A stretch of 64,000 nt of DNA from Amphiscolops sp. MND2022 (GCA_964187785.1 OZ076412.1:27094001-27158000); one strand, 5' to 3'; positions 1-64,000 are shown, counted from the first letter of the stretch. Program-made: numbers and translations. Notes: generated by a model from the sequence alone, not told the origin.

Positions 1-489
1 TGAATTCATGAGATTTTGCTCAATTATTTTACCTGAGAATGCTGAAGAAACTTTGCTCTTTGTTAGCTTTATCCTGATTTGGCTTTAGCGCCGATTTGAG
101 CCGTTTCCCAATTGTTCCTCGTCAAACGCCATTCACATGCTTTGCAACATTAGCGGAAAAAAGATAGGTTCGTTTGTTGCAAGTCAGAAAGTATAATAGC
201 AAACTTTCAGTGTGCAGTTTTATTGGTTTTTCTGTAAGTTTCAACAAAATTTTTCCGACAATCGATGATTACTACTCTACCTCCAGCTCAACCATTTTTA
301 AAAATTTTTTTAGCCTTTCGTGGTTTTCCAAATAACAATATTCAATAAAAGTTGAGCAACGTCTAAAGTGAAAAAAAAGTTGGTTCATTGTTTTTCGAAT
401 TTATAAAATATGAACTTGAAGAATAAGCAAGTGAATAAAAACGCAGCAATATATACAGTACAGTCTTATGAATAGATCAATATAAACAA

Positions 490-1980
490 TCAAGTGGCAC
501 AAAGATGGGAAAAAGCACCTGAAACGAGTTTCTGGACGACTATGGGGGGAATATAATGACTCAGAGTGTCGGCGGACTGGGAAGATTTTGGCAACGTCTC
601 TCTAAGGTGTTTGTGACCCGCGTTTTCAGCTACTTTTTGCATGTTTGTGTTGCCAACTTTAGAAGGAATCGTCACTTCTATAACGACGCCCCCTGGTGGC
701 ATAAACGTGCTCATCACGTGACCTGCACCATGTATGGCAAAAAATATGTCGGTCTTGCTCATGAGCTCAATTTGCTGTTTTCCTGACAAAGTGTCTAGCT
801 GAACCTCCGTGATATTTATTCTGTCTTGAAATTGTCCCATGGTTGATAAAACTTCCTTCTCGTTGGAAACTTTGCGTGAAATTTTCCCAGCTGGGTTTCC
901 CAAATGATTCACATAATCGCGTCTCCAAACTGCAGTTAACCTTAAGGAAGAGCAGTTTCTCGGAATTGGATTTATTCCTAACTTTTCATAGGCCTCTTGA
1001 CGGAAGGTAGAGAACATTGTACGTATAGCAACAGATCGGGTTTTGAGGAAAAGACTGTGACGTCTGTGGAAACGAGCGACAAAGTTGGAAGCAAAAACAT
1101 TTTTTGGTGGTCTTGTTTGGTTGAAGTCTGTCAGCTGATGAACTTGGTCTTTTCCAAAAAACACGTGCCAAAAACTGTCTGTTGGGCTTGCAGGATGTCC
1201 GTCCAACCAAATAATGTGAGTGACGTCATCAGATGATGCTACATCCATACTTTTGATGATATGAAATACGTCGAATATGTCAATGACTGCCCAGAACGGA
1301 TTTGCGTACTCGCTCCGAATGATGCCAACCAGCCAATCAAAAACAAGGAAAGGAGGCGCTGTAGGTGACGTGGTTTGATATGAGAAGCTAACTTCAGAAA
1401 GATATTGGATCTGAAGATCGGCAGTGCACCCTATCTCGACCTTTGACAGTTTCACTGGGGGATCATCGCTCTTTTTACAAACCTGAGACAAAAAAGGGAG
1501 CTTGAAGTAGAATATTTCGCCTCTGTCTTCGGTAGATTTGGAAACCTCGTTGGTTGAAATTAAAGCATTTCGCAGAATTGTAAACTTAGTTTCAGTAGAA
1601 ACCAACTTGCCTGAAAATGAACAGATATCACCTTTCAAGTCTGCAAAATTGGGCATAACGTTTTGCCTATTTTGCCCCGTAGTTTGAGAATGCTGGTTCT
1701 TAGATTCAATTTTTTCACTGTCAAGTTTAGGACTTTCGGTTTCTGGTTGCCTTTCTTGGCCCCTAGGTTGGATATGTTGGTGTTTCTGATAAAAAGTAGG
1801 TAAAGATGAGTCTTGAGCTGCTTCTTTAGCCAGAAGAAAATCAGATAAATCGGGTTCCGTTGCACGATGTCTGCTGAGAGATAGAGCAAGCAGGAAGAAG
1901 AGGTATATAAACACTAGTAAATAAATCCATGATCTAATTTTAACAATCGGGCTCTTCATCTGATGGCAAATTGACACCAT
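490..1980 (-). CDS. Glycosyltransferase family 61-like (EOGT/POMGNT2-like) type II membrane protein, single coding exon
   Basis: Uninterrupted ORF. The track start at 2010 is GTG; the first ATG is at 1980. N-terminal TM segment WIYLLVFIYLFFLLALSLS, low-complexity stem, and C-terminal GT61-like motifs WRRDY..H..NP.GKISRKVSNE and QIELMSKTDIFFAIHGAG. Confidence 0.85.
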   Translation of the reverse strand: MVSICHQMKSPIVKIRSWIYLLVFIYLFFLLALSLSRHRATEPDLSDFLLAKEAAQDSSLPTFYQKHQHIQPRGQERQPETESPKLDSEKIESKNQHSQTTGQNRQNVMPNFADLKGDICSFSGKLVSTETKFTILRNALISTNEVSKSTEDRGEIFYFKLPFLSQVCKKSDDPPVKLSKVEIGCTADLQIQYLSEVSFSYQTTSPTAPPFLVFDWLVGIIRSEYANPFWAVIDIFDVFHIIKSMDVASSDDVTHIIWLDGHPASPTDSFWHVFFGKDQVHQLTDFNQTRPPKNVFASNFVARFHRRHSLFLKTRSVAIRTMFSTFRQEAYEKLGINPIPRNCSSLRLTAVWRRDYVNHLGNPAGKISRKVSNEKEVLSTMGQFQDRINITEVQLDTLSGKQQIELMSKTDIFFAIHGAGHVMSTFMPPGGVVIEVTIPSKVGNTNMQKVAENAGHKHLRETLPKSSQSADTLSHYIPPIVVQKLVSGAFSHLCAT

Positions 1981-3016
1981 CTTTGAAGTATCGCGGGAGG
2001 CGACTAGCACGAAGAGAAGAAAGAGAACAAGAAAAGAGATGGAAGAGAAATCAGCTGAGAGATTTGAACTTGATCACTGAATTACTGGGTCTCTACTGGG
2101 CAAGTACGTTGATGCTGACATTCACTGCATTATACCAATTGCCAGTGCGATGTATGAAATCATGGGTTGTCTTGTTTCTTGGGTTCTACGGTATAAATTG
2201 CACACCTTAGTTGTACAAATTGATGCTCGTGATGACGTTGCAGTCGTAGGTATTAGTTATAAAGCAAAAATGTATAATACGTTCAATCAAAGTTTAACGG
2301 TGGTTAAACACCAATCACAGTTCGTCAACATAGTACATAAATTATAACTTGAGTAAATTGAGTCGGATAATTTTGGTTTACATTCAACTAAGCGATGAGA
2401 AAGCATACAAAAACTAATTGTATCCTTAGTGGTTCTTCAGTCAAAAGACAACCAAGAAGATGCAAAATTTTATTACTCTCCGACAATAACTTTCCAAATC
2501 TCAATCAGAAGAAAGTCCAGTTACCTTTTATAGTATACTGAAGCTTCAAAAAGTTTCGACTATAACGTATGGATGCATTTGCTTAGTTTACGTCTCCAGC
2601 GAGAAATGGCTTTGTTATGTTTTTGGCGTTTTTCCTACAGTAGCTTGAAAGATTCCTTGAGGAGAGTTTAGAAAAGAACTCTACAACTTCACAGGCTCTC
2701 TCTGTTTTTTTTTGTAAAACAACATTATTAGTTTGGAAATCTCAAAGAAAATTTGTGGTACGTTTCAATTTTGACAATAAGATGCTTTTCAAAGCGAGCA
2801 GTCCGTTAAAGACAATTCCTAGTAAAACGTTTTGAAGCTGTGAACATCTGCTATGAACTTCCAACCGCAGCTGGAAAATGTTCCCATTTTCACAATATTT
2901 TTCTCGTGTACGCAAAAAATGTGGGGAAACTTGAAAATATTGGGTCCACAAATGATTCTAATCTTTGTTTTCTACTTCTTGCCAGATTTGCCGCCAATTT
3001 ATTAGGCTCTTGCAAC

Positions 3017-3482
3017 CAGAGATGGAACTAAGCACGTGATTAAATGCTTACGGGTCGGGTCGGGCCGGGCGGGCTTATAGCCGGGCTTTTTCGAGATTAC
3101 ATTTTTTCGGGCCGGGTATAACAATTCGGAAAATAAATCGAAAATTTATGCATTAAACTGGGCTAAGTAAATTTCATCAGTGCTCAAAGTGAACGAGATT
3201 TTAGTCAATCGGGTCTTATTCGCACAGCTCGTAGAGCCCAAATGTTTGCCAAAAAACCGCCCGATCTTGAATGTTTGAATTCTGTGGTAAAAATGGGATT
3301 TTTGTATTCTCATGATGCTTATACCTGATTATCATTTACAATTTACTTTCGGGTATCAAATTCGTTTTCGGCCAGTTTCGTCGGGTTTTAGAAATGTTTA
3401 AAAATTTCGGGTCTTGTTAGAGGTTTTGAAACGGGCTCGGGCCGGGCTTCGGGTAGAAAACCATGACCCGGTTCCAACTCTG
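3017..3482. mobile_element. hAT-like MITE
   Basis: 12-bp TIR CAGAG(A/T)TGGAAC (3017-3028 and 3471-3482). 8-bp TSD cttgcaac/gttgcaac (7/8 match). Subterminal GGGCCGGG/CGGG repeats. No ORF. Confidence 0.8.
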
Positions 3483-4504
3483 GTTGCAACTAATCAAAGA
3501 TTTAGTTGACAGCTCGATAGCCAAAATTATGGAAAAGGTCTAGTTGTAAATTGGAAACAAGCATTCTTTCGACACTTATAAGAACAAGGTAGAGCATGAG
3601 GTTTACAGTATGAAGAGACCATTTCTGTTTCCAAACCAACTCACGATACATCAGTCATATCAAGAATTTGGGGTATAATTGCTGGCGGATTACTAAGTTG
3701 CGATTACTAAGACAATGCAGCAATTGTTATGTTCAGAGCATCAAGCCAAGTATTTCCAGTTTATATTTGAGGTTTTGCAAAAGGCTAGCGCTAAATGTTT
3801 GTCATACTGCAAAAATTTGGGGACTGAAATTTTTCATGGCGAAGTTCTAGCGAAAACTATATTTCCAGTGTTTGAGACCACTTTTCTCTAATTTCAGTTC
3901 TTCACCAAAAAAATATAGCCTGAAAGAATAATTATGCTCTGTAGAAAAGACCAGCATGTTAATCAAGGTAATAATTATTCAAGATTTTGTTCGGTTCACT
4001 ATCATTTCAACCCACGTTCCTTTCATCCCGAATTCACTTCACCCCATGTACTTTTCACCCCTTTCATGTTTTAACTCCATTAAAAAAATTTCAAATGCGT
4101 TCCAGTATAATAAAATAAACGTCTTGTATCCGATTACCAGTTAGATAAACAAACGATGCATGCAATGTCAACCACGACAACGGAACACAAAAGTTTAACT
4201 CAAAGGAATTGCAATACTTGTAAACAAGACGCTGACTTTCTCACTTTCTGTCAATCGTTTAAAAATTAGCTCGTGTTGCGCGATCGATTGTTCAGTCATT
4301 GTTGGTGGCAAATTCGCCTGAACGTTGAAACCAAACGGTATTCAAAAGGCTATTTTGGAAATCAAGTTAGATTTAAAAAACCTCGAATTTGCAATAAAGG
4401 AGTCGAAATATCCTATTTTTCCCAATTTTTGATAACAAACGCCCCCACATACTCCTGAATAAAAACCTCGTAGGCTCAGCATTGAAACATGTAGATATCA
4501 GCAC

Positions 4505-4873
4505 TGTCGTAAGCTTTGTCCGTGTGTCCATCATTAGGACGTTTTTGGACAAGTTCACTTTTCGAATTATTTCTGGTCTTTTCATTTCGCAGAACTTCGG
4601 TATTTAATTCCGGTCTCACGGCCGGAACGTTCCATCCTTTCTGTGTCAGATGTCCCGATTCGGCCATGATGGCATTTCGGATTTGGGGCAATACCAGACT
4701 ATCGATGACATCATTAATTGCCCTCTGAATCTGAACACTGACACTATTCATCATCTCATCCATCTCCTTTCTTTTGTTTTGTAGAGGTAGGCATTGAAAA
4801 AAGTCCGAGCAAAAATGTTTGAATTAGTTCTGTTCGGAAATCTATGTTGGATTTATTGAACAACGAATTGTTT
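4505..4873 (-). mobile_element. 3' part of a Gag-containing LTR (solo or 3' LTR), cut by the scaffold gap
   Basis: ORF 4476-4763 (MDEMMNSVSVQIQRAIND...KAYD) resembles the LTR-borne Gag N-terminus at 36588-36917. Similarity stops at ...TACGACA (4505), the position equivalent to the LTR end in the HD|MVTG junction, and no PBS follows. Confidence 0.6.
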
Positions 4874-5073
4874 NNNNNNNNNNNNNNNNNNNNNNNNNNN
4901 NNNNNNNNNNNNNNNNNNNNNNNNNNNNNNNNNNNNNNNNNNNNNNNNNNNNNNNNNNNNNNNNNNNNNNNNNNNNNNNNNNNNNNNNNNNNNNNNNNNN
5001 NNNNNNNNNNNNNNNNNNNNNNNNNNNNNNNNNNNNNNNNNNNNNNNNNNNNNNNNNNNNNNNNNNNNNNNNN
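4874..5073. other. Assembly gap (200 N)
   Basis: Exactly 200 N. The round size suggests a scaffolding join of unknown true length. Confidence 0.99.
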
Positions 5074-5379
5074 CGGAACTGCATCATCTTGGAATTCCAT
5101 GAAGTATGGGATGCGTTCAAACAGGGCCATTTTCCAAAACAAATATTAACATCAAAGGACAGCTCAGGAAGTTAGCCTTACAATAATACGCAAATAGTAT
5201 TTTGACAGAATATTAATAAAAGCACTTCAAAGTTGTTTACAGCGGAAGGAATGTAAACTATTCAACGGCACGTGCCCACGTTTACAAGCAAATTCAACAA
5301 ATTGACAACACAGTTTCACAGTTTCATGTAATAACAAAAAAAAACGAAATCAGTAAAATTCAGCATTATGACCCAGTAC

Positions 5380-6161
5380 GGCCATTTGACTGAGCAACCG
5401 GTAATAGGAGTAGCCGGAATAGGCCTAGGGACAGATATTGAGATTACTGCTGGTCTTTATTAATTACATCAATTAGGTCCAAAGTGGCTTGTTAACGTCT
5501 TCTAATATAAACATAGCGCTACATGACTTCAGATTATCAAAATATTCATCCTTTACATCATTATAAATAACAATTAGCTGAATGGCCTGAACCGGCCATT
5601 TGCCTAATGTCTTGCACGAAAAGCACACAATATCGTCAAGCGGCCATATCCGGCCAACTAAATTGAAAATGTACACAACACTTTACATTTTACCGGTCCT
5701 GAATGGGCTAATTGCCTTATATCAAATAAGCATCATCAAAGTCTGGTTAAACTGCCTTAACCGTCCACTAATAATAAATCTGGGATGATGGGAGTTAATC
5801 CTGCATTAGAGTGGTCATTTTAGCACAAGCACATTGATATTGGTCACTTACAGCAATAATCAGTATAATAGTATCAATTGCACAAAATAGCCGGAAACTG
5901 CCATTTGACTGAAGTATTGGACGGAAGCAACGAAATTACGTCGATAGGCCTTAACCGGCCATCCAATTCGAAAGGTATCAACAACACAATTAATAGCGCG
6001 TTCTGATTGGATAAAATGGCTCTGGCAAGTAACGTCGCCGTGAAAGGATGTTTTAACACTTGAACTCGTTTCCTTTGGAATTGGAAGTGTACCTGGTATA
6101 TTTTCTGCATTGTCGGCTGTAGTTGTGTAGTTAGTGCCATCACAGGCGGCAGCCTGCGACA
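5380..6161. repeat. Putative non-autonomous element with recurring CCGGCC/GGCCATTTG motifs
   Basis: Several CCGGCCAT/GCCATTTGACTGA motifs. It ends in a 25-bp sequence (6137-6161) that is the exact reverse complement of 16224-16248. The left boundary was not found. Confidence 0.35.
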
Positions 6162-6466
6162 AGCACCCACTTTAGAAGGAAGCTGGACGAATCCATTCGT
6201 AAAACTGAATAAAGTTTCGAAAGTGTAAAGCTCTTTTTTCCGAATTTTTTGTCACAATTATTCATTAAGATCCTAGCAAATTAACTAGCTATGCTGTACG
6301 TTTCTTAAAATGAACTATTGAAATTTTCTAGGATGAAAAGTTGAAACACGCTTGACCTTTTAATACCAAATTTTGGGAAATTTTGGAGTGATTCATTAGT
6401 TAGAATGACCTAAGCCTTCAATAGCGACTAAACTTATGTGTTTCCTTTGAAAATAGGGTAAGAAGA

Positions 6467-6668
6467 TGTAGAGGTGAAAGTACAATATCTAGACAGTCCT
6501 AATTAGAAGATTAAGTATCTGCCTATGAACTTTAAAGGACATTCCATGTTATTTAGTTGATGCTACATATACTACAGTACGATAATTGATGATACAGTTT
6601 GTATACGAGAACAAACTCCTTCTTAACTTGAACTTTCTTATCTTCATCCTTATTACGAGTCTATAACA
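6467..6668 (+). repeat. 5' LTR (202 bp)
   Basis: TGTAGAGGTG...CTATAACA. Matches 12077-12285 with about ten substitutions and a small indel. Confidence 0.95.
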
Positions 6669-6676
6669 TGGCGCAG
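6669..6676 (+). promoter_or_regulatory. Primer-binding site (TGGCGCAG; tRNA-Ser-like, tentative)
   Basis: TGG immediately after the LTR end. TGGCGCAG is complementary to a tRNA 3' end ...CUGCGCCA. Only 8 nt match, so the tRNA identity is uncertain. Confidence 0.65.
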
Positions 6677-6689
6677 GCATAGAAGAAAG

Positions 6690-7630
6690 AACAAGAAGAA
6701 TCAATAAAAAATACGAACATCAACAACGGAACTGACCCAACGGCGTTCAACCAAACAACAGTAGAAAGGACTAGAGAAACAAATACAAAATCCCGGTTTT
6801 GTCGGACAGAGAAACTGACCCATCAAAAACCAACCCCAGAATGTGGTGAGAACAGATATCCGAATATATCGATTTGACATACTAGAAAACACTGGTGGAA
6901 TTGATAGAGCAGGGAACTGACTCTATGGACCCACACACCACATATCACATCAAGGGCGATGTCATCTGGGCATTAGGCCCAAAAGCAAAACACGAGATCA
7001 TGCGGGCCCAGTGGGGAAAAGAACTGAAAGACATCAGCCTATAAGAACTGTTGAGAGTTTTCAAAAAGACCTTCTTACCCACCAGAAATGTTTTTCATAA
7101 CAGAGCCCAATTCTTCAACATCAAACAAGAAGACGGTGAGACATTGGATGAATATTGGAAACGGTTGGTAGATACTGAAAGGAAATGAGAATTGCACACT
7201 ATCAAACCCGAAGACATCATCGCCTTTTGCAGCATCTATCAACGACAAGAAAGCCCGGGACAATTTTTATAAAGGCCCACTGAAATTACAGCTGATATTG
7301 GAGACCATAGAGCTACACAACCATAACTGTAAATACGGGGATAAACAAAACAAAACAAAGAGACAGCACAGAAATTCCTCGGAGAGTACATCCGAAGACG
7401 AACAAGTCGGATATACAAAACCCGCAACAAAGAAAAAAGCCACATTTACGGGTAAGAAGAAAACTACCGAGAGAAACTGCCATTTCTGCGGGAAGGCCAA
7501 CTGAACACCCGAACATATCTGCCCGGCACGGAAAACCAAATGCAACAATTGGAAAAAGTCGGAACACTTTGCTAAAATCTGCAGATCCAAAACCGTAAAC
7601 CGGACACATGAAGAAGATACCGGTAGCAAT
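6690..7630 (+). pseudogene. gag: gag (frameshifted) with zinc-knuckle remnants
   Basis: Broken frames between PBS and protease. Contains CHFCGK...H.C and C..WKKVGHFAKIC knuckle remnants at about 7478-7582. Confidence 0.7.
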
Positions 7631-7689
7631 ACGGAGTCTTGGCCAGAAATAGATCATATTCAATTCGTCAATGGCATAAATCGTGTAGA

Positions 7690-10600
7690 CTTTTACAAAG
7701 TCATCCTACTGGTGGAGGGACAACTAATAGAATTCATCATCGACACCGGCTCTCCAGCGACGATAATTCCACCTATTATCAACCCAAAAAAATCAAAGCG
7801 ACTTCAAAGTGTTTCGTTGACGTAAACAAAAATCCAATAAACTTCAAAGGCGAAGCGATGGTTGAAGTCAAAACGAAGAAAACAAAAATAACACCACCCA
7901 TCTTAATAACGGAGAAGAAAAACACTCAACCCCTACTGGGTTTGGATTGGCTAGACAAACTGGAAATCAGCCTACAGGGATGCCACGGAACAAACAACAT
8001 CCGAAACATAACTGCAAGCGAAAAAGGTGAGAAAATTTTCGAAGAGTTCGAAAATTTTTTCGAAAAGAACCACACAATAAAAGATCTAACAATAGATATT
8101 CAATTGAAGAAAGACACAAAACCTATACAACAGAAAGGAAGACCAGTACCCATAGACTTTCAAAAGATAGGAATTAGAAAAGGTAATCGAAAAAAGAAAA
8201 CTTGGAAAAAACGGACAAAACGACCAAATATTGCTTCGTTTCACCAGCCGTCGTAACAATCAAAAACGAAAAATCTGTGCAAATCGCATTAGATTCTCGA
8301 AAACTAAAAGAATCTTGTATGAAAAGAAAGGCAACAATGCCAAACATGGAAGAACTAATCAGCAAAATATCCGCGAAAATCACAAAAAGTAACGACGAAA
8401 TATGGATGTCCAAAATCGACTTAGATTACGCTTACGGACAGGCAAAACTATCCACAGAAGCGTCAAGAGACTGCGTGTTCTCAATTATCGGCGGTGATTT
8501 CACGGGACACTACCGTTTCAAGAAGGGATTTTACGGCCTATCGGATATCCCCACCGTGTTCCAAGAACACATAGACAAAGTTCTAGAATTTAAAACACCA
8601 GTCTGGCTAGATGACATTATAAAGACGAGGGATGACGAGGGAAAGAAAAACAGAATTATTCAAAAAAGAACTAACCTGTGGTTGTGATACCAGATAAACC
8701 AAAACGGGGTAAAACCATTTCAAGATAAAACAGAAGCAATAACGAAATTGAAAGCTCCCACAAATATCAAAGAACTAAAATAGTTCTTGGGCTCAATACA
8801 GCATCTATCAAAGTTTTTGAATAACTTTTCCAAAAAGACAGATAGGATGAGAAGGTTACTAAAAAAAGACGTAAAATGGGAATGGACAAAAGAAATAAAT
8901 GATGGTTTTGAAGAATTGAAGAAGTAAATAACTGAAGCACCATGCCTAGCACATTTCGATCCAAAAAAAAGATAACTTCAAAACAACAGATGCCTGTAAT
9001 ACTGGACTGGGGGCGAACCTATGGCAAAGAGAGGGCGAGATGTTTAGACCCGTGGCCTTCGCAAGTAGATTCCTTCGCGATTGCGAAAGGAAATATGCCA
9101 TAAACGAATTGGAATTACTGGGTGTCTTATGGGGTCTTCAGTATTTCAGGTATTACGTATACGAAAAAAAGTAAATCTCCTGACCGACCTTCAAGCACTA
9201 CAGCCATAGCTAAAGCGTAACAGAGCCCACAAACAATATAGTGCGAGACTCACACGGTGCTTTGACCGGTTGAGCCATTTCGGTGTGAACGTACAATACA
9301 CCGCAGGCAAGAATATCCCGCTAACGGACTACCTAAGCCGACACCCGATCGCTCAGGAACACGAAGCGGAAGCATCATGCGAAAACGAAGGAGAGGTCGA
9401 AGAAAAATTCATAATCAACCAGATATACGGCCTATTCGAGTTCAACCGCGCGAACGACAGTAACACGCAACACATCCGACGACCGTCATCGGCATCTAAT
9501 TCTGACCAAACACAACACAGGAAAAGAACACCTGAACAAACCAACAACAGAAATTCAATTCAAACTCTTCCACCGCAAAACAACAGTGAATCACCAAACA
9601 GCGCAAACTTTAAAAGCAAAGTACCGCAAATGTCAAAAATGGATAAAGTCAATGGAATTGACATTGAATTCACTCTTCAAAAAACAGGGACATTCTCCAG
9701 AAACAAATAAACTTCGCTCCGAGAGAAATAAAATCCCTCAACCAAACTGGACTAGAATAGTAGGAAAGGTAGCAAAAACGAGCGTCTACAACAATATCGT
9801 CCCTCCCAACAAAACAGGAAAGAGATCGAACGAATTAACATTATGATTTACAATCGATTCTTTCATTACTGCGAAAGTCTGGGGACCACGCCACTGAGAG
9901 AATTCAACGAGAACATTCACGAGTCCTGGATTAACGCATCGTCCGATAGCGAAAGCCAAATCAGCCACGTAAAAACAGAGAAACGCCCAACGAACATTCT
10001 TAGAAAATTCAAAAAACATGAAAGCGTCAATCTCATTAGACTAAAACAGACCGCTAAACGAAACATTCTGCCAGAGAACCGGAACGAAAAAACCGCTGAG
10101 ACAATCAAAAGGGCAGAAAAAGATTTCGCAATGGACCTGCCAATGTTAGTCGAAGAGATAGTACAGGACGCCAAAATATTGGACGCGATTATCGCCTTAG
10201 AAGCCGGGAAAATTTATGGTATTTTTTACCCCTACCACCCACATCGCGAACATCTTGAAACCCGCTTCGGATTATTGTTTTATAACGACAGAATCGTTAT
10301 TCCAGAAGCGATGAGATCAACAAAAATCGCCATGCTGCACCACGGCCATGTATCCATAAACAAAATGGGAAAATCAGCAGAAGCATTCTGGTGGCCGGGC
10401 CTACACCGCGAGATCAGCGACAAAGCAGAAAACTGTCCCAGTTGTCGATCTGCAGGCAATAACTTGAAAACACAATTACCACAATCGGAAATAAATAGAC
10501 TCGAAATTTTAACCGAACCCGGTCAGGAAATCCAACTAGATTTCACCGGCCCAATAAAATCAATATCTCGCGGAGATGTTTTTATTCTAGTCGCTATTGA

Positions 10601-11877
10601 CCGTTTTAGCAAGTGGCAAACGCTTCAAATTTGTTAAAGTACGGACACTCGAACCGTAATAAAATTTTTAATAAAATATTGTACCGACAACGGAACGCCG
10701 CGAATCATACGTACAGACAACGGCAGTTGTTTCAAAAGCCAAGAATTTAAAGACTACTGTAACGGCTAAAACATAAAGAGAATACGGTGTACTCCAAATT
10801 TACACACGGGAACCGGATTGGTCGAAAGAACAATTCGCACGATTAAGTCATTAACTAGAGCTAACTTGGAGGACGGCCTAACTTTTGTAGAAATCGTAAG
10901 TATGGCAGTTAAAACATTTAGGCAAACACCACATAATACTCTGAAAATGACACCTTTTCAATTACACTACGGGAGAAAACCACGCACGCCGATCACAAAT
11001 CTGATTGGCCAGCCCGCCTGCCTATTATCGGACTGGAAGAAAACACTAACAAATTACATTTCTGCACAACCTGTAGAGCTACAAGTCTTTACAATCCATG
11101 ACTCCGATGGAGAATTGGTTGACTACTTGGTATTCAATGAGTCAAGAAAGAGGGGCCGATCGGTAAGCGACAATTTTAAAAATCATCAACTCTTTGAAAA
11201 AGAAACCAAGCCGAATGCAATGAAGTGCAGATTTAAAACCGACAAAATGTTTACTGCGGCTAAAGAAACCAAACATACTATAACAACAACCGACGGGAAA
11301 AGGGAAAACCATCCACAAGAAACTGGCATCTAATCCCTCTAAATTTCAGCTATCAAAGAAAACAGACGAAACAAGGAAGCCTACCAAACGATGTACCACG
11401 TGCGGGCGTTTCAGCAACGAAGATCTGTGCGATGCCCATAAAAGAGTCAAATTGGAACAGCAAAAACAATCAACAAGCACCAAGACCTTCCCGACAATGC
11501 CAGCCAAACAGACCGAAGAAATTCCGGACATCACCATAATCTCCGACAGCCAGTCCTCCCAAGCCGAAGAGCTACAGTCCATGGCAAATATCGACCCTAA
11601 AATCACCGTCACGGCCGATTTCAAGTACGGCGATTGCAACATAGACGAACAAGCAGACAAGCCGGAAGACAGCCAAACACCAGCGATTTCACCACCGATT
11701 GGCTGCAGCACGGAGTTAGAACACCGATGTACCACTAAAGATGCGAACCAAACCCCAACCGGATCACCACAAAAGGACTCGACTTTATTAAATAAAGGTG
11801 TAGTAGAATTTAGTATGGATGATGGGGAAACGACAAAAATATATAGAGGGGAAAAAGGTGGTCCGCAGATCAAATAG
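7690..11877 (+). pseudogene. pol: pol: protease, RT, RNase H, integrase and long C-terminal extension (multiple stops and frameshifts)
   Basis: FIIDTGS (DTG at 7742-7750). KIDLDYAYGQ and WLDD (8604-8615). RNase H motifs TTDAC, PVAFASR, ELELL. Integrase H..H/FWWPGL/C..C, QLDFTGP, TDNG, VERTIRTIK. Confidence 0.9.
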
Positions 11878-12063
11878 CATCAAGACTGCAAAAAGAGTGG
11901 AAAAAATGGGCGGTATAGAATATTTCTGATAACCTCTGAACTATTCCAGATCTAAAACCAAAGAACCAAAAGAAGGTCATACATTTCACTCGCAGCCCAT
12001 CATCCAAAGAAAAAACTGGAACCAAGAACATCCGCGAAGCTCCTGACTGGTTTCCATAATCCT

Positions 12064-12076
12064 AAAGAGGGGGGAA
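12064..12076 (+). promoter_or_regulatory. Polypurine tract
   Basis: AAAGAGGGGGGAA directly before the 3' LTR. Confidence 0.9.
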
Positions 12077-12285
12077 TGTAGAGGTGAAAGTACAATTGTC
12101 GATATAGTCCTAATTAGAAGACTAAGTACCTGCCTATGAACTTTAAAGGACATTCCATGTTATTTAGTTGATGCTACATATATCTTTACTACAGTACGAT
12201 AATTGATGATACAGTTTGTATACGAGAACATACTCCTTCTTAACTTAAACTTTCTTATCTTCATCCTTTTTACGAGTCTATAACA
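12077..12285 (+). repeat. 3' LTR (209 bp)
   Basis: Direct repeat of 6467-6668, followed by TSD GAAGA. Confidence 0.95.
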
Positions 12286-15200
12286 GAAGAACCAAAACGT
12301 CTCCAAACTTTCATTCCTCTAAACTTCTTTACATTTCCATAGTGCATTGGCTACACTTGAGCTACAAAATTATGTCGGTGTAGAACAGTTTGAGACGGAA
12401 AATATCCTGCTCGTTATCGGGCGTCTTGTTAGAAGTCTTACTGAACATTTCAAGAAATTCCACTAAAGGTTAGGCCAATTCGATGTCGGCGTTCGTTTTA
12501 GAATTCAAATACTATTGGAAATTCCTTTTCCCCGAAAAAAGTACCTTTCTTCATGAAGAAGACAGAAAAATCTTGGTAACTTACTGAATCAGTTGGAGAC
12601 CCATGCTTGGGTGTTGACAAATAAAGTAAAGAGCAATTTTTAAGAAATGTTCATTGAAAGCGATCGAAAACTGCACATGTCACAGGTTTATTTGGTTCAA
12701 ACCAACAATTTCATGAGTCAAAAACTTAGACTGAGACTAGAACTAGGAGCTGCTTAAGCTAATTTCCAGTGTCCAGCCTTGCTTTGAAAACCTATTTATC
12801 TGGTTTTTTTAAATGAACATTTCGCACTTAGTTGAAAAAATTTCCCGAATTTTCCTTACCTTCTAAAATTTGAACTTCTGGAGCACTTAAAATTTGCTAT
12901 TTTAAATTTCGAGTACACTGTTATCAGCTTTTGTTACATTGCTAGACGTTGTAGTTTCAAAGACCTGCTCGGTATGTTAAATCAGTTTGTCATGGAAATA
13001 TTTTTAATTTTCCTAAATTTTGAATGATTTATTAGATAGAATGCATTGTTTGTTCCATCATTTAGACGAAAAACTTTGATAATTTAGGGGAAATGGCAAT
13101 TGTTTGTTTGGAAAACAAATTGTAACATTTTCGAGTTTTTGTATGCTGTAATTGAACAACCATAACTCAACATTTTTTCAGGAATAGTTAACAACGTCAT
13201 GATTGCTTGTGACGTCATTTGAAATCCATATACGAAAAAATTCCGGTTATTATGCCCTCGTTTTTTGATTTTCCTCTAGGAAACTTGTCTGTTTCGAACC
13301 CTCTCCTCGACACTGATTTGCTGAATTCAATTTTCTCGCTGCTGTATTTCAAAGTTTATGCTCTTCAAACATGCGCAATCACACTAATGGTTGCTTTTGC
13401 CTCGCTATCACACGATGTTTGTTCATTTTGGTGCAATAGCTGAAGAACAACAATGAAAATTTGAGAGATTACGAAAGATTTGAGAGAAAAGATTTTATGA
13501 TGACTAATCCAAGGTGCACTTGTTGGCAATAATAAAAGTGGAAGAAATGATGATTTGAAAGAGGCTTCACTTTAGAAACATAGTTTTCGATGATTGAAAC
13601 TTGAAATAATGAATCAATTTAAAGACAATAATCAATCAGCTTGAACAAGGTTTTGAAAAATTAACCAACGACGATACGCTCAATAGAAACGTCCGCAATA
13701 GGAGGAAAATTTTCAAAACATAATAGTTCACCGCATTGATATAATTTCTAATAAGTTAGTTTTCTAATTAATTTCAGCAAATGAGTTGTTTTGAGGTAAT
13801 TTGAATTGTACCTCGGAAGAGTTTTATTTTTTTCTAAATATAAGTAAGAGACTTCTGGTTGTATGGGGGAATGTATATAATAAAACAATGAATTAATCAG
13901 TAAAACTTCGTGTGTGGCTCGTTTAATTTTTCCAAATCTCAAAAGAAACATCTGCTAATCTGCATCCATTTGGTAATAAAACTGAACATCCATTGGATAT
14001 GTTTTTTGCAGTAACTTCGCAACGAACAAACTTACTGAAGAGGATGTTCAGGAAAAAATGACTAAAAGTACAGGAGCAATAAGATAAATTTGGCAGAGAA
14101 GCGTATTTAATGGCACCGACTCTTGGCATACGATTCTAATTGTGGCTTTGATTGTAAGTTGATTTCAAGACTGGATTTTGCGTGTCATGGTGGCCTTTAA
14201 TTGCCGGTGTTTGGCAATGAAATCATTTTAGTTTTAGGGGTGCACTTCCGAAATTGGGGTTTTCGATCAAAAAGTTTCCGAGAAGAATTGCCGCAAATAT
14301 CTCGTTATCCACATTGACAAAATCAATTATCGCGATCATATTGATCATATAATAAAAATTAAATATATAATAAAGTTTTTTACCGAGATCAAAGTTATAT
14401 AATGTTAAATGTCTTCTACTGTTAACTTTTCGCCAATGTTTGGCTACCAGTTTTTGGAAGTGCATCCCAGGAAAACTATTAAGAAATTGAACAGGCTCAA
14501 TGACAAAATTACTAGCAATTTTCAACAGAAACAAGTATGCTAGCTTATCTGAATTTTTATAAAAGAAAGTTTTTCATTGCTAAATCGGCCTGAACATTCT
14601 ATATGTTTTTGAAGGTTGACAACAACTTTCGAAACGCGTTTTAATGTTACTCCAAAACTCTTGCGGAAACATTCATGCGTTACTATATCCCTATTGTAGT
14701 CGACTTCAATCAAGCTGTTCCAAAGAAACATCTTGAATTTGACGGCAATTCGTAGACTTTAAAATTGCAAGTTTTTTGGTAAGCAATTTTTTAAATGAAA
14801 CTAAATCATTGTCAATGTCAGCGCCACTTTATTGAAGATTGACTTCATTCACAGTTAAACCGCAAACTAGCGTCATCTTCAGCGTGCTATTTGAGAAGCA
14901 GTGATTACTTCAGATGAGTAGTTGAGAAATCAAACGTGATCGTTTTTAACGCCGGAAGTTTACTGAACTTTCTAGGTTTCCTGAAAAAATTACCCTGCAT
15001 GCAGGCCTACAGCATGTGGAGAGTTTCATTAGTATCGACTAGGGTTAACTTGAGTGTGAGTGGTGTATTATGTTTTTCATGTATTATTAATTTTTCAAGA
15101 ATTAACCGAAACTGATGGTTGAAATCGAGAACTTTGCGGAATATAAAACACACAGACAAGCAAAATGATTACACTACTTAAGTTTACAAGGAACTGTCTC

Positions 15201-16529
15201 TAAAACTGAATTGTGGGCAACAAATTAGTTTACTGCTACAACTGATGAAAAATGGGCTAGATTCCACAGAACATGAAAAATCTACCAGTTCTCCCAAAGA
15301 AAATCACGATATCTTTTTAGGCACTTAGATATACGGGGAAAGAAACATGGCATGAAAACGAAATTAACGATAGTAACGTCTTTATCTAAGTACCGAAGCA
15401 GGTCCGTGAAAAGTGATCTGGGCTTGTTTTTAAGCGGTTTTATTTTTGTTAAGGAAAAACAAGAGCCTGAAGAAGTACTTAAAATCATTCTTCGTCAAAA
15501 TTGAGTGCCCTATTGAAGATACTTTTCTTTGTTTTTGTTAATGTAATGGGCTCAATTTACCAATTCTTCCTTCCGGCCTTGTTCTGGAGAAGTTTGAAAA
15601 ACAAATATAAACGAAAATAATGATACCGAGTCAAGAATTGCAACAGTAACTTCCACAGATTTTCAACTGTCTCAATTGTTTATGAAAAGAAAGGAAAACA
15701 GTTAGATTTAGAACGTCATGAAAGTGTCACAGCTGAACTGATAGATTTACTAGACAGTGAAGTTATGGGCTGTTGATGGACCGATCCTCTGGCAGGGGCG
15801 GCTTCAAATTCACGCCAATTCAATTACTGTGACGCCAGCATTTGCAACATTTTGAGACCCGCAGTTCTTGAGTTATATGAATCCACATATCTCAGCTTGA
15901 GGTTTGATCGGGAAGCTGTGGCCGTCATAGGAAAGAAATGAAGAATCGAGTTGGCATCGACGCTTAGAAACTTCTTAGATGGTTCACTTCCATTGATTTG
16001 CGGATTTCCAAATTCACATTGATACCGTGTTTATTCCAATGATGTGAAAAAATGCATCTTATATTCAAACATTGACAATGAAGAAAAGAATTTTTTCGTA
16101 AGATGCAAGGTATTTACATTTTGTTAGAATGTATTTGTGTTTCGGGCCAAAATGAAACCCAAGAATAAACGTTGCTCTAACCCGGAAGGTTGCTATAAAA
16201 ATTGTTTGGTGTGAAAATCTACATGTCGCAGGCTGCCGCCTGTGATGGGAACTTTTACCAGATCTCCTCTATCGAACCCTCCGCCAAGTGTTTTATCAAT
16301 TTAGATGCAGGGACCCTATGTCCTTTTGACTACAATCAAATCAATGAAGATACCATTTATTGTTTACTTTGTTATCAGATTCATGCATTTTTGCACGTTT
16401 TTAATCAGGACTTTGCCCTTCCTACTCGAACTCGGGCCTAAAGTCACCATAACTACAATAATCTTATACCGAATAAAGAACTTTGCCTTTATAAATGATC
16501 AAGTTTCGTGATTGTTTTTAAATATTACT

Positions 16530-16898
16530 AAACAAACCGGGAACGGCCCAAGTCGGCGACATATCTAAGGCTCAAAAATAGCAAAAGGACTTCAAAGTGT
16601 CAAGTGTTCTCTTCTACAGTACCCGCATGAGGAAAAAAGCTGAAAAAAAATCCAAATTTTTTTTCGAATTTTTTTTCAAATTTTTTTAGGTCTCCGGTAA
16701 GTCGCATAGTGCCGAAAAGTGTAAAAGGGGACCTCAAAAAGCCTAATTAACATCTACCTCAAGTGCCAGTAGAAGCAGTATGGCAGATAGTGTTAATGCA
16801 AGTCAGCTTATAAAGCTTATAAAATCTGCCTTTTCGTTGGTCTTAAAAAAAAGTCACTGCTATAGTCTGCGTTATCTACGAAAAGCGCCGACTAAAAA
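16530..16898 (-). mobile_element. Helentron/DINE-1-like non-autonomous element (HINE)
   Basis: Both ends are reverse-complement homologous to 54541-55187. SubTIRs AGTCGGCG (16551) and GCGCCGACT (16885), terminal CCG-GGAA-CGG stem-loop, A/T runs at the ends. Confidence 0.7.
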
Positions 16899-17599
16899 TA
16901 ATGCTAGACGAGTTGTAAATATTTGACAAAGTAAGATGCTCGTGCTAGTTGTCATGCCTGACGCATGATAATACTGAACAACGATGCTCTCAACTAAACA
17001 ACATCAGTAAAAGATGAAGCATGAACCGACAATACGCACCGAAATGCAAATGGGAAAAGAATGTAGTTATATACACGGCATCACTAAAACCAAAAAACTA
17101 AAACTCTTCAATTACATCATTTTTACATTATTTACATGTCATCACATAACAACCCAATCCCATTTTCATTATAATCATACACTCTTAACATGACCTTTCT
17201 CAACCCATTCCTAAAGTGCATCACGTAATGTAGTTGATATACTATCGTCAGAACCATTTTTAAAGTGACTATTTTATTCATTTCTTCATTAGTTAAACCA
17301 GGCTATGCTGGTAACTCAATCACTTCATTTCTTTGCTCAATCATATAGCGTTAGTAACATAAACATATTTCATTCCATATGTAGGTGATGTTGGTGATAT
17401 AACCACATCACAGTGCTTTTTAAATTAAACATTTACATGTAACGATGGTAATATACCACCATTATAGTCCATTATTACTCATTTCAATTAGTGTAGTAAA
17501 TTTAACAAACATTATGCGTAGCGGTGGCAACGCAACATCATCGTAAAGCCTCAAATAGTACAACCACCAGTATGTCGCAATTAACACCTCATTAGTAGT

Positions 17600-18149
17600 G
17601 CAGTGCTATTGGTCAATACAGTCACGTGACGTTGTCACGTGACCAACATTGCGAAATTGAAAAGAGGTGCAATAAGACAGCCATTAACCTATTGGTACAA
17701 CTTGACGCTTAGTAGCTTACCACATCATTGCGAAAAATTAACCTTACTCCTCAAACTTAAACTCGACCTTAAAATCTCAATTCAAATTCTTTCAACAACT
17801 CCAGTTTCTTTATACAAAATGGTAAATACACGATCTCAGGCAAGAAGTTCCATCCCAGTATTCATGAGTAAAGCAAGTAGAAATGACCGTGTTAGTGATA
17901 CCGAAAGTGAATGTAGTATTCCTGACCTCCTCTCAAGAGATCAAATTGATGAACTAGATAATGATAATCTCATTCATTCTGAACAACATTCCGACCAAAT
18001 GACTATTGACCAACGTTTCTCGAGTATGAATAGACAAATTAATGAACTTACTGGACTAGTATTAGCTTTAACGGAAAAGTTATCCTCCAATCACGGAGAA
18101 GGGAACGATCAAAATACAGTTATCGATAAGACTAGTACACGTTCCGACA
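17600..18149 (+). mobile_element. Solo or 3' LTR carrying a Gag N-terminus (MVNTRSQ...TSTRSD); left boundary approximate
   Basis: ORF from ATG at about 17819 with an acidic then coiled-coil segment. It ends at ...CGTTCCGACA (18149), equivalent to the D|MVTG LTR/PBS junction of related elements, but no PBS follows. Confidence 0.55.
17621..17643. promoter_or_regulatory. Tandem palindromic E-boxes (2 x GTCACGTGAC)
   Basis: Exact GTCACGTGAC at 17621-17630 and 17634-17643, about 180 bp upstream of the LTR-borne ATG. ATTGG (reverse CCAAT) at 17608. Confidence 0.5.
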
Positions 18150-18709
18150 CTAGTTTCAACAAAAAGTGAAAAACTGCTGAATGTGAAGAAACGCGTTCAA
18201 TTGGTACTTCGTTTAGTGCAGTTGACGCCCTGTCCAAAGTTGCCATCAACCAATCACAATGTTCTCGCTCGCTTGCTTGCTCAATTAGTCTAGTCAACCG
18301 AACCTAAAGTCCTGCTATTAGCGCTGTTGCAATTTGCCATGTAGATAAAATCTAAATGATGTCTTTCCAGTTGACTCTTTTAATACTACAGTTGCTTTGC
18401 ATGAATATCCAATTCGGAAAAAAAAACTAGAAATGGCATCACGTAAGATTTTGTAACTATTATAGATCAATGCCCAATTTGATGACGTAAAGGAATGTTA
18501 TGAGGAATTGGTTAAGTAACACGAAGCCCACAATAAAGGGTGCCATCCTGATGAGAATATAAATACAACCAAACCGGGACCAAAGGGATAGGTCAATATT
18601 AATCTTCCGTGCAATTATACACTGCTACTCTGGAAATGCCATTCTTGTTGTGAGAATTAGTAACCAGTTCACATTGATAATAGTTTTACAACAGTACTGA
18701 TGTCTTATG

Positions 18710-21700
18710 ATGCTTTCCACTAAAAAAAACCTATCGAAAAACGCTCTGGCAGTAAGACGCTATGTCCGACATAGAGAATAAGGGGATGATATCAGGAAAT
18801 TTTTTTCAGGCATGATTGTGAAAGTCACTCTACCCAAAAAGAGGTAGAAGACGACTCAGACTTGTTGAGCAGCTAGGACAATAAACTCTGGTCTAGTCAC
18901 TCAAATGTCGAGGAAACTAGATGAGATAAAACTACGTCTCAAGTAGCTAATTTTGAAAGGAATAGACTCCGCAATTGTTGAGGAAGTCCTCCAACAATTA
19001 CAAAATAGCCCGGAAATTCTAATAAATGGGCTTAATACGAGGATGGACCACCGGGCTAGACAAGAAATCCGAACGCGGAACAAGCTGCAAAACACAAGAA
19101 ATTTGATCCAAAAAGGATTTCAATCACAGTAACCGTGCTTGAGACAGATCAGAGAGCTCATAAGACTATCAGATTAGTGAACTAGATTACAACTTGGTGA
19201 CAGGAAGTAACACGACCCCTTACAGTTACTGCAATCACGAGAAAACTTGCAACGCCAAGACTCAACCCGTGATGATTCTCTGAACTTAATTCACCCTGAG
19301 ATAACCCCCCAAAATACCTCTTTGACCCCATCAACCGTCTTGCCGACCTAATCGTTGGCGTGAATAAACGATCATTGGTACGAACACTGGTGTTCCGCCT
19401 ATTCAGTGCAACCAGTAGAAATTAGAAACCTAATATTTCAAGGAATTTTTCCATACCCTGATCAAAATTCAACCAGACATGACAGAAACAATGAAAATAA
19501 AACATTCCTATTTTTGCTGCGCAAAAAAGCCGTTGCAACTTTTTCGCAACATCAATTCGGATAACAGACAGACTCTGGAAAACATTCAGGCCGTTTTCTG
19601 CCGTAAATACGTAAAATCGGTGTCGAGTCACATGCTGCGGCGAGACATAGATGGCAGAGACTGGTGATCGGCCCGAACACAACGAAACTGTCTGACTTCC
19701 ATGAACAACTCAATCAGGGAGCTGAAAAAGCTCTTGACGAAAACGACTAACCTATGATTGATAGTCTGCTCTTCGCCAAATTTCCCTTGAACTGAAACTT
19801 TTAGTCAACGTGGCTGGACTCGAAAACGCCTTATATGACAAATTTGTCACGCCATTAGTGGGTGAACTCGATCTTAATGGTCGTTATAACAGTCTCAACA
19901 ATTACTACCACCCCAGCGACGTAACGTCCGGGTAGGTGCCCAATTTCGTCCGGTAATTCTTTCCAACTCCACCTGGAACAACTGCGAAAAGCCTGGACAT
20001 ACCAAGGGTAAGTGCATAAAGCTCAAAAGGAAAAAAGTGGCCAGATGCAACTCAGGACAAACTATCAAAAACTTGCGACGATGGGAAAACGAGGGGCTGG
20101 TTCTAAGCCCAAAAATTTGAATGTTGAATTGAACATGAATTGACAATTTTAAGACGGTCATAGCGTCCACTAGCCATGAGGACAACAACAACGCTCCAAC
20201 AACTTCTATTCTACAAAAACGAAAAAACTAGAATCGCCAGAACTCCATTGAATTTAAAAAAGTACGAGTCAGATAACATATTGTTTCTGACCCACCTAGT
20301 GTACCTTTTGCGAAATCTATTCAAAAATAGATGACACGCCACCCGTTGACTGGCAGAATCTGATGACGACTACCCCACTTGCACCGATAAAATGTAACAC
20401 TTGTCATGTAGACTGCACTACGATGCTCAAACCACTTGACCGTTTCCACTCATAGATAACTATATCCCTTATTTTTCTGACCCAGCTTATAGAATTGATC
20501 CTCACTGGGACGTCACTTTCTACAATCAGCATTGCATTTCTATCACAACATTGATAAACCAGAAACCGAAACAGTGCCCGATTCTACGAGATCGATGAAA
20601 CTATAAACGCCGTCTTTGACAACGCATCAGTTGATCCATGGCAGTATAGTAGTTACTTTGTACCACCGCTGACTCACGAGAAGCTGGAGAACCTGTTCAA
20701 AAAATAAGGACCACAGCTCAATCCCGCTACAGCAATGGAGGCACTCTTTGCGATCAACATAACTACGAGAGTCGTACCGCTAACGTCCAACCTTGGACTC
20801 AAATACAAACGACGGATGCCTTACTTTCCAATGGGTTTTAGCAAACTGACTTTAGTCTCGTACGCACGGGTGCACCACTATCGAGTTCAATCCGATAAGA
20901 TGATCTACGGAAGTATTTTTTATGCCCTCAGTCAATCGTTGAAGACGGCTCAGCACCTAACTTCTGGATCATAAATGTAAATGGACACCTGGATCATAAA
21001 TGCAAAAACCCCAAGAGCACTGTCGAATAAAAATTTGAGATCAGCGATATTGACTTCCACGAAATACTTATAGTAATGGACAAACTTACCACCACGCTTC
21101 CCGGTACCTAATTCTTACAATGGAGTATTTTTACTATTTTGGGCACGAGAGTAGTCCTGTCTTCGAGTAATCCTGTGTCCTCTAGTCAGAAAATATAGTG
21201 ACTCTTACCCACCCAGTGGACATTTTGCGAAAACTACTCAACACTTAATAACACGCCACCTGTTGACTGGCACCATCTGATGACGACTACCCCACTTGCA
21301 TCGATAACGTGTAACACAAGTCATGTAGACTACACTACGATGCTCAAACATCCCGACCACTTCCGCTCATACATAACTATATCCCTTACGTTTCTGACCC
21401 AGCTTAAAGTATTGATCATTACTGGGACGTCACTTTCCACAATCAGTATTGCACTTCTACCACAACATTGATAAACCTGAAACTGAAACAATGCCCGATT
21501 CTACGAGACTAATGATACTATAAATGCTGTCTTTCACAACGCGTCAATTGATCCATGGCAGTATAGTAGTTACCCAGTACCACCGCTGACTCATGACAAC
21601 TGGAGGACCCGTTCAAAAACTATAGACCACAACTGAATCCCGCTACAGCAATGGAGGCACTCTTTATCAACAACATAAACACCAGAGTTGGGAACCTGAC

Positions 21701-23830
21701 CTCGGAACCGCTGACGACCAACCTTGGACTCAAATAAAAACCACGGATGCGTTACTTTCCAATGGATTTTAGCGAAATGACTTTAGATGGCCTTGTACAC
21801 ACGGGAGCACCACTATCGTGTTCAACCCCAGAAGCTGATTTACGTAAAGTTCTATTATTAGGCCTTCCGTCAATCTTTAAAGAGGGCTCAGCACCTAAAT
21901 TCTGGATCATACACGTAAATGGACACCTTGATCATACATGCAAAAACCCCAAGAGCACTGTCGAACTGAAATTTGAGATCAGCAACATTGACTTCAATGA
22001 AATACTTTTTTACAAAGTTACCATTACGCTAAATTGACGCTAATTCTTACAACGGAATAATAGTACTATTTTTGACACGAGAGTAATCGTGAAGTCTCTT
22101 GATGCAACTAAAAACAGCGATCACAAATACACCATTGTCATGGAACCTATCTGCAGTTTGCAAAACGTAACAATTCTTCCAAAAGATAGACATGTCTTTA
22201 CGATTACTTCCCAAATGTAAGCTTACATTATTGTCACTGGCATACTTCAATTGAGCAATACAATCAATAAAGAAGTTGATGTTACTTTCTGCGACGTTCT
22301 AGCATTACAATTCTTGTGAACAACTTAACAGATAACCCACACCAAAAAAGGGTTCCTAAATGCTAGTTTCTCCTTTCTAACATCTGAGCATGTGAATAAT
22401 GTCCAACCCATCGATCAGGTGACCACAAAACAACTACTTCAGGTCATTCCAGCAAACACTGCCTTTGTTGCAAGAAGAGCATACTTTCATCCAAAAGCGC
22501 ATTTTTAAGGAAATACAAATTTTTCAAGAAATGGAAAAACACAATCCGCAAAATAACTATGAGCCAAGACGACAATTCTTGAGTCATTTCGACTGGCCGA
22601 CTCTTTGCTACAAGAGGACGAAATTGCTCGCATAGAAGACCTACTCATCAAATTTTACAATATTATCGTAAGACAGCGAATCGACATGGGCATGAATGAG
22701 GAATTCACGGTCACACGGACACCGAGAGAGACTTCCCTGTCCTTTTGCTGAATTCTTCCGACTCCTCCCGACTCCTATCAACACCAGAGAAGACATACTT
22801 GTTAAATTGGGGCTACTACACCGCTATAGCATAACAACAACGCTCCTATTTTCCAAACATGCAAGCACGATATCTGCCCTAAACAAAAACAGCGGCAAGC
22901 CGAGTCTCCTAGCGGATATCAAGGAAAACAATAAGTCAGTATCAGATGATTATATCGAAATTAACCTTCCGCTTAGCAGTCTCCCCGACGCAGCCCAACA
23001 CTTGCCAAGGAAAAAGTTTTCTTCATGTTGGTTTGTTCACTGACGTATCATTGCCTGCAAATGGTAGGACAAAGGTTATTAGAGATGTTAGCTCTCAAAT
23101 TTACGAGCAAAGCACTTGCAGACTGGAAGCTAGTACACGACCGTAGTCGAGCATTATCAGCTTTTTCACGTTTCGTTCGGCAATATTTGGACAAATCAGC
23201 AAAAGTGACCAGTGAGCCTAATATGTCGAAAGAGTTGTTGTTTTCGTTAACGATGCCGAGCGAACAGATCATCAAAAAACTCAAAGCAACGTTCAAGTGC
23301 ATCCAGAAGGGAAGCCTGAAGCTAACAATTCACAAAGGTTACTTTGGAGATATGCAATTTGATTTTCAAGGACGCATCATCACTCCTGAGCCGCAGAGGT
23401 CACGGGTGTAAAGCTATCTGCAAAATACTAAGTTCTCGAAGTCCAAAAAACATTGAAAATAAACTTGGGATTTCTAAACTTTCATCAAAAATATTTTCAA
23501 GCCTCCAAGAAGGTACGCCAAGCTAACGCCATTTTGAAAGCTACTGAAAAACAACCAAATAGCATCCGCAAACTTTTGGCAAAATGGAAAGAACACATGC
23601 CGGTTTCTAATCAAAAGTCAAAATGGCTTCAAGGGCGAACAAGTGTCAATGGCATAATTATCTACCATTGGCAGTACTCAACTATAACAGGACCTATCAT
23701 AGGAGTCTAGGATGCAAACCTTCCCAAATCTCTCACGAAAATGTCCACTATAATATCAAGGAGCCTTTCTACACCAAAATAAAGCCTAAAAGGTGCAACT
23801 TTTTCAAACTCGCAAATTTGGAATTCTAGC
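18710..23830 (+). mobile_element. Highly degenerate, internally deleted Gypsy element of the same clade as 24016-37653
   Basis: M.STK...MSDIEN Gag start at about 18710, TGGTGACAGG PBS at about 19196, DPINRLADL gag motif, AAAAAAC-TAG at 20222-20231, protease remnants, RT remnants at 22.7-23.4 kb, integrase piece WHNYLPLAVLNYN at about 23650. Confidence 0.8.
20265..22090 (+). repeat. Old tandem duplication (period about 920 bp) of the gag/pol junction and protease region
   Basis: 20265-21175 aligns with 21185-22090. Shared anchors include ctgatgacgactaccccacttgca, gttgatccatggcag/attgatccatggcag and caaaaaccccaagagcactgtcgaa. Copies are visibly diverged. Confidence 0.85.
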
Positions 23831-24015
23831 GAGTCAGAATAAATATTTCTATTCCGACTCCGTTACCGCACTTGCGGCAACGTTCATGAAATTACTATTA
23901 AATGTTGAAATATTTCTATTTCAATAAATGGAACGCTCTACTGCTGCTATATAACGGTGATTCAAGTTTGTTTTACCTACCAAAACAGCTGGTACATGTC
24001 GTTATTTCCGCTTCC

Positions 24016-25098
24016 TGTCATGACTTTTGGTCATCCTATCGTGATCTTCATCACTTGATTGGGAAACAACAGAGCAGAGTTCCCCCTAAAGTAGTTTCGT
24101 CTACTACTGCTGGCTAAAATGGGTATTGAGTTCGTTTTCCTTGCATTTCCAGTATTTTCCTCTTCGGTGGTCCTGTTCAGTCTACTGGACCTGTTGTCCA
24201 CTTTTTCACGAAACACAGGATTTTGACTGGTCGTGGTATTACGGACATCAAGAAGAACCTTCTCACCAATACCTGAGTTTATGGTGTCTATTATCTGAGA
24301 ATTTAAGTCCTTCCTTGATTAGTCCATTTGCTTGGAAAATTCAGAATTAACTAGCCTCATGGTCTCAACAGTTGATTCACTGTTCTTCTCTACTTTTTGA
24401 GTTCAGAAGTGATCTGAGATCCTCACTGTTTTGAGCTACGTCTTGTCTAGTCCTATCAGAATCATGGTCCATTTCATCAATTCTATCTACAGAGTTACTC
24501 TCCAGTTCCTTTCTTGAGTATGAACCCAACATTATCTCTAGATTTTCTGTATCAGACATCAAGTCTACTTGTCTAGAGCGTCTTTCCTTGGCTCTTTGTT
24601 TTGTAGTTGAAGGCATTGAAGAAAAATTCCGTTCAAGCAATATTCTATTGCTAATTGGGTTAGTATTGAACTGAAACAGAAATAGTAGCGTACAAGTACT
24701 GTAATGCAAATGGTATACACAATGAGGATGATGAGACTATTGGTCCGTTCTGATAACTGCAGTATTTAGCACGTGATTGCAAGAGTTGAATGTTGTCGGT
24801 TGTGTGTTAGCAATATAATGATCCTGGTGACCTCGGGTCCCTTGTATAAATACTTGGGAGGACATGACAAGCATTTTTCCTGGTGTCAAGCTTCTAAAAA
24901 TAGCAACAAATCTGGGGTGAAAAGTCCTTGCGGACTGTTCGTCGTCATTACGTCATTTTAAAAATCGCAATACTACATGACCTAATTCTAGAATTAGATA
25001 AAAGGGAAATAAGGTGACGGCACGCCTTTCACGTCAAAATTCCCATTGACAGCTTTTGAGGGTCATATTGTTTACATAGATTAGGACTACTACAAACA
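24016..25098 (-). repeat. 3' LTR (1083 bp) containing the Gag N-terminal coding region
   Basis: TGT...ACA. Direct repeat of 36573-37653. Carries MPSTTKQRAKERRSRQ... and a TATA-like TATTTATA on the minus strand near 24845. Confidence 0.88.
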
Positions 25099-28019
25099 TT
25101 GAGAGGTCGATCTCAAGTGCTTATAGTAACTAGTCAAAAGTAACTAGTCATTGTTTATCATCACTCGTTAACACCAGTGAAGTGCCTTCAAAGACCGTCG
25201 GTCTCCGCGTCTAGTTGTGACCATCCAACAAATCAGAGTGATCTGATAAATGAAAGAATAATCCTGAATGAATCTGAATGAAAATAATAGAATGGCGAAA
25301 ACTGATGAAATTTAATGGTTGGAGTGATGGTGACTTTAACAATGAAACAAAGCAATGATATATGGGAATAATAGTTGAGTGTACGTCACTGGCAGGTTCC
25401 ATAACAACGAAAAAAAGGATGAAAGAGTTGTTAAAAGAAGTAAGAAGGCTAGTAATAATGAAATTCCTTGAATGTAGCCACGACGTCCTCTAATCTGAAT
25501 CTGATTAAAATGTACTGTAATTGAATAATTAACCGTCTTCAAAGTCAAGATTCATTTTAATAAGTAAGAGTCAGTAAATGGGACTTGTAGTCAAATTGTC
25601 GTAGAGCATAGTAAACTCAGTTTGGTAACCTACACAGTCAACACTACAGTCTTTGAATTGTTTATCTCCTTCGTTACATTTGTATTCGAAACACAATTTA
25701 TCATTCCTCTAAAGCAGATTGACCTGCTGTTTCGTAACAGGACAATTTTGCAACTTTCGTCACAGTATTAGTATCGCCAGCAGATTAGCATTCTTTGGAC
25801 TGTGAGTCTGTTCGACCTTCTTCGACATGAGTTTAAATTTGTCCCGCAGCCAACTTCAAAGAATCAATTCCAGATCAGCAACATCCTTTGCGATTCACAG
25901 ACGTCAACATCCAAGTCCAACAGTTTAGATTCGACGTTCAAATTCTGCTTGCCATTTCAGACAAACATCAGGTTGGTTCTTTCAAAATATTTTGTCAAAT
26001 TTGAGCTTGATCAGGGCTTCCCATCGACTAAGTTTTCACTTCCTCCATCGTGAAATATTCAGCCACAGGCATGAACATATAATGAACTTGCTTTCGAAAG
26101 ACTTTCAAACGCGATAAGATGGACTTTATTAGCGGAAGTGGATCGCGAAAAGTTTTTCCTTCCGTTTAGGCAAAGAAATGAGTGGCCAACCAGATCAAGA
26201 CACTACTGAAACTATGGAGATTGATGCACCGCCAACCACATGTGCGCCAGAGCCAGAAGTCACTGAGTTGCTAGCGGACAGGAGGTCCTTAGTCAAACTG
26301 TCTTCCAACACTGTTACTGAAAGTTGTGGGGCATACATTAGTCGAACAGTTGAGTTACTAGCAAGCGTCGAACCAGTTACCACGGTTCCCAATGACGAGA
26401 TTCCTGCTGAGATCAAAGCCAGCATTAGCGATCCAGTGGCAATTACTCCTGGTTTGAACGAACTGATCCCTGAAGAGAAGATGCCCGAAAGTGTCCCTAG
26501 AGTTGTCTTCTTGGACAAGCCCGATACCCAGATCACACCGTCTCAAGCCACTGTGAGAGACCAAAATATACTAGAAAATGCTGTGGCGACTGAACAACCC
26601 ACATTGATGCCTGATTCAGCCACGCAACCAGAACACACAGAAGAAAGAAGAACTGAAGCTTTCGTACTAAATGAGCAACGAGTCGACAGAGGGCCAATGT
26701 ACTACCGGTCCCATACGGATGATGATTCTTGCTTTGGTATGAAAAACGGCACTGGGTCACTAGCGCGATCCACACTTGCTCAGGCTCTTTAATGCTCCGC
26801 TGAGGTCCGTGACATTACCTGTCCTAATGAATCCAGCAACGAATCAAACTCTTTAGATGTACGGACTAACTCGGGCCCAAATCCCTTGTCAGCTACCAGT
26901 ACGGTCATAATAAAACATTGTTTCACTGAAACGAATCCAATCTGTCTTGACCCAGGACACCCCGTTATCGCTCCCAATCAAGAACAAATCACCAGCATCC
27001 TCAGGATCGTTGCCGACGAAAGTGCATGGGCATCATTTGAAATGCTGAATAGCGTTGTGGAACGTGCAAGCAAGCTAAATTTGGGCAGCCCTTCAAAAAC
27101 TGTCTCTCAACGCCGATCTCGTTCGCTTTCTGGACTGGATACTGATACTGATGTTGGCAGTGAATCGGCAATCTCTTATGGGACTCGGAGAGACGATGCA
27201 AGCCCAGGTATGACCAGTGAAGCAGAGTCCCATCAAGACGTCCAATCAAGTATCACCATGCCCACGCCTCCGACTATCGGCGGCAATAGACAAAAGGACC
27301 TACAATGCAATTCAAATTCGCCTGCATGTTCTAGTCCTGGCGCTCAAACACTTTCCACAGTTAGAAGAGAAGCTATTAGCGAGCAAAGGCAGACATGAAG
27401 ACAAGCTTCTACTCGAGCCAGAGCCAGAGGTCAGGCACGAGCCAGAAGGAGAGTCGGTAGGGTTATGAAGAATACTTTGAGTCCATGCCTTGGACCAGGA
27501 CCTTCGTGACAGGACTGGTTGACCCTAAATGGAACAAGCACAAAATCTATTGCCAAATCTGCAAGTGCAATGTTTCCATTCGAGCTAAGGGTCCTAAAGA
27601 AATTCTTCGACCTTATGCTACTGAGCGCCATTTGCGTAAGGACCAGCGCCGAAGGTACGAACACCTCACTATTGAAGATCCTCTGACGAAACGGCTCAGA
27701 TATCAAGTGAGAGGCAGGGACGGCAAGGTCCTCTCGAACAATCAACTGCAGTTAGAGATGCCTCTTTTCATATTTTCATAGAGAGTGAGTTAGTGGACAT
27801 TGGGGACAAGCTGCCGTTTACGACGAAGCGATGGCGGGTAGCGATTACATGGCCTCCTCGCCACAAAATTGCGCCAGAATGCAAATCTCCATCCTTGGAC
27901 ACTTCGTGCCACTGTCAGGAGACATTCAGGTTCTACGCGTTCTCTGGCAACTGATTGGTACAGTCGTCAATCACCAAGCAATTTTCAGTGACCTAGACTG
28001 GAGTACAACTAGATTCTCA

Positions 28020-28170
28020 GTAAGTAGTTCCATCACATCAAATCGACTTTGGGTCCAATTGAGTATAGAGTGTTCTAGTTTAGTGTCAATAAGCCGTCAT
28101 TCACAACTTGTACTACAGGTCTTAGGTTGTCTCTTGTACAGGATTATTCTAGTTTAGGGTTATGTTTAAG
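28020..28170 (+). other. Intron 1 of the antisense gene (151 bp, phase 0)
   Basis: GTAAGT donor at 28020 and tatgtttaag acceptor. Splicing joins TTRFS|VLFHHLF in frame. Confidence 0.7.
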
Positions 28171-28850
28171 GTGTTGTTCCATCACTTGTTCCATCAAATC
28201 ATTCCAATCCTGGGTAACGAAATTCTCACATCTGGGCAGTACTTACTTGAATTTGAACCTCAAAGTGTTTCCTTGTTGCTCCACTTACGATTCTAGAAGG
28301 CCAACAGATTGTGTTGTGTTTACTTGTCGAGGACCGGACGAATCAGTGGGCAGAATTCCGCTGAGTTGCAGATAGTTTCCACCCTCCTGGCTGCCATTTC
28401 CACTGAGGCAGATCTGGTATGCTGCTTTGGAGCGACCTACGGCCTTGTCCAAATGCTAGACCGATCTCGCTCAAGTAGACACCAACTCTGTTTGATGAAA
28501 TTGCGATTAAGAAGTTGATGCACAAGGACAGTTACAGCGTGTTTGGACGCATGGACTTCTTTTCCGTTCTGCAGTACCTAAGTTGCTGCTTGAGCAGCAG
28601 CCTGCAAATGGAATGGAACCTTTTCACCTCAGAACTGACCAAGGTTACACCCTAGGGCTACTTTCCTAAGTCTTCCCAGGGCTTAACCACACCCCAACAT
28701 AACATTTGTTCGCAGGCGATCAAGGCGGGTAATCTCGACGTGTCAGGAATCCCCACACTGTGTCAAGAGTTGATGGCCCACTTGAAATCCGTTACCAGCT
28801 TCCTGTCAACTCATGCTGCCCAACAACAGATGCAAGGGGTCAGAAATCAG

Positions 28851-28923
28851 GTATGTTGCTCTACGTTCCCCGTACTTAGGGTCGGCTATGATGAATCTCA
28901 TATAAGACTGTGTTTTCTCTCAG
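28851..28923 (+). other. Intron 2 of the antisense gene (73 bp, phase 0)
   Basis: CAG|GTATGT donor and tgttttctctcag acceptor. Splicing joins GVRNQ|PQNFEW in frame. Confidence 0.72.
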
Positions 28924-29005
28924 CCGCAGAACTTCGAGTGGTCAGTTATCCACGATGAATTCTTCCCTTGCCGACTTGAACTTTTTGGCAAATTAGTGCG
29001 AGATT

Positions 29006-29212
29006 GTGAGTACCTTCAGTCAGAGTATATTCCGTCTGCGTTAGGTCTTCGTTTAATTTTTTTGACTAGTAAAGTAGGTGGCTGATGTATGTTTCACTTT
29101 GCTTCCTTATACCGTCCTTAGAGAATCTGTAGTCCCATTATGTCTGATCGTATCAATGTGACTCTGGTTCACCATAGGCTCAGGTTCTCATTGTGCTATT
29201 TCTCTTTTCCAG
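29006..29212 (+). other. Intron 3 of the antisense gene (207 bp, phase 1)
   Basis: GTGAGT donor and atttctcttttccag acceptor. Splicing gives LVRD-Y-TTNFSL in frame with ORF 29140-29472. Confidence 0.72.
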
Positions 29213-30412
29213 ATACCACCAATTTCTCTCTCAGCCTGAGAGGACGTCGAAACAGGGCTTTCTACTCTTTCCGGCAGCTCTGCTTGTATCTTCGCAAGTT
29301 AGCTAAGCGTGTAGTCATGACCTCTGCGCTTCCGGGAGAGGATGAACTGGCAGGCATCTTGGACCTAGGCGTCGCAATTGCAACAGCGCTGAGCGTGACC
29401 GTTTTCCTCAACAGGCTAAAAGTCGGTACAACACTGGATCATGCTAGTAAACTGAAAGCAGAGCAAGAGTAGCATCAGCATAAGGGGAAGAAGTCGACCG
29501 TCAACGAGCTCAAGGACAAGGTCAAAGACGAGTTCGGGAGACTGGCCAGAAGTTACGTAACCCATCTGTTCAAAGAGACCTGAAGTCACTTCAACTTCAC
29601 CACCAACATTGCACAGGTGCTGGGCAGTTTTGATCTGGAGATAATGTTGAAGTTTCTTTTGGCTCCAGCTACCAGGTGTTACCTTGTTTGCAACATTCAG
29701 GTTGAGTGGCTATTTTACCCTCAATCAAGAGTCACAAGCCCAGGAGGAATATGTGTCTTTCATCGACGAGCTACGAGTAAAGTTTGCTGAATTTGATCAG
29801 CCCACATCGTTGGTTCCCGATACGTTTGATTTCCTCATGGAACAAATTACTTTACCAACTCGTCCCCTCTTGTTGCAAAGTTTCAAGATCCTGCTAGCAA
29901 GTTAGTTGACGTCGTACTGCCGGTCCAATCATACTTCAAGCATGTAGTCAACTCCATCGAGTCCGCCACTACCGACGCTTCCATTTTAGAGTTCCTCGCA
30001 TTGGAGTCTACTTTTGGTATTGGGGTCTACGAAGCGCCTTAAGCAACACGTATGATCCATGGTCAGGACTGGACAACTTTGGGAAGGCTGCAATTCTGTC
30101 AAAATTGGATCCTGATAATAAATATGCAAGGTGAGCAAAGGAGGAGCTTCTAGTTTATCGTCGTCCCCCAGTACCTTGAAGTACCCAAAGAAAAATGTTC
30201 GTCCAATACAACTTCTCTCTGATTCCGAAATTAGCCAGTCCGCCAAAAGCCTGCGTCAGTGCAGCAGTAAAGACTAATTGTACCTAGTGTACATATGTAA
30301 ACTTTAGACTTTGCTTTGTATTTATCTGTTGTTTGCCATTTATTTTGCCATTGTTCTTTATGGCCTTTGTATTGTATGCCACTGTGTCGTTTTGTCGACA
30401 AATATTTGTTGC

Positions 30413-30445
30413 AATAAAAAGAAAGTCAGAATAATCCTGAATAAA
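30413..30445 (+). terminator. Polyadenylation signals of the antisense gene
   Basis: AATAAA at 30413 and 30440 after a T/GT-rich 3' UTR, about 60-90 bp from the convergent pol stop at 30503. Confidence 0.55.
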
Positions 30446-30502
30446 AATGCATGTCCACAAGGGCAGATAGAGAATAGGGGACTCTATAATTTAATGTTCT
30501 GA

Positions 30503-33500
30503 CTAGTATCTGTATTTTGCAGTATAGTTGGAGGTAGGGTTAGGGCGAACGTTGTTTTTTCCTCCTCTAGGATTTTCATTTTTTAAAATCATTTCGTCAT
30601 TTTCACTTTCTAATACTTCAGGCACGATAGTATCGCGCCCCCCTGAGGGTGTTTTATCGTCATGAATTGTTTCGTCGTCACTTTTGTGCATAATTTGATC
30701 AGGAGGAGTTGCGTCGGTGATATCTCGTCTGGTGGACCGTAGGTCCACATCGGTCAAAATTTGGTCTTGCTGCTCAGCATCGTTAGCAGCGTCACTCGTA
30801 GTTTCTGCTCGTTCAGTCGTTAGCTCGCAATACGTCGACCAGACTCCAAGTCTTCAAAGTTGGATTCCCACGTAATTACGTATGAAACGTCTTGAGGAAT
30901 GACAATTTCGCCATCCAGCTGCAAGTTCCTTTCTGGGCGATTGTCCTGTAAATCGATATTCGTTTCATTTTTTCGAAGACGAATTCTGTGTAAATTTTGC
31001 GTCTTGTTGGAGTTGAGTTTTCGAACTATATAATTGTCATTCGGTAAAACCTTTTCAATGGTATAAAGTCCAATCCATCTAAATTCCCGAAATGGGAGTT
31101 TGATCCCTGATGATCAGCTGTGGGTTGTAAAATAAACACTAATCGTTGTGTTTCAAAGGCGCTGCTTTGGCCTGTCGGTCATAATATTCTTTGTACTTCA
31201 AATAGGACTGCATAATGTTTTTGTTTGTTGAATCAAGCAAGAATTGCGTTCTGCGTTGGAATTCTTCTGCAAAATCCGTTGTTGGTAACACCGTGGGATT
31301 GGGATTGAGTCCCAAATTGTGTTCCAAATAATCATATGGAATAAGGCCATGAAATATCTTTGAAGGCTCACACCCCAACGTCGAATAGTAGGACGTGTTA
31401 CATTTTAAAACTGCCAAAGTTAGGTACTTGTGCCACTGACGTCTGTACTCCCCTGAGGCCATTTTGAGATTCGTTTTTAGACTAGCATGAGTCCTTTCAA
31501 GCTTCCCTATGGTCTGCATGTGTTTTGTCGTCGCAAATCTGATTTGAATTCCCAATGTTTGTGCAATTTCAGCAATTAACTTTGACGTAAAGGCTGATCC
31601 CTTATCGATAATCAAAGTCGTTGGCAAATAAGTGTGTTTGGTCATGATGTCGATAATGACCTCAGCCGTATTTGTCGCTGAAGCATCTGTGACTGGGTAA
31701 ACGAAAAGGTAACGCGAGAAACCGTCTATAGCGGTAATGGTGTTTTCGTATCATAGGCTTGGTGGGGGGTTTGGTAAAAGGTCTAGTTGCATTGCGTCTT
31801 TTGGACCTCCGGTAGATTGAGTAACTCGGGAGTTATTAGGTCGTTGCTATTTTTTTTGTCTTTTATGCAAATTTCACATCCATTTACCCATTTGCGGACA
31901 AGATTTGCTATTCCAAGGTAATAATATTTGGATCTAATTTGCTGTAACAATTTGGCAATACCCGGATGTCGATTTGCCTTCCCGTGGAGGGATTCAAGTA
32001 ATTCGGTCACCAGGTGCTTTGGCAGCAGTACTTTATTGTAGTCGATATTTCCTGTTTCGTCATAGTACTGCCTGGTGATGATTCCGTCTTGGATGGACAT
32101 CCGGTCTAATTGACGTAGGTAGTGTTGGTATCTCGTGTCTTGTATCAAGATCGTTTCGGAATACTCTTCCTTCTGGATTTTAAGTTTAAGTTGCTGTAAA
32201 TTAACGTCATTATTTTGCTCTTTAGCCATTGTGTTATTATTGGCTAGTTTTTGACAAATTGACAGATGTTGGTAATTGCTGTTATGGGTGGAAAATTTTT
32301 CAAAAGAAATATCTTGCAATTGGTTGACAGGATTATCTCGTGCTTGTTTGTTCCGTTGCCAGATTTGCTCTTCTGTTTCGTCATCGTCTTCGGTATAGAA
32401 GATCTGTTCTTCTTCTGTGCCGCCGCGGATTGGACATGAAGTTCAGCTGGCGTTGTGGGGATGTTTTCGCTGAGGCGAAGTATTAATTTTTCATTTGGTG
32501 ACAATTCCAGGCGTGATAAGTAATCAGCAGCTGTATTATTCTTGCCGGGAATGTGTGCAATTGTGACATTGAATTGAATGACGTAATCACACGCGTTCCA
32601 AAGTGTAGGCGGAATTATCTTTGTTTGAAAAAAAACAGGTGACTGATTTGTTGCCTGTTAATTTTATCACCGGTTTTGGCGTGCCCCAAAAGATATGTTC
32701 AAATTCTTTGAAGGCAAAGAATTTTGCTAAGAATTCTTTCGCGTAAATGGACATTTTCAACTGTGCGGGACTAAAAGTCTTTGAGCCGAAAGTATATTTG
32801 AAGTATTTGAAGTATATTTCTCTTGTGGAGTTGAAGTATATTTCTCTTCGGCCATGAAGCTGGCATCAGTCATAAGGGCTATTTGTTTGTTCGGTAGCGG
32901 TTGTTTGAGTGCTAATTCACAACATCGGTCAAGGGCCTTATTTCTGTCAGTAAATTTTTCCAACAGGTCCGGTGACACCAGGACTTTTTCGTCAATTTTT
33001 AATAGTTTAAAGAATGGCGTCAGGTTTTCTGAAAGCCTGGGAAAATAATTTCAATAGTAGTTGAGAAATCCCAGGTATCGTTGTAATGCTCTCTTGGACT
33101 TTGGAAAGTTTGTGTTTTCAAGAAAATTTTGGACTCGTGGTCGTTGCAGACGTACCCCAACTGGAGTGATTGTCCGGCCTTGGAAGTCCATTTCCGTTGC
33201 ACCGAAATAACATTTGTGCATTGTGAGTTTCAATCCTGCCTCTCGGATGCATTGGAAAGTAGCCATAGGTTCTTTTTGAGCTGTGCGGCATCGTTTGCGG
33301 CAATGCCAATATCGTCGACATATTGGGCACATTGGTCAACCTTGATAACTTTGTCAAGGTATTCGCGCATACAGCTTGAAAAGGCTGATAAAGCACGGCT
33401 AAGTCCTTGTGCTAATCTGCGATATGCAAACGTTCTGCTGGCAAAACTGAATGCCAACATTTCAGTGGACCTTTGGTCCGCCATCTGCAGGCAATGGCAT

Positions 33501-35460
33501 GCTTGCGAGCAATCCAGTTTGCAAAATAGCTTTTTGCCTGCCATGTGTTGAGCTGCATCGGTCAGCGTACTGACGGGATGGTTATTATTGATGTAATCGT
33601 CAGAGATAAGATTGTTGTTTTCGCGAAGGTCGACTAGCAATCGTAATTTGCCATTAGGTTTCTTTTGGGCAAAAATCGGGCAAGCGTACTTAGAGAATGG
33701 AAGGGTTGTTATTATCCCGTATTGTTGTAAAAGTGCCAATTCTACACGGATATCTTCCTTGAGGTTGATAGGCGTTGGTAGGTTTTGGCCATAGACCGGG
33801 AAATCATTTTTTGGGATTAATTTAACCTTGACTTCCACATTCATGCCTATGTCGAATCTGTGTCTAGCGAATTTGTCATGAAATTCGACTAGCATGTCTT
33901 CAATGCGTGCAATTTCTTCTGGTTGCAGCATATAACCCTGAGGGTTGAGGTTTACTAGCTCCCGAAGATTCTGTAGCTCTATAAGAAAACGTTTCTGTAT
34001 CGGTGTATGTTGTTCCGGATCCCCGGGGTCTTCCAGAACTGGGAACCAATATTTCTCTCGTAAATGTTCTAGTTTAGAAGATTTAATCAAACTGCTAACG
34101 TAAAAGGCAGCGTCTTCAGTGTTGTCCTGCAGTAGGTGCCATGTGGTCACCGGGTCAATAGGTTTGACATATTTCATCTCTCCTGGGGTCATGACAGAGA
34201 AATTAGCAACGTGCGAACCTCTCTTGAGAGTGTAAGGGTGGTCAGTGAGGTTATTCAGGTGAGTTTGAACTTGACCTGTGGTCAATGTGACCAATGTCGC
34301 ACAAAAGGCAATATCGCCATCTTCAGTGACTGCCTTACTCGGCCGAATGATTCTCGTAACAGCGGTGTCAACATACATTTGTCAGGTTAAAGTGACTAAT
34401 TGCCTATCATTAGGGGATCGGTGATATCCTCCCGCGTACCTATAGGCTCCATGACGTTGGTGTACTTGTGACCCGCTGTCTTCAATTGCATGGAGAAGAA
34501 CGGGAAATTTAAGACTCCTTGTCTCATATCTAAGATGGTGTTGTTTCGTTGTAGAAACGAGAGACCGATCAACGGACTCGATAATTTCTCCATTACTACA
34601 AAAATTTCGAGAAATTCTATGTCGTCGACCTTAAGTTTCAGTTCTACGGTACTCTTCGGAGTTTCCAGCAGCCCATTTCCTCCCATTATTTGAAAATTGG
34701 GCGCCAGGCCCTCTTTGACAATTGACTGAGGGGCTAATAATCGGATTTTACGTAGACCAGCTTCTGGGATTGCGCTAGATAGAGCCCCCGTGTCTACAAG
34801 GCCATCTAATGTAAGTTCGCCAAAATCCATAGGAAAATAGAGCATTCGTCGTTTATATTTGAGTCCAAGGTTGGTTGTCAGCGGTACATAGTCTGGTTCT
34901 CCATTCCTGGTGACCAGAGTGTTCACAAATTGTGCTACGACGGCTGTAGTCAAAGAGATTTGTGGTCCAGTTGGGTAGAATTGGTGTGCTTGTTCATCTT
35001 GTGGTGGTAAGGCACAAGTATCGATTTTCGTTTGCCTTGGGTCAACTAATGCCTTGGATAAGAGAAGATTTAGAGCCGCATCAGTCGCATGACAATCGGG
35101 TTCTATGTCTGTATTTGGTTTTGTAAAATTGCTATGAAAATGCAATGCATTCTGATCGTAGAGTTGAATGTCCCAGTAGGGGTTGAAATTGTAGTCGGGA
35201 ACAGTATAATAGGGGTTATAATCAGGTATTACCCATGTATTATTAGTAGGGGACGGGTATAGTTTGTAGTCAAGTCGAGTCCGTCGGACCTAAGGTCCAG
35301 GGTGTGATATTGAGTAGGGGAGGTTCTCATTTGCTGCTTCCAGTCAGCTGATGAGAATCCTTTGAGTGAAGAATAATATTCAATGTAAAATACGGTAGAA
35401 GGGTCAGATATTATATAATGTCTAACGCGTATCTTTTCATTAAATTGGAGTCGTGGAAAT
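30503..35460 (-). pseudogene. pol: pol of the giant Gypsy (PR, possible dUTPase-like insert, RT, RH, INT with GPY/F-like tail)
   Basis: LVDTGA protease, KLDCSQA and YVDD (33311-33322), RNase H TDASF, integrase H..H/C..C and IIDKGSAF...ERTH, and WIGLYTIEKVL tail at about 31050. Many frameshifts. Confidence 0.92.
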
Positions 35461-35461
35461 T

Positions 35462-35471
35462 CTAGTTTTTT
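35462..35471 (-). promoter_or_regulatory. Putative -1 ribosomal frameshift site A-AAA-AAC followed by TAG at the gag/pol junction
   Basis: AAAAAAC-TAG on the minus strand. The same heptamer plus stop occurs at 20222-20231 in the diverged sister element. Confidence 0.6.
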
Positions 35472-36560
35472 GAGTTTTTAGGATAGAAGTTGTTTGTTTA
35501 TTGTTGGTGCCACTTTGGCTGGGGGACGGTTCGTCTTGTTTGGCGTCCTCCATCTTAAGGTTTTTGGGCTCGAGGTGGGCTCCAGCGCCTTTCCAACACC
35601 GTTCCGACGGGTGGTTCGTTTTGTCGCAAGGTGGACATTTTGCACATTCTTTTTTGGTATCCTGTCCGTCGCTGCGGTGTTTTTCTTCCTTTCTTTTGAG
35701 TTTTTAGCAGTCATCCTTGACATGCCCTGGTTTTTTGCAATAGTTGCAGGTGACATTCGGATCACTGCCAGAAGAAAGAAGGCCAGTTCCCGGTCGTGTT
35801 GCTGTAGGGGCGGTAGACATTGTAGGGACAGGAATGTCGTCACCTCCCTCAAGTCCATTAAGTTCTAATTCGCGTTCTAAGTGGATGACAATTTCTTCTC
35901 ATGAGGCATTTTCTAGACGTGCCATATTGACTGACACCTTGAGTTTTGGGGGCAATTTGGCGTATACAAGGCTATCAGTCATGGCCTGGGATTTTTCGCC
36001 AAACGCTTTATCTGCTCCCTGATTAAGTTCCTCAAGGAAATCCGATAACTCCATAGTGTTTGGGTTGAACACAAGTTTGTGCCATTTGTGTTTGGCAGTT
36101 TCCTGGGATTCTGGTTTGACATACCTTCGTCTAAAGACTGCTAGTAGGTCTTTCAGCGTCTGCCGATTGGCAGAATTAATGTTGCGGAAAATTTGTAGTG
36201 CATTCTTGCGTAGTAGGGAGTGGAAATGAATGATACTCAAGTTCCGTCATTTCTGGTTGCATTTTGATCATGGTATGAAAAAGATCTTTGAAAAGTTCAA
36301 ATTTCTCTAATTTCCCATCGAATGTCAATGTGGTAGTACTGACATAACGTACCATAAGTGTTTGTGCTGATGGTTTACTGTTCATGCCAACTAACACATC
36401 CGCGAGGCGTCTGATGGGGTCAGAGTTGACGCTGGTCTCTTGGACCGGAGGGATATTTTCCGAGGGTTGACCTTTTGGTAAAATTTGATTCTGTGTGTCA
36501 GTTAGGGAGTGCATGGGTGTCCAGTAAGAAATTCAGGAACCGTACGGGGGGTAGGGTTGG

Positions 36561-36572
36561 CTCCTGTCACCA
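36561..36572 (-). promoter_or_regulatory. Primer-binding site TGGTGACAGGAG (first 7 nt match a tRNA-Trp 3' end; tentative)
   Basis: Abuts the LTR end ...CATGACA. The same TGGTGACAGG occurs at about 19196. Confidence 0.7.
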
Positions 36573-37653
36573 TGTCATGACTATTGGTCATCCTATCGTG
36601 ACCTTCATCACTTGATTGGGAAACATCAGAGCAGAGTTCCCCCTAAAGTAGTTTCGTCTACTACTGCTGGCTAAAATGGGTATTGAGTTCGTTTTCCATG
36701 CCTTTCCAGTATTTTCCTCTTCGGCGGTCCTGTTTAGTCTACTGGACTTGTGGTCCACTTCATCCCGAAACACAGGATTTTGACTGGTCGTGGTATTACG
36801 GATATCAAGAAGAACCTTCTCACCAATACCTGAGTTTATGGTGTCTATTATCTGAGAATTTAAGTCTTTCCTTGATTCGTCCATTTGCTTGGAAAATTCA
36901 GAATTAACTAGCCTCATGGTCTCAACAGTTGATTCACTGTTCTTCTTTACTATTTGAGTTCAGAAGTGATCTGAAATCCTCACTGTTTTGAGCTACGTCT
37001 TCCCTAGTCCTATCAGACTCATGGTCCATTTCATCATTTCTATCTACAGAGTTACTTTCCAGTTCATTTCGTGAGTATGGACCCACTATTACATCTAGAT
37101 TTTTTGTATCAGACATCAAGTCTACTTGTCTAGAGCGTCTTTCCTTGGCTCTTTGTTTTCTAGTTGAAGACATTATAGAAATTTCCGTTCAAGCAATATT
37201 CTATTGCTAATTGGATTAGTATTGAACTGAAACAGAAATAGTAGCGTACAAGTATTGTAATGCAATTGGTATACACAATGAGGATGATGAGACTATTGGT
37301 CCGTTCTGATAACTGCAGTATTTAGCACGTGAATGCGAGAGTTGAATGTTGTCGGTTGTGTGTTAGCAATATAATGATCCTGGGAACCTCGGGTCCCTTG
37401 TATAAACACTTGGGAGGGCATGACAAGCATTTTTCCTGGTGTCAAGATCTAAATATAGCAACAAATTTAGGGTGAAATGTCCTTGCGGACTGTACGCCAT
37501 CTATATGTCATATTAAAAATAGCAATACTACATGACCTAATTCTAAAATTAGATAAGAAGGAAGTAAGGTGACGGCCCGCCTTTCAAGTCAAAATTCCCA
37601 TTGACAGCACTTGAGGGTCATATTGTTTACATAGATTAAGACTACTACAAACA
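36573..37653 (-). repeat. 5' LTR (1081 bp)
   Basis: Direct repeat of 24016-25098, followed on the minus strand by the PBS and gag. Confidence 0.9.
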
Positions 37654-39179
37654 TTACATGTAATTGCATAATACGGACCAGCGGTCCAATCGTCTAAGTG
37701 TGACTAGGTGAGTTAGCACATAAATGAATGAATGGATGCTGTTCTCTGATTCGGTAATTAGCATGCGGACTACGCGTCCGAATTGACCATTGCGGCGGAC
37801 AATTCGAACGCGTTTCTTTTCAATTTTGCAGTTGCTTCATCTATATTGTTTATATTTTGTCGGCAAATTAAAATATCTAACTACACTGGTTTACATGTGA
37901 GAATAATTATATGCTCAAAAATATATATACGAAAGTGCATAATAGACATAGAAGTCTTATAAGCGTAATAAAATAATACCATAATTTACATGACTTGTTC
38001 CGCAATAACATTCCAAATACAGGTCGCAGTTAGGCAAGTGGACCGTCGGTCCATAAGTATATAAATTAACACAAGATTAGTTTGTAATAGCTGAAAGTTT
38101 GTAGAGTTTTCTCTAATATGGACTGGTGGATGGCGCGTCTTAGAGCGGCAATACTCCAGGTAGTACGGGTAGATCATCGCAAGTGTTGGGAGCAACTTGA
38201 TACCAATTCCCATCGCAGGGGAGAAAATCGTGATTGAGATAAACTCAACTGTTATACTGTTATGATAAATTTCCTATATCGATTTCTTTCTCATCACATG
38301 GGCGCTAGGCTTCATCATTCTTTTTTTCTCAGAATTTCTCTCGAAGACTCTTTCATCCCAGCCGTAGGTGCGTAGAAAGGTCCCCGACTCATCCCACAGT
38401 CGATTACTTGGAACGAAACAAGGCTGATAATTGCAACTACGAGGAAGGATCTGTAGGGACGTCTATTAATTCTCACACGGAGCAACGGAGACGACCTTGT
38501 AAAAGTTGTCGCTGAGTACCCGTTTCAACATCCACTGTGTCATGCTACGAGCTGGTTTCATTGACCAAACCGCTGTTCCAAACTTTTTTGACAATTTAGA
38601 ATATTGATTAACCTGATAAATTACAAATTTATACGAAACATCATTATCATCACAACAAAGTATACCACAGTTGTTTCATAACTCTATCACTAACATAATT
38701 TTATTGTTTTGTTCAAACTGGGCTGTTTTTAAGCTGTCATCTCATTTCTGCCCTGGACCGCTCATGATATCTCTCTCCCTTTGTGTTTTATCAGAAATGA
38801 TGGTCTTCACGTTTCAAGATTGAGAAACACAATGTTCTCATCAATACTTTTCATCTAATCAGTATGTTTTGAAAATCTAATAATTACCCTCTTCAACAAA
38901 GGACAGACCAAGTATACTGTTCAATTTGCAACATTGACCGTCGCGGTGGCGGTGGTGCCAGCAGGCGCAACGTCCTTGTACATAAAAAGCAGTGGTCTGT
39001 CAGCTCCCAAAGATAACCACGCAATTTTTCTCTGCAAAACATGCATATCAGAGCGACCTGTGGAAAGCGGCGCGCAGGTGTCGACTCAGTCTAACCAACA
39101 CACTACGGAATTTCCACCAAAACCTGCAGACTTCTGGAAAGTTGCGACACTCAAACACTTGCCTGTCTCGTTGTTCTAA

Positions 39180-40330
39180 AATTGGATTTGATGACACCAA
39201 ACTCAAGATTGTTTAGGCAATCATTATGTACTATGTGATCCGGAAGTGACTTTGGGGTAGGTGTAACACGCGTAGGTTCTTTTATACCTTGATAACACCC
39301 GTTCAATTTCAAAGAGTTTAAATACTTATTACCAATCGCATATGTTCCAAGTGGATCGATATTCATGTCAACCACAAGAAAACATTTGCTCATCTGACAA
39401 AAAACTTCAAGAAGAACTTCGAAGTGCTCCAAAAAGTATGGTTTATAGACCGAGGGGGGATTGTATAAGCAAACTGCGTTAATTTTTTCCTTTATTAGAT
39501 CGGTACAACTAATTGTAATGTAATTCAATTTAATCCCATTGTCAAAGTCTATTATCTCGAAAGAGAGTGATTCATGGACGTATATTGTCACACCATCTGT
39601 AGTTTTTCCTGGTTGAATTTTCATTGGTGTGCAATTATCCAAGACATTAAGGGCTTCAGGGGGTGATTGATTCAACCATCCACATTTTTGTTGCAGCAAA
39701 CTAGGGTTTGTTTATTGGTTCCAAGATACTTCTATCAATCATTCCAATTCCTCAAAAAGTCGGTGGATTGATCGCATTTTTAGGTGCAGAATCCATTCGT
39801 TTTCAACCTTGTCAGTGGTAACAGTTTTACAAACTTTTTTCACGTTTGAGCTGTAATCTTTTTTTACTTTTTAGTGTATACGTGAGAGGGCCCCCTAACA
39901 ATATTGAAGCTCGTCTTGCAAGGAGGATATATGAAATCTGGATCCCATTCATATAGGTTGAATTCTCAAAAGTGTTTTAGATTAATCAGTTTTATAAATG
40001 ACTACATTCTCATTTAATCTGGCCAGGGATTTGATATGGACTCGCAATTTTAACGCTTTGGCTAATCGCGGCCTCAACAAAGTGATGTCGTCGTTGATAA
40101 AGGTTTTTTCTCCACAATAATTTGGTGAATTTGAGTTCGTCATTTGCCCACTTTTTTCTCTGCGTGCACATTTCACAATGATCTGCGCACTTCATCTTTT
40201 TTTAAGTTTCTGATTGGTACCGGGTGATATATGCTGATGTCTGTTTTTGAAAATTGGTGTCCCACTCTCATAGCAACCTCAACAAATTTTTGATAGACAT
40301 CCTCGTCTGCTTCTTCTTTCAATCCGAATA
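39180..40330 (-). mobile_element. Older LINE fragment (ORF1 C-terminus plus APE endonuclease) of the family that builds the array
   Basis: GVTIYVHE, CLYNPP, DMNID, EPTRVT and SLPDHIV APE motifs. ORF1-like KTFINDDIT. More diverged than the array copies. Confidence 0.8.
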
Positions 40331-40339
40331 ATCCGTTAG

Positions 40340-42380
40340 TTTTGTTCTTCTGTCTACCAGTTAGTCGATTCAATTCATTGAAAAAGCGTTTCGGTGAAAT
40401 TAAGAACTGGGTAAGTCAGCCATCGAAGTATTCTCGTTTCTTCGACCGCAGGAGTTCGCAGACGTGAGTTCTCAATTTCGTGTTTTTAGTTTTGTTAGAC
40501 GCAGTGCGATATCGCTTGTATCTGTTAAACGCAGAATTTTGTTTGAATATGCTTTTCTTCACAACTTTGACAAACCAAGAATTATTTGATTTTGCAAGCT
40601 TTATTTTGTCTTTGAAAGCGAAAACATCGATGGCTGTTGTGAGTGCATCAACCAGTCTTTCAGTTAACCTATTGACGTCCTCTTATAAATTTGAAAGTTC
40701 CAGACAATACCTTAAGTAGTTTGAGTAATTTTCGTTATGTTACCCATTTCGAAGGAATGGCATAGTTGCCCTAGTTTGTTGAGAAAGAAAGGATTGAGAT
40801 TTTGTTAAATCAAATTGGACATAAGTTAAATAATGATCTGTAACATTGGTTTTGATGACACCAAACACAAGATTGTTTCGGCAATCATTATGTACTATGT
40901 GATCAAGAAGTGACTTTGAGGTAGGTGTAACACGCCGAGGTTCTTTAATATCTTGATAACACCCGTTCAATTTCAAAGAGTTTAAAAACTTATTACCAAT
41001 CGCATATGTTTCAAGTGGATCGATATTCATGACACCAACAAGAAAACAGTTGCTCATCCGACAACAAACTTCAAGGAGAACTTCAGAGTGCTCCAAAATG
41101 TATGATTTATTGACCGAGGGGGGAATGTATAAACAAACTGCATTAATTTTTTACTTAATTATATCGGTGCAACTAATTACAATGTAATTCAAATTAATTC
41201 CACTGTATAGTCTATTATCTCGAAAGAGAATGATTCATGGACGTATTTTGTCACACCATTTGTAACTTTTCCTGGTTGAAAAATTCATTGGTGTGTAAAT
41301 ATCCAAGACGTAAAGGGCTTCAGTGGATGATTCAACCATCCACATTTTGGAGCAGCAAACAAGGGATTGTTTATTGGCTCCAAAATACTTCTATCAATGT
41401 TTCCAATTCCTCAAAAAGTCGGTGGATTGATCTCACATTTAGGTGCAGAATCCGTTCGTTTTCAACGTTATCAGAGGTAACATATTTGCAAAATTTTTTA
41501 CCTTTGCGCTGTAATTTTTTTACTTTTTAGTGTATAAGTGAGAGGGCCCCCTAACAATAAAGTAAGCTCGTCTTGCAAAGATGATATATGAAATTCGGAA
41601 CACATTCATGTAAGTTGAACAAAAGTCTCAAAAGTAATTTTATATTCATCAGTTTTATAAATGGCTACATTCTCATTTAACCTGGCCATGGATTTGATAT
41701 GGATTCGCAATCTTAACGCTTTGGCTAATTGCGGTCTCAACCAAGTGATGTCGTTGTTCATAAAGGTTTTCTCTTCACAATATTTTAGTGATTGTTTGTT
41801 CATATTTAGCCCACTATTTTTTCTCTGGGTGCAAATTTCACAATAGTGGGGCGCCCTTCATCTTTTTTCAAGTTTCTGAATGGGTACCCGTTGACATATG
41901 CAGATGTCTGTGTTTGAAATTTGGTGTCTCACTCTCATAGCAACCTAAACAACATTTTGATAGACATCCTCATCGGCTTCTTCTTTCACTCTGAATAATC
42001 TGACATTATATCGCCTTTCATACTGCTCGTTAGAATCAGCATTGAATAAGCTGGAAAGTTCACGAGTATTCGGGTCTTGCTCGAGGTCTTGAGACTGCTT
42101 CTGGCGAAGCTCTGAAAACTCAGTAGCTGCACAGACGCCACACAAAGAATGACGATTCATGAATCCCTTGGGTAGTCAGGGAGGGATCCACGCCACACAA
42201 CGCTTCCCGTTCTGCGCTTTTCCTATACTTTCAATCAGGTGTGATGAGCCCTCATTTCCATCTTGACTGGATGATGCTGTTCTAGTAGAAGACATGTTTC
42301 TCTGAATCTATTCATTAGGTTTATCACAACAATTAGGCTGCTCGTGTTGTGGGGGCTTGACAAAAAGGGTGGGGTTTTTT
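40340..42380 (-). pseudogene. Contiguous 5' half of a CR1/L2-like LINE (5' UTR, ORF1, APE, linker)
   Basis: ORF1 ATG at about 42296 (MSSTRTASS...CGVC...YNVRLFRVKEEADED...FMNNDIT). ORF2 start HLNVRSI at about 41450. APE C-terminus SLLDHIV. RT start (LSKVFE...QFG) is retained only in units 2-4. Confidence 0.8.
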
Positions 42381-42384
42381 GGGA

Positions 42385-43700
42385 TCAATTTCTTGTGTGA
42401 GCAAAAAGCGAGATCGAAATTGGATCGAAAATTTTGAGGTCGAATTGTTCCGTTTTTGCTAAGTTTTTGCTCCAGCAAAATGTTTGAATGCGTTTAAAAA
42501 GTTTTAGGTACTTTTCACTACCTAATATGGAGTCATATACGTTGGATGCACGGTCGCCCTCAACGTCGCAAAGACCAGCTCTCACTAGAATTGCTTCGCG
42601 ATCTCCGTTCCCGCTAGGTCGTAGCTCCTGCTCAACCTCGTTTAGCAATATGGGAAGATAAGCGGCCCCAAGGAGACGCGGGGCAGTACAAGAAATTGGG
42701 TCATCTCCGACAGCTCAAAACATATTCGATGAATTTTGACACGTCGAATAGTTAACGTCGAATCATAAGGTCGAAGAACAACGTTGAATCTAGTCGAACA
42801 TCCAATGTCGATTTATTGTCTAAATTATGTCGAATTTCAGTCGAATTTTTCATGTTTGTTTCATATAAAAATGGCTGATAATACCGCTACTAACTACACC
42901 AAGCAAACCTTTCCCCATCTAAAAAGAGTTCATATACGGTGTATGCACGCTCGTCCTAACCGTAGCAAGGACCAGCTCCCATTACGATTGCTTCGCGATC
43001 TCCGTTCCTGCTAGGTCTTAGCTCCTGTTCGACCTCGTTTTGCAAGATGGAAACATAAGCGGCCCCAAGGAGATACATAAGGGCAGTACAAGAAATTGGG
43101 TCTTCTCTGACGGCTCAAAACATATTCAATGAATTTTGACAGGTCAAATAGTTAACGTCGGATCATAACGTCGAAGAACAACGTTGAATCTAGTCGAACA
43201 TCCAATGTCGAAATTTTGTCTAAATTATGTCGAATTTCAGTCGAATTTTTCCTGTTTGTTTCATATGAAAATGGCTGATAATACCGCTACTAACTACACC
43301 AAACAAGCCTTTCCCCACATAATATGAGGTCATATACGGTGTATTCACGCTCGCCCTAAACGTCGCAAAGACCAGCTCCCAATTATGATCACTTCGCGAT
43401 CTCTGTTCCCGCTAAATCTTTGCTCCTGCTCGACCTCGCTTAGCAAGATGGGAACATAAGCGGCCCCAACGGGCCGCGGGGCACTAGAAGAAATGCGTGC
43501 ATATCTGAGGGCCGGAAACATTGTTATTTGCGACGCAAATGTCTTTTTGGTGATGTACCACTTGAATCGACGCAATTACTTTAACAAAGTCTTTCGACAA
43601 TGGGACTTCGACGCTTGGACGAAGTTTCAAATTCGACGGCAGGAATTCGACCTTATTATGGTTCCCTGTCACAAAGTGTGGAAGGTGTCGACACGCTACA
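42385..43700 (-). mobile_element. Composite MITE: three ~190-bp cores separated by GTCGAA-rich arms (period about 400 bp); repeated at about 45224, 48154 and 51130
   Basis: Cores at about 42530-42700, 42930-43090 and 43325-43495 are reverse complements of the cores at about 58545, 58875, 61775 and 63560. Confidence 0.75.
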
Positions 43701-46700
43701 AGCTGCAGAGCCTCCTTGCAGTGTCTGTAACGGTCCCGTGAAGATAAATTTGAAAACGTTGCTAACTGGAGGACTAATTTATAAAACAAAATACCGGGTC
43801 GCAAAGTACATGCTCGCCTATAAAACAGTATCACAATTGAGTTGCTCGTTATGGAATACTGATGGCTTGAGAGCCTCCCTTCTTCGCCGATTGCGCTCAT
43901 AGAGGACTGAGTAACCGTGTGTTCATGAGATCAACATCCGGATCAATTCTGAAATGTCCCCTAGTGCACGCAGTGTACTCATTTTTCATCTAATCCGAAC
44001 TGACGGTGCAACTAATTACAATGTAATTCAAATTAATTCCACTGTATAGTCTATTATCTCGAAAGAGAATGATTCATGGACGTATTTTGTCACACCATTT
44101 GTAACTTTTCCTGGTTGAAAAATTCATTGGTGTGTAAATATCCAAGACGTAAAGGGCTTCAGTGGATGATTCAACCATCCACATTTTGGAGCAGCAAACA
44201 ATGGATTGTTTATTGGCTCCAAAATACTTCTATCAATGTTTCCAATTCCTCAAAAAGTCGGTGGATTGATCTCACATTTAGGTGCAGAATCCGTTCGTTT
44301 TCAACGTTATCAGAGGTAACATATTTGCAAAATTTTTTACCTTTGCGCTGTAATTTTTTTACTTTTTAGTGTATAAGTGAGAGGGCCCCCTAACAATAAA
44401 GTAAGCTCGTCTTGCAAAGAGGATATATGAAATTCGGAACACATTCATGTAAGTTGAACAAAAGTCTCAAAAGTAATTTTATATTCATCAGTTTTATAAA
44501 TGGCTACATTCTCATTTAACCTGGCCATGGATTTGATATGGATTCGCAATCTTAACGCTTTGGCTAATTGCGGTCTCAACCAAGTGATGTCGTTGTTCAT
44601 AAAGGTTTTCTCTTCACAATATTTTAGTGATTGTTTGTTCATATTTAGCCCACTATTTTTTCTCTGGGTGCAAATTTCACAATAGTGGGGCGCCCTTCAT
44701 CTTTTTTCAAGTTTCTGAATGGGTACCCGTTGACATATGCAGATGTCTGTGTTTGAAATTTGGTGTCTCACTCTCATAGCAACCTAAACAACATTTTGAT
44801 AGACATCCTCATCGGCTTCTTCTTTCACTCTGAATAATCTGACATTATATCGCCTTTCATACTGCTCGTTAGAATCAGCATTGAATAAGCTGGAAAGTTC
44901 ACGAGTATTCGGGTCTTGCTCGAGGTCTTGAGACTGCTTCTGGCGAAGCTCTGAAAACTCAGTAGCTGCACAGACGCCACACAAAGAATGACGATTCATG
45001 AATCCCTTGGGTAGTCAGGGAGGGATCCACGCCACACAACGCTTCCCGTTCTGCGCTTTTCCTATACTTTCAATCAGGTGTGATGAGCCCTCATTTCCAT
45101 CTTGACTGGATGATGCTGTTCTAGTAGAAGACATGTTTCTCTGAAACTATTCATTAGGTTTATCACAACAATTAGGCTGCTCGTGTTGTGGGGGCTTGAC
45201 AAAAAGGGTGGGTTTTTTTGGGATCAATTTCTTGTGTGAGCAAAAAGCGAGATCGAAATTGGATCGAAAATTTTGAGGTCGAATTGTTCCGTTTTTGCTA
45301 AGTTTTTGCTCCAGCAAAATGTTTGAATGCGTTTAAAAAGTTTTAGGTACTTTTCACTACCTAATATGGAGTCATATACGTTGGATGCACGGTCGCCCTC
45401 AACGTCGCAAAGACCAGCTCTCACTAGAATTGCTTCGCGATCTCCGTTCCCGCTAGGTCGTAGCTCCTGCTCAACCTCGTTTAGCAATATGGGAAGATAA
45501 GCGGCCCCAAGGAGACGCGGGGCAGTACAAGAAATTGGGTCATCTCCGACAGCTCAAAACATATTCGATGAATTTTGACACGTCGAATAGTTAACGTCGA
45601 ATCATAAGGTCGAAGAACAACGTTGAATCTAGTCGAACATCCAATGTCGATTTATTGTCTAAATTATGTCGAATTTCAGTCGAATTTTTCATGTTTGTTT
45701 CATATAAAAATGGCTGATAATACCGCTACTAACTACACCAAGCAAACCTTTCCCCATCTAAAAAGAGGTCATATACGGTGTATGCACGCTCGTCCTAACC
45801 GTAGCAAGGACCAGCTCCCATTACGATTGCTTCGCGATCTCCGTTCCTGCTAGGTCTTAGCTCCTGTTCGACCTCGTTTTGCAAGATGGAAACATAAGCG
45901 GCCCCAAGGAGATACATAAGGGCAGTACAAGAAATTGGGTCTTCTCCGACGGCTCAAAACATATTCAATGAATTTTGACAGGTCAAATAGTTAACGTCGG
46001 ATCATAACGTCGAAGAACAACGTTGAATCTAGTCGAACATCCAATGTCGAAATATTGTCTAAATTATGTCGAATTTCAGTCGAATTTTTCCTGTTTGTTT
46101 CATATGAAAATGGCTGATAATACCGCTACTAACTACACCAAACAAGCCTTTCCCCACATAATATGAGGTCATATACGGTGTATTCACGCTCGCCCTAAAC
46201 GTCGCAAAGACCAGCTCCCAATTATGATCACTTCGCGATCTCTGTTCCCGCTAAATCTTTGCTCCTGCTCGACCTCGCTTAGCAAGATGGGAACATAAGC
46301 GGCCCCAACGGGCCGCGGGGCACTAGAAGAAATGCGTGCATATCTGAGGGCCGAAAACATTGTTATTTGCGACGCAAATGTCTTTTTGGTGATGTACCAC
46401 TTGAATCGACGCAATTACTTTAACAAAGTCTTTCGACAATGGGACTTCGACGCTTGGACGAAGTTTCAAATTCGACGGCAGGAATTCGACCTTATTATGG
46501 TTCCCTGTCACAAAGTGTGGAAGGTGTCGACACGCTACAAGCTGCAGAGCCTCCTTGCAGTGTCTGTAACGGTCCTGTGAAGATAAATTTGAAAACGTTG
46601 GTAACTGGAGGACTAATTTATAAAACAAAATACCGGATCGCAAAGTACATGCTCGCCTATAAAACAGTATCACAATTGAGTTGATCGTTATGGAATACTG

Positions 46701-49700
46701 ATGGCTTGAGAGCCTCCCTTCTTCGCCGATTGCGCTCATAGTGGACTGAGTAACCGTGTGTTCATGAGATCAACATCCGGATCAATTCTGAAATGTCCCC
46801 TAGTGCACGCAGTGTACTCATTTTTCATCTAATCCGAACTGACGTCGATAAAAAAGATTGTATACTTGCATGAATTTATACAGTCTCTCGAAAACTACCC
46901 ATTCAAAAACTTTGCTCAGAACCGATAATGATTCGTTGACAAGGTAGGTCAGTCTATCACAAATTGCATCAAGACTAACCTCTAGAGTTTCAGCAGTTAG
47001 CACATCTAATCCGGCTGCTTTTAGGTTTTTAAGATTCCGTTCAATTTTGAGATTTCCAGGGAATCAGTTGGATAGAAAAAGAGAGACTTCTCATAATTAG
47101 CTAATCGTTCAGTAGTGATTGGATGAGTGGGAATTGAAGCGGCTAAAGTTTAGCTTTTTGAAACGAAATCATCTGTGTTATGAAAATATTGTTCTTCTTC
47201 CTACCAGTTAGTCGAATCAATTCATTGAAAAAGCGTTTTGGCGAAATCAAGAACCGGGTAAGTCAACCATGAAACATTCTCGTTTCTTCGTCCGCAGGAG
47301 TTCGCAGACGTGAGTTCTCCTTTCCGTGTTCTTAGTTTTGTTAGACGGAGTGCAATATCGCTTGTATCTGTTAAACGCAGAATTTCGTCGGATTATGCTT
47401 TTCTTTACATCTTTGACAAACCACGTTTTATTTGAATTTGCCAGCCTTACTTTGGCTTTGAAAGTGAAAACATCGATGGTTGTTGTGAGTGCATCACCTA
47501 GTCTTTAAGTTAACCTATCGACGTCCTGTTATAACTTTGAAATTTCCAGACAATGCCCTAAGTAGTTTGGGTATTTCTCTTTATGATACCCTTTTCGAAG
47601 GAATGGCCTTGTTGCGCTAGTTTGTTGAGAAGGAATGGATTGAGATTTTGTTAAATCAAATTGGACATAAGTTGCATAATGATCTGTAGTATTGGTTTTG
47701 ATGCGTTTTGAACCTCAACAACGTTTTGATAGACATCCTCATCGGCTTCTTCTTTCACTCTGAATAATCTGACATTATATCGCCTTCTATACTGCTCGTT
47801 AGAATCAGCATTGAACAAGCTGGAAAGTTCACGAGTATTCGGGTCTTGCTCGAGGTCTTGAGACTGCTTCTGCCGAAGCTCTGAAAACTCAGTAGCTGCA
47901 CAGACGCCACACAAAGAATGACGATTCATGAATCCCTTGGGTAGTCAGGGAGGGATCCACGCCACACAACGCTTCCCGTTCTGCGCTTTTCCTATACTTT
48001 CAATCAGGTGTGATGAGCCCTCATTTCCATCTTGACTGGATGATGCTGTTCTAGTAGAAGACATGTTTCTCTGAATCTATTCATTAGGTTTATCACAACA
48101 ATTAGGCTGCTCGTGTTGTGGGGGCTTGACAAAAAGGGTGGGGTTTTTTGGGATCAATTTTTTGTGTGAGCAAAAAGCGAGATCGAAATTGGATCGAAAA
48201 TTTTGAGGGCGAATTGTTCCGTTTCTGCTAAGTTTTTGCTCCAGCAAAATGTTTGAATGCGTTTAAAAAGTTTTAGGTACTTTTCACTACCTAATATGGA
48301 GTCATATACGTTGGATGCACGGTCGCCTTCAACGTCGCAAAGACCAGCTCTCACTAGAATTGCTTCGCGATCTCCGTTCCCGCTAGGTCGTAGCTCCTGC
48401 TCAACCTCGTTTAGCAAGATGGGAAGATAAGCGGCCCCAAGGAGACGCGGGGCAGTACAAGAAATTGGGTCATCTCCGACGGCTCAAAACATATTCAATG
48501 AATTTTGACAGGTCGAATAGTTAACGTCGGATCATAACGTCGAAGAACAACGTTGAATCTAGTCGAACATCCAATGTCGAAATATTGTCTAAATTATGTC
48601 GAATTTCAGTCGAATTTTTCATGTTTGTTTCATATAAAAATGGCTGATAATACCGCTACTAACTACACCAAGCAAACCTTTCCCCACCTAAAAAGAGGTC
48701 ATATACGGTGTATGCACGCTCGTCCTAACCGTAGCAAGGACCAGCTCCCATTACGATTGCTTCGCGATCTCCGTTCCTGCTAGGTCTTAGCTCCTGTTCG
48801 ACCTCGTTTTGCAAGATGGAAACATAAGCGGCCCCAAGGAGATACATAAGGGCAGTACAAGAAATTGGGTCTTCTCCGACGGCTCAAAACATATTCAATG
48901 AATTTTGACAGGTCGAATAGTTAACGTCGGATCATAACGTCGAAGAGCAACGTTGAATCTAGTCGAACATCCAATGTCGAAATATTGTCTAAATTATGTC
49001 GAATTTCAGTCGAATTTTTTCTGTTTGTTTCATATAAAAATGGCTGATAATACCGCTACTAACTACACCAAACAAGCCTTTCCCCAGATAATATGAGGTC
49101 ATATACGGTGTATTCACGCTCGCCCTAAACGTCGCAAAGACCAGCTCCCAATTATGATCACTTCGCGATCTCTGTTCCCGCTAAGTCTTTGCTCCTGCTC
49201 AACCTCGCTTAGCAAGATGGGAACATAAGCGGCCCCGAGGGGCCGCGGGGCACTAGAGGAAATGCGTGCATATCTGAGGGCCGAAAACATTGTTATTTGC
49301 GACGCAAATGTCTTTTTGATGATGTACCACTTGAATCGACGCAATTACTTTAACAAAGTCTTTCGACAATGGGACTTCGACGCTTGGACGAAGTTTCAAA
49401 TTCGACGGCAGGAATTCGACCTTATTATGGTTCCCTGTCACAAAGTGTGGAAGGTGTCGACACGCTACAAGCTGCAGAGCCTCCTTGCAGTGTCTGTAAC
49501 GGTCCCGTGAAGATAAATTTGAAAACGTTGGTAACTGGAGGACTAATTTATAAAACAAAATACCGGATCGCAAAGTACATGCTCGCCTATAAAACAGTAT
49601 CACAATTGAGTTGCTCGTTATGGAATACTGATGGCTTGAGAGCCTCCCTTCTTCGCCGATTGCGCTCATAGAGGACTGAGTAACCGTGTGTTCAAGAGAT

Positions 49701-52700
49701 CAACATCCGGATCAGTTCTGAAATGTCCCTTAGTGCGCGCAGTGTACTCATTTTTCATCTAATCCGAATTGACGTCGATAAAAAAGATGGTATACTTGCA
49801 TGAATTTATACAGTCTCTCGAAAACTACCCATTCAAAAACTTTGCTCAGAACCGATAATGGATCGTTGACAAGGTAGGTCAGTCTATCACAAATTGCATC
49901 AAGACTAACCTCTAGAGTTTCAGCAGTTAGCACATCTAATCCGGCTGCTTTTAGGTTTTTAAGATTCCGTTCAATTTTGAGATTTCCAGGGAATCAGTTG
50001 GATAGAAAAAGAGAGACTTCTCATTATTAGCTAATCGTTCAGTAGTGATTGGATGAGTGGGAATTGAAGCGGCTAAAGTTTTGCTTATTGAAACGAAATC
50101 ATCTGTGTTATGAAAATATTGTTCTTCTTCCTACCAGTTAGTCGAATCAATTCATTGAAAAAGCGTTTTGGCGAAATCAAGAACCGGGTAAGTCAACCAT
50201 GAAACATTCTCGTTTCTTCGTCCGCAGGAGTTCGCACACGTGAGTTCTCCTTTTCGTGTTCTTAGTTTTGTTAGACGGAGTGCAATATCGCTTGTATCTG
50301 TTAAACGCAGAATTTCGTCGGATTATGCTTTTCTTTACATCTTTGACAAACCAAGTTTTATTTGAATTTGCCAGCCTTACTTTGGCTTTGAAAGTGAAAA
50401 CATCGATCGTTGTTGTGAGTGCATCACCTATCGACGTCCTGTTATAACTTTGAAATTTCCAGACAATGCCCTAAGTAGTTTGGGTATTTCTCTTTATGAT
50501 ACCCATTTCGAAGGAATGGCCTTGTTGCGCTAGTTTGTTGAGAAGGAATGGATTGAGATTTTGTTAAATCAAATTGGACATAAGTTGCATAATGATCTGT
50601 AGTATTGGTTTTAATGACACCAAACACAAGATTGTTTAGGCAATCATTATGTTCTATGTGATCAAGAAGTGACTCACTCTCATAGCAACCTCAACAACGT
50701 TTTGATAGACATCCTCATCGGCTTCTTCTTTCACTCTGAATAATCTGACATTATATCGCCTTCTATACTGCTCGTTAGAATCAGCATTGAACAAGCTGGA
50801 AAGTTCACGAGTATTCGGGTCTTGCTCGAGGTCTTGAGACTGCTTCTGCCGAAGCTCTGAAAACTCAGTAGCTGCACAGACGCCACACAAAGAATGACGA
50901 TTCATGAATCCCTTGGGTAGTCAGGGAGGGATCCACGCCACACAACGCTTCCCGTTCTGCGCTTTTCCTATACTTTCAATCAGGTGTGATGAGCCCTCAT
51001 TTCCATCTTGACTGGATGATGCTGTTCTAGTAGAAGACATGTTTCTCTGAATCTATTCATTAGGTTTATCACAACAATTAGGCTGCTCGTGTTGTGGGGG
51101 CTTGACAAAAAGGGTGGGGTTTTTTGGGATCAATTTTTTGTGTGAGCAAAAAGCGAGATCGGAATTGGATCGAAAATTTTGAGGTCGAATTGTTCCGTTT
51201 TTGCTAAGTTTTTGCTCCAGCAAAATGTTTGAATGCGTTTAAAAAGTTTTAGGTACTTTTCACTACCTAATATGGAGTCATATACGTTGGATGCACGGTC
51301 GCCCTCAACGTCGCAAAGACCAGCTCTCACTAAAATTGCTTCGCGGTCTCCGTTCCCGCTAGGTCGTAGCTCCTGCTCAACCTCGTTTAGCAAGATGCGA
51401 AGATAAGCGGCCCCAAGGAGACGCGGGGCAGTACAAGAAATTGGGTCATCTCCGACGGCTCAAAACATATTCGATGAATTTTGACACGTCGAATAGTTAA
51501 CGTCGAATCATAAGGTCGAAGAACAACGTTGAATCTAGTCGAACATCCAATGTCGATTTATTGTCTAAATTATGTCGAATTTCAGTCGAATTTTTCATGT
51601 TTGTTTCATATAAAAATGGCTGATAATACCGCTACTAACTACACCAAGCAAACCTTTCCCCACCTAAAAAGAGGACATATACGGTGTATGCACGCTCGTC
51701 CTAACCGTAGCAAGGACCAGCTCCCACTACGATTGCTTCGCGATCTCCGTTACTGCTAGGTCTTAGCTCCTGTTCGACCTCGTTTTGCAAGATGGGAACA
51801 TAAGCGGCCCCAAGGAGATACATAAGGGCAATACAAGAAATTGGGTCTTCTCCGACGGCTCAAAACATATTCAATGAAATTTGACAGGTTGAATAGTTAA
51901 CGTCGGATCATAACGTCGAAGAACAACGTTGAATCTAGTCGAACATCCAATGTCGAAATATTGTCTAAATTATGTCGAATTTCAGTTGAATTTTTCCTGT
52001 TTGTTTCATATGAAAATGGCTGATAATACCGCTACTAACTACACCAAACAAGCCTTTCCCCACATAATATGAGGTCATATACGGTGTATTCACGCTCGCC
52101 CTAAACGTCGCAAAGACCAGCTCCCAATTATGATCACTTCGCGATCTCTGTTCCCGCTAAATCTTTGCTCCTGCTCCACCTCGCTTAGCAAGATGGGAAC
52201 ATAAGCGGCCCCAACGGGCCGCGGGGCACTAGAAGAAATGCGTGCATATCTGAGGGCCGAAAACATTGTTATTTGCGACGCAAATGTCTTTTTGGTGATG
52301 TACCACTTGAATCGACGCAATTACTTTAACAAAGTCTTTCGACAATGGGACTTCGACGCTTGGACGAAGTTTCAAATTCGACGGCAGGAATTCGACCTTA
52401 TTATGGTTCCCTGTCACAAAGTGTGGAAGGTGTCGACACGCTACAAGCTGCAGAGCCTCCTTGCAGTGTCTGTAACGGTCCCGTGAAGATAAATTTGAAA
52501 ACGTTGGTAACTGGAGGACTAATTTATAAAACAAAATACCGGGTCGCAAAGTACATGCTCGCCTATAAAACAGTATCACAATTGAGTTGCTCGTTATGGA
52601 ATACTGATGGCTTGAGAGCCTCCCTTCTTCGCCGATTGCGCTCATAGAGGACTGAGTAACCGTGTGTTCAAGAGATCAACATCCGGATCAGTTCTGAATT

Positions 52701-54540
52701 GTCCCTTAGTGCACGCAGTGTACTCATTTTTCATCTAATCCGAATTGACGTCAATAAAAAAGATTGTATACTTGCATGAATTTATACAGTCTCTCGAAAA
52801 CTACCCATTCAAAAACTTTGCTCAGAACCGATAATGATTCGTTGGCAAGGTAGGTCAGTCTACCACAAATTGCATCAAGACTAACCTCTAGAGTTTCAGC
52901 AGTTAGCACATCTAATCCGGCTGCTTTTAGGTTTTTAAGATTCCGTTCAATTTTGAGATTTCCAGGGAATCAGTTGGATAGAAAAAGAGAGACTTCTCAT
53001 TATTAGCTAATCGTTCAGTAGTGATTGGATGAGTGGGAATTGAAGCGGCTAAAATTTTGCCTATTGAAACGAAATCATCTTTGTTATGAAAATATTGTTC
53101 TTCTTCCTACCAGTTAGTCGAATCAATTCATTGAAAAAGCGTTTTGGCGAAATCAAGAACCGGGTAAGTCAACCATGAAACATTCTCGTTTCTTCGTCCG
53201 CAGGAGTTCGCAGACGTGAGTTCTCCTTTTCGTGTTCTTAGTTTTGTTAGACGAAGTGCAATATCGCTTGTATCTGTTAAACGCAGAATTTCGTCGGATT
53301 ATGCTTTTCTTTACATCTTTGACAAACCAAGTTTTATTTGAATTTGCCAGCCTTACTTTGTCTTTGAAAGTGAAAACATCGATGGTTGTTGTGAGTGCAT
53401 CACCTAGTCTTTAAGTTAACCTATCGACGTCCTGTTATAACTTTGAAATTTCCAGACAATGCCCTAAGTAGTTTGGGTATTTCTCTTTATGATACCCATT
53501 TCGAAGGAATGGCCTTGTTGCGCTAGTTTATTGAGAAGGAATGGATTGAGAATTTGTTAAATCAAATTGGACATAAGTTGCATAATGATCTGTAGTATTG
53601 GTTTTGATGATACCAAACACAAGATTGTTTAGGCAATCATTATGTACTGTGTGATCAAGAAGTGACTTTGAGGTAGGTGTAACACGCGAAGGTTCTTTTA
53701 TATTTTGATAACGCCCGCTCAATTTCAAAGAGTTTAAATACTTATTACCAATCGCATATGTTTCAAGTGGATCGATATTTTTGTCACCAACAAGAAAACA
53801 GTTGCTCATCTGACAACAAACTTCGAGAAGAACTTCGAAGTGCTCCAAAATGTATGGTTTGTAGATCGAGGGGGATTGTATAAACAAACTGCATTAATTT
53901 TTTCCTTTATTATATCGGTACAACTAATTGCAATGTAATTCAATTTAATTCACTTCAATGTTTCACTTGTGTTGGTGACTTAGCAGCAGTATTTTATGAT
54001 GTAGTTTATGTTTTGCTGCCTAAATAATTTATATTTAATAATTGTAATTATTTGTTTGTCAGTAATTATATGTACAAGTTCGATAACTGTTACCTTTGCA
54101 TAGGTGATCTACACTCAATGAACTGGAAAGCACTCAGTCGACAGAGACTGCTTGGCTATCAAAATTACAATGCCTACTACCTAACACAAGAAGTTTGATC
54201 GATACTGAGAGAGGAATGAAGGTAGCAACTGCGATTAGTATGAGTCCTTTCGTGGTACTATGTTTAACAGGAACATGGCTCGTTGAAATTGTGAAAGATG
54301 CTGAATTATACCTCGATAACTTCAATTTATTTCGTTGTGAGAGAGAGCCCACGAAAACCGTTGCGTCAAATCATGGCGGAGTACTAATTGCTATCAACAA
54401 ACACATTCCGGCTTCAAAACTGGAACATCAAACTTCCAATGTGTTGCGTGGCAGTACTTGTTCAATTAGAAACGCCAATTATCATATGCGCTCTTAATAA
54501 TGCTCCAAAAAAGAGTCCATACAGATACACAACTGCTGCT

Positions 54541-55187
54541 TTTTAGTCGGCGCATTTTAGTAGAAAATGTGCCCGACTATTACAGTGGGTAGTTTTTTTT
54601 TAGACACGAAAGTTCCACTTTTCTTTCTGTGTCATTTCTTTTTGTTCTTTGTTCAGTTCATTTCTTTAACAACTTGGCCAACCTAAGAAGCGCGTCCAAA
54701 ACGAAAAAGAAAACAAAACAAACAGAACCTCGACACGACACTAACGATCTCTCCTAAGCCTCCCCCCCTCACTTTTTTTCGGCACTATGCGACTTTTTTT
54801 GAAACTTTTTGGATTGCACCAAAGGGTCCCCCTTTATTTGTTTCGATATTTTAAAACACAATGGATGTCAGAAAATTCCGAAGGGTCCCCCTTTTACATT
54901 TTTCGGCACTGTGACACTGTTCAAAAATCACATTTTAAATTTTTTTGCGTAATTTTTTTCAGTCCTTAAAGGGTCCCCCCTTCAATTTTTTTCATATTTT
55001 GCAACCAGCTGGAGTTTCACAAAGCCCCAAGTGTCCCCCCGTTTACATTTTTTGACACTGTGACACTGTTCAATTCATTTTTTTCATATTTTGCTACCAG
55101 CTGGAGATTCACAAAACCCAAAGAGTCCCCCCTTTTACAATTTTGAGCCTTAGATATAGCGCCGACTTTGGCCGTTCTCGGCTTGTT
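54541..55187 (+). mobile_element. Helentron/DINE-1-like HINE inserted in the LINE endonuclease
   Basis: 5' T-run plus subTIR AGTCGGCGC (54545) forming a hairpin with a nearby inverted copy. Internal tandem GTCCCCC...CACTGTGACACTGTTC repeats. 3' subTIR GCGCCGACT (55159), GCCG-TTCT-CGGC stem-loop and T-run. Confidence 0.8.
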
Positions 55188-57950
55188 TTTTACATACTAT
55201 GCGGTGATATCAATTTTTTTCCAAACTATTTGTGACACAAATCAGAGCACAGATTCAGAAGAAAGGGATATGCTAAGTATATTGGAACAGCTTAACACCG
55301 AACACGTTGTACATGTTCCCACATGTGGTAGAAACACCCTAGACGTAGTCTATGCACATAATGACAGCGCAGGCACTTACGTGGACACTAGTGTTGAAAA
55401 CATTTATGACATCTCAAACCATAAGCCATTTGCCACGGAAATAAACTTGAATATGTCTATCAGAAAGCCAATATATGAATGCTACTACAGGTTTTGGATC
55501 AGCTGATTACGATGCTTTTCAAGAATATATGGAAAAACATTCATTTCGACCAGTGTATCATACCAACGTCAACAGGATGAATGTTGAATATAACGAGTAT
55601 TAGAGTAACAACTGCAACAGTATTAGAGATCAACTTATTCCGAGAAGAGCAAAACACCGACAAAGGTTACCAATTTGGTACTCCTCGAAGACCTCCAAAC
55701 TTTTGAAACGCCTCCCAACTCAGCGTGAGCAGTACAAAGCAAAACCGACATCATACAGAAAACGGAAGTTAATGGAGCTGGAAAATTCTTTACTAAAAGA
55801 AGCTGAACGTGAAAAATCAGAATACCAGCGAAAGGAATTTTTGAATTGAAATTTTATCTTTCGATTCAAACATTTCAAATCTATGAATAAAACTGCGACC
55901 ATTCCAGACAAACTAAGGTTTGGTGAGGAAACTGCCTCGAATGATCAGGAGAAGTGTGAGCTTTTCCATCGATACTTCCAATCGGTGTATTACCTTCACT
56001 TTTCTGCAAGGTTCAAAGTTTTGAATCCGAAACATCACCAAGAGCCTACAATCACAATTTTTTTCACAGCAAAGAAAAGTATCAGGTTGTTTCTTGAGAA
56101 TGAAGATATTACCAAATTTAAGGGACCTGAAGGGAAACCTCATGTATTTTTTCAAAAGTTGTCTGAAGCAATGAGTCACGCCCTACATCTAATAGTTCAA
56201 GCAATCAAGCGAACAAAGGCAATACCAGATTAGTGGAAAATTGGTGCTGTAACGCCAATTCACAAGAAAGAAGATAAACGTACTGTCGAAAACTACAGAC
56301 CAGTTACCCTTTTGAATTTTTTGAGCAAAGTGTTTGAAAGATGTGTGTATGAACCCCTGTATGAACATTTTATGAACCATGTCACAAATTCTCAGCATGG
56401 ATTTGTCAAAAAAATGTCAGTAATAACAAACATGTTGCGTTATCTCCATTATGTTCATGAGTCACTGGATAAAGACTCTAAAACTGCCACAAGAGGTTTC
56501 TACACAGTCTTCGCCAAAGTTTCGACAAAATGCCTCAATACGTATTTTTGAAAAAAACTGGAGAATCTCGGCGTCGGTGGTTGCTTCCTGAGATTAATGG
56601 AAAATTAATTGAAAGATTGTAAACACCTTGTCCGAATAGGGAACATCCGATCGTCAACCATGAACATAACAAGCGGTGTACCACAGGGATCCATCATCGG
56701 ACCTCTTCTGTTTTGCTTTTTCATAAACGAACTGCCAGAAATTTTTCGAAACTCCTACATTCTGCTGTTTGCCGACGACCTGCAATCCATCACCACAACT
56801 ACCGCCCATGTAAAAAATATACCTGGATCTCAAGCGCCTTGAAGAATGGAACTAGGACAAGGGAATGAACTTTGCCTTAGACAAGAACGGTTTTCTACAG
56901 TTCCGTTATGATAACTCAACGTTTGTCTTGAACCATAAATTTTTTGAACCAGGAGAAGTAATGAGGGACCTCGGGTGTTTATGTCAGAAATGATCTAACC
57001 TGGAGTACTCACATAGAAGAAAAACTGAGTAAGGCCGTACGGCTACTTCTGTAACGTCAAGCTAACAGCAACCAGTGTCTTATAACAACCTAAACATCAG
57101 TTTTTGGTCCCAAAAGGTCTCAGTAGGGACTTTTCTAAGACGTCGTTGAGACTCCTCATTTTAGAGCTCCGTGGCGACGTGCCGGCACACTCAAAGTCTG
57201 GACACGTCCCACAAGCACGTAAAAACGTATCCAAAGGGGTCCTGCTGTCCTACATACCTCCGAGGTCTGAAAACAGGGGTTTAGTTATAGCACATTTCAA
57301 TTAGTTGAATAACGTCTAAAATCAACACCTTTCAGGTTTACCGTTAACAAAAACCTCAAAATCTGCCAAAATACTACAAAATAGCGCTGAGGAGGCATTC
57401 TGAACAGTTCTCAGCAAGTTTTGAACTTTGGCTTCGACTCACACAAAAATCGCACCTTCTTCTTTATCTCTTTTCTGGCTCATTCTTGCGATTTTCTGGT
57501 TTTGATGGCACAACACTGGGGTATGGGCTCTTTTCTGTTTCTGGATATCTTCTTTCACTGCTTTTCGGCCTTCTTCGTGGTCTGGGGGGGTCTTTTTTGC
57601 CTTGTATGTGCTTCCTTTTTGATTTCAACGACCTGCTAGGTCGGCCATATTGATTCGCACACTTTTTGGGTGTTCTTCGAATTTTTGAACTTTTTGACCT
57701 TGACTGGTGGACGTTACATCCATTATGTTAAGCGAAACACTTCACCGTTGACTCTTGCTCATCCAAAAGTATGTCTCTACAATTCCTTGATCCTAGCCAA
57801 TTTCAGTTATGCCTCCCGTGCATTGGGGCACGGTTATAAATTCGAACGCATAAGTTCGAATTTTAATTTCTAATGGACTAAGTTCGAATTTTCCGAAAAC
57901 CGGAACAAGTTCGAATCACTGTGTTCGATTTTTGAACTAGGTATAAAATG

Positions 57951-58857
57951 GGTAAGTGGTCACTTGGCTTGATGCCATTTGGCTTAAAGTCATTTGGCTT
58001 AATACAATTGGTCACTTGGCTTAATTTTTTTAAGCCAAGTGTCTCGGGTTTTGGTCAGTTGGCTTAAAGTCATTTGACTTAAAACCACTTAGTTGAAAAC
58101 GGGTGGGCGGAAGTAGGTCGGAGGAACGGGATCAAAAATCAGAGTTAGTCCTCAGGTCGACATACCAAATTTTTGAATGGGATTGAAACAATTCGGATCG
58201 AAATTTTTATAACGTAGTCAGATATGTCCACATACCCCTAGTGCCCTGAGTGCAGGAGCGAAGCGAAGCGGAGCGACGTGCCATATGACCATGCCTCAAT
58301 GTTGCTACTTGGCGAAGGGAGCGAAGCGACCGAGCCATACAACAATTACAATAAAATTCGACCGCATTCCATTCGATCCCTGCAATTCGATCAAAAGGTT
58401 CGACCTCTGTCCTTTCGACCAGAAAAATTCGACCAATTTACAGCCACCCGTTGAAATTACGTGGCAGAGTTTGTCGAATTCATCTTTATAACGTAGTTAG
58501 CGTAATATTATAACTTGTCATATCAAGTACCCCTCGGATATGTCCCCTTTTCCTCTAGTGCCCTGCGGCCCCTGGGGCCGCTTAAATTCCCATCTTGCTA
58601 AGCGAGGTCAAACAGGAGCAAAGACGTAGCGGGAACGAAGATCGCAAAGCGATCGTAGTGGGAGCTGGTCTTTGCAACGGTGAGGGCGAGCGTGCATAAA
58701 CCGCATATGCCCCACATTATGATATTTCCGGGAGCTGACATATTTATTCCTTGAGTTGGAATGGAGTTGGCCTAATTTTGTGGTCACTTGGCTAAAAATT
58801 TTCAAGCCAAATGACTCGACAAAAAAATTAAGCCATATGGTATTAAGCCAAGTGACC
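57951..58857. mobile_element. TGGCTTAA-arm MITE nested in the outer MITE
   Basis: TIR arms GGTCACTTGGCTT.../...AAGCCAAGTGACC. Flanks ataaaatg/ataaaacg (7/8 TSD). Same family as 61276 and 63331. Confidence 0.75.
58101..58449. mobile_element. Third-level nested MITE with a variant core containing GCGAAGC repeats
   Basis: Absent from the sister copy at 63331-63887. GGGTGG/CCACCC ends. 9-bp TSD gttgaaaac/gttgaaatt (7/9). Confidence 0.65.
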
Positions 58858-59559
58858 ATAAAACGTACCTCTGATATTTCCCCATTTCATCTAGTGCCCC
58901 GCGGCCCCTTGGGCCCGCTTATGTTCCCATCTGGCTAAGCGAGGGCGAACAGGAGCAAAGACCTAGCGGGAACGGAGATCGCGAAGTGATCGTAGTGGGA
59001 GCTGGTCTTTGCGACGATGAGCGCGAGCGTGCATACACCGGATACGCCCCACATTTCAGTTTTTAGATTCCTTTAGATCCTAAGCGGTGGAGCTCTCAGG
59101 ATCTTGTGTGAAGGATGTCCAGTTTACACCGGATATGCCCGATATGAAACTTCGGACTTGGTGTCTCGAAACTATTCTTTTCGAACTTATTGCACCAGTT
59201 CAAATTCGAACTTAGTAAAGCGAACTTATTGCCCGAAGCCCCAAAAACGTGTACTGAAATGGGTACTAAACAACTGCTTCAAGTTATCTCACTCTTCTAG
59301 CAAAAACAAAGATGCTTCCTCTATCACTTTTTTCCAAATATTGGATTCACTATCGACTGCCCACAATGTCGAAACAGCTGGATACATTGGAAATTATAGG
59401 AAGAAAATTATAGCCGCGCTGGGAATTCACAACAACAGTATAAACTCTACTTCTAGACCTCATTTTTCTTTGTTCGCCTTTCGTTCCAGAAAAGCAAATG
59501 TGGGGTCAGTACTTTTATCGGATTCTACAAGTTGATTGTTAAATTGAAATGAAGCTTTC

Positions 59560-61275
59560 AAGGAAACGTTCATTTTTATAACCAAATGACAAAGCTCAAG
59601 ACTTGAGTACAAAAACAAAGGTGCACTACAATAACGAAACATACAGTTTACATGTCAATGAATTAAATGGCACTAGGGACTAGGGTCAAAGTCAGTGACA
59701 ATCTAGAAAATCGCATATGTCAAGAATGGATCCACAATCATTCTTTCGTGCAAAGGATGCACCATCTTCAATTCCCAAGCATCTCCATTTTGTTCTTGTA
59801 GCACGGAGACAAACGCTTGTCGCCCTGAGTGTCGCGAATGAGATCCTAGCTCGTATCCAAGACATAACTTGAGAGTATTTTCGCTCCCATTTTAAGCTGA
59901 CTCCTTCGCCCAGACGTTTCAGAAACTGATTGAATTCCGCACCGAGTACACCATCTACTGATATGACAAGTGGTGTAAAGGATATATGACGTTCTTGACA
60001 GGCATCTTTGTATTTCTGTTTCTTCTCTTGTTCTGCACTTCTCAGTATTGATTCTGTGCTTCTTCCCGAATAAGATTCAGCGTCAGTGTCGGTGACACGT
60101 ACATCTAACGCCGCTGACTCTTGTGGGTTCCACATTCCTCTTATCAGAAGATCTGCATACAGAGCAGTTGTTTGGTTATTTGGAACACCTTCGCGTATCA
60201 TCGGTTCCCTTCTGATGTCCTTCCAGTAGAGTGAAGCTAGATCACCAACAGCATCCCGAATTTTATTATGGCGTAATGTGATAAGGCCCCCTTTTTGCAT
60301 GCCAGCACATGCTGAATTGAGAATTCGCCTCCGCAGCCGTCGCAAATTCCTGGAAGCTTACTTATTGGCTTCGAATAACGCAAGCAGACTGCGTCACGAA
60401 ATTCTTGCGCTGAGAGTGAAAAGTGGTCTTTTGACGAAATTCTAGCTGTTAACCAGGCAGAGTTTTTATTCTCGGCTGACCTTTTCACAGCCTTCACTTT
60501 TCTTTCGCTGCTTGTTTCGAGTATTTGATTCAAGATGCTGGTGTTTCTGACTTTAACTGTCTCACTATGCAGTTTTCTGGCCTCCCTGACAGTGAAGCCA
60601 TGTTCCAGTTTATTAAACGTGCAATTTCCCCGAATCGCTTTCTGAATGTGGGATGTTGCTAGTTTCGATGTTCCCAAGGGAAATGGGGCTTCTATTATTG
60701 GGTTGTTTATGCCAAGACCAGCGTTGCGGACTGGGAGCGAAAATAAATTATGTTCATCTACTGATATATCACAATTGAGAAGTTTTGGTATGAAGTTTTG
60801 TGTTATCGACTCTTCCACTTTCCATAGCCAATCTTGACAGTCAGGAAAAACTCTAGATAAGAATCCCCTTTCATTCTGCAGACATCTTGTGAACGCGCTC
60901 AAAGATTCGTGTGGGTAACTTTCAGCTGCTTTTGCTACTTTCTGAACACTCTGTGACCATTCATCAGCTTTAGCTCTTAGGTAGTCAGATTTTTGTTCTT
61001 TTGATCATATAAGTAAGCCGAGGTAGCGGTGGTCCGAAACTACATTCACTCCTAGAGGCTCAAATACGGTTTTTTGCTTGAGAGATATAACCTTTGTCCT
61101 TAATCAGATAACTTTTCGTGGGTTCAGGAAAATAGCCAAAAGCAGGTCCTTCTTTTTGCAGTATTTCTAGCCATTTTCCCAATGATGTTAGTTTTCCAAG
61201 GGATGATGCGTCGTCGGCATACCATTCCTACACATATTCGGTCGTGTTTTTCAGTTTCTGAACAAGGCATTATTG
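59560..61275 (-). mobile_element. CRE-clade non-LTR retrotransposon, 3' part (RT plus restriction-like endonuclease); left boundary approximate
   Basis: WYADD (61210-61224), LPVRNAGLGI, CDGC...HVLAC knuckle, RHNKIRD, ADLLIRG...LDVRV (PD-(D/E)xK-like RLE). One frameshift near 60270. Cut at 61276 by a MITE. Confidence 0.82.
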
Positions 61276-61934
61276 GGTAAATGGTCACTTGGCTTAATGC
61301 CATTTGGCTTAAAGTCATTTGGTTTAATACAATTGGTCACTTGGCCTAATTTTTTAAAGCTAAGTGTCTCGGGTATTGGTCACTTGGCTTAAAGTCATTT
61401 GACTTAAAACAACTTAGTTGAAAACACGTAGCAGACTTTGTCGAATTTATCTTTATAACGTAGTTAGCGTATTATTATAACATGTCATATCAAGGGGTGA
61501 ACGGAAATGGGTCGAAAGAAATGGGTCGAATCGGCATCCTGTGCCATGGGTCGAATCTTCACCGTTTCGGAATTGGGTCGAATGGACTTGGGTCGACCTT
61601 GAAAAATGCCAAGTTCAAGGGAGACAACATATTGATTTCGACCCAAGTCCATTCGACCCAATTCGACCTCAGTCAATTCGACCTAAGTTATTCGACCAAA
61701 AGGGTCGACCTAATTCTTTTCGACCTATTTCATTCGACCCATTTCATGCAATCCATATCAAGTACCCCTCGGATATGTCCCCATTTCCTCTAGTGGCCTG
61801 CGGCCCCTTGGGGCCGCTTGTCTTCCCATCTTGTTAAGCGAGGTCGATCAGGAGCAAAGACCTAGCGGGAACGAAGATCGCGAAGCGATCGTAGTGGGAG
61901 CTGGTCTTGGCGACGGTGAGGGCGAGCGTGCATA
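61276..61934. mobile_element. TGGCTTAA-arm MITE, truncated by the LINE insertion
   Basis: Left arm and core match 63331-63720. The sequence breaks at the (TGT)n LINE tail. Confidence 0.8.
61495..61754. mobile_element. 260-bp foldback MITE with GGGTCGAA/TTCGACCC arms
   Basis: Perfect 8-bp TSD ATATCAAG (61487-61494 and 61755-61762), present once in the empty site at about 63541. TIR GG...GAAATGGGTCGAA. Confidence 0.88.
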
Positions 61935-61997
61935 TGTTGTTGTTGTTGTTGATGTGGATTTACAGCTTTCGCTGATGGGATTGCTCCCAAATTCTTT

Positions 61998-63330
61998 CTA
62001 ACATCTTCGTCCCCTGATTCTACATTGTCCACAGTCGCACACCCTTAACCATGTACAAGAGTTGTCTTCGTCGAACTGGTTATTGTAGTGTCTCCACATA
62101 TCGCAGAGAAGTCTGTCTTTGAGACCCATTCCGTTGCCAATGTCAAAGCAATTATTAACCTTGTTCACGATCTGACAATTCCTAAAGAAAAATTCGCTGC
62201 GGCTTCTCTCAGTCCGGGGGATTTTCATTTGATAGTTCATGGGTCTGCGTGCGCTGCAAGTCATTTTGGTATGTAAGTTCAAAATGTTCGCCAGGTTTCC
62301 TCTGGTAAGCGATGAAAAAAGTAGGAGATCGTTCATCTGCACAAACATTGGTAGCGGCAAAATGTTCAGTAGCCTCAAACTGTTAGCATAGCAAGTCTGT
62401 TTGTTGCCCATTATCCATTTCACAGCTTTCTTCTGGAGCCTCTCTAAAGCGTTCATGATGGCTTTTGATTGTTTGGCACAAAAAAGTCCATAGGTGACGG
62501 TCGGAAGTACCAGCGATTTGTACAGGTTCAGCTTAGTGTTAGATTTAACATTGTACGCAATGTTCCGCCTGAGGGAGAACAAAACATTATAGGCTTTTTT
62601 CAACCTACTGCTAACATGTGCTGACCAGTTGAGATCTTTTTTTACAAAGATGCCAAGGTCTTTAACTTCTTCTGTGTCCTCAAAGTTGATGTTTCCGACT
62701 TTATATTGACAATTTGTACCTCTGAACTCAAGTTTGTAGCATTTATCCGGAGGCAAGCTCATTCCATTGGTGTCAACCCAGTTCGAAATGGCTCTAAGTC
62801 GGATTTTATTTGCGCTTGTCTTCGCGACAGCTAATATTTTTAGATCATCTGCAAATATGTAGGGATCACTAAACTTCAGTGCTTCGGGGAGGTCGTTTAT
62901 GAAAATACAGAACAATAAGGGACCCACGAGAGATCCTTGGGGCACTCCACTTGTAATTTCTAACTGCTGAGATATAGTGTTCCCAACTCTAACGTGCTGG
63001 GTTCGTCGTTCCAAGTAGTTACAAAGAATATCGAGAAAGCAGCCTCCAACGCCAATTGCACTCACTTTCTTCAGCAGCTCATAATGCGGTACTCGGTCAA
63101 ATGCTTTCGCAAAGTCGGTGTAAAAAGCGACCACTGTATCACTAGAATTTTTATCCAAGGCTTCATGTATGTCTTTCAAGAATTTCAGCATGTTTGATTG
63201 AACTGATCTTCCACGGACAAATCCGTGCTGGTTTCTGGAGAGAAAGAAAGAGAAATGAAGAAAGAGAGGATCATACAAGCACTTTTCGAAAACTTTGCTG
63301 TCAATATTCAGAAGCGACACTGGTCTGTAA
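61998..63330 (-). CDS. LINE ORF2 reverse transcriptase; continues at 63896-64000 once the MITE is removed
   Basis: YRPVSLL, QHGF, YTDFAKAFD, SGVPQGSLVGPLLF, FADD. Excising 63331-63895 restores ...VPVYKKGDKQLVKNYRPVSLL without a stop. Confidence 0.9.
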
Positions 63331-63887
63331 GGTAAATGGTCACTTGGCTTAATGCCACTTGGCTTAAAGTCATTTGGCTTAATACAATTGGTCACTTGGC
63401 CTAATTTTTTTAAGCCAAGTGTCTCGGGTATTGGTCACTTGGCTTAAAGTCATTTGACTGATAACCACTTAGTTGAAAACACGTGGCAGACTTTGTCGAA
63501 TTCATCTTTATAACGTAGTCATCGTATTATTATAACATGTCATATCAAGTACCCCTCGGATATGTCCCCATTTCCTCTAGTGCCGTGCGGCCCCTTGGGG
63601 CCGCATATGTTCTCATCTTGCTAAGCGAGGTCGAACAGGAGAAAAGACTCAGCGGGAACGAAGATCGCGAAGCGATCGTAGTGGGAGCTGGTCTTTGCGA
63701 CGGTGAGGGCGAGCGTGCATACACCGCATATGCCCCACATTATGATATTTCCGGGAGTTGACATATTTATTCCTTGAGTTGGAATGGAGTTGGCTTAATT
63801 TTGTGGTCACTTGGCTTAAAATTTTTAAGCCAAATGACTCGACGAAAAAATTAAGCCAAATGGTATTAAGCCAAGTGACTGGTAACC
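63331..63887. mobile_element. Complete 557-bp TGGCTTAA-arm MITE
   Basis: Perfect 8-bp TSD GTCTGTAA (63323-63330 and 63888-63895). GG...CC ends, imperfect TIRs, shared ~190-bp core. Confidence 0.93.
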
Positions 63888-64000
63888 GTCTGTAATTCTT
63901 TACTAATTGTTTATCGCCCTTCTTGTAGACAGGCACGATAGTAGCATCTTTCCAACATCTAGGAAGTGTTCGTAGCCTTTTAACATTCTTGAATAGTTTG

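Follow-up and report, generated by a model that had tools for sequence, protein, structure and literature searches.

The 64,000-nt stretch of Amphiscolops sp. MND2022 DNA analyzed here (the window) contains a decayed, partly deleted member of a Ty3/Gypsy family, and comparison among copies supports the presence in this family of an integral, spliced gene that lies antisense to gag-pol and would be propagated by retrotransposition. As proposed in the original prediction, the gene behaves as an integral accessory gene: it has a conserved position in the element, it is under purifying selection, it has its main clades in common with the integrase, and certain copies have precisely lost single introns. 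The gene is likely, on the basis of structure models, to descend from a hAT-type DNA transposase.

The Ty3/Gypsy family and the copy in the window

Relatives of this family number in the hundreds in the 1.07-Gb genome, and intact copies measure 15.5–16.4 kb; the earlier description as “giant” is generous given the sizes reported in PMC6431247, where Ogre measures 16–25 kb and Burro exceeds 30 kb. Pfam matches on the minus strand run in the Gypsy order of Gag, protease, RVT_1, Integrase_H2C2, and rve. In the window copy, gag (35467–37185, minus strand; Retrotrans_gag, E 3.7e-5) is frameshifted and pol (30503–35462, minus strand; protease, RT, putative RNase H region, and integrase, with gag-asp_proteas, RVT_1, Integrase_H2C2, and rve matches) is broken, and there are further frameshifts in antisense exons 1, 2, and 5; young copies have frames of 577 codons for gag and 1,690 codons for pol.

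The 5′ LTR, in the gag-pol sense, occupies 36573–38224 (minus strand; ~1.65 kb) based on alignment to whole LTRs of other copies. No target-site duplication (TSD) is readable in the window because this right LTR is without its last, outer ~12 nt. The 3′ LTR (24016–25100, minus strand) is truncated: relative to the closest copy, ~1.56 kb has been deleted at 25100/25103, comprising the rest of the left LTR, the polypurine tract (PPT) side, and a sense ORF3. Thus, the 1.08-kb LTR described previously exists as a 1,085-nt repeat that is 93.6% identical between its partners, one of them truncated, but it does not span the whole LTR, the right one reaching ~38224. LTRs of the family are 1.45–1.9 kb long, and in the 21 two-LTR copies the pairs are 95–100% identical with TG...CA ends. 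A 5-bp TSD was found by script in 18 of these 21 copies (L037 and L039 also by eye; L113 is doubtful), with seven of 28 copies left out of the count as no LTR pair or primer-binding site (PBS) was parsed. The TSD-flanked LTR pairs of those 18 copies enclose the antisense segment, consistent with both LTRs deriving from one insertion, and the 5-bp length indicates insertion by the integrase of the element, not by a hAT enzyme.

The PBS position (36555–36572, minus strand) begins with TGG immediately after the terminal CA of the LTR, and the gag frame reads through it. This putative PBS motif adjoins the 5′ LTR in the 21 two-LTR copies, and a short G-rich stretch, the putative PPT, adjoins the 3′ LTR. 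The N-terminus of Gag is encoded within the inner ~610 nt of the LTR, and the gag match at 37182–36633 falls inside the 5′ LTR of the window copy. The last 30 codons of the acidic ORF3, the second accessory frame of the family and deleted in the window copy, fall inside the 3′ LTR; the highest 19-residue hydropathy in ORF3 is 0.65–1.09 in eight copies, which does not indicate the transmembrane segment expected of an errantivirus or env-bearing Gypsy element. Between ORF3 and the antisense gene, which are divergent, lies a non-coding region with short conserved blocks (25103–25939).

At the opposite end, the pol and antisense stops converge on a spacer of 225 nt (30278–30502), with a distance of 160–250 nt between the stops across copies. 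The spacer includes an inverted GTCCC...GGGAC pair found in 14/18 copies; consensus folding of its RNA revealed no structure. Two AATAAA signals lie 90 and 63 nt away from the pol stop, as predicted, but they are not conserved: the first occurs in one of 15 other parsed copies and the second in none.

Structure, predicted splicing, and inheritance of the antisense gene

Six exons and five introns make up the antisense gene, which occupies the plus strand in the interval bounded by the left repeat and the pol stop (30503), opposite to gag-pol as originally described. The end of exon 0 (25940–25971) is non-coding in the window subfamily, and elsewhere provides the start codon and four codons, based on a conserved donor and compensating start codons: in 11 copies that lack the downstream ATG, an in-frame ATG stands four codons ahead of the intron 0 donor, and in eight copies that have the downstream ATG, no in-frame ATG stands there. 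Intron 0 (25972–26169; 198 nt, 187–203 nt in other copies) has an unusually conserved interior. Within it, the 17 codons from a conserved ATG at 26119 to the acceptor are open and free of indels in most copies; a model with this ATG as the start and the 5′ acceptor as coding sequence was overturned by the start-codon compensation across intron 0, and ATG 26119 may be an alternative start. Exon 1 (26170–28019; ATG at 26178) encodes an acidic S/T/P-rich region of ~450 aa, a basic patch, a finger, and a helical domain, and is followed by intron 1 (28020–28170; phase 0, 151 nt), with GT and AG in 20/20 aligned copies. Exon 2 (28171–28643; 162 codons where unbroken) precedes intron 2 (28644–28715; phase 0, 72 nt), exon 3 (28716–28850; 45 codons), intron 3 (28851–28923; phase 0, 73 nt), exon 4 (28924–29005; 82 nt, the same length in 18/20 copies), and intron 4 (29006–29212; phase 1, 207 nt). 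Exon 5 (29213–30277; ~380 codons where unbroken) carries deletions as well as frameshifts in the window. The 20-copy alignment leaves out L047 (internal inversion), the exon-2 protein alignments leave out L097, L099, and L121 (stop codons), and alignment A3 leaves out 33/150 short hits.

We infer that the gene is spliced, based on sequence comparison. Among ten divergent copies, GT is retained at the four donors in 10, 9, 10, and 10 copies and AG at all four acceptors in all ten, compared with 1/36 GT and 2/26 AG dinucleotides kept in all ten copies within the introns; intron length and sequence vary while the splice sites are fixed. The junctions given in the original prediction (28019/28171, 28850/28924, and 29005/29213; phases 0, 0, and 1) are identical to those obtained from the 20-copy alignment, and the acceptor noted before ATG 26178, taken to imply a 5′ intron, pairs with the conserved donor at 25972. 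The four introns thus predicted are real, but a fifth, intron 2, had been overlooked. Intron losses also point to splicing: the most distant clade, at 20–25% protein identity, is without intron 2, and its exons 2 and 3 together span exactly 207 codons; intron 3 has been lost precisely in two separate lineages (L091/L102 and L156/L158); and intron 4 is likewise precisely absent from two copies (L153 and L155).

The gene accompanies Gypsy pol throughout the family. All 37 relatives selected by the segment carry it antisense to pol, down to 20–25% protein identity, and the last exon lies within 1.5 kb in 28 of 30 loci selected by pol, the exceptions being L169 and L166 (in L166, inserted sequence lies between pol and the gene); these 30 loci are not independent because many belong to the same young subfamily. 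Integrase and exon-5 trees of 20 copies (eight of 28 being left out for coverage under 80%) have their main clades in common, with a distance rho of 0.74 and 7/16 splits identical, and exon 5 evolves 6.5 times faster than the integrase. Purifying selection is indicated by dN/dS of 0.02–0.07 in the four exon parts with measurable dS (L049 versus L043) and, for L109 versus L113, by dN/dS of 0.05 for exon 5, 0.16 for the N-terminal half, and 0.09 for pol; synonymous sites are saturated and dN is low. In agreement with the earlier statement that no terminal inverted repeats (TIRs) or TSD bound the gene, as the TIRs and 8-bp TSD of an independent hAT transposon would, only short, chance-level inverted pairs surround it in three copies, none of them shared, and no copy with its own TIRs was seen among the segment-selected and pol-selected loci.

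The protein product and its possible likeness to hAT transposases

The product of ~1,260 aa comprises an acidic low-complexity half, the basic patch, a C2H2 finger, and two parts that are Hermes-like in models, with weak scores, and stand in the right order. The finger, C-x2-C-x9-G-x2-E-x2-RH-x5-H (about 27550–27630, plus strand), was correctly described as C2H2/BED-like: across 24–63% identity, C, H, H, and most other positions are invariant in 13/13 sequences and the first Cys is present in 12/13. Pfam zf-BED itself does not match the finger, and the named Atlas leads for the region are GTF2IRD2, zf-C2H2_12, and FAM200-ZBED5 (0.82–0.85).

Exon 2 is predicted to form an RNase H-like core (model pLDDT 72), for which the best Foldseek match is Hermes (E 0.019, prob 0.99; above the E ≤ 0.001 cut) and the best VIA match is Hermes 153–264 (Z 6.5, rmsd 3.2, 99 residues aligned), with an actin-fold chain tying at 6.4. 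The exon-5 model, a helical domain with a basic tail (pLDDT 84.6), matches Hermes 368–609 in VIA (Z 4.5, rmsd 6.3, 164 residues aligned) at rank 5, the higher rows being unrelated helical proteins; Foldseek with this model against the PDB and viral models gave nothing at E ≤ 0.001, and the best Atlas match for exon 5 (0.76) is uninformative. The two Hermes ranges are colinear, and both matches are below significance. The hAT-like origin proposed earlier finds support in weak structure matches and motifs, but not in sequence profiles. Pfam profile scans of the exons gave no link to hAT proteins; in 127 exon-5 sequences, PF05699, the C-terminal dimerization domain, was unmatched at E ≤ 0.05; searching PDB sequences with profiles gave nothing meaningful; neither hmmsearch nor hhalign found a match among hAT frames taken from 25 loci of the same genome; no homologs of exon 5 were found among longer proteins; and genome searches with PF14291 and PF18658 gave no match, nor did their controls.

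The Hermes catalytic triad is D180, D248, and E572 (PMC2533014). At the site of the second Asp (end of strand 4, placed by motif, not by superposition), Ser is found in 64/80 sequences and Asp is not among the five commonest residues; in the distant clade, the residue at this site, likewise motif-placed, is E, V, S, or H. A conserved DDE triad is therefore predicted to be missing and catalysis to have been lost.

Possible roles, known counterparts, and meaning

We tentatively favor, at slightly less than even confidence, a Ty3/Gypsy clade whose conserved, intron-bearing antisense gene, hAT-derived and without catalysis, encodes a nuclear DNA-binding regulator that keeps the chromatin of the element active. 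A hAT-like transposon or a domesticated hAT gene would once have inserted in reverse orientation in the region separating pol from the 3′ LTR; its antisense introns would survive reverse transcription because the spliceosome cannot see them on genomic RNA. An internal promoter ahead of exon 0 would drive transcription, the transcript would be spliced, and occasional recombination of spliced RNA back into the element would give the precise intron losses. The protein would enter the nucleus via the basic patch and basic tail and bind DNA via the C2H2 finger and transposase scaffold, with the acidic half recruiting activators or blocking silencing at the LTR or internal promoters of the element. 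A broader version, which we regard as possible but hold with less assurance, is that a retrotransposon clade domesticated a whole DNA-transposon transposase and long kept it, intron-rich and antisense, as a private, DNA-binding anti-silencing factor. Together with the second accessory protein and the start of gag within the LTR, this would amount to a complex-retrovirus-like design in an env-less Gypsy element colonizing a gigabase genome.

It is conceivable, if rather unlikely, that this protein represses the LTR, or that the antisense transcript interferes with gag-pol, so that copy gain is kept tolerable, an idea also discussed for antisense genes of retroviruses. The short convergent arrangement described above would suit such self-limitation, domesticated transposases are reported often to repress, as for CENP-B homologues (PMC5418596), and regulation by dsRNA is raised in PMC7264820; however, copies could cheat on a repressor that acts in trans, and the gene has nonetheless been retained throughout the clade, including its youngest and most numerous subfamilies. 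A marginally better case, though still an unlikely one, can be made for a role in integration, in which the protein would use an end-binding scaffold to hold cDNA ends or tether the pre-integration complex to chosen chromatin: selection covers the whole transposase-like scaffold beyond the finger, and head-to-tail arrays with a shared LTR occur in the family. Against this, the 21 target-site 5-mers have no motif in common, evolution faster than that of the integrase suggests a changing partner, and the long acidic half would be better suited to a transcription role.

It is improbable, in our assessment, that the gene, though integral and spliced, is of non-hAT origin, its likeness to Hermes reflecting helices combined with a generic RNase H-like fold and its product acting on RNA (export or packaging). 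The blank sequence profiles and fold scores within the range of common arrangements would fit such an origin, but the exon-2 and exon-5 models, folded separately, each point to Hermes, the matched ranges being colinear, and the named leads of the finger are hAT-derived families. That the segment is a separate DNA transposon or a host gene inserted into a single Gypsy copy, or a functionless passenger, seems highly improbable: the transposase-like fold, and nothing beyond it, is in its favor, and it is opposed by the Gypsy context of 37/37 loci, the same position at 20–25% identity, the lack of a bounding TIR common to three copies, and saturated synonymous sites with low dN.

The closest known counterparts of the gene are the antisense ORFs of plant Tat/Retand/Grande elements. 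In Tat-clade Ty3/Gypsy elements (Retand, Grande, RIRE2, and PvRetro13) and fungal Boty, a conserved antisense ORF between pol and the 3′ LTR is reported for most copies, and Tat ORFs carry TRP28 and PMD domains, also found with DNA transposons (PMC7264820, PMC11963269, PMC4408406, PMC5418596). The Grande gene-23 protein, described as nuclear and with its own promoter (PMC7264820), is a precedent for the preferred regulator, as are VANC21 and DAYSLEEPER. PMC7264820 also advises a search for antisense and spliced transcripts and regards a TE origin as unsupported by similarity, and the word “intron” does not occur in PMC11963269. The present gene has the same position and orientation, but differs in its five spliceosomal introns, identified by comparison, in its ~1,260-aa product, which combines a C2H2 finger with what is predicted to be a whole hAT-like scaffold, and in adjoining a second, sense ORF; no exon scanned had a Pfam match to TRP28 or PMD.

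ZBED1/DREF, ZBED5, ZBED6, and GTF2IRD2 are host-domesticated hAT transposases, and the Atlas leads of the finger region fall in GTF2IRD2 and FAM200-ZBED5 clusters; unlike in these cases, the part of the domesticating “host” would here fall to a retrotransposon, with a gene that is mobile and present in many copies. Retroviral nef overlaps U3, and ORF3 similarly runs into the 3′ LTR. DAYSLEEPER is a domesticated hAT transposase whose finger and scaffold are reused for DNA binding (PMC8616336). VANC21 of the Arabidopsis Mutator-like element VANDAL21 is an accessory protein proposed to guard its own family from silencing (PMC8616336); a like function may apply here, with the difference that VANDAL21 is a DNA transposon and the protein is unrelated. 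HBZ and APH-2 are retroviral antisense nuclear regulators of the 3′ region (PMC11963269); unlike these, the present element has no env, and its unrelated, multi-intron gene would use an internal, not an LTR, promoter. Accessory ORFs captured by Gypsy elements include ORF3 of bdelloid Vesta/Juno/TelKA and those of planarian Burro, all of them either ORFs in sense orientation or domains of the polyprotein (env, GDSL, DEDDy, and BIR) (PMC5408684, PMC6431247), none being described in these accounts as antisense, intron-bearing, or transposase-derived. Among the papers searched, which include few from subscription journals, and with Repbase/Dfam outside the search, no Gypsy element is described with an antisense gene that bears introns or derives from a hAT transposase.

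Extra ORFs in antisense orientation have been described for LTR elements of plants and fungi. The present family indicates that introns so oriented survive reverse transcription and disappear singly. Human HUSH surveys intronless transcripts (PMC8770142); if introns shield the gene from HUSH-like surveillance, intron retention would be adaptive, which is speculation here. For annotators there is a warning, in that genes of this kind will be mistaken for host genes with several exons. Exon-junction probes would distinguish the accessory transcript from genomic RNA, which opens any part it plays in silencing, targeting, or self-control to direct testing, and dozens of subfamilies at 100% to 20% identity are available for comparative tests. 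The family offers a traceable candidate origin for an antisense accessory gene, in which one transposon class would have domesticated the enzyme of another.

The antisense gene within a Ty3/Gypsy family

The window spans G000:C4:27094001-27158000 in an assembly of 1.07 Gb. Its minus strand encodes gag, protease, reverse transcriptase, and integrase in Gypsy order, flanked by a direct repeat of 1,085 nt (24016–25100 and 36573–37655; 93.6% identical), and the element belongs to Ty3/Gypsy. As originally predicted, the interval from the left repeat to the pol stop (30503) contains a segment on the plus strand that bears a C2H2 finger. With the finger region as DNA query, 40 of 332 candidates were scored as matches; at the protein level, queries with the last exon and with each of four database relatives yielded 128, 107, 110, 100, and 134 scored matches (each among about 7,000–7,800 candidates, the lists partly overlapping). 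These numbers indicate a family of at least several hundred loci. Around these matches we fetched 28 stretches of 19–20 kb and nine of 10 kb, spanning protein identities from 100% to 20%. The predicted recurrence of the segment at independent loci was borne out: it is antisense to Gypsy pol and adjoins the pol 3′ end in 37/37 stretches, and when loci were instead picked by pol DNA (many of them from one young subfamily), 28 of 30 had the last exon in opposite orientation no more than 1.5 kb away, one of the two misses having an insertion between pol and the gene.

Full copies measure 15.5–16.4 kb, with LTRs of about 1.45–1.9 kb (pairwise 95–100% identical); scripted detection found 5-bp target site duplications (TSDs) in 18 of 21, in agreement with the assignment of both LTRs to one insertion. 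In the window copy the right LTR extends to about 38224, minus its final ~12 nt, and ~1.56 kb is missing at 25100/25103; thus the predicted repeat is real, but its 1,085 nt are a remnant of the LTR. Rearranged copies include one of 12.3 kb (loci L083 and L084) that has lost most of pol and retains gag, the antisense gene, ORF3 (a second accessory frame), and a TSD, and one with an internal inversion (L047 and L048). Loci L159 and L160 (G000:C7:62496668-62526631) form a head-to-tail array with a 14,673-nt period, one LTR common to neighbors, and no TSD between; match spacings of 14.2–14.5 kb on C9, C12, C13, and C3 suggest more arrays.

The window element is inserted in the integrase region of a more decayed Gypsy (19324–23763, plus strand; 37–60% to this pol) that contains an internal 0.9-kb duplication; its continuation was sought in 38200–42000 and not found. 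Elsewhere in the window are four tandem units (40425–53900; 2.84–2.98 kb, 93–100% alike, each with a ~400-nt sub-repeat) with related inverted pieces at 58500–63900, a minus-strand frame of 527 codons with a Glycosyltransferase 61 domain (493–2073; E 8.9e-12), another integrase-bearing element (6466–12285) flanked by 200-nt direct repeats (92%), and a minus-strand reverse transcriptase frame of 478 codons (61998–63434).

In young copies of all subfamilies examined, gag opens about 200 codons within the LTR, and its frame reads through the primer binding site. This LTR-encoded part lies at 36573–37185 in the window (minus strand) and at 680–1292 in copy L049; its dN/dS is 0.18 (one pair), and each solo or 3′ LTR would thus code for a Gag N-terminal fragment. 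ORF3, in gag-pol sense and deleted in the window, occupies 2336–3151 (minus strand) in L049. It has ~270 codons, of which the final 30 lie within the 3′ LTR (U3) in young copies, and a dN/dS of 0.11–0.18 (three pairs). Its protein is acidic, with a conserved Cys motif near the C-terminus and no transmembrane segment; hydrophobic-acidic stretches appear to resemble SUMO-interacting motifs. The most distant clade has an acidic, unrelated-looking ORF in its place. ORF3 and the antisense gene are divergently oriented, with 1–1.4 kb and short conserved blocks between them. At the other end of the gene, a GTCCC...GGGAC inverted pair with a variable loop (window 30410–30490), 18–20 nt downstream of the pol stop in 14 of 18 copies, may be an RNA stem or a protein-binding site.

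Splice structure and intron loss

In a 20-copy alignment, the predicted junctions 28019/28171, 28850/28924, and 29005/29213 proved correct; a further intron (intron 2, 28644–28715) had been overlooked. Both GT and AG are present at intron 1 in 20/20; intron 2 has GT in 19/20 (one GC) and AG in 20/20; intron 3 has both in 18 of the 19 copies possessing it; and intron 4 has GT in 18 and AG in 19. As a control, GTs internal to introns were kept in all 10 divergent copies in only 1/36 cases, and AGs in 2/26. Introns 1–4 measure 116–185, 64–77, 67–76, and 67–225 nt and are 30–60% identical, versus 52–75% for exons; exon length is 486 nt for exon 2 in 12/20 and 82 nt for exon 4 in 18/20. Eight more distant copies share the four positions, with introns of 65–128 nt. 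The product has about 1,260 residues (sum of exon lengths). Of the predicted polyA signals, AATAAA is present in the window but is not conserved among copies.

The intron predicted on the 5′ UTR side (intron 0) also stands: its donor is conserved in 24 of 27 rows (three changed), 187–203 nt upstream of the acceptor, and start codons compensate across it. Eleven copies without a downstream ATG have one in frame four codons before the donor, while eight with a downstream ATG, as in the window, have none upstream; L033, L039, and L121 lack both, and L091 lacks the acceptor. The intron 0 interior (25972–26169) is conserved like coding sequence, with an ATG at 26119 that runs open and indel-free into exon 1, and contains motifs reminiscent of YY1 and ETS sites; it may provide an alternative start or an embedded promoter.

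Intron 3 is exactly missing in L091 and L102, and also in L156 and L158, which belong to a separate clade whose remaining members retain it. The most distant clade (L150–L155) lacks intron 2, and in the four copies measured exons 2 and 3 form a single exon of exactly 162+45 codons (this may be loss, or intron gain elsewhere); L153 and L155 additionally lack intron 4. Recombination with spliced, reverse-transcribed RNA yields exact intron loss, and these losses would indirectly point to expression of the antisense gene. We are highly confident that the gene is integral to the element and spliced.

Descent and evolution of the protein

In seven copies, the first ~450 residues are acidic (11–17% D/E, 28–34% S/T/P). 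Next come a patch rich in R/K and then the finger, whose pattern is maintained from 24% identity upward. Pfam scans of the gene found no family above its cut-off. The exon-2 model (pLDDT 72) comprises a helix, three strands, a helix, and a strand; Hermes is its top Foldseek match (E 0.019, probability 0.99, ranks 1–6) and, at residues 153–264, its best VIA match (Z 6.5, rmsd 3.2, 99 aligned), with Arp7/9 tied at 6.4. The exon-5 model (pLDDT 84.6) has no clear structural match; Hermes 368–609 ranks fifth in VIA (Z 4.5, rmsd 6.3) with the longest alignment listed (164 aligned). Named Atlas neighbors of the finger region are GTF2IRD2, zf-C2H2_12, and FAM200-ZBED5 clusters (0.82–0.85; leads only). 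These three weak signals are in colinear order (finger, exon 2, exon 5), so that the protein probably descends from a hAT transposase; the predicted hAT-like origin is thereby favored by the models but not by sequence profiles, which gave no match to hAT frames from 25 loci of this genome.

Catalytic sites were placed by the hAT motif pattern. The strand 1 site is Glu or other residues in the family, and the site at the end of strand 4 is Ser in 64/80 and otherwise Thr, Asn, Glu, Val, or His. Hermes requires D180, D248, and E572 (PMC2533014). Given these changed sites, the lack of any TIR pair bounding the gene in three copies (as predicted), and the 5-bp TSDs, the protein would mobilize nothing as a hAT enzyme.

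The dN/dS comparison proposed with the original prediction gave, for L049 versus L043, 0.02 (finger part), 0.04 (exon 2), 0.04 (exon 3), and 0.07 (exon 5), with 0.09 for pol; most other pairs show saturation at synonymous sites (dN 0.1–0.5). Exon 5 evolves 6.5 times faster than integrase, and their trees (20 copies) have the main clades in common (rho 0.74, 7/16 splits), the integrase tree being poorly resolved. Within the same pair, dS of the 3′ region exceeds that of pol, and ORF3 similarities are discordant with exon 5; together these suggest module swapping between subfamilies. A profile search gave 636 clusters at 50% identity; none of the 20 looked up contained a named protein, and two match this genome at no more than about 30% among scored candidates and are thus probably from other organisms.

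Possible roles of the antisense protein

Plant Tat/Retand/Grande elements carry antisense extra ORFs to which the gene may be likened, but it differs from them by domain. This comparison draws on PMC7264820 and further literature (PMC11963269, PMC4408406, PMC5418596, PMC8616336, PMC6431247, PMC5408684, PMC7998251, PMC2533014, PMC8770142). A literature search confined largely to open papers, and outside the repeat databases, yielded no antisense gene in a Gypsy element that bears introns or derives from hAT.

That the gene is a nested passenger is highly improbable, given its fixed position next to pol. Tethering of integration by the protein is unlikely, and limitation of the element by its own protein or antisense RNA is rather unlikely as well. 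A non-hAT protein handling RNA, which would accord with the silent profiles and not with the colinear Hermes matches, seems quite unlikely.

We tentatively favor action on promoters, at somewhat less than an even chance. This reading draws on the anatomy of the protein (acidic half, basic patches, and finger), its retention across the clade, its fast but constrained evolution, and the precedent of Grande gene 23 (PMC7264820); VANC21 and DAYSLEEPER are further precedents (PMC8616336). The spliced antisense mRNA would express a transposase-derived, catalytically dead, DNA-binding protein, which would act on the element's own promoters and hold them active or unsilenced.
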